Of a stretch of 64,000 nt of DNA, positions 1 to 64,000 are shown one piece after another (positions within the stretch are counted from its first letter, which is position 1; the number at the start of each line of letters is the position of its first letter). Origin of the DNA: Narcine bancroftii (lineage: Eukaryota); the NCBI RefSeq assembly GCF_036971445.1, contig NC_091473.1, positions 207,514,001-207,578,000 of the forward strand. The letters run 5' to 3'. The notes under the pieces are model-generated. The model was not told where the DNA came from. It made no database searches and worked only from the letters and a program-made list of their open reading frames with translations. The position numbers and the translations under genes are program-made.

Positions 1-1519
1 AGGTCTCACAGGATCAGTTTGCCTTTAACTGGAAGGGGCGCCAGTATATCTTCACCCACCTCCCTCAGGGCTATGTACACTCTCCCACTCTTTGCCACAA
101 CCTAATTGCCCGTGATTTGGAGATGGTGCCAGTATCGCCTTCCTTCTCAATTCACCATTATATTGATGATGTGATGATCCAAGGGGCCACGGAAGAGATG
201 GTACAGAAAGCAGAACAAGAGGACGCCTGGTTTACTGATGGTAGCAGCCGGTGGGTGCAAGGAAAGCAGAAGTAGAAGGCAGTGGCTTACCATCCCAGGT
301 CAGGAACTCACTTATTGGAGGAGGGAGATGGTGGCTCCAGTCAGTATGCTGAGTTGAAGGTAGTCACTTTACCACTAGACCCCCATGATCACCCTCTTCG
401 CTTGTTTACTGATTCCTGGGCTGTGGCTAATGGACTAGTGGTATGGATGCCTGATTGGCAAAAGAACAACTGGCTGATACATGACCACCTAGTATGGGGC
501 AAACAGTTGTGGCAGCTGTTGTGGGATGCTTCCCATCATCGTGAGATAACCGTATATCACGTTGATGCCCATACCAATGTGACGACGAACATGGCACAAC
601 ATAATGCAGTAGCAGATCAGCTTGCCACTATCAGCCGCGCCGCTACTGTCCCCCTGGCTCGATGGGCACATGAACAGAGTGGCCATTTGGGGGAGAAGGG
701 ATCAGCTATGTGGGCCCGTACACATGCCTTACCCGTCCATAAGGACGATGTCCGCATGTTTGTGCATACATGCCCAGCATGCCAGCTTGTGAAGTTCCGC
801 ACTGTTCCTCCTGGTCCGCATGGCCGAATAAGACGGGGAGCTCGATCAGCTGCGGTCTGGCAAATTGATTACATAGGCCCTATGCCAGACTGTATGGGTA
901 AACATTACGTCCTAGTAATGGTTGACACTTTTTTGGGCCTGGTTTTTGCTTTTCCCACCAAGACGGCTGACCAAGCTAGCGCCATTCAAGGACTAAACCA
1001 TTTAATTTCTTGTTATGATGTACCAGAGGAAATTCAGTCTAATAATGGCTCGCACTTCTCCGGGAAGGTAATCTGTGATTGGTCAGCTGACAACAGTATC
1101 TTATGGGTCCACCATATTCCTTATTACCCGCAGGCTGCTGGGTTAGTTGAATGAATGAATGGCTTACTGAAGGAAAAAATTCATTTGTTAACACCACTGG
1201 GGACCCTGAAGGGGTGGTGCCATGTGCTGCAGCAGGCAGTCGACAATTTGAATCATCGCCCTTTGAAGGGAGGTACACCTTTTCACCGACTTCTTCACGC
1301 TTCTGAACTACAGCCTATTCCAGAGGAAAACAGTATTTTCCCCCCATTCCCGAGCCAGAGAATGCCAGACAAAAGGTATGGGTGGCACCATCAGGTAGTG
1401 GCCCTCCTGTAAAAGGGGAAATAGTGACACCTGCCCAGGGTAACACTCGGTGGGTAGCTATTGAGGGACAGGATGATTTAGTTTGCTTAAATACTGAACG
1501 CTTACAGCATCGTGAGTGA
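1..1519 (+). pseudogene. pol: Endogenous retrovirus pol (RT core - RNase H - integrase), class III (ERV-L/ERV-S-like), degraded and internally deleted
   Basis: Frame 3 from nt 6 reads QFAFNWKGRQYIFTHLPQGYVHSPTLCHNL...HYIDDVMI (RT), then directly AWFTDGS (RNase H), FTDSWAVANG, HVDAH, integrase HHCC (HEQSGH...CPAC), WQIDYIGP, SNNGSHF and AAGLVE*MNGLLK. Stops at ~273 and 1152, frameshift near 1370, end TGA 1517-1519. Confidence 0.9.
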
Positions 1520-1520
1520 C

Positions 1521-1907
1521 ATATGTCAGGCTTCTTTGTTCCAGGTCCTCCATCTTGTGCTCCTGCTGATCTGGCTTAACCGCTGCTTTGATGCCAGCAA
1601 ATGGATTTGTAATGTCGAGGACGTTCCGAGCGAGTTGCCCGTGGGGGACACGGTCCGATGTATCCACTAATATATCTGATATTGTTAAGCATGTTTCAAA
1701 ATCTGTTTGTGAGCTTCAGTGTCTGGTATTGTGGCCCATAAGGATAGTTTGAGCCTTGATTCATGGTTAAATGGTATATTTAGGGGATTGGACCACAATA
1801 TTCTCCGTTGGTTGCTCGCATTATTGCGTATTTTTGTGCTTATTATAGTTTTAGTTTCTTTTTTTCGTTCCTTCTGTACTCAAATGCTTGTTAGGTCTCA
1901 TAAGTGA
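1521..1907 (+). pseudogene. env: env remnant (signal-peptide-like start joined to C-terminal transmembrane part)
   Basis: Between pol and the PPT: hydrophobic LFQVLHLVLLLIWLNRCFDA, then in ORF 1719-1907 DSWLNGIF followed by membrane-spanning LRWLLALLRIFVLIIVLVSFF. Position and hydropathy fit an env with its middle deleted. Confidence 0.6.
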
Positions 1908-1930
1908 CAGGCTGTGATCAAGGGGTGGAA

Positions 1931-2495
1931 TGTAATGGAGGATTTAGACCAGCTTATGCAAGAATGGATGCAGTTGCATCAGAAGACATAATCCAATTTA
2001 CACCACCACGAGGCCATGAGATGCAGTTGTCTTTTGTTGGTCCCAGACTGTCAGGAGACCTTGAAGATAATTAAATCATTTGTTCGAAGAGATAAGAACT
2101 GATGTAAACTTTTGGGTAATATAAGCCATGGTCCCACTGCTGAAGATTGAGACTCTCCAAGAGGTGGCAACATACTTCAGCAAGAAGAAGAACTTCAAGA
2201 TTCCAAACCAACGTCCCGGTCCGGGGAGGTGGAGAAGCTGCTACCGGCACCCAGACAACCTACTACAAGTGTGCAGTCATCGCCTTGCTTTGGCAGTTAG
2301 GACCAGTCCAGGCATTGATAAGTATAATTGGGAAGGGCTTGCATATTGTAGTGTGAATTCAGCTAGCTATTAGTAATAAAGACTTGTACAAACTGAACTG
2401 CTCTCGGTGTGTGTGTGTCTATTTTCTTTCGGTAGCTCAAACACTGTGACCAATCTAAAACAAACAAAATGAGAGGTATAAGTTTACCCAAGACA
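1931..2495 (+). mobile_element. 3' LTR of the ERV, preceded by polypurine tract AAGGGGTGGAA (1920-1930)
   Basis: Starts TGTAATGG right after the PPT, ends ...CAAGACA; AATAAA at 2375-2380; 3' two thirds match the solo LTR at 5589-6287 in reverse. Confidence 0.9.
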
Positions 2496-3296
2496 GACAG
2501 GCTTCCATCACCACCTTCACTTTTCAAGGGCCAGTCACTTCTGAATCCATACTATCCATTCATTGTCGATTTAATGCATCCTTTCTATCTGGATCAGCCA
2601 ATTGTGAGGGACCTTCTCAAGTGGCTCAATGAAATTCATGTAGATAACATCCAGTGCCCCACCCTCATCGACCATCTCTGTAACTACCTAAAAAAAAATC
2701 ACTCACATAATTAAGACATGATCTACACCACGTAAACCCAAGTTGATCTGACCATAATGCTCAAAATGGGCACATATACACTATCCTCAAGTCTCTTTTG
2801 GTGAGGTTCCCACCACAGATTGGATGTTACTGGAGTATAATTTCCTGGAATACCCTTATTTCCCTTCTTGGCCACTCTCTACAGAAATAATTAAGGGAAA
2901 AAGTGTGGAGCATATCACCGGTCCAGAAATAACATCTCATCTCCAAATGGACCATAACATTGCTTGTGTTTGTCCTTTTGCAAAGAACACAAAACTCTGT
3001 GAATCGGATCAGGACTGGTCTCTCGGCTGCAGTCACTTGAGAACAAATAGTGAATTAGGGTTTCTGCAGAATGTTACATTCACAACGCTGTTCAAATTGT
3101 GAACCATGTAACCACATGCTACTCTCCATACAAGGAAGAGTGACATTCTGGAGATACCCTCTCTTTCCTCTACAGAATTAATTGGTGGAGTAATCATGTC
3201 CTGGATTTTCTGGACTCTAATAAAAAGGACAGCATGCCTGTGGATGGATGTACATCACGCCAATGCAAACCAACTCCAAATGAGCTCCATTGAAAC

Positions 3297-3545
3297 GATG
3301 AAACTTCGTGTTGGACCTCTTCTCCAGTGTTGACAAACCATTGAACAAATGTAAATACTCAGCTCGACTCCACCCATCTGGAGTGGACTGTGAGTTAGCT
3401 GAAGACACCTTTGTCCCTTTTCCTCTTCAACCCCGAGTCTTCACCCACACTTCACATCCATTCACCTTCAGGTTACCCTGAACTGCTCAAAATCACTGAG
3501 AGGCAGCTCACACAAAGTGGTCATCATCCTCTTCCTTCAGTTGTG
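3297..3545 (-). pseudogene. IgW: Degenerate duplicate of IgW Cw5 exon (psi-Cw5')
   Basis: Nucleotide similarity to 13478-13740 (cttcgtgttggacctcttctccagtgttg vs cttcgtaatggacctcttctccggtgttg; caggttaccctgaa shared). Remnant peptides TTLCELPLSDFEQFRVT* and EYLHLFNGLSTLEKRSNTK align to TILCEVVHGDLEGFRVTW and EYSCVVEDKSLPTPEKRSITK; stops and indels present. Confidence 0.8.
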
Positions 3546-4285
3546 CTGACAGGCAGACTTGCCCAAAGTTCCTGAGATGTTGGAGTCCAAACCTTGATCT
3601 TGCCGTCATTATGTAATCTTTCTTTCGTGGGTGAGACTGTCGTCTACCGGACCAGCGTCTTTTGCTCTGCTCCTGTGACTGACTTGCCAGGCCTATCAGA
3701 GACACTGATGAATTTGGTGAGTGACTGAAGGCGAAAGAGTGCAAAAGGCAGGTGACCTTTACAAAAGGTCATCAGTGAACCTGTTAATCTTCTGTTCCTT
3801 TCCCAGTTTCACCCTCACTTTGACTGCCCACAGCAACTCATATCCTCCTGTTGCTTTCTAGTTTAAAATTTTCTACTGTCCCTTCAAGTTGTGCATCAAA
3901 GCCATTCTCCAGAAGCTGTTGAGCGTAACCAAGCAGAGCAGTGTTGCCTTCCCGTGTCGGGATATTGAAGTGTTCTGGAAGATGTGGTGGAGGCAGATAC
4001 GATTGGGTCTTTTAAGAGACTTTTGGAAAGGTACATGGAGCTTAGAAAAAAGGCCTATGGGTAAGGCTGGTCATTTCTCAGGTAGGGACATTATTGGCAC
4101 AACTTTGCTGTAAGTTTTGTATGTTTTTCTGTGAAATTGTATCAATGAATATATTTGCTTCTGTTCTATGCATTCAGGTTATCAGCTCCCTCACATAAGC
4201 ACAACAATGCCACGTCGATCTTTCAGTGAACTAACTGTGACATAGGCAAAGGTGTTTGAGATTAGGGTGAATCCCAGAACCGTAC

Positions 4286-4603
4286 CTTGCATGTTTTTCA
4301 CCTCCCGGCTGATACTGGTGTTGGAGGGGGGATGAGACACTATACAGCTGAAGACCGAGCCTTTCTTCCACTCATCTGTCCTCACCGTCAGGAAGTGGCT
4401 GGCACTGAAAGTGCCCACCTGCTCCAGAGCAGTCTGTGTAGTGGGGGTGTTGAAGAAGATCAGGGAGCTGTCTTTCTCCCAGGTGACGTTTATGAGGTCC
4501 GGGTAGAATCCAGAGATCACACACTCGAGGGTGGCCGTGATCCTACTCTTGGTGTCGTCATGTGTTGGCGGCAGCGGACGGACCTCAGGCCCTTTGAACT
4601 CGA
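4286..4603 (-). CDS. IgW: IgW constant exon Cw4' (duplicate), open 318-nt exon
   Basis: ttccag acceptor and G|GTACGG donor, phase 1-1. Ig C1-set domain VEFKGPEVRPLPP...TLECVISGFYPDLINVTWEKD...TALEQVGTFS...EWKKGSVFSCIVSHPPS; paralog of 14654-14971. Confidence 0.9.
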
Positions 4604-4691
4604 CTGGAACAGACGAGCAAAGAAAGGAGACGTCAACATTTTTACTCAAGGTCACAGATGTTGTCCATCTAATCACTGATCTTTTGCCCAC

Positions 4692-4992
4692 CTTTGGTAC
4701 TTTGTGTCTGCTGAGACTGGCGAGGATGAAGAAGATCCTTGGGTGGAACAAATGTACACTGCCCCACTGTACCACTCCTCCACACTGGTCTGAAATTGGC
4801 TGATCACTGTGCTTTGTGTCCCTTCCTCTCTCGGTTGTTGGGTCACATTTCCTTTCATTTTCTCCCTTCCGCTCACCTGCCAGTATATTTGGACCTGGCT
4901 CAGATCAGCACCCACAACCAGGCACAGCAGAGTAGCGCTCTTGTTGATCCAAATCTCTTCAGTGGATGGATTTTGTAAAAAGATGGACCATT
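4692..4992 (-). pseudogene. IgW: IgW constant exon Cw3' (duplicate), frameshifted at its 3' end
   Basis: ctgcag acceptor and G|GTGGGC donor; WSIFLQNPSTEEIWINKSATLLC...W...EWYSGAVYIC. Length 301 nt; ACAAAGTACCAAAG vs ACAAAAAGCACCAAAG in the paralog shows a 2-nt deletion. Confidence 0.85.
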
Positions 4993-5588
4993 CTGCAGGT
5001 GAGAAATAGAAAACTTACAAACTGGACTATGTCTGGTGTCAGCGGGCTTCTCCACTTCGGCCCAGACTCATACTACATCTCAATGTACAGTAAACCATAT
5101 ATTAGAATGAATTCAGGGCTGTTTAAGTGGTGAGTTGCCCATCTCTGCTGACTGCTTTGAGTGAGAAAATAAAATCAAACACCGGGAACTCGTATCACTG
5201 TTACAGCAGGGTGTGTGAGATAGTTCCAAGCTGAGGGACATTTAGCTGTCCTAATGCAATAGGTGCAATCTCCAGCAGGTGAAATGCAGTGAAAGATGCA
5301 CTTTCTGACCATAGGAAACATTGCATGAATTCCTGTTGTCTCAGGGCCTGTGTAGGACTGCAGACTGACTTATGACATTGGGCCTGCTGAATCAGTGAGG
5401 CATCTCCTTCCTATTCAGACTGAACCAGGATACCTCCAGTGTGGAAACTCTAGTGCTGACATTCAAATTTCCTGTGGCCTTGCCTCTTGTCCAACAAATC
5501 AACCCTCTGAAAAACATTACGATTCCCCACGGCGCGTGAGAGAGGCAACATTTTGTGAACTGTTCTCAGCAGATTTGTTCCTTGCATT

Positions 5589-6287
5589 TGTCTTGGGTAA
5601 ATTTATACCTCTCATTTTGTTCGTTTTAGATTGGTCACAGTGTTTGAGCTACCAAAAGAAAATAGACACACACACCGAGAGCAGTTCAGTTTATATAAAT
5701 GTTTATTACAAAATCAAAAGCTGATTTCACACTACAATATGCAAGCCCCTCCCAACTATACTTAGCAACGCTTGGACTGGACCCAATTGCCAAAGCGAGG
5801 CAATGACTGCACACTTGTAGTAGGTTGTCAGGGCGCCGGTAGCAGCTTCTCCACCTCCCTCGACCGGGACGTTGGCTGGACTCTAGAAGTTCTTCTTGCT
5901 GAGAGATGTTGCCAAACTTCAGCAGTGGGACCATGGCTTATATTACCCAAAAACTGCTTACCCAAGCACCTATTCCCAGCACAGCAAGAAAGATAAGCGA
6001 GCAAGCTAGCATGCTAGGCTTCTATCGAATAACATAATTTTCAGCTTATCACTTTGAATACAATGGTTTATTTTGCATCAAGGCTAGGCCTCTGACAGTC
6101 TGTGACAAAAAGAAGCAGGAAGATTAAATGTTCTTGGTACACAGATGTCCTTTCATCAGATAACTTCATCTCTGGCCTCTCGGTGGATTTTAGCTTATGT
6201 CTGCTGATTCTAAAAACAAGCAGGTTCTCAGCCTTGCAGAAGCAAAGGCTGCAAAATTAAAAAACACAGTTAGAATCTTCCATTACA
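5589..6287 (-). mobile_element. Solo LTR of the same ERV family, 5-bp TSD GCATT
   Basis: TG...CA termini; GCATT at 5584-5588 and 6288-6292; reverse match to LTR 1931-2495; AATAAA at 5702-5707 and TAATATAAG at 5937-5945 on the minus strand. Confidence 0.92.
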
Positions 6288-6689
6288 GCATTCTTCACAA
6301 TTAGTCCACTCTCTTTAATTTCATCTCTCACACTGTCAGAATTACTGACAATGTTCTCACTGATCTTTTCTTCTCAACACTACACTCTATTTTTTATCTT
6401 GTACTATTTCCTGTTCTTGGGAGGGTTTGATCTGCCTGGATAGCGTGCATTGTGAAGTTTTGCTCTGTGTCTCAGTCCACATTGCAATAAACAATTTGAT
6501 TCCATTCTGGACCCTCTGAACGATGGACTCCCATTGTCACAGCATCAATGACTGTTCCTTCAGCAGTCACAAGCACTGGAACTCACTGAATCTTAGTCAA
6601 TTCCATCTGTCCTTCTTCAAACTATTCCTTGCAACGGCCATATGAGGTAATGTAACAGATTGGTTCAGCTGCTGGACTGGAGATGTGTT

Positions 6690-7900
6690 CAAATATATTC
6701 CTCCGAGACCATGAGATGTCCCCTCATTCTACTTTCACCTGCCAGAGGAGGAACTTTCCTGCCATTATCATTTATCCATTTTATAATTTTCAATATTTCT
6801 TTAAGGTCCCCTCTCATCTGTCTTAATTCCAGTGAATACAATCCTTTTTGTAAAATGTTAATCCTCACTTACATCTTTAATCCACTCCCCCAAACTTTGA
6901 GGTTAGGCCCCCTACCAGAGGAAATAAATTTCCTGCCAGATCTGATCTATACCTTTCATAATTTTACCTTTCTGTAAGATCCCCTCTCATTCTTCTTAAT
7001 TCCAGCGAGTATAGTCCCAACGATTCAATCTCCCCTTACAGGCTGAACCTTTCTTTGCTGGAATCAACCCAATTAACCTCCTCTGCACCGCTTCCAATCC
7101 AGTATAGCCTTTTTCATATACAGAGACTCAAACTCCAGGTGCAGCTTCACCTGAACCCTTTTCAGCTACAGCAGATCCTACCTCTCTTCAATTCAATCTC
7201 TCCGGAAGTGAAGGCCCACATCCCATTTCCCTTCTTGATTACCTCTTGCAGCTGCAAATTAACCTTTGTGATTCATTCACAATCACTGCCAACCATCTGA
7301 CAGACCCTTCTCCACTCATTTAACCAGTCATCTCTCTTCAGACTCTGCATCCTCTCCACAATTCTTCTTCTGCACAGTAAGCGTAGTCTTACGGCATCAG
7401 CGATTGGGACTGTAATGAGTTTGTACATTCTCCCCATGTCTGTGTGGTTTTTTTCCCAGGGGCTCTAGTTTCCTCCCACCGTTTAAAACATACCAGAAGT
7501 GTAAGTTAATTGGATGTAAATTGGACAATATGGGCTTGTGGGCCAAAATGGTCTGTTACTGCCATATTGTCTATATGACTCAATTTCATGTCATCAGCCA
7601 GCCTCAATATGTTACACTTGGTCCCTTCTTCCAAATCATTCATGTATATCGGGGGCCCAGAGTCAATCCCCATTGCACTCTGCACACTACTGATGGCTAA
7701 CAGATAACACCCATTTATCCGAATCTTCTGTCTTCTTTTGGGAAACCAATCCAATATCCATTACCCCCAAGTTCATGCATTGTTATCTTCTGGATGTCTT
7801 TTTGGTTTGGCACATGATCGAATGCTTTCTGGAAGCCCAAATCCCCAACATCCACCTGTTACCCTCAATCCATTGCTTTCATTATATCCTCAAAGAACTT
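6690..7900 (-). mobile_element. Old CR1 LINE fragments (RT C-terminal part), interrupted by a SINE
   Basis: Minus-strand remnants such as IYMNDLEEGTKCNILRLADDMKL (ORF 7506-7754) and CR1-type 3' sequence (agatcccctctcattcttcttaattccagcgagtatagtccc). Confidence 0.65.
7372..7575 (+). mobile_element. V-SINE (HE1-like) fragment
   Basis: Core gagtttgtacattctccccatgtctgtgtgg...tttcctccc shared with 58846-59090 and 62845-63132. Confidence 0.7.
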
Positions 7901-9824
7901 AAGGACAGCACGGTTAGCATAACACTCTGACAGCACCAGCTCCACATTTTTCCCTCAATTCAAAATACATACTGAGGATTGTAGGTCAATTGGGTGTAGT
8001 TGGGCTGCACAGGCTCATGGGCCAAAAGGACCTGTTACCGTGATGTATGTTTAAATTTAAATGTGCCACTAGATGGTTATTCATCATGAACTTTTGTACT
8101 GATTTGTGCCACAAATTCACTGAGTTCTTTTTTTAAGACTACTGGCATTCAGATAAGTGCCCTCACACTCATTGTCCTTTCAGGCTCTCGTAATCTTTGT
8201 CTCATTTATTTGATTTTTTCTGAACTCCTCTCTTACTTTTTATTACCTTTGCTTTGGTCTCTCTCCATTTCTTCCCTCTGTTTCTGTGCTAGGATTCCTA
8301 TCTCCCTCCCTCTACATTATCTTAAACCTCCCCAACAGAAGGAGCAAATAATCCCTCAGGACATTGATCAGTCAGTCTACATCAACTGCCATTCCATACT
8401 TGCAGGCATCGTAAATTTCGTTGACTATTTGAAATCTATTGTTGATGACCATCTAGCATGGAAGACAGATTAGTTGCATTGGCAGGGCAGAATTGTGCCA
8501 GAGGTCTCCACCTGGTTATTATTTCTGCAGAGAGAAATTTTCCCCCCCATTTCACTCCTGATTCATTGGATGAGGAGAGACGGATTGATAAGTTATTGTA
8601 TGTGTTCTGCATTGTCAATTCTCCACCAAAGCTCTACCATCACTTCAGATATCCCTCAGCTCATGGCTTTCTGCATCCACACACACACATTCACTCTGGT
8701 CCACATTGACTAAAATTGCTCTTCAAGACTGGTGGGGAAAGCATGTTAAGATTGAAACCTGCAATGATATCAGGGGACAACATCTTTGGCTGCAGGTGAG
8801 CTTTTGTTCAGTGGAGAGGAGCTGCTTCTCAGAACCCTTTTTCAGCACTAAATTAGCGCAGTTCTCTGTTTCTTTCCATGTCAACCTAAACAACTCAAAG
8901 CCAATTTCCTTCAAAGCTTATTGTAGAAGTAGATGACTGTTACCGACTATAATTAAAGTTTGATCAATGATTTGAGAATTTGGGTTCATTCAGCAGTGCC
9001 CTGATATGAAGAATTGCAAGGTGTTCAGCCCTGTCCTGCAGTCGTGACACCGAGACACAGTCACAGTGTCCAGTGCCCCAGGTAAGGTCACCATCAGAAA
9101 GCCTGGCAGTGTTGGGACTATTCCCCTTATTGTTAGAGAATGCTGATCCTATTCCAATGGCTAATTATATTCACCTTTTGGCAGAATTTAAACAAACACT
9201 TTGCCAATTTCTGCACTTGACTGAATTCACTGATTGGAATGAAAATGACACAGTTGTTGCTTTTGCTGCCAAGTGTTTCAACCAAACGCACAGGAGGAGA
9301 GAGAGCACCAGTTGGATCCCTGTGTTCAGTCTCACCAACCTGCCGCAGGTTCAGGTTTGTGAAAGGGTTCGCCACCCTCCCCCATCCACCCGCATTATCT
9401 CCTGCCCGCCAGGCTCTGGATGAGAAGGAGGGCTTCCAGTTCCCAACAGGAGTCTGACCAGAAAAATGATCTGGTCCTGCAGTGGGTCAGTGGGCTGAGT
9501 GACAGTGAGCCAACATTGTTCACAAATAAATGGGCAAGGAATAGGGGGAGTGTGTTGCTGGAAACCCTTTATATCCTTTCATCCATGTCATGAATATTCC
9601 CATGAATGGTTACGGCAGTAACTGAGGTCATTACAGGACACTGCACATCATCATCTCCTGCTGGGTTCAGTTTCCACCCATCGTGTCTTCAGTCTTTTTC
9701 CTGTCCTTCTGCCAGTCTCAGACTCAGGTCTCTCATGAGAAACATTTACAAATACCTCATAGAGCTCCTATAAATAAATTCCTGTCTCAAATACTTTAAG
9801 TGCGTCTTTAATAAGTTCAGTCAC

Positions 9825-11070
9825 TGATGCACTGTCAATAACTTGAAAGACTGGAACTAAAGAACAATAGGCTTTTATTTACAATAAACTTGAAGGTCAT
9901 CCCGTGCTGGGTCCCAGGCTTTCTGAGGAGGGGTTATGGTGTTGGTGCCTTTAAATAGGGTCAAGAGGGAGGAGCCAGGGGTACAGTCACAGAATGGGAT
10001 GGTGCCATATAAATGAGTGTTTTTTTTAAATTTTGTCCAGCAGGGTGATGTGGGGCACAAAGTCTTACAGGTTAAGTCTGTCCAGTGGCCTGGTCTTCCT
10101 TTGTGACCAGCAGAGAGTCGGATGTTGTGCTGTAGCCCTGGACCTCCAGCACTGTGTTATCCTGCTGGGGGTGTGGTGACTTGACTGGAGTGGGGGTGGG
10201 GTTAGGGTGCCATGGTATGTAGTGTGCCTCCATAGGAAGGGAGGGTGCTGTTTAGTGGGTCTGCTTCTCAGGTGCCCCTGCGTGCACAAGGTCCCGGATG
10301 GAGAGTTTCCTCGCACCCATCTGAGGTAGACCATGTACGTATATTGGAGATTCACCTTGAGGAGCTGGACTCTTTCAATAAGAGGGTCAGTTTTATAGTC
10401 CCTCATGTGCTTCTGTAGCTGGACCAGCCCTGTGGCCATCAACCAAGATGGCAGGGTGGTCCCCGATGCAGACATCCTGGGGAAGAAGAAAATTCGTTCA
10501 TGAGAGGTAGCATTGATAGCAGTACATAACAGCTACCTGATTGGGTGGAGCACCTCGGGAAGGACCTCCTGCCAGTGAGAGACTGGCAGCCCCATGGACC
10601 AAAGAGCAATGAGGATGACTTTCCACATGGTGGCGCTTTCCCTCGTTACCTGGTCATTCCCTCGGGAGGTTGTAGCTAGTGGTCCTGCTGGTGGTGATAC
10701 CTCAGGCCAGCGGAATTGGTGCAGCTCATCACTCATGAATGAGGACCCCCTCCCCCCCGTGCGGTCTTGTGGACATATGACGGGTACCCGAACAGGGTGA
10801 ACAAGTTGTGCAGTGCCCTGATGACTGTGGTAGTGGTCATGTCTGGGCAGGAGATGCAAAGGGGAAACATGAATGCTCATCAATGACTGTGAGGAAATAC
10901 ACATTGCGGTTAGTGGAGGGGAAGGGGCCCTTGAAGTCCATACTCAGGCATTCGAAAGACCGTGAAGTTTTTTGCCATGTGTGCCCTATTTGGTTGGTAG
11001 AAGTGCGGTTTACATTCTGCACAGAACCAGCAGTCCCTAGTCATATCTCTGACATCCTCGATTTAGTACA
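9825..11070 (-). mobile_element. Gypsy-like LTR retrotransposon 3' relic (integrase plus partial LTR)
   Basis: FECLSMDFKGPFPSTNRNVYFLTVIDEHSCFPFA (integrase), HWQEVLPEVLH, end of pol RPLDRLNL*; LTR-like segment 9825-~10020 with minus-strand AATAAA ending ...GTGCATCA. Confidence 0.75.
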
Positions 11071-11753
11071 GCAGATTATGATGATGTAAACTATTAAAAA
11101 ATTAGTGCTGGATAACAGTGAGAAGTGAGGTCTCATAGAGTGTGACTGAAGCCAGTGAATCATCGGAAGTTCTCCCTCTATTCATTTCTTGGTCTGTCTA
11201 TCCCTCACGTTCTATTTTCCCTCTTTGATTCCTTCACATGCTATTTCTCCGTCCATTTCTTACCACTTCAACTTTTGTTTCTGTTTGCAATTCTCTTCAT
11301 CTCCATTTATCTCACAAGAATAACAGAAACAGGAGCAAGAGTAGACACTTCACCTCTGCTCAGTGTGATGGAATATTTGGAGATGTTTTTGGGAGATAAA
11401 TTCATATTCAGTGACTTTACAGAAACTATGGAGAATACTATGTACATTTCACAAGTAGGTGCTAATTGAAATGATGTCATGAAATGAATAGACTATTGTC
11501 TTGAAAGAACAACTGGAGTCAGGTTGTCTGTGTTGGACTTTTTTGCAAGGCTTTTGACTTCTCTGCAAAGTGCTCACTCAGAGGTCATTGAGAGGTTTGT
11601 TTACCTAAAACAACAGATGGACTAGATCCAAAGACACCAATTTCTCCCAAAATGTGCATCATTTTCCACACAGCACATCCCACATCATTCATTTCCTGCC
11701 TCTCAAAGCCCATCAGCAAAGCACACGCACAATCATGACATTTTCACGTTACA

Positions 11754-11759
11754 TTTATT
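11754..11759 (-). terminator. Polyadenylation signal of the long secreted IgW form
   Basis: AATAAA on the minus strand ~240 nt after the tailpiece stop codon. Confidence 0.7.
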
Positions 11760-11997
11760 GAACTTCCAATGATACATGAACACATCCATTGATTTGACAC
11801 ATCTTGAGATCCCAGGTCGTGTTGCAATCTGATCAATGTCTGTAAAGGTACACAGATGCTGAGAAGTTTGTGAAGAATTCTGTTTGTGGCTAATGTAATT
11901 CTTGAGTCTCATTTTGTTCTCAATGGTTCGGAAATGTCCAAATCTTCTTGGACAATTAATTATCATCAAACTAACAAAACTATTGAATCGTGAGGTA

Positions 11998-12383
11998 TTA
12001 TGCACAAGAGGTAAAACTATCAGTGAGAACAAGTGAGACGTTGACCAAGGTGGGTTTGCTGTGAGATTTATTGATGCTTCTGAACAGATTAGTTGTGAGT
12101 GACTCATGTCCCATCAAGCAGGAGAAAGTGGTGCCACGATCCCACTCCTCTGGAGAAACCTTCAACTGACTGGTCATCGTGTTCCAGCCACTTCTGGGGT
12201 CCTCAGTCACTGGATGGTTGACAAAGCCAGTCTTCAGAAGGATGTCGTTGGCCATCCAGGCCACCTAGATGTCTGCAGGAGAGAACTTCTTGACTAGGCA
12301 CATCAGGGTTGTAGACTGATCGCCCTCTAACTCTTCTGATGAAGGGGGGAGGAGGTAGATGTGAGGAGAAGTCACAACTCCAC
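11998..12383 (-). pseudogene. IgW: IgW last constant exon Cw6 with secretory tailpiece; in-frame TAG at 12265-12267
   Basis: cccag acceptor; [18 protein letters not shown]...[24 protein letters not shown]...EWDRGTTFSCLMGHESL...KSHSKPTLVNVSLVLTDSFTSCA*. Tail has NVS sequon and penultimate Cys typical of Ig secretory tailpieces. Confidence 0.92.
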
Positions 12384-12944
12384 CTGGGAACAGAACGAAC
12401 CTCAGTTAGGTTGCATCATTCAATAATTCTGTGCTGAACCCACACATTGTGCTTTCAAACCAACATGGGCAACTTCTACATCTTGAGGGATTTCACTTTA
12501 CCTGACACTGGAGCCTTTTCCCTTTCTACTCATTGTTGGGATGTGCAGGGTGGAAGCCTTGACTCGGACACATTTTAAAGCTTCCAGAGAGGTTTGTCTG
12601 TTCCGTTTAATCAGTGGAAGCCACTGATCACAGAGACTCCACAGAAAGTGGGTCAGACCATGGACTTGACTCATCCTGTGCTGTTTGGTCCATCTCCCCC
12701 TCTGCTTCAATGATCTGCTGAACTTCAGTCTGTGCCTCAGCCTCCCTGCCCTTCCACCCACTGCCTTGACTCAGTCTCTCCCTCAGGGTTTGAAAGCTGC
12801 AGATCCTTCTCCCTCGACATCATCACAGGAACTCACCCCGCAGCTGAGTTTGGTTTTGGATGAGGCTGCTGTGGTGATTTGTGGTCTTACTGGTTTTCTC
12901 TGGAGGCTTCAGTCTTCCTTTGCTCCTTAATATTCTCTGACCAA

Positions 12945-13330
12945 CATGAGAAGACCTTCTCCAAGGCAAAGAAGAATGTGGGGAGTCTCATGGAAACTAT
13001 AACATTCTGAACTGATTGGACAGAATCGATACTGGAAGAATGTTCCTGATGGCGGCAGAATCCAGGAACAAGGGTGACAGGCTGAAGATGGTGTGAGAGG
13101 AGGAATGATAGAAAGGAGAATGGTGAACCTGGGGAATTCTCTGCCACAAAGAGGAGTTGAAGCCCCGTGAGTAAATATGTTCAAAGATGAGCTGGATATT
13201 GTTCCAAGGGTAAAAGTTCAAGGGGCATGGAGAGAAGGCAGGAATAGGGGGCGCAATTTGAATGATCTGCTGTGATCATATTGAATGGTTAAGCAGCAAT
13301 GAAAGGTTGAATGGCCTACTTCTACTCTCT
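12945..13330 (+). mobile_element. CR1 LINE 3' fragment
   Basis: CR1-type 3' end (agaatccaggaacaagggtgacagg...aatggcctacttct), compare 22800-23120. Confidence 0.65.
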
Positions 13331-13477
13331 AATTTTCCCTGAGTCCACCACACTGCTGAATGGTGACATATGCTTTGCTTCTGTACATTACACAATGTAA
13401 ATGACAAAACCTCAATATTTATTATCATTCCTCTACTTGCTTAGATCAGAATCACACCAAGCTCTCTCTTCACGTAC

Positions 13478-13786
13478 CTGTGGCCTTCGTAATGGACCTC
13501 TTCTCCGGTGTTGGCAAACTCTTGTCCTCCACCACGCACGAGTACTCAGTTCCTATCTCCCACTCCGCAGCGGGGACCGTCAGTCTGCTGATAATCATGT
13601 CTTCACCTCCGTTCCTATTTGGACCCTGAGTTCTCACCCCATCTTTTCTCTCACTTCCATCCACTTGCCAGGTTACCCTGAATCCCTCTAAATCACCATG
13701 GACCACCTCACATAGAATGGTCGCCGTCCTGTTCATCCAGATCTCTTCGAAGGAAGGTTTTCTTAAAGATTTTGAGGGGCTGGTAT
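13478..13786 (-). CDS. IgW: IgW constant exon Cw5 (309 nt, open)
   Basis: gttcag acceptor and G|GTACGT donor; KPSFEEIWMNRTATILCEVVHGDLEGFRVTWQVDG...EWEIGTEYSCVVEDKSLPTP; homologous to IgNAR C4 / IgW C5. Confidence 0.92.
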
Positions 13787-14653
13787 CTGAACAGTCATCA
13801 GGGAGAAACGTCATAATTATTATTTCACCATTCTCTAAAGGATGGGGCATCACTGGTGAGACCAACATTTCATACTCATCTCCAGCAAATAATTTGTTGG
13901 TCGCATCAGATCAGTCGAGACTTATCTACGTTGATGGAGGAATGCGGTTTCCCAAATTGAGCAGACAGGGTAAACCCTCCTCAGGAATATCAATGAACAA
14001 GTTTGTCTCTGATGTAAGTTGGACAGTTTCATGGACACATAAGCTGTTCCCAGCCACTTATTAAAACAAAAACAGAAAATTCCAAACATTTCAGGCTGCA
14101 CCTGTGCAGAGGGAAGCAGAGCTAATATTTTAGTTCAGAAATATTCCAGCAATTTTCCTTGACATTTTAAAAAATCAAGCATCAGAAATATTTGATCTTT
14201 ATTACAACTGTTAAAATGCATTTGGCCCCCATGAAGTGTAACTGAAATCTCTTGCTGCTTTGCCAGAATGTTTTGTGTTCAAGCTGTCCTGCAGAGGCTT
14301 CCACACATTGCCCAGGCTAACTCTTCCCATGCTGGAGCAGAGAGAGTGCTGCCCTGCTGCAGATTCAGTCATGGCTGAGGCCATGACCAGAGGCCCAGAA
14401 TACATTCAAAGACAGAAGGAGAGACCATTTGGAAGAAGAATATCCGGGATCTCCAGGGCATCTGGCCAGTGAAATGGTTTGTATTGTGCTCAAGTTATGA
14501 AATCAATTTCAGGGATACAATTATTTCTCTGGCCAAGATTCTGGAGGATCCGTTCAGTCATAAAACTATAAGAGGGCTGCACCATGTTTCTGTCTGGCAC
14601 AATTCATAGCATAAAGCAAACAATGTCAACACTGGAGTGGGTCGGGACCTTTC

Positions 14654-14971
14654 CTTAGACATTCCACTCTTCCTTTGTGATGCTGGTGTTGGAGGAGGGA
14701 TGAGACACCATGCAGTTGAAGACTATGCCTGTCTTCCACTCCTGTGAACTCACAGCCAGGAAGTGGCTGGCAATGAAAGTCCCATCCTGCTCCAGAGCAG
14801 TCCGTGTCGAGGTGGTGTGGGAGGAGATTAGGGAGTGATCTTTCTTCCAGGTGACATCAATGTGGTCTGGGTAGAATCCCGAGACCACACACTCGAGGGT
14901 AGCCATGATCCTTTGCTTGGACTCATGGTATGGTGGAGGCAGCAGTCTGACCGCAGGAGGTTTCATCTCAA
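14654..14971 (-). CDS. IgW: IgW constant exon Cw4; last codon is TAA and the splice donor is GA instead of GT
   Basis: ttccag acceptor; VEMKPPAVRLLPP...TLECVVSGFYPDHIDVTWKKD...TALEQDGTF...EWKTGIVFNCMVSHP; ends GTC TAA G|GAAAGG where the paralog has ATG CAA G|GTACGG. Confidence 0.9.
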
Positions 14972-15056
14972 CTGGAACAGAAGGACAAAGAAAACATTTA
15001 ACTCTTTCTCACATCATCACTGATATTTGTTGTTTAATCAGTGAGTTCTTGCCCAC

Positions 15057-15356
15057 CTTTGGTGCTTTTTGTCCATGCTGACACTGGTGAGGATAAATGA
15101 TCTTGGGCAGAACACATGTACTCAATGCCGCTGGACCACTCCTCCACGCTGGTCTGGAGTCGGCTGATTATTGTGTTTTGGAACCCTTTCCTTCTGGGCT
15201 GTTGGGTCTCAGCTCCATCACTTCTATCCTCCCCGTTCATCTCCCAGGAGATATGGACTTTCTTCGGATCAGCAGAGAGGACTGTGCACACCAGAGCAGC
15301 TGTTTTGTTGATCCACATCTCTTTAATGGAGGGATTTTGAATTGAGACAAACAATT
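15057..15356 (-). CDS. IgW: IgW constant exon Cw3 (300 nt, open)
   Basis: ccacag acceptor and G|GTGGGC donor; SIQNPSIKEMWINKTAALVC...VHISWEMNG...SVEEWSSGIEYMCSA; 85-nt intron to Cw4. Confidence 0.92.
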
Positions 15357-16466
15357 CTGTGGATCAGAAACAGGAGATGTCAGAATTGTAGTGGAAGCTT
15401 TTCTCTTTGTGATGGAAAGTCAGAGCAGATCCAAGTGCATTGTGGCAGTGAGCTGGAAACAGGATAACAGAAACTCGCAAGGGTGGAAAGGTGTGCTGCA
15501 AATGTTGGCGGGGAAAATAAACTCAGTATAAAGGACCTGCCAAATGGGTTTAATCGCCTTCCCCACAACTGTGACCACGAGGTTCAGAGCAGGGACTCGA
15601 TGGGAGGTGAGAGGCTGAACATTTTGATGCTGCAAAACCATTCACAGGTTTTTGGGAAGCCAGAAGAGAGGGAAGTCTGCATAAGGGAGGGAGGGAGAAA
15701 ACGGGAAATTATAGACCAGTCAGCCTGACGTCAGTGGTGGGGAAGATATTGGAATCTATCATAAAAGGAGTAATAGCAGAACACTTAGGCAGAAATAATA
15801 GTATAAGGGCTAGTCAGCATGGATTCCTTAAGGGTAAGTCATGCTTGACTAACCTGGAATTTTTCAAGGATGTGACAAAGAGGGTGGACTTGGGAGAGCC
15901 AGTGGATGTGGTGTATTTGGACTTCCAGAAGGCCTTTGATAAGGTACCCCACGGGAGACTAGTGGGCAAGATCAGGGAGCATGGTATTGGAGGTAAGGTG
16001 CTGACATGGATAGGAAATTGGTTAAGAAATATGAAACAAAGGTTTTTTTTTAAATTTTTCACACCATAAATCACAATAGCCATGATATACACTTTTTCTT
16101 TTCCACACATTTACAGTGACTTTTTCTCCCTCCCCCCTCCCTCCTCCCAAGCCACCCCCCACCCCCCCCCCTCTCATCCATTTTAGGTATACAATCTAGG
16201 TTGCATTAATTCAGTTAGACAATGTTGTCATTCAACAAAAATACACCAGAAATTCTACTGAGTCCATTCTTTTCTTTTCTTCTCCTTCCATCAACTTAGG
16301 TAATGTTTGTTCCCGGTAGGTTTTCGCTATTGTATTTAATGTAAGGCTCCCATACTTGTTCGAATATTTCAATATTATTTCTTAAACTATATGTTATTTT
16401 TTCTAATGGAATACATTTATTCATTTCTATATACCATTGTTGTATTTTCAAATTATCTTCCAATTT

Positions 16467-19400
16467 TCAGGTTGACATAATACATTTTTTTGCTACGGCT
16501 AGGGCTATCTTGACAAATCTTTTTTGTGCATCTTCCAAGTCAATTCCAAATTCTTTATTTTTTATGTTACTTAGGAGAAAGATCTCTGGATTCTTTGGTA
16601 TATTGTTTTCTGTTATTTTATTTAATATCTGATTGAGATCATCCCAAAATTTTTCTACTCTCTCACATGTCCAGATTGCATGAATTGTTGTTCCCCTTTC
16701 TTTTTTACATCGAAAACATCTATCAGATACTGTTGGGTCCCATTTATTTAACTTTTGTGGTGTAATGTATAGTCTGTGTAACCAATTATATTGTATCATA
16801 CGCAGCCTCGTATTTATTGTATTTCTCATCGTTCCAGAGCATAACTTCTCCCATGTTTCCTTTTTTATCTTTATATTTAAATCTTGTTCCCATTTTTGTT
16901 TAGTTTTACCATTTGTTTCCTCATTTTCCTTTTCTTGCAGTTTAATATACATATTTTTTATAAATCTTTTGATTAACATTGTATCTGTAATCACATATTC
17001 AAGGTTACTTCCCTCTGGTAAACTCAGGTTGCTTCCTAATTTATCTTTCAAGTAGGATCTCAGTTGGTAATATGCCAGCGCTGTATCTCCAGTTATATTG
17101 TACTTATCTCTCATTTGTTCAAAGGATACGAATCTACTTCCTGAAAAACAATTTTCTATTCTTTTAATCCCTTTTTTTTCCCATTTTCTAAAGGCAAGGT
17201 TGTCTATTGTAAAAGGGAGTAGCTTATTTTGCGTCAATATTAGTTTTGGTATTTGGTAATTTATTTTATTTCTTTCTACATGAATCTTCTTCCATATATT
17301 GAGGAGATGGTGTAATACTGGAGAAGTTCTATGTTGTACCAATTTTTCGTCCCATTTATATAATATGTGTTCAGGTATCTTTTCCCCTATTTTATCTAAT
17401 TCTAGTCTCGTCCAGTCTGGTTTTTCCCTTGTTTGATAAAAATCTGATAGGTACCTTAATTGTGCGGCTCTATAATAATTTTTGAAGTTTGGCAATTGTA
17501 AGCCTCCTTGTTTATACCATTCTGTTAATTTATCTAGTGCTATCCTCGGTTTCCCCCCTCTCCATAAAAATCTCCTTATTATTTTCTTTAACTCTTTGAA
17601 GAATTTTTCTGTCAGTTGTATTGGCAATGCCTGAAATAAGTATAGTATCCTTGGAAAAATGTTCATTTTAATACAGTTTATCCTTCCTATCAGTGTTAGT
17701 GGTAGCTCTTTCCAATGCTCTAAATCGTCCTGTAATTTTTTCATTAGTGGATTGTAATTGAGTTTATATAATTGGCCTAGATTTTTGTTTATTTGCACAC
17801 CTAGGTATCTTATTGCCTGCGTTTGCCATCTGAATGGGGATTCCTCCTTAAATTTTGAGAAATCCGCGTTATTCATAGGCATTGCTTCACTTTTATTTAC
17901 GTTTATCTTGTATCCCGACACTTCTCCATATTCCTTCAATTTCTTATATAGTTCTTTTATTGATAGTTCTGGTTCTGTTAAGTACACTATCACATCATCC
18001 GCAAACAGACTGATTTTATATTCCCTGTCTTTTATTTTTATTCCTTTTATATTATTATCTATTCTTATCGATTCTGCTAGTGGTTCTATAGCTAGCGCAA
18101 ACAATAATGGTGATAGTGGGCATCCCTGCCGCGTTGACCTGCTTAAGTTAAATTGCTTTGATACATGTCCATTTACTGTCACTTTCGCTAACGGTCCCTT
18201 ATATAATGCTTTAATCCAATTAATATACTTCTCTGGTAAACTGAATTTTTGCAATACTTTGAACAAGTAATTCCATTCTACTCTGTCGAAGGCCTTCTCT
18301 GCGTCTAAAGCAACTGCTACTGCCGGTGCTTTATTTCCTTCTACTGCATGAATTGAGTTAATAAATTTACAAATATTGTCTGTTGTGCGTCTTTTTTTGA
18401 TAAATCCAGTTTGGTCTAAATTTACCATTTTTGGTACCTGTTCTGCTAATCTGTTCGCTAATAGTTTAGCTATTATCTTATAATCTGTGTTTAGCAGAGA
18501 TATTGGTCTATATGACGCTGGTGAGAGTGGATCTTTCCCTTGTTTTAGTATCACTGTAATTATTGCTGTTTTACATGAATCTGGTAAGTTTTGTGTCTCA
18601 TCAATCTGGTTGATTACATCCAGGAGGGGCGGTATTATTAGGTCTTTAAATGTTTTGTAGAATTCTATTGGGAGTCCATCCTCTCCTGGTGTCTTATTAT
18701 TTGGTAAATTTTTTATTATCTCTTGTATTTCTACTGTTCCAAATGGTTCTGTTAATTTATTTTGTTCCTCTATTTGTAGTTTTGGTAGTTCAATTTTAGT
18801 CAAAAATTTATCTATTTTCCCTTCTTTCCCTTCGTTTTCGGTTCGGTATAATTGTTCATAGAATTCTCTGAAGTTTTCCTTAATTTCTTTTGGATTATAT
18901 GTAATTTGTTTGTCTTTTTTCCTTGTTGCCAATACCATTTTCTTAGTTTGCTCTGTCTTAAGCTGCCATGCTAGGATTTTGTGTGTTTTTTCCCCTAGTT
19001 CATAATATTTCTGTTTTGTCTTCATTATATTCTTCTCCACCTTATATGTTTGTAATGTTTCATATTTTATTTTTTTATCCGCCAATTCTCTTCTTTTGGT
19101 TGTATCTTCCTTTATTGCTAATTTTTTTTCTATGTTTATTATTTCCCTTTCCAACTGCTCTGTTTCCTGATTATAGTCCTTCTTCATCTTGGTTGCATAA
19201 CTTATTATTTGCCCTCTAATGAATGCTTTCATTGCGTCCCATAGTATAAACTTATCTTCCACTGATTCCGTATTTACTTCAAAGTACATTTTTAATTGTT
19301 TTTCAATAAATTCTCTAAAATCCTGTCTTTTAAGTAGCATGGGGTTTAATCTCCATCTATACATTCTTGGAGGGATGTCCTCTAGCTCTATTGCCAATAA

Positions 19401-20093
19401 CAGGGGTGAGTGGTCCGATAATAGTCTCGCTTTATATTCCGTTTTCCTAACTCTCCCTTGAATGTGGGCTGATAACAGGAATAGGTCTATCCTTGAGTAT
19501 GTTTTATGTCTAGTCGAGTAGTATGAGTATTCCTTTTCTTTTGGGTTTTGTTTCCTCCATATGTCCACAAGTTTCATTTCTTGCATTGATTTAATTATAA
19601 ATTTGGTTACTTTGTTCTTCCTGTTAATTTTTTTCCCCGTTTTATCCATATTTGGATCCAAATTCAGATTGAAATCCCCTCCTATTAGTATGTTCCCTTG
19701 CGTATTATCTACCTTCAAAAAGATATCTTGCATAAACTTTTGATCTTCTTCGTTAGGTGAATATATATTAAGTAGATTCCAAAGCTCTGAATATATCTGA
19801 CATTTTATCATAACATATCTCCCTGCTGGATCTATTATTTCCTCTTCTATTTTAAATGGCACATTTTTGCTAATTAATATAGCCACTCCTCTTGCTTTTG
19901 AATTATACGATGCTGCTGTTACATGTCCTACCCAATCTCTCTTTAATTTCTTGTGCTCCAATTCAGTTAAGTGTGTTTCTTGGACAAATGCTATATCTAT
20001 TTTTTCCTTTTTCAGTAAATTTAGTAGTTTCTTCCTTTTAATTTGGTTATGTATTCCATTAATATTTAGAGTCATATAGTTCAGCGTAGCCAT
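16467..20093 (-). CDS. L1 ORF2p (APE endonuclease, RT, C-terminal Cys-rich domain); premature TGA removes the last 57 aa
   Basis: VQETH, GGDFN, SDH (EN); [29 protein letters not shown] (RT); CFRC...H...C. Copy B continues WKLEDN...GTNIT* where copy A has TGA. Confidence 0.93.
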   Translation of the reverse strand: MATLNYMTLNINGIHNQIKRKKLLNLLKKEKIDIAFVQETHLTELEHKKLKRDWVGHVTAASYNSKARGVAILISKNVPFKIEEEIIDPAGRYVMIKCQIYSELWNLLNIYSPNEEDQKFMQDIFLKVDNTQGNILIGGDFNLNLDPNMDKTGKKINRKNKVTKFIIKSMQEMKLVDIWRKQNPKEKEYSYYSTRHKTYSRIDLFLLSAHIQGRVRKTEYKARLLSDHSPLLLAIELEDIPPRMYRWRLNPMLLKRQDFREFIEKQLKMYFEVNTESVEDKFILWDAMKAFIRGQIISYATKMKKDYNQETEQLEREIINIEKKLAIKEDTTKRRELADKKIKYETLQTYKVEKNIMKTKQKYYELGEKTHKILAWQLKTEQTKKMVLATRKKDKQITYNPKEIKENFREFYEQLYRTENEGKEGKIDKFLTKIELPKLQIEEQNKLTEPFGTVEIQEIIKNLPNNKTPGEDGLPIEFYKTFKDLIIPPLLDVINQIDETQNLPDSCKTAIITVILKQGKDPLSPASYRPISLLNTDYKIIAKLLANRLAEQVPKMVNLDQTGFIKKRRTTDNICKFINSIHAVEGNKAPAVAVALDAEKAFDRVEWNYLFKVLQKFSLPEKYINWIKALYKGPLAKVTVNGHVSKQFNLSRSTRQGCPLSPLLFALAIEPLAESIRIDNNIKGIKIKDREYKISLFADDVIVYLTEPELSIKELYKKLKEYGEVSGYKINVNKSEAMPMNNADFSKFKEESPFRWQTQAIRYLGVQINKNLGQLYKLNYNPLMKKLQDDLEHWKELPLTLIGRINCIKMNIFPRILYLFQALPIQLTEKFFKELKKIIRRFLWRGGKPRIALDKLTEWYKQGGLQLPNFKNYYRAAQLRYLSDFYQTREKPDWTRLELDKIGEKIPEHILYKWDEKLVQHRTSPVLHHLLNIWKKIHVERNKINYQIPKLILTQNKLLPFTIDNLAFRKWEKKGIKRIENCFSGSRFVSFEQMRDKYNITGDTALAYYQLRSYLKDKLGSNLSLPEGSNLEYVITDTMLIKRFIKNMYIKLQEKENEETNGKTKQKWEQDLNIKIKKETWEKLCSGTMRNTINTRLRMIQYNWLHRLYITPQKLNKWDPTVSDRCFRCKKERGTTIHAIWTCERVEKFWDDLNQILNKITENNIPKNPEIFLLSNIKNKEFGIDLEDAQKRFVKIALAVAKKCIMST

Positions 20094-20692
20094 TTTATAT
20101 TTTGTTTATCTTCTCTTTCCGTTTTTCCATCATTAGCTTTCCTCCTTTTCCATTTCTGTTTTCTTATTTTCAACTCTTTACCAGACAACATTCCTACAAC
20201 ATCCAACATTTTCCTTATTCTCCTATTTCTATCTTCTTTATCCCCAATCTCCCCTTCCCCTCCTGAGTTGCCCTTTATCCCTTGTCGGACAACCACATCT
20301 CCCCTCTCCATTTGGATTTGCGAATCCACTCGCAAGCGTCAACTGATTTTGCAGTGACCGCTCTTTTCCCCCACCCAGCCCCCCCCAGAAAAGATTTCGC
20401 TTTTTATATGTCACAAAGGTCACTCTTTTAATTCCCTCCTTATTCTCTCTATTCCATTACCTTCCCTTATTAATTCTTGTCTATACTCTCTATGTTTTCC
20501 TCTAATTACAGATACTTTCACATATGCCCATTGTCTCTATTCACTCTTATACCTCTTTACCCGCATACATATCAATTGTGGTCATTTTTACCCTCCTTAC
20601 CCGTCTTCATCCCTCAGTCTATTTTTGTCTTTACCCACATACATATCAATCGTGATGATTTTTGCTCTCATTACCCGTCTTCATCCCTCAGT

Positions 20693-21913
20693 CTATTTTT
20701 GTAATTGTTCTGCAAATTTTCGTGCTTCTTCTGGATCCGAGAATAGTCTGTTTTGTTGTCCTGGAATAAATATTTTCAATACCGCAGGATGCTTCAGTGT
20801 AAATTTATATCCTTTCTTCCATAAAATCGCTTTTGCTGCATTGAACTCTTTTCTCTTCTTTAGGAGTTCAAAGCTTATATCTGGATAAATGAAGATTTTT
20901 TGCCCTTTATACTCCAGTGGTTTGTTGCCCTCTCTTACTTTTTCCATTGTCTTCTCCAGTACCTTTTCTCTTGTAGTATATCTTAGGAATTTTACTACAA
21001 TAGATCTTGGTTTTTGTTGTGGTTGTGGTTTAGGGGCCAATGCTCTATGTGCCCTTTCTATTTCCATTTCTTGCTGTAGTTCTGGACATCCTAGGGCCTT
21101 AGGGATCCATTCTTTTATAAACTCCCTCATATTCTTGCCTTCTACATCTTCCTTAAGGCCCACTATCTTTATGTTATTTCTTCTGTTATAATTTTCCATT
21201 ATATCTATTTTTTGGGCTAGTAATTCTTGTGTCTCTTTAGTTTTTTTATTAGATTCCTCCAATTTCTTTTTTAAGTCTTCTACCTCCATTTCTGCTGCTA
21301 TTGCCCGTTCTTCCATCTTGTCCATTTTTTTCCCCATTTCTGTTAAGGTCATATCCATTTTATTTATTTTCTTTTCTGTGTTGTTTATTCTTCTTCTTAT
21401 ATCATTGAATTCCTGTGTTTGCCATTCTTTAAATGACTCCATGTATCCTCTAACAAGAGCAAGTATATCCTTTACCTTGCCTTTCCCTTTATCTATTTCA
21501 CTGTATTCTTCCTCTTCTTCTTCCTCTAGGTTGACCATCTGTTGTTTCTTTGCTGCCCTTTCCTCCTCTTCTTTCTTGTTTCCATTGTCTTCTGTCGTCT
21601 CTTCTTGCTGCAGGTGTTCTGCAGCTGTCGTTGCCGGATGTGGAGATCGACTCCCCAGCTGGTCCCCCCTCCCATCGGTGTGTTTTTTTTCATGCGCATC
21701 GTGCATGCGCGAGGAGTCGCGCATGCGCGGTTGCACACTTTTACTCGGCTCTGTGAGCCATTGTTGTAGTTCTCTTTCTACCGACCTGAGGTAGTGGGGT
21801 CTTCTCTCCACAGCGGGCCTCTTCGGACAGGTAAGGCCTTCACCTTTTTCCTCCGTTGTCTTCTCTTCCTCTCTTCTTTCCGTTGATTTTGATTTTTCTC
21901 CTTTTCTCTCCAT
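20693..21913 (-). CDS. L1 ORF1p (coiled coil, RRM, CTD); true start codon uncertain
   Basis: ENYNRRNNIKIVGLKE, IERAHR, PRSIVVKFLRY, IFIYPDIS motifs. Confidence 0.9.
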   Translation of the reverse strand: MERKGEKSKSTERREEEKTTEEKGEGLTCPKRPAVERRPHYLRSVERELQQWLTEPSKSVQPRMRDSSRMHDAHEKKHTDGRGDQLGSRSPHPATTAAEHLQQEETTEDNGNKKEEEERAAKKQQMVNLEEEEEEEYSEIDKGKGKVKDILALVRGYMESFKEWQTQEFNDIRRRINNTEKKINKMDMTLTEMGKKMDKMEERAIAAEMEVEDLKKKLEESNKKTKETQELLAQKIDIMENYNRRNNIKIVGLKEDVEGKNMREFIKEWIPKALGCPELQQEMEIERAHRALAPKPQPQQKPRSIVVKFLRYTTREKVLEKTMEKVREGNKPLEYKGQKIFIYPDISFELLKKRKEFNAAKAILWKKGYKFTLKHPAVLKIFIPGQQNRLFSDPEEARKFAEQLQK

Positions 21914-24880
21914 CTTCTTTCCACCTTTATACTCACTTTTCTTTAACTTGTATTTCTGTGCCTTTGTATTTTCTCTTGTTTTTCCCGACTTTTCTGGAGA
22001 GGGCTGGAGTTCACCGTCCGGCCACTACTCCATCACGTGACTCCTCGAGAAATATGAAACAAAGGGTTGGAGTAAGCGGGTCTTTTTCAGGATGGCAGGA
22101 TGTGACGAGTGGAGTGCCGCAGGGATCGGTATTGGGTCCTCAGTTGTTTGTAATTTATGTAAATGATTTGGATGAGGGGATTATTAATAACATGAGCAAA
22201 TTTGCAGATGACACTAAACTGGGTGGCGGTGTGGGGTGTGAGGAGGATGTCAGGAAAATGCAGAGGGACTTGGATAGGTTGGGGGAGTGGGCTGCTGAAT
22301 GGAAGATGACGTTCAATGTGAGCAAATGTGAGGTTATCCATTTTGGGGGCAATAATAGGAAAGCTGAGTATTATTTAAATGGAGCTAGGGAGTGGGGAGG
22401 TGCAAATGGATCTGGGTCTACTTGTTCACCGGTCACTGAAAGCTAACATGCAGGTTCAGAAAGCTGTGAAGAAGGCAAATGGCATGTTGGCTTTCATAAA
22501 GAGGGGATTGGAGTATAGGAACAAAGACACCCTTCTGCAGTTGTACAGGGCCCTGGTGAGACCCCACCTGGAGTATTGCGTCCAGTTCTGGTCTCCAATT
22601 TTGAGGAAGGACATACGAGCTATAGAGGGTGTGCAGTGCAGATTTACAAGGTTAGTTCCAGGGATGGCGGGGTTGACATATGCTGAAAGGCTAGAAAAAC
22701 TGGACTTGTATCCGATGGAGTTTAGAAGGATGAGGGGGACATGATTGAGGTATACAAAATTATCAGGGGGATAGACAGAGTGAAGTCGGATTACTTGTTC
22801 CCAATGATGGGGGAGACGAGGACTAGAGGGCATAGTTTAAGAATAGAGGGTAGGCCCTTTAGGACGGAGATGAGAAAACATTTTTTTTACCCAGAGAAGT
22901 GTGAATCTGTGGAATGCTCTGCCACAGAGGGTGGTAGAGGCAGATTCACTGATTATGTTCAAAAGAGAGTTAGATAAGACTCTAGTGGGCAAAGGAGTTA
23001 AGGGTTATGGGGATAAGGCTGGAAAGGGGTACTGATAGTAGAGATCAGCCATGATCTAAAATGGCGGTGCTGGCTCGATGGGCTGAAGGGCCTACTCCAG
23101 CTCCTATTGTCTATTGTCTATTTCTCATCAGAGACAATTCATTATCTTCTTCACATGGAGCCCCTGTGGAATCAGTTACTTCCACTGAGCATCGTGAATC
23201 AATGAGAATCCTTTTCTCTGGACTGAGGCTGGGATTCCCTCAGTTTGAATTCAATTAATAAATGCATCCTGGAATAAAACACTCTCTTTGGTGGTGGTGT
23301 GATAGCTACACTACTGTCAAGGTACAAAAAGTACAACCAAGCCACACAGTACAATTCAAACATACTTTATTCTAATAATGCTAGTGGGAATGAGCAGTCG
23401 TTAGTGTTGGGTAGACAAGGTCACCCCAATAAGACTGTTTGGTTTCATTCAAAGAATACGGTCATAGGGTACAATATTTAAGGCATTTTCCTGCATACAA
23501 ATTGGATATCATTTCCTTGAACATATTGTTACAACTTATGTTTTGCATTTTTCATATCCTCTTCCTAAAGATAGGGAAATGGTTTATTGTCAATCATTTA
23601 TTCTTATTTATAAGTCATAATTAAGAGACATGCTTCTTGTATACAAAAACATCAGAAGTCTGGAAGGTTGCTCAAATATCTGTTCTCTGCCTGCCTGATT
23701 TCTAGTTTTCAATTAACACATGCAAATGGATAGTTTCACTCTAATCTTAAATTATTAAAGCTAAGAAGGGCATAAACTTTGCCAACCAGGCACTGAGTGG
23801 CGCCGTCAGTGTTACTGGACGTTTACTGCAGCCTTTGACAACTTACATCGCATCTAACAGGTAGTAAGTAACTCAATCCGCTGTACTTGGGTGGGAAACT
23901 GCCTTTAAAAAAAATTATTAATCATAATAAACCATACAATGAAAAAATACTGCCTAAAAAAACAGAATAAATGCATGATATTTTTATGTAAATAATATCC
24001 CCTTCAATCCCCAACACCCCTACCCTAACCAACCATCCCTCCCCACCCCCTCTAAAAAAGGAAAGAGGAGATCACATAATATAAAACTCATCAATTAGTT
24101 GCCGTGGTTCAGAACAACACCACTAATGTGTGGAAAGGACATTAATAATTCAACCCCATATAATCAAAATACGGGCTCCAAGTTTTAACAAAAAAAGAAT
24201 AATTACTGTAATTTATGTTATCTTTTCCAATGAAATACAAGATCTCATTTCCAAATGCCATTGCTGAATACTCAAGTAAGTCTCGTTTTTCCAAGTAATT
24301 GCCAAACATTTTCCAGCCACAGCTGAAGGCAATCTTAAAATAACAATTTGAAATTTATTTAATTTTAACCCCAAACTCAATCTCTTAATATAACCCAACA
24401 AACATACTATTGGATCAAGTGGAACCTTCAATTTAAAAATAGCTTCTAAAAGTTCCTTACATCTATTCCAAAAAGGTTTCAGCGTCTCACATAGCCAAGT
24501 AGAATGTAAGAAGGAACCGTCTTCCTTATGACATCTAAAATGTAAATCTGAAGAAATAAACATATTTCCTTAATTTCTCCAGAGTTAAATATAATTGATG
24601 AAGAAAATTATAATGAACCAATTGATTCCTTACATCTACAATTTTAGTCATACTATCCTCACATAGATTCATCCAATCATCCTGAGAAATAGATACAGGT
24701 AAATCTTCTTTCCCATTTTAATCCAGATTTATGAACATTCGGCTTAAGCATTTTATTCTGTAATAAAGCATACATCTCAGATGTGAATCCTTTCTTGCCA
24801 CCTTCAGTAAGTAAGATTTCAAATTTAGACCGTCTAGGTAACCGTAAAGTACACCCAAAATTATCCAACAATAAGGTTTT

Positions 24881-27670
24881 TCTTTCTTTCTTTTTCAATC
24901 TTTTTATTATTATTATAATTTATAAACACATACAGTTCAAAGAGATATAAAAAATACATAGCAAGTAATGAATTAATACAGAGATATTAAGCAATAATAT
25001 TACAGAATAAAAATATATCATAAAAAATTTTTTTAGATCAGTTTAGGGTGTGAACTATCTCTAAAAAAAAAGATATAATTAATAACAATATATGAAAAAA
25101 GAGAAAAAAAAACCCCAAAAAAGAAGAAAAAACAAATCTGAATTAAAAAAAACTTAAAAAAAAAACCTACAGATATAGCTAAACCACGCCGATCACTCCG
25201 ATCTCATCTTACAGCCCAATTATCATACATAATCATAGAAAGAAAACGGAGCCAGATCAACTCACCACAAATGAAAATATTCAATAAATGGTCGCCAGGT
25301 TAACTCAAACTTAGAAGGGGATTCATAGACAGAGTTTCTAATTTTCTCTAAATTTAAACATAGTATAGTTTGGGTAAATCATTGGAAAACAGTGGGACGA
25401 TTAACCTCTTTCCAATTCAATAGTATAGATCTTCTAGCCATTAGTGTAAGAAAAGCAATCATACGATCTGCAGGAAGAGATAAATAAGTCAAATCTATCA
25501 TAGGTAATCCAAAAATTGCAGTAATGGGATGTGGTTGTAAATCAAAATTCAAAACAGTAGATATAATGGAAAAAATTTCCTTCCAATAATTCTGTAAAGA
25601 GGGACAGGACCAAAACATATGTGTAAGGGAAGCTATTTCCAATTGACATTTATCACATATAGGATCGATATGAGAATAAAAGCAATGGAGTTTATCTTTA
25701 GACATATGAGCTCTATGAACAACTTTAAACTGTATTAGTGAATGTTTTGCACATAGAGAAGAAGAGTTTACCAGTCGCAGAATTTTATTCCAATTTTCAT
25801 TAGAAATATGAAGGTTGAGTTCTCTTTCCCAATCATTTTTAAACTTTTCAAAAGTCCCAGAATTTATTTTTGTAATTATATTATATAATTTAGATATCAC
25901 ACCTTTTGGAGGGAATTTTGAATATAGTATATCCTCTAAAACAGTCGTAGTCTCCCGATTGGGAAAAGAGGGTAAAGTCGAAACTAAGAAACTCCTAATC
26001 TGCAAATATCGAAAGAAATGAGATTGAGGTAAATCATATTTCATGGATAATTGTTCAAATGACATGAAAGAGTTATCCAAGAATAAATCCGAAAAGCATG
26101 TTATACCTTTAACTTTCCAGAGTAAATAAGCTTGATCAATTAGAGAGGGATGAAAAAGGAAATTTAATACAATAGGAGTTTCCAAGATAAAATGACTTAG
26201 GCCAAAAAATCTCCAGAATTGAAACCATATACGTAGTGTATGTTTAGCCATTGGATTATCAATTTGTTTATATAATTTAGTAAGAGTAAAAGGGAGAGCA
26301 GCTCCCAAAATAGAGCTAATTGAAAAATTTTGTATCGGTTTAATTTCTAAATTTACCCAATGGGGATTTAGAGATAATTCTGAATAATTCAACCAATACC
26401 TTAAGTAACTAATATTAATTGCCCAGTAATAAATTCTAAAGTTGGGTAATGCCAACCCTCCCTCTAGTTTAGATTTCTGTAAATATTTTTTCCCCAATCT
26501 AGGATTCTTGTTTTGCCAGATATACGAGGACAATTTAGAATCGACCTTATCAAAAAAAGATTTAGGAACAAAAATAGGTATAGCTTGGAATATATATAAA
26601 AATTTAGGTAAGATCATCATCTTAATAGCATTAATTTGGCCTATCATGGATAGGGATAATGGTGACCAATTGGTAAGTAAACTGCCGATCAGGTCCAATA
26701 GAGGGAAAAAATTAGTCCTAAACAAATCTTTATGTTTTTTAGTAATCTTAATCCCTAAATATATAAAATGGTCTCTAGCTATTTTAAAAGGTAAACTATC
26801 ATAAATAAGAACCCATCCATTAAAAGGGAATAATTCACTTTTATTTAAGTTCAGTTTATATCCCGAAAAATTACTAAATTGGGCTAATAAAGATAAAACT
26901 GCAGGAATAGAATTTTCAGGATTGGAAATATATAACAATAAATCATCTGCATATAGTGATACTTTATGAATATCCCTGCAACGAATAATACCAATAATAT
27001 TGGGTGCTTCTCTGATAGCAATTGCCAAAGATTCTAAAGCTAAGTTAAATAATAAAGGGCTAAGGGGGCACCCTTGCCTGGTGCCCCGAAATAATCGAAA
27101 ATATGGCAATCTTTGGGTATTAGTAAAAACCGAGGCAACTGGGGAATTATAAAGAAGTTTAATCCAAGATATAAATATCGGACTAAAATTAAATTTTTCA
27201 AGAACTGTAAATAAATAAGGCCATTCTACTCTATCGAAGGCCTTCTCAGCATCTAGTGAAATAACACATTCTGAAGACTTATATGAAGGAGTGTAAATAA
27301 TATTCATCAATCTTCTAATATTAGAGGAGGAATAACGATTTTTAATGAATCCAGTCTGGTCTTCAGAGATAATATATGGTAATATCTTCTCTAGCCTTGT
27401 CGCTAGAATTTTAGAGAAGATCTTAGAATCAACATTCAACAAAAAAATAGGTCTATAAGAAGAACATTCGGTCGGGTCTTTATTTTTTTGTTGAAATTGT
27501 AGCTCTGTAAAATGATTGTGGTAGTTTACCCAATGTGATAGATTCATCAAACATCTTAATCAGCCAGGGAGAGAGAGTAGAAGAAAAAGCTTTATAAAAT
27601 TCCACAGAATATCCATCGGGACCTGGTGCTTTCCCCGAGTTCAGTGAGAAAATAGTATTATTGATCTCCG
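24881..27670 (-). mobile_element. 5'-truncated L1 of another family (11-bp TSD AATAAGGTTTT)
   Basis: TSD at 24870-24880 and 27671-27681; ORF 25379-27550 has RT motifs (YADD) and a CDKC...H...C domain; AATAAA and A-rich tail at the low end. Confidence 0.88.
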
Positions 27671-28138
27671 AATAAGGTTTTAATTTGAGAATAAGAAAAA
27701 AGTGTTCGAAGATATATCATATTTCTTTCATTGTTTGAAATGAAATAACATATCTTGCTTCCATGACAATCTTCTACCAATTTAATGCCCTTTTGATCCC
27801 ACGGAAGTTGATTATGAAGTGTAAAAGGAAAAATATTTTGATACAAAGGGATTTTACCCAAAATTTTACCTTACTATAGCTTCATTTTTTTTATGCCATA
27901 AATCCAATTAAGTGTTTCAACACAGGTAAATTATAATTACTCAATAATTGAAGATTCCCTTTCTAAATAAACTGATCCATCTTCTTCTCACCAATCTGAG
28001 ATAATTCACTATTGGCACATACCAAAGGTTTATCCACTTCAAACATCCTCTTAATAAATTTCAACTGTGCTGATTCGTAATAATTTTGAAAATGCATACA
28101 TTCAAGTTAATTTCTGTAATGATACCCTTACTATTTTA

Positions 28139-31100
28139 CACCATGGTTCGTGTGCCGTGGCCAAGCAAGCTGGGACGTGGCAGCGAGGTCCTTGGGTCGT
28201 AGGTTTTATATCGGAGTGTAAAGGGTGGGGCCAGTACTGCGTGCACTGCACTCCACCTAAAAGCTCCTTTGCGCAGGCCCGAGGACAGGTCCATGTCCTC
28301 CCACTCCACGTCCTCCCCCTCCACGTCCTCCTCCTCCACATCCTCTCCCTCCCCCTCAAAAGATGCTCACAAACTCAAGCTAGCATGCTGGAACATCAGA
28401 AACATGCTAGACAAGGCTGACAGTCACCGACCTGAACGTCGGTCTGCCCTCATTGCACATGAACTCCTCAGACTTAACATCGACATAGCCGCTCTCAGTG
28501 AAGTCCGCCTGGCAGATGTAGGCAGCCTCTAAGAACGCGGCGCGGGCTACACACTCTACTGGTCTGGCAAGCCTTTGGATGAACGACACCTATCTGGTGT
28601 AGGCTTCATGGTCAAGAACTTCATTGCCTCCAAACTCGAAAACCTTCCGACAGGCCACTCGGACCGAATCATGTCCATGCAACTCCCCCTTCAAAACAAG
28701 CGTCGCATCACCCTCATCAGTGTCTATGCTCCAACCCTCCAGGCGGAACCAGCAGAAAAGGACAAGTTCTACACTGACCTGCGCAACCTCATCCAACGCA
28801 CCCCTACAGCCGTCAAGGTTGTCATCCTTGGCGACTTCAACGCTCGCGTCGGCAAAGACTCAGAAACCTGGCCAGGAATCCTGGGCAAGCATGGTGTCGG
28901 CAAGTGCAACGACAATGGGCGCCTCCTGTTGGAGCTTTGCGCAGAACAACGGCTTGTCATTACAAACACCCTTTTTCAGTAGAGGGACAGCCTGAAGACT
29001 ACCTGGATGCATCCCCGATCCAAACACTGGCACCTCCTGGACTACATCCTGGTGCGAGAAAGTGACAAACGAGATGTGCTCCACACCAGGGTCATGCCCA
29101 GCGCAGAATGCCACACTGACCACCGGCTGGTTCGCTGCAAGCTCAACCTTCACTTCAAGCCAAAGCCCAAGAACAGTAAAGCCCCCAGAAAGAGGTTCAA
29201 TGTTGGAAACCTGCAGTCAGACGAAGTGAGAAGACACTTCCAGGCACACCTCAAAGCAAAGCTCGATGATGCAATCCGCCTCACGGACTCGTCCCCTGAA
29301 ACCCTCTGGGATCAGCTGAAGACTACCATACTGCAATCCACTGAAGAGGTACTGGGCTTCTCCTCCAGGAAAAACAAGGACTGGTTCGACGAAAACAGCC
29401 AGGAAATCCAGGAGCTGCTGGCAAAGAAGCGAGCTGCCCACCAGGCTCACCTTACAAAGCCATCTGTCCAGAGAAGAAACAAGCCTTCCGTCGCGCATGC
29501 AGCCATCTTCAGCGCAAACTCCGGGAGATCCAAAATGAGTGGTGGACTAGCCTCGCCAAGCGAACCCAACTCAGCACGGACATTGGCGACTTCAGGGGTT
29601 TCTATGAGGCTCTAAAGGCTGTGTACGGCCCCTCACCCCAAGTCCAAAGCCCGCTGCGCAACTCAGACGGCAAAGTCCTCCTCAGCGACAAGATCTCCAT
29701 CCTCAACCGATGGTCAGAACACTTCCAATCTCTTTTCAGTGCCAACCGCTCAGTCCAAGATTCCGCCCTGCTCCAGCTCCCTCAACAACCCCTAAGGCTA
29801 GAGCTGGATGAGGTCCTCACCCAGGATGAGACATATAAGGCAATCAAACAACTGAAAAGTGGCAAAGCAGCAGGTATGGATGGAATCCCCCCAGAGGTCT
29901 GGAAGGCTGGCGGCAAAATTCTGCATGTCAAACTGCATGAGTTTTTCAAGCTTTGTTGGGACCAAGGAAAACTGCCTCAGGACCTTCGTGATGCCACCAT
30001 CATCACCCTGTACAAAAACAAAGGCGAGAAATCAGACTGCTCAAACTACAGGGGAATCACGCTGATCTCCATTGCATGCAAAATCTTCGCTAGGATTCTC
30101 CTAAATAGAATAATACCTAGTGTCGCCGAGAATATTCTCCCAGAATCACAGTGCGGCTTTCGCGCAAACAGAGGAACTACTGACATGGTTTTTGCCCTCA
30201 GACAGCTCCAAGAAAAGTGCAGAGAACAAAACAAAGGACTCTACATCACCTTTGTTGACCTCACCAAAGCCTTCGACACCGTGAGCAGGAAAGGGCTTTG
30301 GCAAATACTAGAGCGCATCGGATGCCCCCCAAAGTTCCTCAACATGGTTATCCAACTGCACGAAAACCAACAAGGTCGGGTCAGATACAGCAATGAGCTC
30401 TCCGAACCCTTCTCCATTAACAATGGCGTGAAGCAAGGCTGTGTTCTCAGACTAACCCTCTTTTCAATCTTCTTCAGCATGATGCTGAACCAAGCCATGA
30501 AAGACCTCAACAATGAAGACGCTGTTTACATCTGGTACCGCACGGATGGCGGTCTCTTCAATCTGAGGCGCCTGCAAGCTCACACCAAGACACAAGAGAA
30601 ATTTGTCCGTGAACTACTCTTTGCAGACGATGCCGCTTTAGTTGCCCATTCAGAGCCAGCTCTTCAGCGCTTGACGTCCTGTTTTGTGGAAACTGCCAAA
30701 ATGTTTGGCCTGGAAGTCAGCCTGAAGAAAACTGAGGTCCTCCATCAGCCAGCTCCCCACCATGATTACCAGCCCCCCCACATCTCCATCGGGCACACAA
30801 AACTCAAAACGGTCAACCAGTTTACCTATCTCGGCTGCACCATTTCATCAGATGCAAGGATCAACAATGAGATAGACAACAGACTCACCAAGGCAAATAG
30901 CGCCTTTGGAAGACTACACAAAAGAGTCTGGAAAAACAACCAACTGAAAAACCTCACAAAGATAAGCGTATACAGAGCCGTTGTCATACCCACACTCCTG
31001 TTCGGCTCCGAATCATGGGTCCTCTACCGGCATCACCTACGGCTCCTAGAACGCTTCCACCAGCGTTGTCTCCGCTCCATCCTTAACATTCATTGGAGCG

Positions 31101-31606
31101 CTTTCATCCCTAACGTCGAAGTACTCGAGATGGCAGAGGTCGACAGCATCGAGTCCACACTGCTGAAGATCCAGCTGCGCTGGGTGGGTCACGTCTCCAG
31201 AATGGAGGACCATCACCTTCCCAAGATCGTGTTATATGGCGAGCTCTCCACTGGCCACCGTGACAGAGGTGCACCAAAGAAAAGGTACAAGGACTGCCTA
31301 AAGAAATGTCTTGGTGCCTGCCACATTGACCACCGCCAGTGGGCTGATATCGCCTCAAACCGTGCATCTTGGCACCTCACATTTTGGCGGGCAGCAACCT
31401 CCTTTGAAGAAGACTGCAGAGCCCACCTCACTGACAAAAGGCAAAGGAGGAAAAACCCAACACCCAACCCCAACCAACCAATTTTCCCCTGCAACCGTGT
31501 CTGCCTGTCCCGCATCGGACTTGTCAGCCACCAACGAGCCTGCAGCTGACGTGGACTTTTACCCCCTCCATAAATCTTCGTCCGCGAAGCCAAGCCAAAA
31601 AAAAGA
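28139..31606 (+). mobile_element. Near full-length RTE-clade LINE (AviRTE/BovB-like), 15-bp TSD ACCCTTACTATTTTA
   Basis: TSD at 28124-28138 and 31607-31621; single EN-RT frame (ACWNIR, ALSEVR, YAPT, GDFNARVG, TDH, FVDLTKAFDTV, GVKQGCVL, LFADD) broken by stops at 28530 and 28980 and a frameshift near 29465. Confidence 0.93.
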
Positions 31607-31943
31607 ACCCTTACTATTTTATCTTTCCATAGAAACTTACTCATCAGAGCATTTAAGTCTTTAAAATTTTTTTTGAGGAATCTTACAAGGGACAGACTGA
31701 AAGATATATTGAATTCGAGGAAAATATTCATTTTAATACAATTAACGCATCCCATTTATGTAATAGGTAAATCTTTCTTCCAATTCAAGTTATATTTAAT
31801 TTTAGTCAATAAAGGGCAGGTAATTCAATTTGTATAAATGATCATAATTACCATCTTAACACCTAAATACTTAATCTGATCTGACCATTTAAATTTCACA
31901 ATATGCCTGCACAAAGAAAAGGATTACATTTCAGCTAAAGACA

Positions 31944-32336
31944 TAATCTCACTCTTTTCCCAATTAATTTTATAAACTGATATTTCACCATACTGCTCCA
32001 GTCTAACATGCAAATTCCTGTGTTAAACCTCACAAAGATAAGCGTATACAGAGCCGTTGTCATACCCACACTCCTGTTCGGCTCCGAATCATGGGTCCTC
32101 TACCGGCATCACCTACGGCTCCTAGAACGCTTCCACCAGCGTTGTCTCCGCTCCATCCTTAACATTCATTGGAGCGCTTTCATCCCTAACGTCGAAGTAC
32201 TCGAGATGGCAGAGGTCGACAGCATCGAGTCCACACTGCTGAAGATCCCAATTAATCTCACTCTTTTCCCAATTAATTTTATAAACTGATATTTCACCAT
32301 ACTGCTCCAGTCTAACATGCAAATTCCTGTGTTAAA
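31944..32336 (+). repeat. 84-bp direct duplication (31944-32027 / 32253-32336) flanking a ~224-bp copy of RTE sequence 30949-31172
   Basis: Direct comparison; insert has no RTE 3' tail; microhomologies at junctions. Confidence 0.9.
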
Positions 32337-35300
32337 TCTATCAAAACATCATTTGCAAACAAATTTATTTTAAATTAATCAGATTTCACCTTAATACCTT
32401 CAATATTACTATCTTGTCTATTCATCTGAGCCTAAGGTTCAATAACCAATGCAAATAGAGCTGGTGACAAAGGGCAGCCTTGCCTAGTAAATCGAGTTAA
32501 CATAAAAGGTGAAGATAACTGTCCATTTGTCACAACTCTAGCAGTAGGGCTTCTATATAGGGCCTTAATCCAACCAATAAAAAAAAAGGGTCAAGTTAAA
32601 TTTCTCCAAAACTTTAAATAAAAAAACTCCATTCTACTCTATCAAAGGCATTCTCTGCATCAAGAGAAATAACCATTGGTTGGTTAGATTGCTCTTGAGA
32701 AGCATTAATTAAAGAAATCAACTTTACAATATTATCTGCTGAATATTGATTTTTAATAAAACCTACTTGATCTACATGAATTAAACCTGGTAAACATTTA
32801 GCTAACCTGTGAGCTAGAATTTTTAAAAAATCAACATTCAATAAAGAGATAGGTCTATAAGACCCTGCTTTTAATGGGTCCCTATCTTTCTGAGGAGTAA
32901 CTAATAATTGCTTTAGAAAAGGTATCCGGAAAAGAATGAACCTCTGTTGCCTGTTTCAATACATCCATCAATAAAGGAATTAATAAGTCCTGAAATTCTT
33001 TATAAAATTCAGAAGTAAAATCATCATCTCCTGGAGACTTCCCACTAGGCATAGATCAGTGCATTTGTTACTTCTTTAACAGTAAAGGAAGCATCCAAAT
33101 CCTTAATATCCTTCTCATTCAAAAAAGGTAAATCCAAATTTGATAAAAAATTATCAATTTTAGCTTCATCTTCAGAAGTATACAATTTTTCATAAATTGA
33201 TTTCCTGAGGTTTATATTTTATCATTGAATCATATCTAATAGCTTTTATTGTTCTAGAAGCTTGTTCCCATTTTAACTGCCAAGCTATTACTTTATGAAC
33301 TCTTTCACCCAATTCATAATATCTCTGTCTAGTTCTCTGTACTAATTTCTCAAATTTATGTTTGTAACGAATGATATCGTAATTTCATATTAACTAAGCG
33401 TACTTTCTTAACTTCCTTTTCCAAAGTTTCTATCTCCTCCTCCAATCTACTAACTTCAGCTATATGTTGTTTCTTAATTTTAACAGTATAACGAATGATT
33501 TGTCCCCTTAAATAAGCTTTTAAAACATCCCATAAAACAAATTTACCATCAACTGAACCGATATTTATTTTCAAAAAAATCTGTATTTGATCCCTTATAC
33601 ATTTACAGAATGTAGCATTTTTCAACAGCAATGAATTAAATGTCCAACGATAAACATTCTCAATTCTCTCTGAACCAGTACACATTATTAATAGCAAAGA
33701 ATGATCAGACAAAATCCTACTCTTATATTCAGCCTTCAAAACCCAGCCTTGTAATTGTGCTGATACTAAAGATAAATCTATTCCAAAATAAGAATCATGA
33801 CAAAATGAATAGAACAATAAATCTTTCTCTTTAGGATTTAACCTTCCCCATATATCTACTACATTCATGTCTTTCATTAACGCCATAAACTGCTTGGCCA
33901 TTTTGATCATAATTACTGATTTTGGAGATTTATCTAATAATGGATCCAAACAACAATTAAAATTACCTCCTATTAAATGCCTAATTTAAATTAGAAAAAG
34001 AATCCAACATAAATTCCTCATCATCTAATATTAGGAGTATAAATACTCATTAAAGTCCAACACTCAGAAAAGTTTTTAAAATTGACAATCAAAAGCCTAC
34101 CAACTGACTCAATAACTGATTCAATGACCTGCCTTTTGACAGCTCGTTGACTCTATTGGTAGTCAGTTAACACTATTGTTTTTAAGGCATCAGGATATCT
34201 GGAGCCTGGGGGTTTTGTAGAAGAGATGAGATTTGATTCCTGTCTAGGAGGTTTGTTAGCTTTAAACTTATAACCTGTTCTCTGGAAGCTTCTGATTGAG
34301 TAAAACATGCTAGTTTTCTTATAAACAATTTTTGTAGCTATATTTTAAACACAACTTTCTACATTTCTCCTATGAACTCAACCTTCTACATTTTGAGAGT
34401 GGGGATTGTAAAGTATTTGTGCTGTTATAAAACCCACTGTTCATTAACAGAGGAGATCTATCACCCATATGTAGTCTGGATGCATGTGACTCCAGACCTG
34501 CAGTTATATGGCCAAGCCCTGGTCCAGCAAGACCCTCAGTTCAAGAGCGATCAATGAGGAACATGAAATTGTGAATGAATATGATTCCTCTGTGACGGAG
34601 CTTTGGGGGCACCTGACATCTGGGTTTGAATCAGTTTTCTGTGACTGTGCTCCAGTGAAGTGGTGCGGTGTTTTAATATTTGAAAATAACTATTTGAAAG
34701 AAAGATGTGGACAACTTGCTCTCCAGCAACAACAGAGCAAACTATAAATCTGGAGAATAACAGAAATCTCCCTCATGCTGCAGTTTGGGAATTTTTTTGG
34801 AACAGATGTACTTTCCCGTTTCATTTTAAAATCGTTTGTTTCCTGTGTTCTGCAAAGCCACTGGTTTCCTCAAGCACCATCGTCACATCAGTTAAACTGC
34901 AGTTCACCATTTACACAATCGGTCACTTTGGTCCACGAGGGCTGTGTTTGGTCTCAAGGAGGGTGATTATGTTTGTGTCAGGGTTGAAACCTTCACGACA
35001 TTCAGCGGTATTTAGAGCATGGTATTTAGAACAGATGTAATGAACTCTGTGCCTGTCTGGCAGGACACATTTCATTTGATGATATATGATGTTGTCTCTT
35101 ACTCAACCCTTCTTTCTTTTAGCAAGTGTTGAGCAATTTAAAAACATATGACAGGTACCTGGTGTTAGTCCAGATAAGATTTATCACAGTGTGTGGTCTG
35201 AAGTTTGTAAAGTGAGGTGTGTGGTTTCAGGGATATTTCTTTCGGAATATTGGTTTAATCAGTACAGTGATGTTGTTGAACGTTTGTTTGTTGTTCAGTC

Positions 35301-35990
35301 CCATCCCATATCAATGACACAATCTGATGCTCAGCCATCTCTGGTGAGAGGCAGTTTCCCCTCATAAGTTCTCACAATGTCGAGATAATTCTCTTTTTTG
35401 CAAAATACTGATATTATTCTATTAACCTTTGGGTGATTACACCCACACACACCCTTCAGTGGCATTCCTTGTGATCACTGAGTTTCTCTCTTGGACTGAG
35501 TTCAGTGTCCAGGAAGTGAGTGAACAGAATGCTTTCAATGTTTGCTGTCCATCCCTTTCACACCAAGCACGCAAGTTTGGTCAGGTCACTGGTGGGGTCC
35601 TGTGGTTTGTCTCACTGATTTGTCACAGGCCCCTTTTCTTACAGGTTGTCACATCCTGTAACTAAACCAAGGTGATATTTCACCCCTGTGCATCTTCACC
35701 ACTTCCTGCCCCAAGCCACTGGCTGAGATGTAGTTTCTGGTTCTTGCTGACTGGCATCAGACCTGGAAGGAAGGTGGTGAAGGGAAGTGGGGCTGGAATC
35801 TGAATCACACTGAAACAGCAATGTCCACAAATGAATGAGTGTACACTTGAGGTATGGAGGGGAGATGGGGCAACTTGAATTGGTGCTTTGTTCTCTGCTG
35901 CACTTTGATCTCAGTGGATATGGTGGGATAGATTTGAATCCAGAAAATGGATTGTAATAAAATTCATTGACGAATTCCACATGCAGCCAA

Positions 35991-36118
35991 TCACTTTATT
36001 TGACACTTTCCTTGTGAACAATGATACGGTCGGGTGGTATCATCAGAGAATGTCACATTGACATTAGTCTGCTGGAAGAATATCGGCACACACGTCGAAC
36101 AGCTGGGACAGTTTCCAT
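35991..36118 (-). CDS. IgW: IgW short-form Cys-rich secretory tail exon, intact
   Basis: ccattttcag acceptor, phase 1; GNCPSCSTCVPIFFQQTNVNVTFSDDTTRPYHCSQGKCQIK*; AATAAA (35995-36000) overlaps the last codons. Resembles, from recall, the Cys-rich tail of skate IgX/IgW short form; not in the ORF track because it is short. Confidence 0.85.
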
Positions 36119-37016
36119 CTGAAAATGGAAGATGCATAGATTTAACCATTAGATATTCTCTCCTCTACTGGCTGCACTGGGAAAGGAAGTACCTCCACAC
36201 AGTCCCGACCTCTATTCTCTGCATTCACCATCTTTTAGGGATGAGATAATGTAAACCAATGATGACCTGTTGTCCCAAGTTCTAATCCCAGTGTTTCTGA
36301 GGGGTTGGCCAACGGAATAATGATCCATCTTTGTGAGTGGATGACCTGCTGGGGAGATTCCTGGAATACTGTGGAGATAGACTGTTGAGATTCATTCACT
36401 CGGCTGGAGCTATTTTTCCAGAAACTGAGACTGCGAAGTGAAAAGTGAAGGTGGAGATTTTCTTCACATGTCTATCGTTTGGGAGACATCTTGCTTATGA
36501 CAGTTTACCATATGACAGTTTACAGCACGGAAACAGGCCATATCGGCCCTTCGAGTCTGTGCCAGTTCACATGAACAACTCCACTAATTTTCCCCTCCAA
36601 CCCCCTCATATCCATGTACACATCCAATCTTGTCTTAAATGACAGAAAGGACCCTGCCGCAACTATCTCTTCTGGAAGATCATTCCATTCTGCCACCACT
36701 CTCTGAGTGAAGAAGCATCCTCTAACATTTCTCCTAAAGTTTTGCCCCCTTACCTTGAACTCATGCCCTCTTGTTCCAACCTCCCCTGCCCTCAGGGGAA
36801 AGAGTCTACTCACATCTAGTCTATCTATTCCCTTCATAGTTTTGAATACCTCTATCATAACCCCCTTCAACCATCTATATTCCGAGGAGTCACGTGATGG
36901 AGTAGTGGCCGGACGGTGAACTCCAGCCCTCTCCAGAAAAGTCGGGAAAAACAAGAGAAAATACAAAGGCACAGAAATACAAGTTAAAGAAAAGTGAGTA
37001 TAAAGGTGGAAAGAAG

Positions 37017-38207
37017 ATGGAGACAAAAGGAGAAAAATCAAAATCAACAGAAAGAAGAGAGGAAGAGAAGACAACGGAGGAAAAAGGTGAAGGCCTTACC
37101 TGTCCGAAGAGGCCCGCTGTGGAGAGAGGAGCCCACTACCTCAGGTCGGTGGAAAAAGAACTACATCAATGGCTCACAGAGCCGAGTAAAAGTGCGCAAC
37201 CGCGCATGAAAAAAAATCACACCGACGGGAGGGGGGACCAGCTGGGGAGTCGATCTCCACAGCCGGCAACGACAGCTGCAGAACACCTGCAGCAAGAAGA
37301 GACCACAGAAGACAATGGAAACAAGAAAGAAGAGGAGGAAAGGGCATCAAAGAAACAACAGATGGCCAACCCAGAGAAAGAAGAAGAGGAAGAATACAGT
37401 GAAATAGATAAAGGGAAAGGCAAGGTAAAGGATATACTTGCTCTTGTTAGAGGATACATGGAGTCATTTAAAGAATGGCAAACACAGGAATTCAATGATT
37501 TAAGAAGAAGAATAAACAACGCAGAAAAGAAAATAAATAAAATGGATATGACCTTAACAGAAATGGGGAAAAAAATGGACAAGATGGAAGAACGGGCAAT
37601 AGCAGCAGAAATGGAGGTAGAAGACTTAAAAAAGAAATTGGAGGAATCTAATAAAAAAACTAAAGAGACACAAGAATTACTAGCCCAAAAAATAGATATA
37701 ATGGAAAATTATAACAGAAGAAATAACATAAAGATAGTGGGCCTTAAGGAAGATGAAGAAGGCAAGAATATGAGGGAGTTTATAAAAGAATGGATCCCTA
37801 AGGCCCTAGGATGTCCAGAACTACAGCAAGAAATGGAAATAGAAAGGGCACATAGAGCATTGGCCCCTAAACCACAACCACAACAAAAACCAAGATCTAT
37901 TGTAGTAAAATTCCTAAGATATACTACAAGAGAAAAGGTACTGGAGAAGACAATGGAAAAAGTAAGAGAGGGCCACAAACCACTGGAGTATAAAGGGCAA
38001 AAAATCTTCATTTATCCAGATATAAGCTTTGAACTTCTAAAGAAGAGAAAAGAGTTCAATACAGCAAAAGCGATTTTATGGAAGAAAGGATATAAATTTA
38101 CACTGAAGCATCCTGCGGTATTGAAAATATTTATTCCAGGACAACAAAACAGACTGTTCCCGGATCCAGAAGAAGCACGAAAATTTGCAGTACAATTACA
38201 AAAATAG
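37017..38207 (+). CDS. L1 ORF1p, copy B
   Basis: Open frame nearly identical to 20693-21913. Confidence 0.9.
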   Translation: METKGEKSKSTERREEEKTTEEKGEGLTCPKRPAVERGAHYLRSVEKELHQWLTEPSKSAQPRMKKNHTDGRGDQLGSRSPQPATTAAEHLQQEETTEDNGNKKEEEERASKKQQMANPEKEEEEEYSEIDKGKGKVKDILALVRGYMESFKEWQTQEFNDLRRRINNAEKKINKMDMTLTEMGKKMDKMEERAIAAEMEVEDLKKKLEESNKKTKETQELLAQKIDIMENYNRRNNIKIVGLKEDEEGKNMREFIKEWIPKALGCPELQQEMEIERAHRALAPKPQPQQKPRSIVVKFLRYTTREKVLEKTMEKVREGHKPLEYKGQKIFIYPDISFELLKKRKEFNTAKAILWKKGYKFTLKHPAVLKIFIPGQQNRLFPDPEEARKFAVQLQK

Positions 38208-38806
38208 ACTGAGGGATGAAGACGGGTAATGAGAGTAAAAATGATCACGATTGATATGTATGTGGGTAAAGACAAAAATAGACTGAGGGATGAAGACGGG
38301 TAATGAGGGTAAAAATGACCACGATTGATATGTATGCGGGTAAAGAGGTATAAGAGTGAATAGAGACAATGGGCATACGTGAAAGTATCTGTAATTAGAG
38401 GAAAACATAGATAGTATAGACAAGAATTAATAAGGGAAGGTAATGGAATAGAGAGAATAAGGAGGGAATTAAAAGAGTGACCTTTGTGACATATGAAAAG
38501 TGAAATCTTTTCTGGGGGGGGCTGGGTGGGGGAAAAGAGCGGTCACTGCAAAATCAGTTGACGCTTGCGAGTGGATTCGCAAATCCAAATGGAGAGGGGA
38601 GATGTGGTTGTCCGACAAGGGATAAAGGACAACTCAGGAGGGGAAGGGGAGATTGGGGATAAAGAAGATAGAAATAGGAGAATAAGGAAAATGTTGGATG
38701 TTGTAGGAATGTTGTCTGGTAAAGAGTTGAAAATAAGAAAACAGAAATGGAAAAGGAGGAAAGGTAATGATGGAAAAACGGAAAGAGAAGATAAACAAAA
38801 TATAAA

Positions 38807-41800
38807 ATGGCTACGCTGAACTATATGACTTTAAATATTAATGGAATACATAACCAAATTAAAGGAAGAAACTACTAAATTTACTGAAAAAGGAAAAAAT
38901 AGATATAGCATTTGTCCAAGAAACACACTTAACTGAATTGGAGCACAAGAAATTAAAGAGAGATTGGGTAGGACATGTAACAGCAGCATCGTATAATTCA
39001 AAAGCAAGAGGAGTGGCTATATTAATTAGCAAAAATGTGCCATTTAAAATAGAAGAGGAAATAATAGATCCAGCAGGGAGATATGTTATGATAAAATGTC
39101 AGATATATTCGGAGCTTTGGAATCTACTTAATATATACTCACCTAACGAAGAAGATCAAAAGTTTATGCAAGATATCTTTTTGAAGGTAGCTAATACGCA
39201 AGGGAACATACTAATAGGAGGGGATTTCAATCTGAATTTGGATCCAAATATGGATAAAACGGGGAAAAAAATTAACAGGAAGAACAAAGTAACCAAATTT
39301 ATAATTAAATCAATGCAAGAAATGAAACTTGTGGACATATGGAGGAAACAAAACCCAAAAGAAAAGGAATACTCATACTACTCGACTAGACATAAAACAT
39401 ACTCAAGAATAGACCTATTTTTGTTATCAGCTAGTATGCAGGATAGAGTAAGAAAAACAGAATATAAAGCGAGAATGCTATCGGACCATTCACCCTTAAT
39501 ACTGACAGTAAAGCTAGAGGACATCCCTCCAAGAATGTATAGATGGAGATTAAACCCCATGCTACTTAAAAGACAGGATTTTAGAGAATTTATTGAAAAA
39601 CAATTAAAAATGTACTTTGAAGTAAATACAGAATCAGTGGAAGATAAGTTTATACTATGGGACGCAATGAAAGCATTCATTAGAGGACAAATAATAAGTT
39701 ATGCAACCAAGATGAAGAAAGACTATAATCAGGAAACAGAGCAGTTGGAAAGGGAAATAATAAACATAGAAAAAAAATTAGCAATAAAGGAAGATACAAC
39801 CAAAAGAAGAGAATTGGCGGATAAAAAAATAAAATATGAAACATTACAAACATATAAGGTGGAGAAGAATATAATGAAGACAAAACAGAAATATTATGAA
39901 CTAGGTGAAAAAACACACAAAATCTTAGCATGGCAGCTTAAGACAGAGCAAACTAAGAAAATGGTATTGGCAACAAGGAAAAAAGACAAACAAATTACAT
40001 ATAATCCAAAAGAAATTAAGGAAAACTTCAGAGAATTCTATGAACAATTATACCGAACTGAAAACGAAGGGAAAGAAGGGAAAATAGATGAATTTTTGAC
40101 TAAAATTGAACTGCCAAAACTACAAATAGAGGAACAAAATAAATTAACAGAACCATTTGGAACAGTAGAAATACAAGAGATAATAAAAAATTTACCAAAT
40201 AATAAGACACCAGGAGAGGATGGACTCCCAATAGAATTCTACAAAACATTTAAAGATCTAATAATACCGCCCCTCCTGGATGTAATCAACTAGATTGATG
40301 AGACACAAAACTTACCAGATTCATGTAAAACAGCAATAATTACAGTGATACTAAAACAAGGGAAAGATCCACGCTCACCAGCGTCATATAGACCAATATC
40401 TCTGCTAAACACAGACTATAAGATAATAGCTAAACTATTAGCAAACAGATTAGCAGAACAGGTACCGAAAATGGTAAATTTAGACCAAACTGGATTTATC
40501 AAAAAAAGACGCACAACAGACAATATTTGTAAATTTATTAACTTAATTCATGCAGTAGAAGGAAATAAAGCACCGGCAGTAGCAGTTGCTTTAGACGCAG
40601 AGAAGGCCTTCGACAGAGTAGAATGGAATTACTTGTTCAAAGTATTGCAAAAATTCAGTTTACCGGAGAAGTATATTAATTGGATTAAAGCATTATATAA
40701 GGGACCGTTAGCGAAAGTAACATTAAATGGACATGTATCAAAGCAATTTAACTTAAGCAGGTCAACGCGGCAGGGATGCCCACTATCACCATTATTGTTT
40801 GCGCTAGCTATAGAACCACTAGCAGAATCGATAAGAATAGATAATAATATAAAAGGAATAAAAATAAAAGACAGGGAATATAAAATCAGTCTATTTGCGG
40901 ATGATGTGATAGTGTACTTAACAGAACCAGAACTATCAATAAAAGAACTATATAAGAAATTGAAGGAATATGGAGAAGTGTCGGGATACAAGATAAACGT
41001 AAATAAAAGTGAAGCAATGCCTATGAATAACGCGGATTTCTCAAAATTTAAGGAGGAATCCCCATTCAGATGGCAAATGCAGGCAATAAGATACCTAGGT
41101 GTGCAAATAAACAAAAATCTAGGCCAATTATATAAACTCAATTACAATCCACTAATGAAAAAATTACAGGACGATTTAGAGCATTGGAAAGAGCTACCAC
41201 TAACACTGATAGGAAGGATAAACTGTATTAAAATGAACATTTTTCCAAGGATACTATACTTATTTCAGGCATTGCCAATACAACTGACAGAAAAATTCTT
41301 CAAAGAGTTAAAGAAAATAATAAGGAGATTTTTATGGAGAGGGGGGAAACCGAGGATAGCACTAGATAAATTAACAGAATGGTATAAACAAGGAGGTTTA
41401 CAATTGCCAAACTTCAAAAATTATTATAGAGCCACACAATTAAGGTACCTATCAGATTTTTATCAAACAAGGGAAAAACCAGACTGGACGAGACTAGAAT
41501 TAGATAAAATAGGGGAAAAGATACCTGAACACATATTATATAAATGGGACGAAAAATTGGTACAACATAGAACTTCTCCAGTATTACACCATCTCCTCAA
41601 TATATGGAAGAAGATTCATGTAGAAAGAAATAAAATAAATTATCAAATACCAAAACTAATATTGACGCAAAATAAGCTACTCCCTTTTACAATAGACAAC
41701 CTTTCCTTTAGAAAATGGGAAAAAAAAGGGATTAAAAGAATAGAAAATTGTTTTTCAGGAAGTAGATTCTTATCCTTTGAACAAATGAGAGATAAGTACA

Positions 41801-42603
41801 ATATAACTGGAGATACAGCGCTGGCATATTACCAACTGAGATCCTACTTGAAAGATAAATTAGGAAGCAATTTGAGTTTACCAGAGGGAAGTAACCTTGA
41901 ATATGTGATTACAGATACAATGTTAATCAAAAGATTTATAACAAATATGTATATTAAACTGCAAGAAAAGGAGAATGAGGAAACAAATGGTAAAACTAAA
42001 CAAAAATGGGAACAAGATTTAAATATAAAGATAAAAAAGGAAACATGGGAGAAATTATGTTCTGGAACGATGAGAAATACAATAAATACGAGACTGCGTA
42101 TGATACAATATAATTGGTTACACAGACTATACATTACACCGCAAAAGTTAAATAAATGGGACCCAACAGTATCTGATAGATGTTTTCGATGTAAAAAAGA
42201 AAGGGGAACAACAATTCATGCAATCTGGACATGTGAGAGAGTAGAAAAATTTTGGGATGATCTCAATCAGATATTAAATAAAATAACAGAAAACAATATA
42301 ACAAAGAATCCAGAGATCTTTCTCCTAAGTAACATAAAAAATAAAGAATTTGGAATTGACTTGGAAGATGCACAAAAAAGATTTGTTAAGATAGCCCTAG
42401 CCGTAGCAAAAAAATGTATTATGTCAACCTGGAAATTGGAAGATAATTTGAAAATACAACAATGGTATATAGAAATGAATAAATGTATTCCATTAGAAAA
42501 AATAACATATAGTTTAAGAAATAATATTGAAATATTCGAACAAGTATGGGAGCCTTACATTAAATACAATAGCGAAAACCTACCGGGAACAAACATTACC
42601 TAA
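38807..42603 (+). pseudogene. L1 ORF2, copy B, disrupted
   Basis: ATG 38807; 1-nt deletion near 38861-38863 relative to copy A; CAG>TAG at 40291-40293. Confidence 0.9.
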
Positions 42604-45180
42604 GTTGATGGAAGGAGAAGAAAAGAAAAGAATGGACTCAGTAGAATTTCTGGTGTATTTTTGTTGAATGACAACATTGTCTGACTGAATTAATGCAACC
42701 TAGATTGTATACCTAAAATGGATGAGAGGGGGGGGGTGGGGGGTTGGCTTGGGAGGAGGGAGGGGGGGGAGAAAAAGTCACTGTAAATGTGTGAAAAAGA
42801 AAAAGTGTATATCATGGCTATTGTGATTTATGGTGTGAAAAATAAAAAATTTAATTAAAAAAAAAACCATCTATATTCCAATGAATAAAGTCGCAGTCTC
42901 CTTAATCTTCCTCTGTACTCTAGATGTTGTAAGCCAGGCAACATTTTTGTAAATCTTCTCTGCACCTGCTCCACCTTATCTATTTCCTTCCTATAATTAG
43001 AGACCAGAACTGAAAACAATTCTCCAAACCTGGCCTCACCAATGCCATAAACAATTGCAGCATCATTTTCCAGCTATATCTAGTCTACGCTATGATTTAA
43101 TGAAGGCCAGCATGCCATATGCCTTCATAACTACCCTGTCTACCTGGGAATCCACCTTCAAGGAACTCTGTACCATAACTCCAAGATCCCTCTGTTGCTC
43201 TGCATTCCTCGACGCCCTCCCTTTAACTGCATATGTCCTATTTTGATTATTTTTTTCCAGAATGCAGCACCTCAAACTTGTCAACATTAAATTCCATCTG
43301 CCATCTTTCAGTCCACTTTTCCAAACAAACCAAATCCTGTAATCCAAGAAAACCTTCCTCACTATCCACCATTCTCCCTCTTTTTGTATCGTCTGCATAT
43401 TTGCTTTCCCAGTTAACCACCCTCTCATCCAAATCATGAATATAAATGATAAACATCAGGGGACCCAGCACCAATCCCTGTGGCACACCGCTCATCACAG
43501 GCTTCCATCCTAACAGATAGTTGTCCACCATGGCTCTTTGCTGTCTGTTTTACAGCCACCTCTGAACCCATCTCACTATCTATTAATCCCTAGTGACTGA
43601 ACCTTCCTAACTAACTTTACATGCGGAACCTTATCAAAAGACTTACTAAAATTCAAATAGATCTCATCATCCGTCCTACCTTCATCCACTTTTCTTGTCA
43701 CCTCTTCGAAAAATTCAACAAAATTCATCAAACATGATTTTCCCTTCACAAACCCATGCTGGGTGCCCCTGATCAATCCCTGCCTATCTAGATATTTGTA
43801 CATACTATCTCTAAGAATACTCTCCATAACTTTCGCCACCACCAAAGTCAAACTTACTTTGACAATTACTTGGCCTGCACCTTGTGCTTTTTTTAAACAG
43901 CAGAATTCAATTGTAACTCTCCAATCCTGCGACACCACACCTTCCTCCAGTGATCTTTGAAAAATCCTGCTATTTGCTCCCTGACCTCCCTTACCATCCT
44001 GGGAAAAATTCCATTAGCACCTGGAGACATCCACCTTTATTGACCCTATAAGCTCCAAAACCCTCTCTTTACTAATCCCTATCCTTTCCATAACTAGGTC
44101 ATTCACCTCATTTATCTCCCATAGTCCAGTGTCCCTTTCCCTCGTGAATACAGAAGAGAAAAAAAATCATTCAATATCTCCCCCATCTCATACAGCTCTT
44201 CACATACGCATAGTCCACCGTTCCCATTTTCCATTGGACCTACTCTATCCTTAACCCTCCTTTCACTGTTCACGTATCTGTTAAAAACCCTTAGAATTCA
44301 CTTTCACCTTATTAGCTATGGACACCTCATACCTTCCTTTTGCCTTTCTAATTTCCTTCTTGAGGTTCTTTCTGCAATCTAAGTAAGGATCATACATCTC
44401 ATCAATCTTTTGTTTCTTATATTTAGCATAGGCCTCCTTCTTATCCCTAACCGTTCCTAATTTTTCTAGAAAACCACGGCTCCCTTGAACTTTTAGTCTT
44501 GCCTTTCAGCCGATCTGGAACATAATGATCCTGTACTCTCAAAATCTCACCTTTAAATACCCTCCAATTTTCCTCTACATCCTTTCTGGCAAAAAGATCA
44601 GCCCACACAACTCTCTGCAAATCCCTTCTCATTTCTTCAAATCTGGCCTTCCCCCACTCGAAGACCTTTGACTTCAGACCCGACCTATCCCTTTCCATAA
44701 TTAAGCTAAAGCTAATGGACCCATGATCATTGGATCTGAAGTTCTCCCCAACACTTACCTCTGTCACCTGCACCATTTCATTCCCTAACCACAGATCGAA
44801 ACTGCTGCCCCTCTAGTGGGCATCTCCACATACTGCTGCAAAAAGCAGCCCTGAACATGTGGTATCAACTCTAAGCCATCTTGCCCTCTCACTGACTGTT
44901 TCCCAATTGATGTTAGGAAAATTGAAATACCCAACCAACACCACACTATTCCTACAGGACATCTCAGCTACTTCCTTGCACATTTGTCTTCTAGTTCCCC
45001 CTTCCCATTTGGCAGCCTATAATATACCCCTATAATAGTAACCTCACCCTTCTTATTTTTTAGTTCTACCCACGCTGCCTCCCTCGATGGCCCTCCTGTC
45101 TATTTTGCCTCAGCACCGCTGTAATATCATCCCTGACAAATAATGCGGTATATAAAAGTCTGTAAAGTCTGAATAAAGCA

Positions 45181-45325
45181 NNNNNNNNNNNNNNNNNNNN
45201 NNNNNNNNNNNNNNNNNNNNNNNNNNNNNNNNNNNNNNNNNNNNNNNNNNNNNNNNNNNNNNNNNNNNNNNNNNNNNNNNNNNNNNNNNNNNNNNNNNNN
45301 NNNNNNNNNNNNNNNNNNNNNNNNN
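45181..45325. other. Assembly gap (145 N) inside an LTR
   Basis: Run of N; both flanks match the 3' LTR collinearly. Confidence 0.98.
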
Positions 45326-48300
45326 AAGTCGCTGCTACAATTGGTGACCCCAAATGCAAGATTCAGCTGAAGCTTGAATCTCCAGTTACCATGGACACAG
45401 CGACAGCAGCAGCTGTTGCCACCACGGCTGCAGTTAATGTGGAGGGACTTCACTTGCCTCCTTTCTGGACCCATCAACCTCAGGTATGGCTTAATCAGGC
45501 TGAAACCTAGTTTTGTCTTGTGACATAATGGTCGAGTTCATGAAATTCTGGCACGTAGTAGGTGCATTGGACGCTGCTACAGCATCTCGAGTAAGAGAAT
45601 TTGTTGCCAATCCCCTAGCGGAAAACCAGTACACCAGGTTCTGCCAATTCTCCTGGACATGCTGGAATTGACTAGACATGAGTGCAGCTTGCGGCTTTTA
45701 AATATGGAGGGCCTGGGTGACAGGAATCCATCCAATTTAACGAATGAGATGCTCGCATTAGCAGATGGTCATTCTAATTGTTTACTTTTTGTGACTTTAT
45801 TCCTGTCCAAACTCCCAGGTCGTGTGGCAATACCAATCATTAACATGGATTTCCACAATCCCCATGACATAGGGGATGGCGGGAGGCTGACAGACTCGAT
45901 CATACTCCAACGCAAAAGTCTGCTCATGTACAGACTGTTTTCGCAGCAGATCCATCTCCCATGTCCGATGAGCAGTTCAGTCAAAGAAGGATGAACAAGC
46001 TGACGGGCGGCGAAAATGGTGTTTTTACCATGGCCGTTGGGGTAAAAATGCCCATAAATAGGTCCCGCCATGTACCTATTTCAGCAAAAAGGCAGGAAAC
46101 GAAAAAGCCGTCTACCCCTTCTGGTGGCAAAGCCTTGGCAGCTGGCACAAGTATGGGTCTATTGTATCTACAAGATGACGCTGGTAAGCACAAGTTTCTT
46201 GTAGACACAAGTGCTGAGGACAGTTTGCTCCTGCCAACCTATTTTGAAATAAAAACCACATAAATAACAACACCTGGCTCTTCAAACAGCAAATGGGACG
46301 ACAATTCCCTGCTTTGGCACATGATTGGGATAGGAGGTGTGACATTCCATTGGAATTGGCTTCCATTGCACAGCCATTATGGGTGCAGATTTTTTAAGGT
46401 CCCATGACTTGCCAGTAGATGTGGAGGAAATTGGTTCATGCTACCACTTTTCAAACAAACCCACTGGTATGAAACAAAGGGAGAGTTTCCCATCTCGGGG
46501 TGCATACCCTGCACAAAGATGCCTATGCTGCTCTTCTCAATGAATTTACCTGTATTCTCTCACCTAATTTCAATACCTCCTAAACAGCCCAGGATGTGTC
46601 CCATGACATAGACACTTCAGGCCCGCCGAATTATGCCAGGGCTCTTCGTCTTTCACCTGATAAACTGCGCAGGCAAGGGCAGAGTTTAGTGCAATTAGGT
46701 TCATTCAGTGCTCCAACAGTCCTTGGGCATCACCGTTACACATGGTACCCAAGAAAACAGGTGGATGGAGACCCTGTAGCAATTACCATAGGGTCATTAA
46801 CTATACCCGACAGATACTCCCTCCCTCATATGCAAGATTTCGCTGCCCATCTGCACAATTTCTGTGCTTTCTCCAAGGTTAATTGTCATGAGATACCATC
46901 AGATCCCAGTCCATAAGGATGACATTCCTAAAACGGTGATTATTACCCCTTCTGGGCTTTTTGAATTTCTTAGGATCCCACTTGAGTTGAAGAATGCTGT
47001 TCCCACCTGCCAGCGGCTTATAGGCACTTTGGGCAGAGATTTAGAGTTCCCTTACATCTACTTGGATAACATCTGGTAAAAACAATGCAGCACAAATATT
47101 CTGTCCAGACCGACTGTATATCATATTCAGGGTGACATTGATCTTCCTGAATTAGCCAGTGTCCAGGCAATGGACCCCAATGTTCAGGCATACAGTACGG
47201 CCATTACTAACCTGGACATACAGCAGGTGACACTACAACTGGGCGGCCAAACTTACTTTGTGACATGTGTTTGTGCTACACTAGACCAGTGATTCCGGCA
47301 TCTTGGAGGCAACGCCTTTTTGATCAGATACACAGCTTGTCTCATCCGTCCATCAGAACATCTGTCAAGCTCATGTCAAATAAATATGTACTGGACTGAG
47401 AAAAGGCGTCGTGCAATGGGTTTGCACATGTACCTCCTGCCAGACTGCCAAAATTCAGTGCCACACTAAGGCACCTCTTCAACATTTCCCAGCGGTATGC
47501 AAGCAGCTGGAACATGGGCTTGTGGACCTGCTTGGACCATTGCCAGAATCTCAAAACATGAGATACATTCTAACAGTTGTAGAACATTTCACGCGCTGGC
47601 CAGAGGCCATCCCGTTGCCATCCAGTGACACTGAGACAAGGGCTAGAGCATTCATCGTCAACTGGATGGCTAGATTTGGTTTACCGACCCACATTACTTC
47701 AGTCTGCAGAACACAATTCACCCATGGTCCAAACAGCCTCGTGGAATGTTCCCACCGGCAACTGAAGTCCCGCACTTAAGGCCGACTCACCGGTCCCAAT
47801 TAGGTTGATGAGTTGTCATGGGTTGTTTTGGGAGTGCGCACGGCTCCAAAGTAAGATATGTCTGCATTGTCCGCAGAGATGGTTTATGGTACGGTCCTTA
47901 CAGTTTCATGGGATATTCATTTCACAACCAACACTGATCTGAACATCCTTCAGCAGCTTCGACATGGTGTACCGATCAGCAAACCTTTTCCTACCCACTG
48001 GCTTGGATCCCCTAAACAGAATGTGCCCACCACTCCTGGATGCTGATTTTGTTTTTGTGCGCAGACATGTCCCAGGAGTGCCGTTACAACAACCGTATGA
48101 GGGCCCTTTCCGCGTGGTGAAGAAGGATGGGGTTGTCTATACTATGGACATCGGGGGACATTTGCAGCTGTTTAGTTTGGACAGACTCAAGCCTGCCCAT
48201 GTGATCCTCCTTCACCCATTCAGTGACCCCAGCCCAGACGATGAGGGCGTCCACCTAAGGTGCATGCAGCTGGTGTTTTAGTTTCTGCCAACAGTTCTGG

Positions 48301-48654
48301 GGGGGGGGGGGTGTAGCAGCTATGTAGCGGGCCGAGTGGGCAAGGTTCTTTGGCGGACGCATGAAATAATAAGACAGACAGTTGGGAACTCATCCATTTA
48401 ATTGACTGCATGCATGTGGTTCTGCGTGCCTAGGAACGGCGCATTGATCTGTGAGTTCTGCCAGAAGGCGCGGGACACTCATGGAGCTTAACTTAAACCT
48501 GTGGTCCCGTGGATCGGCAGCAAACTCATAATGATGTCCAACCATGGAGCCCGGGACATGCGGTAAAGAAAAGAAGCCTGTAAAGACTGAATAAAGCAGT
48601 CTTGTGTTGACTAACCTGGTGTGTGTGTTTGTGTTGCTTTAGTAGCTCTATCGA

Positions 48655-50574
48655 TTGAGGATGGAGATCTTGTCGCTCTCCATCCTCAATCAATGGTCAG
48701 AACACTTCCAATCCCTTTTCAGTGCCAACCGCTAAGTCCAAGAATCCGCCCTGCTCCAGCTCCCTCAACAACCCTTGAGGCTAGAGCTGGATGAGATCCT
48801 TACCCGGGAAGAGACATATAAGGCAATTGAACAACTGAAAAGTGGCAAAACAGCAGGTATGGATAGAATCCCCCCAGAGATCTGGAAGGCTAGTGGCAAA
48901 GCTCTGCATACCAAACTGCATGAGTTTTTCATGCTCTGCTGGGACCAAGGAAAACTGCCTCAGGACCTTCGTGATGCCATCATCATCACCCTGTACAAAA
49001 ACAAAGGCAAGAAAAATCAAACTACAGAGGAATCACGCTGTTCTCCATTGCAGGCAAAATCTTCGCTAGGATTCTCCTTAATAGACTAATACCTAGTGTC
49101 ACCGAAAATGTCCTCCCAGAATCACAGTGTGGTTTTTGCGCAAACAGAGGAACTACTGACATGGTCTTTGCCCTCAGACCGCTCCAAGAAAAGTGCAGAG
49201 AACAAAATAAAGGACTCTACATCACCTTTGTTGACCTCACCAAAGCCTTTGACACTGTGAGCAGGAAAGGGCTTTTGCAAATACTAGAGCGCCTCGGATG
49301 CCCCCCCAAGTTCCTCGACATGGTTATCCAACTGCACGAAAACCAACAAGGTCGGGTCAGATACAGCAATGAGCTCTCTGAACCCTTCTCCATTGACAAC
49401 GGCGTAAAGCAAGGCTGTTTCCTCGCACCAACCCTCTTTACTATCTTCTTCAGCATGATGCTGAAACAAGCCAATAAAGACCTCAACAATGACTTACATC
49501 CGGTACCGCACGGATGGCAGTCTCTTCAATCTGAGGCACCTGCAAGCTCACACCAAGACACAAGAGCAACTTGTCCGTGAACTACTCTTTGCAGACAATG
49601 CCGCTTTAGTTGCCCATTCAGAGCCAGCTCTCCAGCGGATGACGTCCTGTTGTGCGGAAACTGCCAAAATGTTTGGCCTGGAAGTCAGCCTGAAGAAGAC
49701 TGAGGTCCTCCATCAGCCAGCTCCCCACCATGACCACCAACCCCCCCCTCATCTCCATCAGGCACACTGAACTCAAAACGGTCAACCAGTTTACCTACCT
49801 CGGCTGCACCATTTCATCTGATGCAAGGATCGACAAAGAGATAGACAACAGACTCGCCAAGGCAAATAGCGCCTTTGGAAGACTACACAAAAGAGTCTGG
49901 AAAAACAACCAACTGAAAAACCTCACAAAGATCAGCGTGTACAGAGCCGTTGTCATACCCACGCTCCTGTTCAGCTCCGAATCATGGGTCCTCTACCGGC
50001 ATCACCTACGACTCCTAGAACGCTTCCACCAGCGTTGTCTCCGCTCCATCCTAAACATTCATTGGAATGACTTCATCACCACATCGAAGTACTCGAGCTG
50101 GCCGAGTCCGCAAGCATCGAATCCATGCTGCTGAAGACCCAACTGCGCTGGGTGCATCACGTCTCCAGAATGGAGGACCATCGCCTTCCCAAGATCGTGT
50201 TCTATGGCAAGCTCTCCACTGGCCACCGAGACAGAGGTGCACCAAAGAAGAGGTACAAGGACTGTTTAAAGAAATCTCTTGGTGCCTGCCATATTGACCA
50301 CCGCCAGTGGACTGATATCGCCTCCAACCGTGCATCTTGGCGCCTCACAGTTCGGCAGGCAGCAACCTCCTTTGAAGAAGACAGCAGAGCCCATCTCACT
50401 GACAAAAGACAAAGGAGGAAAAACCCAACACCCAACCCCAACCAACCAATTTTCCCTTGCAACCGCTGCAACCACGCCTGCCTGTCCCGCATCGGACTTG
50501 TCAGTCACCAACGAGCCTGCAGCAGACGTGGACATACCCCTCCATAAATCTTCGTCTGCAAAGCCAAGCAAAAG
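48655..50574 (+). mobile_element. 5'-truncated RTE copy in the Gypsy 3' LTR (14-bp TSD AGTAGCTCTATCGA)
   Basis: TSD at 48641-48654 and 50575-50588; similar to 29690-31600 with frameshifts; short inverted 5' segment. Confidence 0.92.
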
Positions 50575-50639
50575 AGTAGCTCTATCGAAGTAGCCGCTAC
50601 ATATATAAATATTTGGCACTTACAGGATACTTTTCATGC

Positions 50640-50980
50640 ATCTCACAGCCTGTAGGAAGAAGCTATTCCCCAGCCTGGCAGTCCTGATTTTGATGATGGA
50701 CGTGGTTCAAGATGCTGTTCACTGGATGGAAATGGTCTTTTTACTATTCCTTGAGCCCTATTTGAACAACACTCCCAGTAAATGTCATCTACAGAAGAAA
50801 GGGAGACCCCAGTGATCCTCACAACTCTGCATCATTCCTGTCTGATGCTTTACAGCTACTAGACCATCTAATGATGCAGCCAGACACGAGACTCAATTGC
50901 GCTCCTGTAAAATCTCAGGATGAGAGCCATTGGCCTTGACCTCCTCAGTCTCCTTGGGAAGTGTAGGCGCTTCTGACCAA
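50640..50980 (-). mobile_element. Rex1/Babar-like LINE 3' fragment
   Basis: Characteristic sequence (agcctgtaggaagaagctattccccagcctgg; ctcctcagtctccttgggaagtgtaggcgct, reading KRLHFPRRLRR on minus). Confidence 0.6.
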
Positions 50981-51380
50981 TAAGGTGGAGTGATTGTTTT
51001 GTGTATTAATACGTGTGCTCTATGGATGGGAATTTTATGTGATTGTATTGTATATTCTTGCTCTTTAACAATCTTGAGTGGATAGAAGTAGTCATTGTAC
51101 TTTAGGATGTACAATCATGTACAGATTGTCCTTAAATAGTCATTTGGCCCAGATGTCTATTCAGTACAAGAATACTTTCGATCACAGACAGATTTTGAAC
51201 AATAACACCATTCATTTTGCAACAACTGCCACTTAATTTTGCCAGTTGTTCAATGGCAAGCTATATGGGGAAAACTCTTCTGCCTGAAAGGAGTAATTAT
51301 ATTCAAATGGGCAGTAGATCAAGAGATGGAAACAGTGAAATCATACAGGGTGAGTGGCTGCTTAAAATTAGAAACATTCG

Positions 51381-54300
51381 GCTTTTTTTTTGAAACTTTA
51401 TTTAAAATTTTTATCACATGAATAAAACAAAAAAAAATTACATTTAAAGAAAGATAAAAATAAAATAATTATTACAACACAGCATTAATAACCGAACTTA
51501 AATCAGTCTAACCACCCCCCCCCATATATACGGCCACTAAAAAAAAACTATATATAGAAAAAGAAACCCCACCCTTCCCCCTCCCCAAAATAAAGAGTGA
51601 AGAATTAATAAAGTTAGTAATATTATATATATAAAAAACACTCACAAACAAAAAAAAATAACAAGTAAAAATATTAATTAAAAAAAAGTTATCAAATCTA
51701 AAATATCACACATAAAACATATTTAAATCAAACTTAATTGCATGTACTTAACAAATGGAGTCCACTTCAGCTTATAAAAAGACATCTTATCTTGAATTGA
51801 AAAAGATATCTTTTCCATAATTAAACAAGACTTCATCTCTAAATACCACCTATCTAAGGTTAGTATATTTCTATCTTTCCAAGTAAGCGCTATACATTTC
51901 TTAGCCACCGCTAAGGCTAAATAGATAAAAGAAATCTGATAATCATTTAAGCCTAAGTCAATTAATGATTGCATATTCCCTAATAAAAATATATCAGGAT
52001 CTAATACAACATAGATATTATATAAACTATTAAATATAGATTGAATACCTTTCCAAAACTTTTGCAATCGATCACAGAACCAAACTGTATGTAAAAAAGT
52101 ATTAGCCGTCTGATCACAACGAAAACAACAATCTACCTTACTAAGACCAAACTTTTTTAATTTCTCTGGTGTTAAATATAATTGATGTATAAAATTATAG
52201 TTAATCATCGCTAATCTAGCATTAATCAATTTCCGAATACTATTCTGACAAATTTCCATCCAGGCTTCTTCAGCTATTATAGAACCTAAATCTTTTTCCC
52301 ATTTCAACTTATCTTTATCCCAATCTATCTTATTTTCATTTTCTTGTAAAATACAATACAAATCAGATATATACCCCTTTTTTGGTATGGAAAGTACATA
52401 TTTCTCAAAACTAGTTTCAGGCAATAAAATTATATGTCGGCCACATACCTGTTTTACAAATGATCTTAACTGATAATATACAAATACAGAATTTCCACTA
52501 ATACCAAATTTCCTTTGTAATTCCTCAAAAGAACAAAAACATCCTTCAAAAAAACAATCTGATAATTTTTTTATTCCTTTCCTTTCCCATTGTTTCAAAG
52601 TAATATTGGAGACTGTAAAAGGAACAAGTTGATTATTATATAATGGCAATCGCCCAGACCATTTATTTTTAAGCCCCAATTTATTAAGTTTACTTGTCCA
52701 TAAATTCAATAAATGTTTCAATATTGGTACATCATAAGTTCGTAAAAATTTTTTTATTCCATCGAAACAAAAACTCATGTGGAAATTTTTCTAAAATAAC
52801 TGCCATTTCTATCTTTGCCCAACTAAGTGGGTCCTCCGTATTCATTAATGCACTAAGAAATTTAAATTGAGCTGCCTCATAATAATGTTGAAAATTTGGT
52901 AGTCTCAAACCTCCAAATTGAAAATCCCACATCAACTTTCTCATTGCTACCCTCGGAAATTTTCCCTTCCATAAGAAATCTCTAACTGCTTTATATAAAT
53001 CCTTAAAAAAGCTTTTTTTTTAAATAAGGAATTGATTGAAACAAATACTGTATCCGAGGAAAAATATTCATTTTTATAGTGTTAATCCTCCCCAATAAAC
53101 CTAAAGGTAAATCCTTCCACCTAATCAAGTCTAACAATATTTTTTATTAAAGGAAGATAATTAATTGAATATAAATCTTGATATTCTGTATTAACATTAA
53201 TTCCTAAATATTTAATTTGTTTAGTCCACTTCAGATTTATAATATTTTTATATATTGAATAATCATCTTTACAAATTGACAAAATTTCACTTTAAACCCA
53301 GTTTACCTTATAACCAAATAATTGACCATAATTTTCTAGAGATTCTTGAATTGCTGGTAAAGAAATATCAGGATCCACCAAATATAATAAAACATCATCA
53401 GCAAATAAATTAATCTTATATTCCTCATTTAAAACTCTCAAACCCTTAACATTTTCATTTTGACGTATTAATTGTGCCAAAGGTTCAATAACTATAGCAA
53501 ATAAAGCAGGTGACAATGGACATCCTTGCCCAGTAGACCTTGTTAAATCAAAAGATTCTGAAATCTGCCCATTGGTAGCAACTCTAGCCATCGGACTATT
53601 ATATAAAGCCTTTATCAATCCAAGAAACGAGGAACCAAAACAAAATTTCTCAAGTACTTTAAATAAAAACTTCCATTCCACTCTATCAAAAGCCTTTTCT
53701 GCATCCAACGAAACCACTATTGGATAATTCATTTGAGATTTAGATTTGTTTATCAAAGTTATTAAATGTAAAATATTATCAGACGCATATCTATTTTTTA
53801 TAAATCCTGTTTGGTCTTTATGTATTATTTTAGGTAAATATTGAGCTAATCTATTAGCCATAACTTTAGCTACAATTTTATAATCCACATTTAACAACGA
53901 TATTGGTCGATAAGAAGAAACCTGTAAAGGATCTTTATATTTTTTTGGTATAACTGTAATTATAGCATTAGAACAAGATTCAGGTAATTGAAAAGTTTTA
54001 TAAATTTGCTGTATTACATCCTTATAAATAGAAGATATATCAACATAAAAAGTTTTATAAAACTCTATAGAAAACCCATCTTCACCAGGTGCCTTTCCAT
54101 TTGGCATATCTCTTATTGCCATTTCAATTTCATTTTCTGTAAAAGATTTATCCAACTCTTGTCTATCTTCTTGATTCAGTTGTGGCAATTTAATATTTTT
54201 CAAAAAAGAATCTATTGCATCTTCAGTTACATCTTTACATTCTGAAGTATATAATTTTTTATAAAAATTACAAAATTCCTCATTAATTTCTTTTTGTCTA

Positions 54301-57300
54301 AAAGTAATACCTGATTTCTTTCTAATTGCTGGTATAATCTAGATAATTGTTCTTTTTTCAACTGCCATGAAAGGACTTTATGAGCTTTCTCACCCCATTC
54401 ATAAAACTTATGTTTAGTTCGATTCATTAAACATTTAAACCAATATGTTTGTAATTCATTATATTTAAATTTTAAATTAGTTAATTGATTCTTTTGCATT
54501 TCAGTAGGATTTTTTTTTAATTCTTTTTCAGTAACAGTTATCTTTTTCTCTAAATCTTCAATCTCTCTGATTCTCTCTTTCTTTACTTTAGAAGCATAAC
54601 TAATAATTTGACCTCGTAAAACAGCTTTCATTGCATCCCATAAAACAAAATGACTAGAAACAGAATTAATATTATTACTAATAAAAACCTCGATTTGTTT
54701 TTTTAGATAACTAATAAATTCTGGTTTTTGTAATAACATAGTATTAAATCTCCATTTTGAGGTTCTCTGAACATCTTGCGAACTCTGATATTCTAATAAT
54801 AGTAATGAATGATCTGAAACCAACCTTGCCTTATAATCCACAGATATAATGCTATCTTGCAAATGCGTTGAAATTAAAAAATAATCAATTCTTGAAAAAG
54901 AATTATGGCGTGAGGAATAAAAAGAAAAATCTTTCTCTGTAGGATTAAATCTTCGCCAAATATCAACTAAATTCAAATCTTTCATCATATTAGTCACTTG
55001 CACTGCCATCTTAGATTTCTTAATTACTCTTGGATACTTGTCCAATAAAGGCTCCAATACCACATTTAAATCTCCCCCAATCATCACATTAGAATTTGCT
55101 TGTCCAAGTAATAAAGACATATCCACAACAAAAGCTGTATCCTCAACATTTGGAGCATAAACATCAAGCAAAGTCCAAGCCTCGTTAAAGATTGTACAAT
55201 TCAGTCTTAATAATCTTCCACCATTTTTCTCTTCATTCTGTAACTGAAATGGTAGATTCTTGTGCACCAAAATTGCCACTCCTTTTGCCTTTGAATTAAA
55301 TGAAGAATAAAAAACTTGTCCAACCCATTCACGTTTAAGTTTCAAATGTTCCTTATCCATTAAATGAGTTTCCTGCAAAAAAGCCACATCAACTTTTAAT
55401 TTTTTTAAGTAAGCAAGTACTTTCTTACGCTTAATATTATTATTTAAACCCTGGACATTAAGAGAAGCAAACTTTAATTTAGACATTTCTTACAACAACA
55501 CAACAAGAGAAAAAAAACAAAAAAAAACAAGAAAAAAAAGAAAGAAAGAAAAAGAAAAAAAAACTCCCCTCCCCTTATCCCCTCTTAAAACTACAACAAA
55601 AAAAGAAATTATTTTGTTGAAAAAAAAATAAAAAGAAACTTCACTCCTTAATCCAAAAATTAATAAAAATAAACAGATAGGAGGTTACGACTACCTCCTC
55701 CTGTCTGAACCGCACAATGCGGTAACTCCCATAAAATATTGGGTGTGAGATAACTCACACGTAGCTGACGACTTCTGGAAAATAATGCCCACCCAGTTCC
55801 CTCTCCTAACTCCAATTTCACATTAAACTATCATCATTATCTAAATCTTCTCGAGAAAAATTAAAAAAAAAAATTTAATCAGCTTTGTCACTCCGACCAC
55901 CATTGCTTCCATTTCTTCTTGAAATTCGGTTCCCATCTTGTGTCTCCCCTCTCTTCAGAGACCGTGGAGGACTATGTTGTTCCTGGAATTGCGTAATTGG
56001 TAACAGTTGAGAAAAGTCCATAGCTTCTTTAGGGTTATCAAAAAATTTTGGTTGGTATCCATCCTGAAAATCTTCAATACTGCAGGGTATCTAAATGTTG
56101 CTTTATATCCTTTTTTCCATAACACTTCTTTCACAGGATTAAATTCACGTCGTTGAGACATAATTTCTTGACTCAAATCCGGATAAAAAAAAATACGATT
56201 GTTCTGGACCATCAAAGGAGATCTGCTTTGTTGAGCATTTCTAATAGCCACACGCAAAATTGTCTCTCTATCATAATAGTTTAGACAATGGACCAGAACA
56301 GGTCTTGGATTCTGTCCTGGAAAAGGCTTTCTTCTCAAAGCTCGATGAGCACGTTCCAGTATTAAACCATGTGGGAACTAATCTTGTCCTAAAACTTGAG
56401 GGATCCAATCAGTAAAGAATTTTCTTGGATCTGGTCCTTCTATATCTTCTGGCAAACCAATAATTTTTACGTTGTTCCGTCTAGACTGATTCTCCAAATA
56501 ATCAACCTTTTTCGCTAAATTTTTATTCTGAGTTTGTAAAGTTTCAATTGTTTTATTTACGTCTTGTATTTGGTCTTGTACCTCAACCTTGGTCACAAAC
56601 ATCAAGTTTTTCATTCATTTCAAGCTTAAAAGCTCCATAATCAACCATCTATTGAGTATTAATGCCCACCAAGGTATTAAGCTTGGTATTAACTTGAACC
56701 AAAGATTTACCTAACTCTTTGATTGAAGAAGATAACTTAAATTCAAGATTCTTGATAAGCATATCAACAGGAATAGATTCAGGCAAAATAGGATCCTGCT
56801 GTTTCTGAATAACCAGAGGGTCTTCTAATCCTTCCCTTAGTTTAACTGCTTTTCTTGCAGTATGACTCCGTGTAGAAACCCCTGCCACAACCTCCTCAGC
56901 AATATCAGAAGACTGGTATTCAGGGTTATCCTTAACCCATATTACATCAAAAGCCTTCATTACATCAAGATCTATTGAAGTCTTCATAACTGGTGGTGCA
57001 TTTTGCAGCGCCACTGCTACATCGATCGGTGGACGTCTCTTTAAAGTCGGGTCTTCAGCTGGCGGCGTCCCAGCTGTTTCAACTGTCAAAAGTTCAGTGA
57101 CAGCTCTCATAGGCGTTGATTGAAATACACGCGCCTGGCTAGCCCTTTGTTCCAAAGGCTGCCGGGCGCCATCTTTAAAGAGCCCTACCGGTACAGAGCA
57201 GAGCTCCTTTGCCGAATCCTGCACTTCTCCTCTTAGATCCATTTCACGCTGAGTCCTGGCTTCTTGTAAACAGGTAGGCTCAGATAACTTCGGGAAATGT

Positions 57301-57496
57301 AATTTCTTAGTGATCTGTTGCCGTTTTCTTTTACTTTTTTTAAGCAATTGTACCATTAGATGCTAGTTTAACACCTCTAACTACTTATAAACTTTTTAGA
57401 AAGTTTCAACGGGCACTTATAGACAAAACAATAACAAAGAGTCAGGAGAGGACTGGAAGGCATGTCTGATCCTTATGCCATCTTGCCACGCCCCTC
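51381..57496 (-). mobile_element. Full-length but disrupted L1 of a further family (15-bp TSD AATTAGAAACATTCG)
   Basis: TSD at 51366-51380 and 57497-57511; 5' end GGGGCGTGGCAAGATGGC; ORF1 pieces 57356-55955 (LENQSRRNNVKIIGLPE, FFYPDLS); ORF2 pieces 55486-51723. Confidence 0.92.
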
Positions 57497-57511
57497 AATT
57501 AGAAACATTCG

Positions 57512-58200
57512 TGTTCATGCTATAGAGTTTAAGGCTGCCCAGGAGGAATAAAATGTGTTTTATTTAAATTTGTTTGCCCTCACCCTGGCGAAGGATGGGG
57601 CCAACAGACATGTTGCTGGAAGGGTTCAAGAATTGATATGGTAGGTCACAGGAAGCTCAAGTTTAGATCAACAGAGTGCAGGTGTTTAGCTAAATGGCCA
57701 CCCAGTCTGCATTTGGTCTTACTGATATCGAATTCAACTGAGTCTACCAAATAGATTAGGTTGGATGGGGTGCATGTGAAACTCTGCCTCACCTGGAAGG
57801 TCTGATTGTGGCCTTGGATGGAAGTGAGAGGAGATGTAGGGACAAGTTTGGCAATTTCTGCAGTTCCAATGGGGAGTGCGTCAGGTGGTGGTGGGTGGAG
57901 AAGGAAGTGCCGTCGAGGGAGTCACAGAAGGATGTGCCCCTGTGAAAAGAGGATATGAGTGGAGTGGGTTAGATGTAGCAGGTTAGAGGATGGTGCTGAA
58001 GTTGGAAGTGTCCAAGGATAATGTGTCAGATGTGGCAGCTGATGGGTGGTAAGTGAGAAACCTGAGGGATTCTGTCCTTTTTCTGCTGGAGAGGCTGAAA
58101 GATAATTGGAGATATGGGTGCAGGCTTTATCAATGACGGTATGGCGGAATCTGCATTTATTGAAGAAATAAGACATTTTGGGTATCCTGGAGTAGAGGAC
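57512..58200 (-). mobile_element. Penelope-like element relic (GIY-YIG region)
   Basis: Minus strand near 57810-57670 reads QTFQVRQSFTCTPSNLIY...ISKTKCRLGGHLAKHLHSV, a decayed Penelope endonuclease motif. Confidence 0.7.
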
Positions 58201-58845
58201 TTAATCTTGGGATTGTTACAGGCCCAGAGGACCCCAAAACCTCGCAGCAATAGGAAATCACCAAGACAAATGGATACTTAAACAAAGATCTTTTTAAATT
58301 AAAAAAAAATAGGATCAGACTTTAACTTATCAAACTTTGCTTGATGTCCCATTTCCCTTTCACTCCACACAGTAACTACAAGAATTATGTGGGACTAAGT
58401 ATTTCACTTGTGCTGTACAACAGATTGGATTGAAATTAGTGACCCCTGCAATCTCTCACTCTTGGCATTTTCAGTTTCTGAAATGGACCATTGCAGATTT
58501 TCTAACATCCTTTGCCAGATTTTTACACCCTCACTTAACCCACCTCTATCCTTTTTGTCTTCAGCATTGACTTTCGATCCGATCATCAAGCAACTGTGCC
58601 TTCAGAACCTTTGCCCAAGCATTGACTATATATATATTAGCAGGTTGAAGGCTCAGCACTCTTCCTGTGGCACCTCACTCAGTACATTTTTCCAATCAAA
58701 AAAGACCCAAGAATGTTGACTCTCTGCTACCCAGCCCTTCTCTCCATGTCAAGATGTTCCCTCCTGATCCCTGAGCTTTATTTTTCTGAAAAGGACTTTG
58801 AGGGCTATTCCAGAAAAATGAAACTCAGGGCTCAGGAGGTAACTG

Positions 58846-59090
58846 GGCAGCCACAGTTGGCGTAGCAGTTAGTGCAACGCCTTTACAGCGCCAACAATCA
58901 AGACCGGGGTTGGAATCCCGCGCTGTCTGTAAGGAGTTTGTACGTTCTCTCAGAGTCTGTGTGGATTTTTCCCAGGGTCTCCAGTTTCCTTCCAATATTC
59001 AAAACTTACCAGTGGTGTAGGTTAATTGGGTGTAAATTGGACCCATGGGCTGAAATGGCCTGTTCCTGTGCTGTATATTTAAATTTAAAT
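58846..59090 (+). mobile_element. tRNA-derived V-SINE (HE1-like)
   Basis: A-box-like TGGCGTAGCAGTTAG, B-box-like GGTTGGAATCCC, V core GGAGTTTGTACGTTCTC, CR1-type tail and TTTAAA repeats. Confidence 0.8.
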
Positions 59091-59439
59091 GATCCTTGTC
59101 TACTGCAATCTGAGTACAGTACATCCACCGGCTACCCATTCTCTGCAACTCATGTCATGTATTCAAAGAATTCCAAGCAGGGGTTGTGTGTTCTTCCTGT
59201 GACTATGTAGGTTTCTGCTGGATTCTCCAGTCTCCTCTCTCATCCCAAAGATGCGTTGCCATGTTGGTTAATTGGCTGCTGTAAATGACCTCTGTAGTAG
59301 GGAGGTAACAGGGGAATGAGTGGGGAGTTATGTGAGTTGAAAGAAAACAGAATGCTCTGAGAGCTGGTGCAGACTCATCGGGCTGAATGCGCCCCTTCCA
59401 CATTAAAGGCAATATGAGATTGTTCTTTATAGCTTCTAA

Positions 59440-60185
59440 CCTTTTGAAAGAGGAAATAAACAGGCAGATTATTATTTGGGTGGGGAGAAAATTCAAAATT
59501 TGGAAGTGTAAAGGGACTTGTGGTTCTTGTGCAGGGCACCCGAAAGGTTGGATTAGCAGTTAAGAAAGTGAATGCTATGTTGGCGTTCATTTCAAGAGGA
59601 ATAGCGTATAAGGGTAAAGAGGTGTTGATGAATCTCTATGGGGCACTGGTGAGACTTTATTCAGAGTACTGTGTTCAGTTTTCAGCCCCTTATCTTAGAA
59701 GGGATATAATGATGTTGGAAAGAGTGTAGAGAAGATTTACCAGGATGATTCCTGGAATGCAAGGGCTAACACATGAGGAACGCTTAGCAGCTCTTGGACT
59801 GTATTCATTGGAGAATAGAAGAATAAGAAGGGATCTTGCAGAAACATTTTGAAAACTGAAAGGATTGGACAGAGTAGAAGTGAATAAATATTTCCCTTGG
59901 AGGACAAGAGGACACAGTCTTAGAATTAGAAGGAACCCATTTAAAACAGAGAGGAGGAGAAATTTCTTTAGCCAGGGGGATGTGGATTTGTGGGATTCAT
60001 TGCCACATAAAGTTGTGGAGGCCCGATCATTGGAGGAGTTAAAGGAAGTATCTAATTAGTCAGAGTATCAAGGATAATGGGGAAAAGGCTGGAAATTGGA
60101 ACTAGACGCGAGAAAGGTTTAGCTCGGTGTGGAGTTGCGGAACAGATATGATGGGCTGAATGGCCTACTTCTGTTTCTTGTGAAT
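59440..60185 (+). mobile_element. CR1 LINE 3' fragment
   Basis: KKVNAMLAFISRGIAYKGKEV, EYCVQF, TRGHSLRI, tail gggctgaatggcctacttct. Confidence 0.8.
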
Positions 60186-61882
60186 ATTTTACTGATGGCA
60201 GATGTTCAGCCAAGTGGCCTGTGATTGCAGACTTCCTGCTCTACCTTCCTGAATGTAGGAAATACATTTTCTGTATCTCATCGAAGGGAATTGCTCCAAA
60301 CTTCATGAAATTTGAAATATTAAAAGCAGTTACCAAACATCAGAATTCACAGCTATTTTTCCAAAAAACACTGATCCCTTTATTGTTCTGTTCTTAACAT
60401 GCTCACCTAATCATCCAATCTCAGAAAACACTGACCTGATGATTTAATATTTCTGCTGTCTCACTAACGTTACTTGGAGGTATTAACCCCATCTCACTTG
60501 AACTAGATTAGCAGGACGATGGGAACCAGGATGCCAGATCAGATATGGGAGTGAAGGAGGAAAGAAATGGACTGAAGATTGAAGATTACAGGAAACGTCA
60601 GAGTTTTCAAGTGCATTTATTTCTATGCAGAAGTATTATTGGAAAGGCAGACGAGCTTAGAGCAAAGAGTGGCATGTGGATTATGACATTGTCCTGCATA
60701 AGGGGCAGGACTGACAGCTCAATATTCTGGGCTTCTATTGATAGAACAGGGGGATGAAAGGGGGAGGAGGAGCATTGCTCATCAAGGAAAATAGCACAAA
60801 TGTGCTCAGACAGGACAGACCAGAAGACTCCTCTCCTGAGGCTATTTGGGTCAAGCTGAGGACTGGGAAAGGTATGACCACCCTCATGGAGTTGTATTAT
60901 AAACTGCCCAATACTCAACGAGAATTGGAAGAGCAAATGTGTAGAGAGATAACAGACAGCTGCAGGAAACATAAAGGTGTGATAGGAGGAGATTTTAACT
61001 CTCCACATATTAAAAGAGCTGGATGGCTTGAAGCTTGTCAAATGTGTTGAGGAAAGTTTTCTCAATTAATATACAGAGGTATCAACTAGAGAGAATGCAA
61101 TATTGAATCTCCTATTAGGGAACGAGACCAGACAAGTGACAGAAGTATGTGCAGGGTAATATTTTGAGTCCAGTGATCATAATGTTATACATCGCAAGTT
61201 AATTATGGAGAAGTATAGGTCTGGGCCTCGAGTTGAGATTGTAAATTGGAGAAAGACCAATTTTGAGGAAATGAGAAAAGATCTAGAACATGTGGATTGG
61301 GATAAGTTGTCTTCTGGCAAAGATGTGCAAGGTAAGTATAAGACCTTTAAAAGTGAAACTTTGAGAGCACATTGTTTGTATGTTCCTGTCAGGATTAAAA
61401 GCAAACTTAACAGGCATATGAAACCTTGGTTTATGAGGGATGCTGGGGATCTGGTTTGGAGGAAGAGAGAGATAAATAACAGGCATAGACAACACAGAGT
61501 AAATGAAGTTCTTGAGAAGTATGATAAATGCAAGAAAAAAGAAAGAAATCAGGAAGGCTAAAAGAAGACATGAGGTTGCTTTGGCAAACAATGAGATGGA
61601 AAATCCTCAAGGTTTCTACAGCTTTACTAAATGCAAAAGGAAAGTAGGGTCACAATTGGTCCCCTTGAAGATCAGATTGATCAGCTATACATGCAGCCAG
61701 AAGAGATGGGGAGTTCTTAAATAGGCATTTTGTATCACTATTGAATCAGGAAACTGGGACAGAATCCAGGGAAGTAGGAAAACAAGCAGAGTAAAGAGGA
61801 GGTGGTGCTTGCTGTTGTAAAGCAAATAAGGATGGATTGATCCCCAGGGTTGACAAGATATTCCCTTGGGCCTTGAGGGAGG

Positions 61883-62122
61883 TGTGATAGTACAGATCTA
61901 TCACCAATGTACATAGTGTATATAGTTACTGTATCTAGACTGTGCTTACAGTGATTGGCTGAGAGCTAAGCCACACCTATTGTCTGGGCCTTAAAGGGTT
62001 GTGTCCCTAGCCAGATCGGATCATTCCGGACTGTTTGGCCGCATGTGAAGAGCTCCGGTCTTTTGCTAATAAAAACCTTGGTTTGGATCAACAAGTCTTT
62101 GGTTCTTTCGACGAGCTCTACA
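61883..62122 (+). mobile_element. 240-bp solo LTR, 5-bp TSD GGAGG
   Basis: TGT...ACA termini; GGAGG at 61878-61882 and 62123-62127; internal AATAAA; CR1 sequence resumes cleanly on either side. Confidence 0.88.
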
Positions 62123-62844
62123 GGAGGCTAGTGTAGAAATTGCAGGAGCTCTGGCAGAAATATTTAAAATGTCCTCAGCCACGTGTGCGGAGCCGGATCA
62201 TTGGAGGGTAGCTCATGTTGTTCCGTTGTTTAAAGGAAGTTCCAAAAGTGACCGTGAAAATCATCAGCTGGTGAGAGCCTGACATCAGTAGTAGGTAAAT
62301 TACTGAAAGGTGTTCTAAAAGATTGGATATACAAGTATTTGGATAGTGAGGGACTGGTTAGGGATCGTCAACATGGCTTTGTTTGTGGAAGGTCACGTTT
62401 AACCAATGTTTCAGAGTTTTTTGAGCAGAAAAGTTGATGAAGGTAAGGCTGTGGATGTTATCTCCATGGTCTTTAGTTAAGGCCTTTTACAAGGTCCCAC
62501 ATGGCAGGTTAGTCAGGAAGATTCAGACACTTAATATTCATGGTGAGGGAGTAAACAGGATTCAAGATTGGCTATACAGGAGAAGGCAGAGAGTGGTAGT
62601 GGATGATTGATTGCTTCTTAGAATGGAGGCCTGTGACTAGTGATGTACCTCAGGGATTGGCTCTGTGACCATTATTTTTTGTTATCTATAGCAAAGGTAA
62701 TGTGGTGAATTAGATCAGCAAACTTGGAGGTGTTGTGGACAACGAGGAAAGCTTTCAAATTTGCAGAGGGATCTGGACCAGCTGAAATGGGCTGAAAAAT
62801 GGCAGATGGAGTTTAATGCAGACAAGCGTGAGGTGTTGCATTTT

Positions 62845-63132
62845 AATTTAATTTCGACATACAGCATGGTAACAGGCCCTTTTGGCCCACAATCCCATGC
62901 TGCCCAATTACCCCAATTTGACTTACAACTCGTGGTACGTTTTGAAAGTTGGGAGGAAACCGGAGCCCCGGGAAAAAAACTCAATCATGGGGAGAATGTA
63001 TATACTCCTTACACACAACACAGAATTCAAACACTGGTCCAGATCTCTGGAGCTGTAACAGTGTTGAGCTAACGGTGTTGTCCCCTAACTGTTACACTAA
63101 GCGCGACACCCCTACACTAACCATGCCACCCC
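62845..63132 (-). mobile_element. V-SINE inserted in CR1
   Basis: Reverse match to 58846-59090 (gggaggaaaccggag, ggggagaatgta). Confidence 0.75.
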
Positions 63133-63779
63133 GATGAATTTTCAAGGGACAAACTGAGAAACGGCATACATGGTAAATAATAGGGCACTGAAGAGTGCGA
63201 TTGAACAGAGGGATCTGGGAATACAGATACATAATTTTCTGAAAGTGTGTCACACGTGGAAAAAGGTTGCAAAGAGAGCTTTTGTCATATTGGCCTTTAT
63301 AAATCTAAGTATTGAGTATAGGAGTTGGGATGTCATGTTCTAGTTGTATTGAGATTGGTGAGGCCAAATTTGAAGTACTATGTTTGCAGTTTTGGTCACC
63401 GAACGACAGGAAAGATATCAATACATTTGAAAAAGTGCAGAGAAGATTTACTTGGATGTTAACATGACCAGGAACTGAGTTACAGGGCAAGGTTAAAGAG
63501 GTTAGGAATTTATTCCCTGGAGCAGAGAAGAATGAGATGAGATTTGATCGAGGTATTTAAAATTATGAGGTTTATAGTTAATGTAAATAGGCTTTTTTGA
63601 ACTGAGGGTAGGTTAGATACAAACCAGAGGAAATAGGTTAAGTGTCAATGGGGAAAAGTTTAGGGGAAAACATGAGGGGGAACTTCTTCACACAGAGAGT
63701 GGTGGGAGTGTGGATCGAGCATCCTGCTGAAGTGAAAATGTGGGCTCGTTTTTAACATTTAAGAAGAATTTGGACAGGT

Positions 63780-63941
63780 TGAAACAGATTGCGATTACCA
63801 GAAGGAAGCAGCTTTGAATACGTGATTACAGACACAATGGTAATTAAAAGATTTATAAGAAACATGTACATTGAGCTGCAAGATAAGGAAATTGATGAAA
63901 TAAGCTATAAACCTAAACAAAAGTGGGAAAAGGATTTAAAT
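63780..63941 (+). mobile_element. Short L1 ORF2 fragment related to copies A/B
   Basis: LPEGSSFEYVITDTMVIKRFIRNMYIELQ matches LPEGSNLEYVITDTMLIKRF. Confidence 0.8.
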
Positions 63942-64000
63942 ATTGTGATAGAAACCGCACGTTGGTCAGTCAGCAGCGTAAAGCGCCTGCAGTGAGATAG

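What the first reader, a model, noticed from the sequence alone, without database searches (positions are those of the whole stretch)
3297..4992. Second Cw3-Cw4-Cw5 block lying downstream of the IgW tailpiece and poly(A) signal
Seen: three exons paralogous to 15356-13478 in the same order and strand, with a matching short Cw3-Cw4 intron (88 vs 85 nt) and the same GTGGGCAA donor, ~7 kb past the tailpiece exon. No V/J/Cw1/Cw2 lies between the blocks. Decay is uneven: Cw4' open with good splice sites, Cw3' with one 2-nt deletion, Cw5' heavily decayed. Established: IgW clusters vary in C-exon number and membrane forms with four C domains are known. Inference: an alternative Cw3'-Cw4' cassette, perhaps for membrane forms, that stayed under selection much longer than Cw5', or else the stump of a decapitated neighbouring cluster.
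Basis: partly seen in the sequence, partly recalled or inferred. Interest (0 to 1): 0.7.

Follow-up and report, generated by a model that had tools for sequence, protein, structure and literature searches.

The report
Membrane-only IgW exons in rays
In this electric ray, IgW antibody genes carry an extra pair of constant-domain exons behind the end of the secreted antibody, and RNA splices that pair onto the membrane anchor, so it likely lengthens only the B-cell receptor form; the copy in this window lies in a dead gene.

Summary
The Cw3'-Cw4' pair lies between the tailpiece exon Cw6 and the TM exons in 8 of 8 fully spanned IgW clusters of this ray. It is in frame in 9 of 10 copies; only the window's copy is frameshifted, and its whole cluster is dead (V-Cw2 deleted, stops in Cw4 and Cw6). 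Contigs of four runs from one study show Cw3'>Cw4', Cw4'>TM1 and TM1>TM2 splices (4 of 4 runs) and one Cw4>Cw3' junction. The likely product is a six-domain membrane IgW, V-C1-C2-C3-C4-C3'-C4'-TM; no Cw2>Cw3' join was listed. The pair shows purifying selection (dN/dS 0.38), while Cw5' and a duplicated secretory exon decayed. Its orthologues in skate, sawfish and manta gene models form one clade (99/96); three shark species show none. The nearest published layout is coelacanth IgW1 (review passage only). This scan already noted the layout in a skate genome (e1-10274416); the splice junctions, tree and duplication limits are added here. New variant of a known kind.

The parts
4692..4992 (-). Cw3' exon of the downstream (membrane-side) cassette; this copy has a private 2-nt deletion near its 3' end (between 4709 and 4708)
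   Evidence: 301 nt against 303 in six sister copies measured; C1-set
4604..4691 (-). 88-nt Cw3'-Cw4' intron; the equivalent intron is spliced out in RNA of sister clusters
   Evidence: joint 8726-8815 on L051 in 4 of 4 runs
4286..4603 (-). Cw4' exon, open, with intact acceptor and donor; in sister clusters spliced to TM1
   Evidence: loose end at the Cw4' donor equals the start of TM1
3303..3599 (-). pseudo-Cw5': decayed copy of Cw5, splice signals lost, lesions shared with other clusters
   Evidence: z about 19; alignment of five copies
8857..9582 (-). relic of the duplicated Cw2-Cw3 intron (part behind the short-form secretory exon), showing a DNA-level duplication
   Evidence: score 590, 40 shuffles mean 244, maximum 283
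11998..12383 (-). Cw6 with secretory tailpiece; premature TAG at 12267-12265 in this copy
11754..11759 (-). poly(A) signal of the long secreted form
   Evidence: seen in sequence
13478..13798 (-). upstream Cw5 exon; the acceptor AG of the intact cluster reads TG here
14654..14971 (-). upstream Cw4 exon; TAA at 14657-14655 and donor lost in this copy. In intact clusters this donor splices to Cw5, Cw6 or Cw3'
15057..15356 (-). upstream Cw3 exon
35991..36118 (-). secretory exon of the short (two-domain) IgW form, separated from Cw3 by repeat insertions
58337..58443 (-). junction of the 12.4-kb deletion that removed leader, V, J, Cw1 and Cw2 from this cluster
   Evidence: collinearity with the intact neighbour jumps from G000:C11:207687884 to 207700320; no Cw2 match here among 9 in the genome

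Best explanation
The block is a duplicated Cw3'-Cw4' exon pair lying between the secretory tailpiece exon and the TM exons of ray IgW genes; it is spliced to TM1 and likely gives the B-cell receptor form two extra constant domains that secreted IgW of this species lacks. Shown: the exon order, intact frames in sister clusters, and the splices Cw3'>Cw4', Cw4'>TM1, TM1>TM2 and (one contig) Cw4>Cw3'. Inferred: when a B cell reads past the Cw6 poly(A) site, the Cw4 donor skips Cw5-Cw6 and takes the Cw3' acceptor, giving V-C1-C2-C3-C4-C3'-C4'-TM1-TM2, a six-domain membrane chain. Secreted chains end at the short secretory exon or at Cw6 and cannot include the pair. Inferred origin: in an ancestor of living batoids, DNA from just behind Cw2 to the end of Cw5 was duplicated behind Cw6. 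The copied secretory exon and Cw5' decayed, no Cw6' remains, and only the route to TM survived. Predicted effect, untested: a longer receptor stalk whose membrane-proximal domains evolve apart from the antibody's effector domains. The copy in this window is a passenger in a V-less pseudogene cluster.
For: Layout: 10 downstream-type blocks, 10 upstream-type blocks, 10 Cw6 and 10 TM1 matches. The order Cw6 > pair > TM1 holds in 8 of 8 clusters spanned by chromosome-scale contigs; 10 of 10 pairs have a TM1 5-25 kb downstream on the same strand. Frames and GT/AG sites are intact in 9 of 10. RNA (four runs, one study): the 88-nt intron is skipped in 4 of 4 runs; the loose end at the Cw4' donor equals the first 15 letters of TM1 in 4 of 4; the TM1>TM2 joint is in 4 of 4; the loose end at the Cw3' acceptor equals the last letters of upstream Cw4 in 1 contig of 1 run. 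A spliced contig with 13+7 differences matches the contig-C1 copies exactly, so both subfamilies are spliced. RefSeq models XP_069798624.1 and XP_069798647.1 have the same Cw4>Cw3' join. Selection: dN 0.057, dS 0.150, ratio 0.38 (bootstrap 0.20-0.75) over 204 codons between two subfamilies. Other rays: skate XP_078251664.1 and sawfish P0002 run Cw6 > pair(s) > TM. In Mobula birostris the pair is in 10 of 11 TM isoforms and 0 of 3 secreted isoforms of one protein cluster. The pairs form a clade (99/96), and a species-specific origin in Narcine is rejected (AU p 0.017). A relic secretory exon and intron homology lie upstream of Cw3'.
Against: The Cw4>Cw3' join rests on one contig in one run plus automated gene models. 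The loose-end tables were cut (485 and 75 rows not shown), so Cw2>Cw3', Cw4>TM1 and Cw2>TM1 are not excluded. No single record spans V to TM. The runs are contigs of unknown tissue, from one study, flagged 'RNA? (a guess)'. dN/dS intervals of the single exons include 1 (0.14-1.24 and 0.17-1.06), and my NG86 code has no transition correction. The cassette is not universal or exclusive: Mobula model P0065 skips it, Mobula P0005 ends in a non-cassette pair before TM, sawfish has cassette-type pairs also upstream of Cw5 (P0002, P0011), and skate P0018 places one first. Evidence from other species is gene models, not genomes I read. The AU group was named after the tree was seen. No protein evidence.
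Confidence: 0.82

Rival explanations
1. The pair is an alternative rather than an addition: the main membrane form is V-C1-C2-C3'-C4'-TM (four domains, as in sharks), and Cw4>Cw3' is minor.
For: Published membrane IgW forms have two or four constant domains (PMC4279169 and PMC5192425, passages). The duplicated intron homology starts just behind Cw2, so Cw3' kept the acceptor context that once answered a Cw2 donor. Loose-end tables were cut.
Against: The only upstream partner listed for the Cw3' acceptor is Cw4. Listed partners of the Cw2 donor are Cw3 and the short secretory exon. Narcine and Mobula models join Cw4 to Cw3'.
Confidence: 0.12
2. The pair is tolerated baggage: an old duplicate that must stay in frame only because it sits on the splice path to TM, with no function of its own.
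For: In-frame retention and dN/dS below 1 would also follow from the need to fold. Some Mobula models bypass it. C3-C4 copy number varies from one to seven among elasmobranch models.
Against: Loss of a splice site would remove the pair at no cost, as it did for Cw5', yet it is kept in four batoid orders. It is more alike across orders than the upstream pair in 6 of 6 comparisons (67-78% against 60-73%; not independent).
Confidence: 0.25
3. The block is the dead stump of a decapitated neighbouring cluster, with no present use.
For: This genome has decapitated clusters: the window's own, and one on C1 at 240.66 Mb that keeps a decayed V, the pair and TM but no Cw1-Cw6. A tandem cluster fusion could have produced the layout originally.
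Against: No Cw1, Cw2 or Cw6 relic flanks the pair. Each cluster has a single TM1, which lies behind the pair. The pair is intact in 9 of 10 copies and spliced to upstream Cw4 and to TM1.
Confidence: 0.03

Closest known systems
Coelacanth IgW1 locus (as summarised in review PMC5192425, citing Saha et al. 2014; review passage read, primary paper not held)
   Same: Duplicated Cw3-Cw4-Cw5 exons lie between the exons of the secreted form and two TM exons.
   Different: Four tandem triplets in a large multi-V locus, against one pair plus a dead Cw5' in each single-V cluster here. Coelacanth and ray domain numbers need not be orthologous (not tested). The ray block groups with batoid sequences only, so it is probably an independent event.
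Shark IgW clusters with 6-8 constant exons and membrane forms of 2 or 4 domains (reviews PMC5192425, PMC4279169, PMC6795676, passages; Zhang et al. 2013 not held)
   Same: Same gene family; C3-C4 duplication; membrane forms skip C5-C6 by alternative splicing.
   Different: In shark models the extra C3-C4 pairs lie upstream of C5, and the pair before TM is the same sequence as the pair before C5 (Mustelus, Scyliorhinus torazame, Chiloscyllium punctatum). Here the pair lies behind the poly(A) site and yields a predicted six-domain membrane chain, a form not listed in those reviews.
RefSeq models XP_069798624.1 and XP_069798647.1 (Narcine bancroftii, 'immunoglobulin mu heavy chain-like')
   Same: Already join Cw4 to Cw3'-Cw4' in sister clusters.
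   Different: They miss TM1 and read TM2 in another frame, so they do not show a membrane chain, and they are not named IgW.
Membrane-only extracellular segments of mammalian Ig, such as the long membrane form of human IgE (recalled, from no call)
   Same: Extracellular sequence present only in the receptor form, encoded 3' of the secretory end.
   Different: A short spacer from an extended membrane exon, not two whole C1-set domains on their own exons.

Membership tests
IgW heavy-chain cluster gene of cartilaginous fish | single V-(D)-J followed by Cw1-Cw6 in one minilocus | tested here: met
   Met in the four sister clusters read out (leader, V, J, C1-C6); D segments not located. Not met in the window's own cluster, which lacks V-Cw2.
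IgW heavy-chain cluster gene of cartilaginous fish | constant domains are C1-set and closest to named IgW | tested here: met
   Pfam C1-set for 4 of 4 exons tested; Cw4' is 66% identical to nurse shark secreted IgW; IgNAR hits are lower, 43-45% with the skate cassette as query.
IgW heavy-chain cluster gene of cartilaginous fish | short secretory exon behind Cw2, tailpiece on Cw6, two TM exons | tested here: met
   splices Cw2>short secretory exon, Cw5>Cw6 and TM1>TM2
Functional IgW gene (the window's own cluster) | rearrangeable V and open constant exons | tested here: not met
   V-J-Cw1-Cw2 deleted; stop and lost donor in Cw4; stop in Cw6; frameshift in Cw3'
Coelacanth IgW1-type layout (constant exons between secretory end and TM) | duplicated C3-C4-C5 exons 3' of the secreted form and 5' of TM | tested here: met
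   8 of 8 spanned clusters; only C3' and C4' are alive
Coelacanth IgW1-type layout (constant exons between secretory end and TM) | common descent with the coelacanth block | not tested
   No coelacanth sequence was in hand. The ray pairs form a batoid-only clade apart from all shark pairs, which argues for a separate origin.
Membrane-only constant cassette | spliced to TM exons | tested here: met
   Cw4'>TM1 loose end in 4 of 4 runs
Membrane-only constant cassette | absent from secreted transcripts | tested here: inconclusive
   Follows from its place behind the poly(A) site, and no secretory exon was found behind Cw4'. Read-through of the Cw4' donor gives a 28-35 residue tail with no conserved poly(A) position. 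No full-length reads. In sawfish, cassette-type pairs also occur before Cw5.
Membrane-only constant cassette | protein present on B-cell surface | not testable with these tools
   needs surface staining or proteomics

The most novel reading that the evidence does not exclude
Since their common ancestor, rays and skates have built the IgW B-cell receptor with its own dedicated, more slowly evolving constant domains. One gene cluster would thus make receptor and antibody with different C-terminal constant regions by splicing alone, and in this ray the cassette would be the main route to the membrane. The coelacanth reached the same layout separately, pointing to a recurring advantage of a long, specialised IgD/W receptor stalk.
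Probability: 0.45. Interest if true: 0.7.

Novelty: new variant of a known kind. Interest (0 to 1): 0.52.

Why it matters
In the usual picture, membrane and secreted antibody share their constant domains and differ at the tail. Here two whole domains appear reserved for the receptor and have been kept across the four batoid orders. The function of IgW/IgD is an open question (PMC4279169 and PMC6795676, passages). Membrane-only domains give a unique epitope to stain or sort IgW B cells apart from cells that merely bind secreted IgW, and a clean deletion test of what receptor length does. It also corrects the automated annotation, which misses TM1 in this species.

Tried and rejected
No run on record as RNA was listed; the four best holders were guesses, and I treat them as containing RNA only because they show GT-AG joints. 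Depth was not used to rank exons. Lack of cover or of listed joints at pseudo-Cw5' and lack of listed Cw2>Cw3', Cw4>TM1 or Cw2>TM1 joins are not evidence, as tables were cut. Relics of Cw1, Cw2 or Cw6 around the pair: none clearly above shuffles in four intervals each side (the one marginal score, Cw1 behind the C11 208.23-Mb copy, 174 against a shuffle maximum of 169-175, is taken as chance). My RSS pattern scan found nothing in either cluster, including the intact one, so it says nothing. IgNAR identity of the block: rejected. Pseudo-exon as a decayed Cw3 rather than Cw5: rejected. Conserved special cysteines or sequons in the cassette: only the four canonical cysteines; 3-5 sequons against 3-4 upstream; nothing diagnostic. 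No dogfish secreted IgW was returned for comparison with its TM form. PDB search gave only generic Ig heavy chains and UrIg2. The careful tree of all 123 pairs did not finish; a quick tree was used and a careful tree of 32 chosen rows. No structure or complex prediction was run, as it would not decide the question. Primary papers (Zhang 2013, Saha 2014, Ohta and Flajnik 2006) were not held.

Full report
Observation. Cw3' is 4992-4692, the intron is 88 nt, and Cw4' is 4603-4286. The pair matches the upstream Cw3-Cw4 at 74% over 702 nt, and both exons are C1-set domains. The decayed exon at about 3599-3303 is a Cw5 copy: score 500 against shuffles of mean 138 and maximum 204, while Cw3 and Cw3' reach 163 and 202. 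The block starts 7.0 kb behind the Cw6 stop, past AATAAA at 11759.

Where the window lies. It is G000:C11:207514001-207578000. A RefSeq protein of Narcine bancroftii is 100% identical to a sister Cw4' on a contig of the same length, so this is an electric ray.

The window's own cluster is dead. Against the intact neighbour, 12.4 kb holding leader, V, J, Cw1 and Cw2 is deleted at about 58440. None of the 9 Cw2 matches in the genome lies here. Upstream Cw4 ends in TAA with a lost donor, the Cw5 acceptor is changed, and Cw6 has a TAG. The 2-nt deletion in Cw3' is private to this copy.

The layout is general in this genome. The DNA search scored 20 of 20 candidates: 10 downstream-type blocks (90-100% alike) and 10 upstream-type blocks (75-76%). 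A protein search scored 118 candidates and returned the same 20 plus two distant hits. There are 10 Cw6 and 10 TM1 matches. In 8 of 8 clusters on chromosome-scale contigs the order is Cw6, then the pair 5.6-17 kb on, then TM1 5.3-24.6 kb further. The window's TM1 is intact, 20 kb beyond the low end. Two Cw6 copies lie too near contig starts to see their downstream part. Two pair-plus-TM units lack a Cw6 match: one near 130 kb on small contig C138 (its upstream part probably beyond the contig end, not checked) and one orphan on C1 with a decayed V. Frames and splice dinucleotides are intact in 9 of 10 pairs (7 measured, 3 read; one has an in-frame 3-nt loss).

RNA. No run on record as RNA was listed; four contig sets from one study hold 75-77% of the words. 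Laid on an intact cluster, they skip the 88-nt intron and the 606-nt TM1-TM2 intron with GT-AG ends in 4 of 4 runs. At the Cw4' donor, all four show a 15-letter loose end that is the start of TM1. At the Cw3' acceptor, one contig of run X1 shows 26 letters that are the end of upstream Cw4, in frame and as in the RefSeq model. A spliced contig with 13+7 differences equals the C1 subfamily, so both subfamilies are spliced. On the upstream region the listed joints are Cw1>Cw2, Cw2>short secretory exon, Cw2>Cw3, Cw3>Cw4, Cw4>Cw5, Cw5>Cw6 and Cw4>Cw6. No Cw2>Cw3', Cw4>TM1 or Cw2>TM1 was listed, but 485 and 75 loose-end rows were cut. No record spans a whole transcript, and contig depth cannot rank isoforms.

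Selection. Between a C11 and a C1 cluster, Cw3'+Cw4' have dN 0.057, dS 0.150, ratio 0.38 (1000 bootstraps, 0.20-0.75). The upstream pair has 0.47 (0.27-0.86), and the intron behind Cw4' has diverged 0.21. Single-exon intervals include 1. Five pseudo-Cw5' copies aligned share a 1-nt, a 3-nt and a 6-nt gap and have lost the pyrimidine tract and the donor, so Cw5' died before the clusters multiplied.

Origin. Intron homology runs collinearly for about 2.5 kb upstream of Cw3' in a C1 cluster. It includes a decayed copy of the short-form secretory exon (score 300, shuffle maximum 199) and reaches to just behind Cw2, but not into Cw2. In the window, 8857-9582 is such a relic. The Cw4-Cw5 intron is weakly homologous; nothing is homologous behind Cw5, and no Cw6 relic was found. 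The duplicated unit ran from behind Cw2 to at least Cw5. Of its parts, the secretory exon and Cw5' died, and the two exons on the path to TM survived. Whether it arose by internal duplication or by fusion of two tandem clusters cannot be told.

Other species (gene models only). Skate XP_078251664.1 and sawfish P0002 run Cw6, pair(s), TM. In one Mobula birostris protein cluster the pair is in 10 of 11 TM isoforms and 0 of 3 secreted ones; Mobula hypostoma has it before TM as well. I extracted 123 distinct C3-C4 pairs, leaving out four IgNAR proteins and pairs under 190 residues. The quick tree groups 18 cassette-type rows at SH-aLRT 97. A careful tree of 32 chosen rows groups the skate, electric ray, sawfish and manta pairs at 99/96, apart from all shark pairs. 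Holding the Narcine upstream and downstream pairs together is rejected (AU p 0.017; group named after the tree was seen). Cassette pairs are more alike across orders than upstream pairs in 6 of 6 comparisons. In 3 of 3 shark species with both isoforms in hand, the pair before TM is the pair before Cw5; unannotated downstream exons in sharks are not excluded. Against exclusivity: Mobula P0065 skips the pair, P0005 lacks it, sawfish has cassette-type pairs before Cw5, and skate P0018 places one first.

Mechanism. Shown: exon order and four splice junctions. Inferred: read-through of the Cw6 poly(A) site lets the Cw4 donor skip Cw5-Cw6 and join Cw3', giving V-C1-C2-C3-C4-C3'-C4'-TM. This is the usual secreted-versus-membrane choice (established knowledge) with two domains added on the membrane side. 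Predicted, untested: a longer receptor whose membrane-proximal domains are free of effector-function pressures.

Comparison with what is known. Reviews give IgW clusters 6-8 constant exons and membrane forms with 2 and 4 domains (PMC5192425, PMC4279169, PMC6795676; passages). PMC5192425 describes coelacanth IgW1 with four Cw3-Cw4-Cw5 repeats between the secreted exons and TM, the nearest precedent. I also read passages of PMC12227049, PMC13007054 and bioRxiv 2022.06.22.497154 and 2022.05.20.492783; none of those passages describes this layout in rays. Seven searches listed no paper on it. The primary papers of Zhang 2013, Saha 2014 and Ohta and Flajnik 2006 were not held, and Rumfelt 2004, Smith 2012 and Anderson 1999 were seen only as references; no supplements were read, so an earlier mention is possible. 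This scan noted the same layout in a skate genome (e1-10274416); I found that note after my own analysis, and it is not independent proof.

Verdict. A real, transcribed, conserved feature of ray IgW genes, seen here in a pseudogene copy. New variant of a known kind; interest 0.52.

Noticed in passing
L052:1499-3950 (intact cluster; window equivalent 12383-14654): Cw4 is spliced directly to Cw6, skipping Cw5, in 4 of 4 runs. This would give a five-domain secreted IgW; bamboo shark models P0007 and P0012 show the same skip.
   Followed up: partly
L032:6023 (G000:C11:207680023; a similar sequence lies near window 11305): One contig of run X4 joins the Cw4 donor to a cryptic AG acceptor 1.6 kb behind the Cw6 stop; a cryptic terminal exon or a splicing intermediate.
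   Followed up: partly
L051:1585-2338 (TM1-TM2): RefSeq models XP_069798624.1 and XP_069798647.1 skip TM1 and read TM2 in another frame, whereas RNA joins Cw4'>TM1>TM2. The spliced tail reads KVQQ; unspliced TM1 would end KVTK.
   Followed up: yes
L057-L062 (G000:C1:240653686-240678453): Orphan cluster: decayed leader and V, no Cw1-Cw6 in the 60 kb read, but an open Cw3'-Cw4' pair and TM1.
   Followed up: partly
window 1-2495 and 5589-5952: LTR-retroelement or provirus-like insertion in the Cw4'-TM1 intron. The LTR at 2110-2495 has a partner about 3.6-4.0 kb beyond the window's low end (89% alike) and an inverted 85% copy at 5589-5952. A reverse-transcriptase-like motif near 150-180 was read by eye, not tested by tool.
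   Followed up: no
window 16046-22047 and 36883-42849: Two 6-kb LINE-like copies, 97.7% identical and in opposite orientation, flank the short secretory exon; each holds a 149-nt near-palindrome (20554-20702, 38198-38346). The LINE label is from reading the sequence, not from a family scan.
   Followed up: no
G000:C11:207.61-208.01 Mb, 215.6 Mb, C138, C529: At least five clusters are identical in protein over all constant exons compared, with near-equal spacings: very recent amplification or homogenisation; the small contigs may be assembly duplicates.
   Followed up: no
proteins P0001-P0003, P0004, P0074, P0091: C3-C4 pairs are repeated up to seven times in sawfish, six in manta and four in bamboo and epaulette shark models, annotated 'titin-like' or 'uncharacterized', beyond the 6-8 constant exons given in reviews.
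   Followed up: partly
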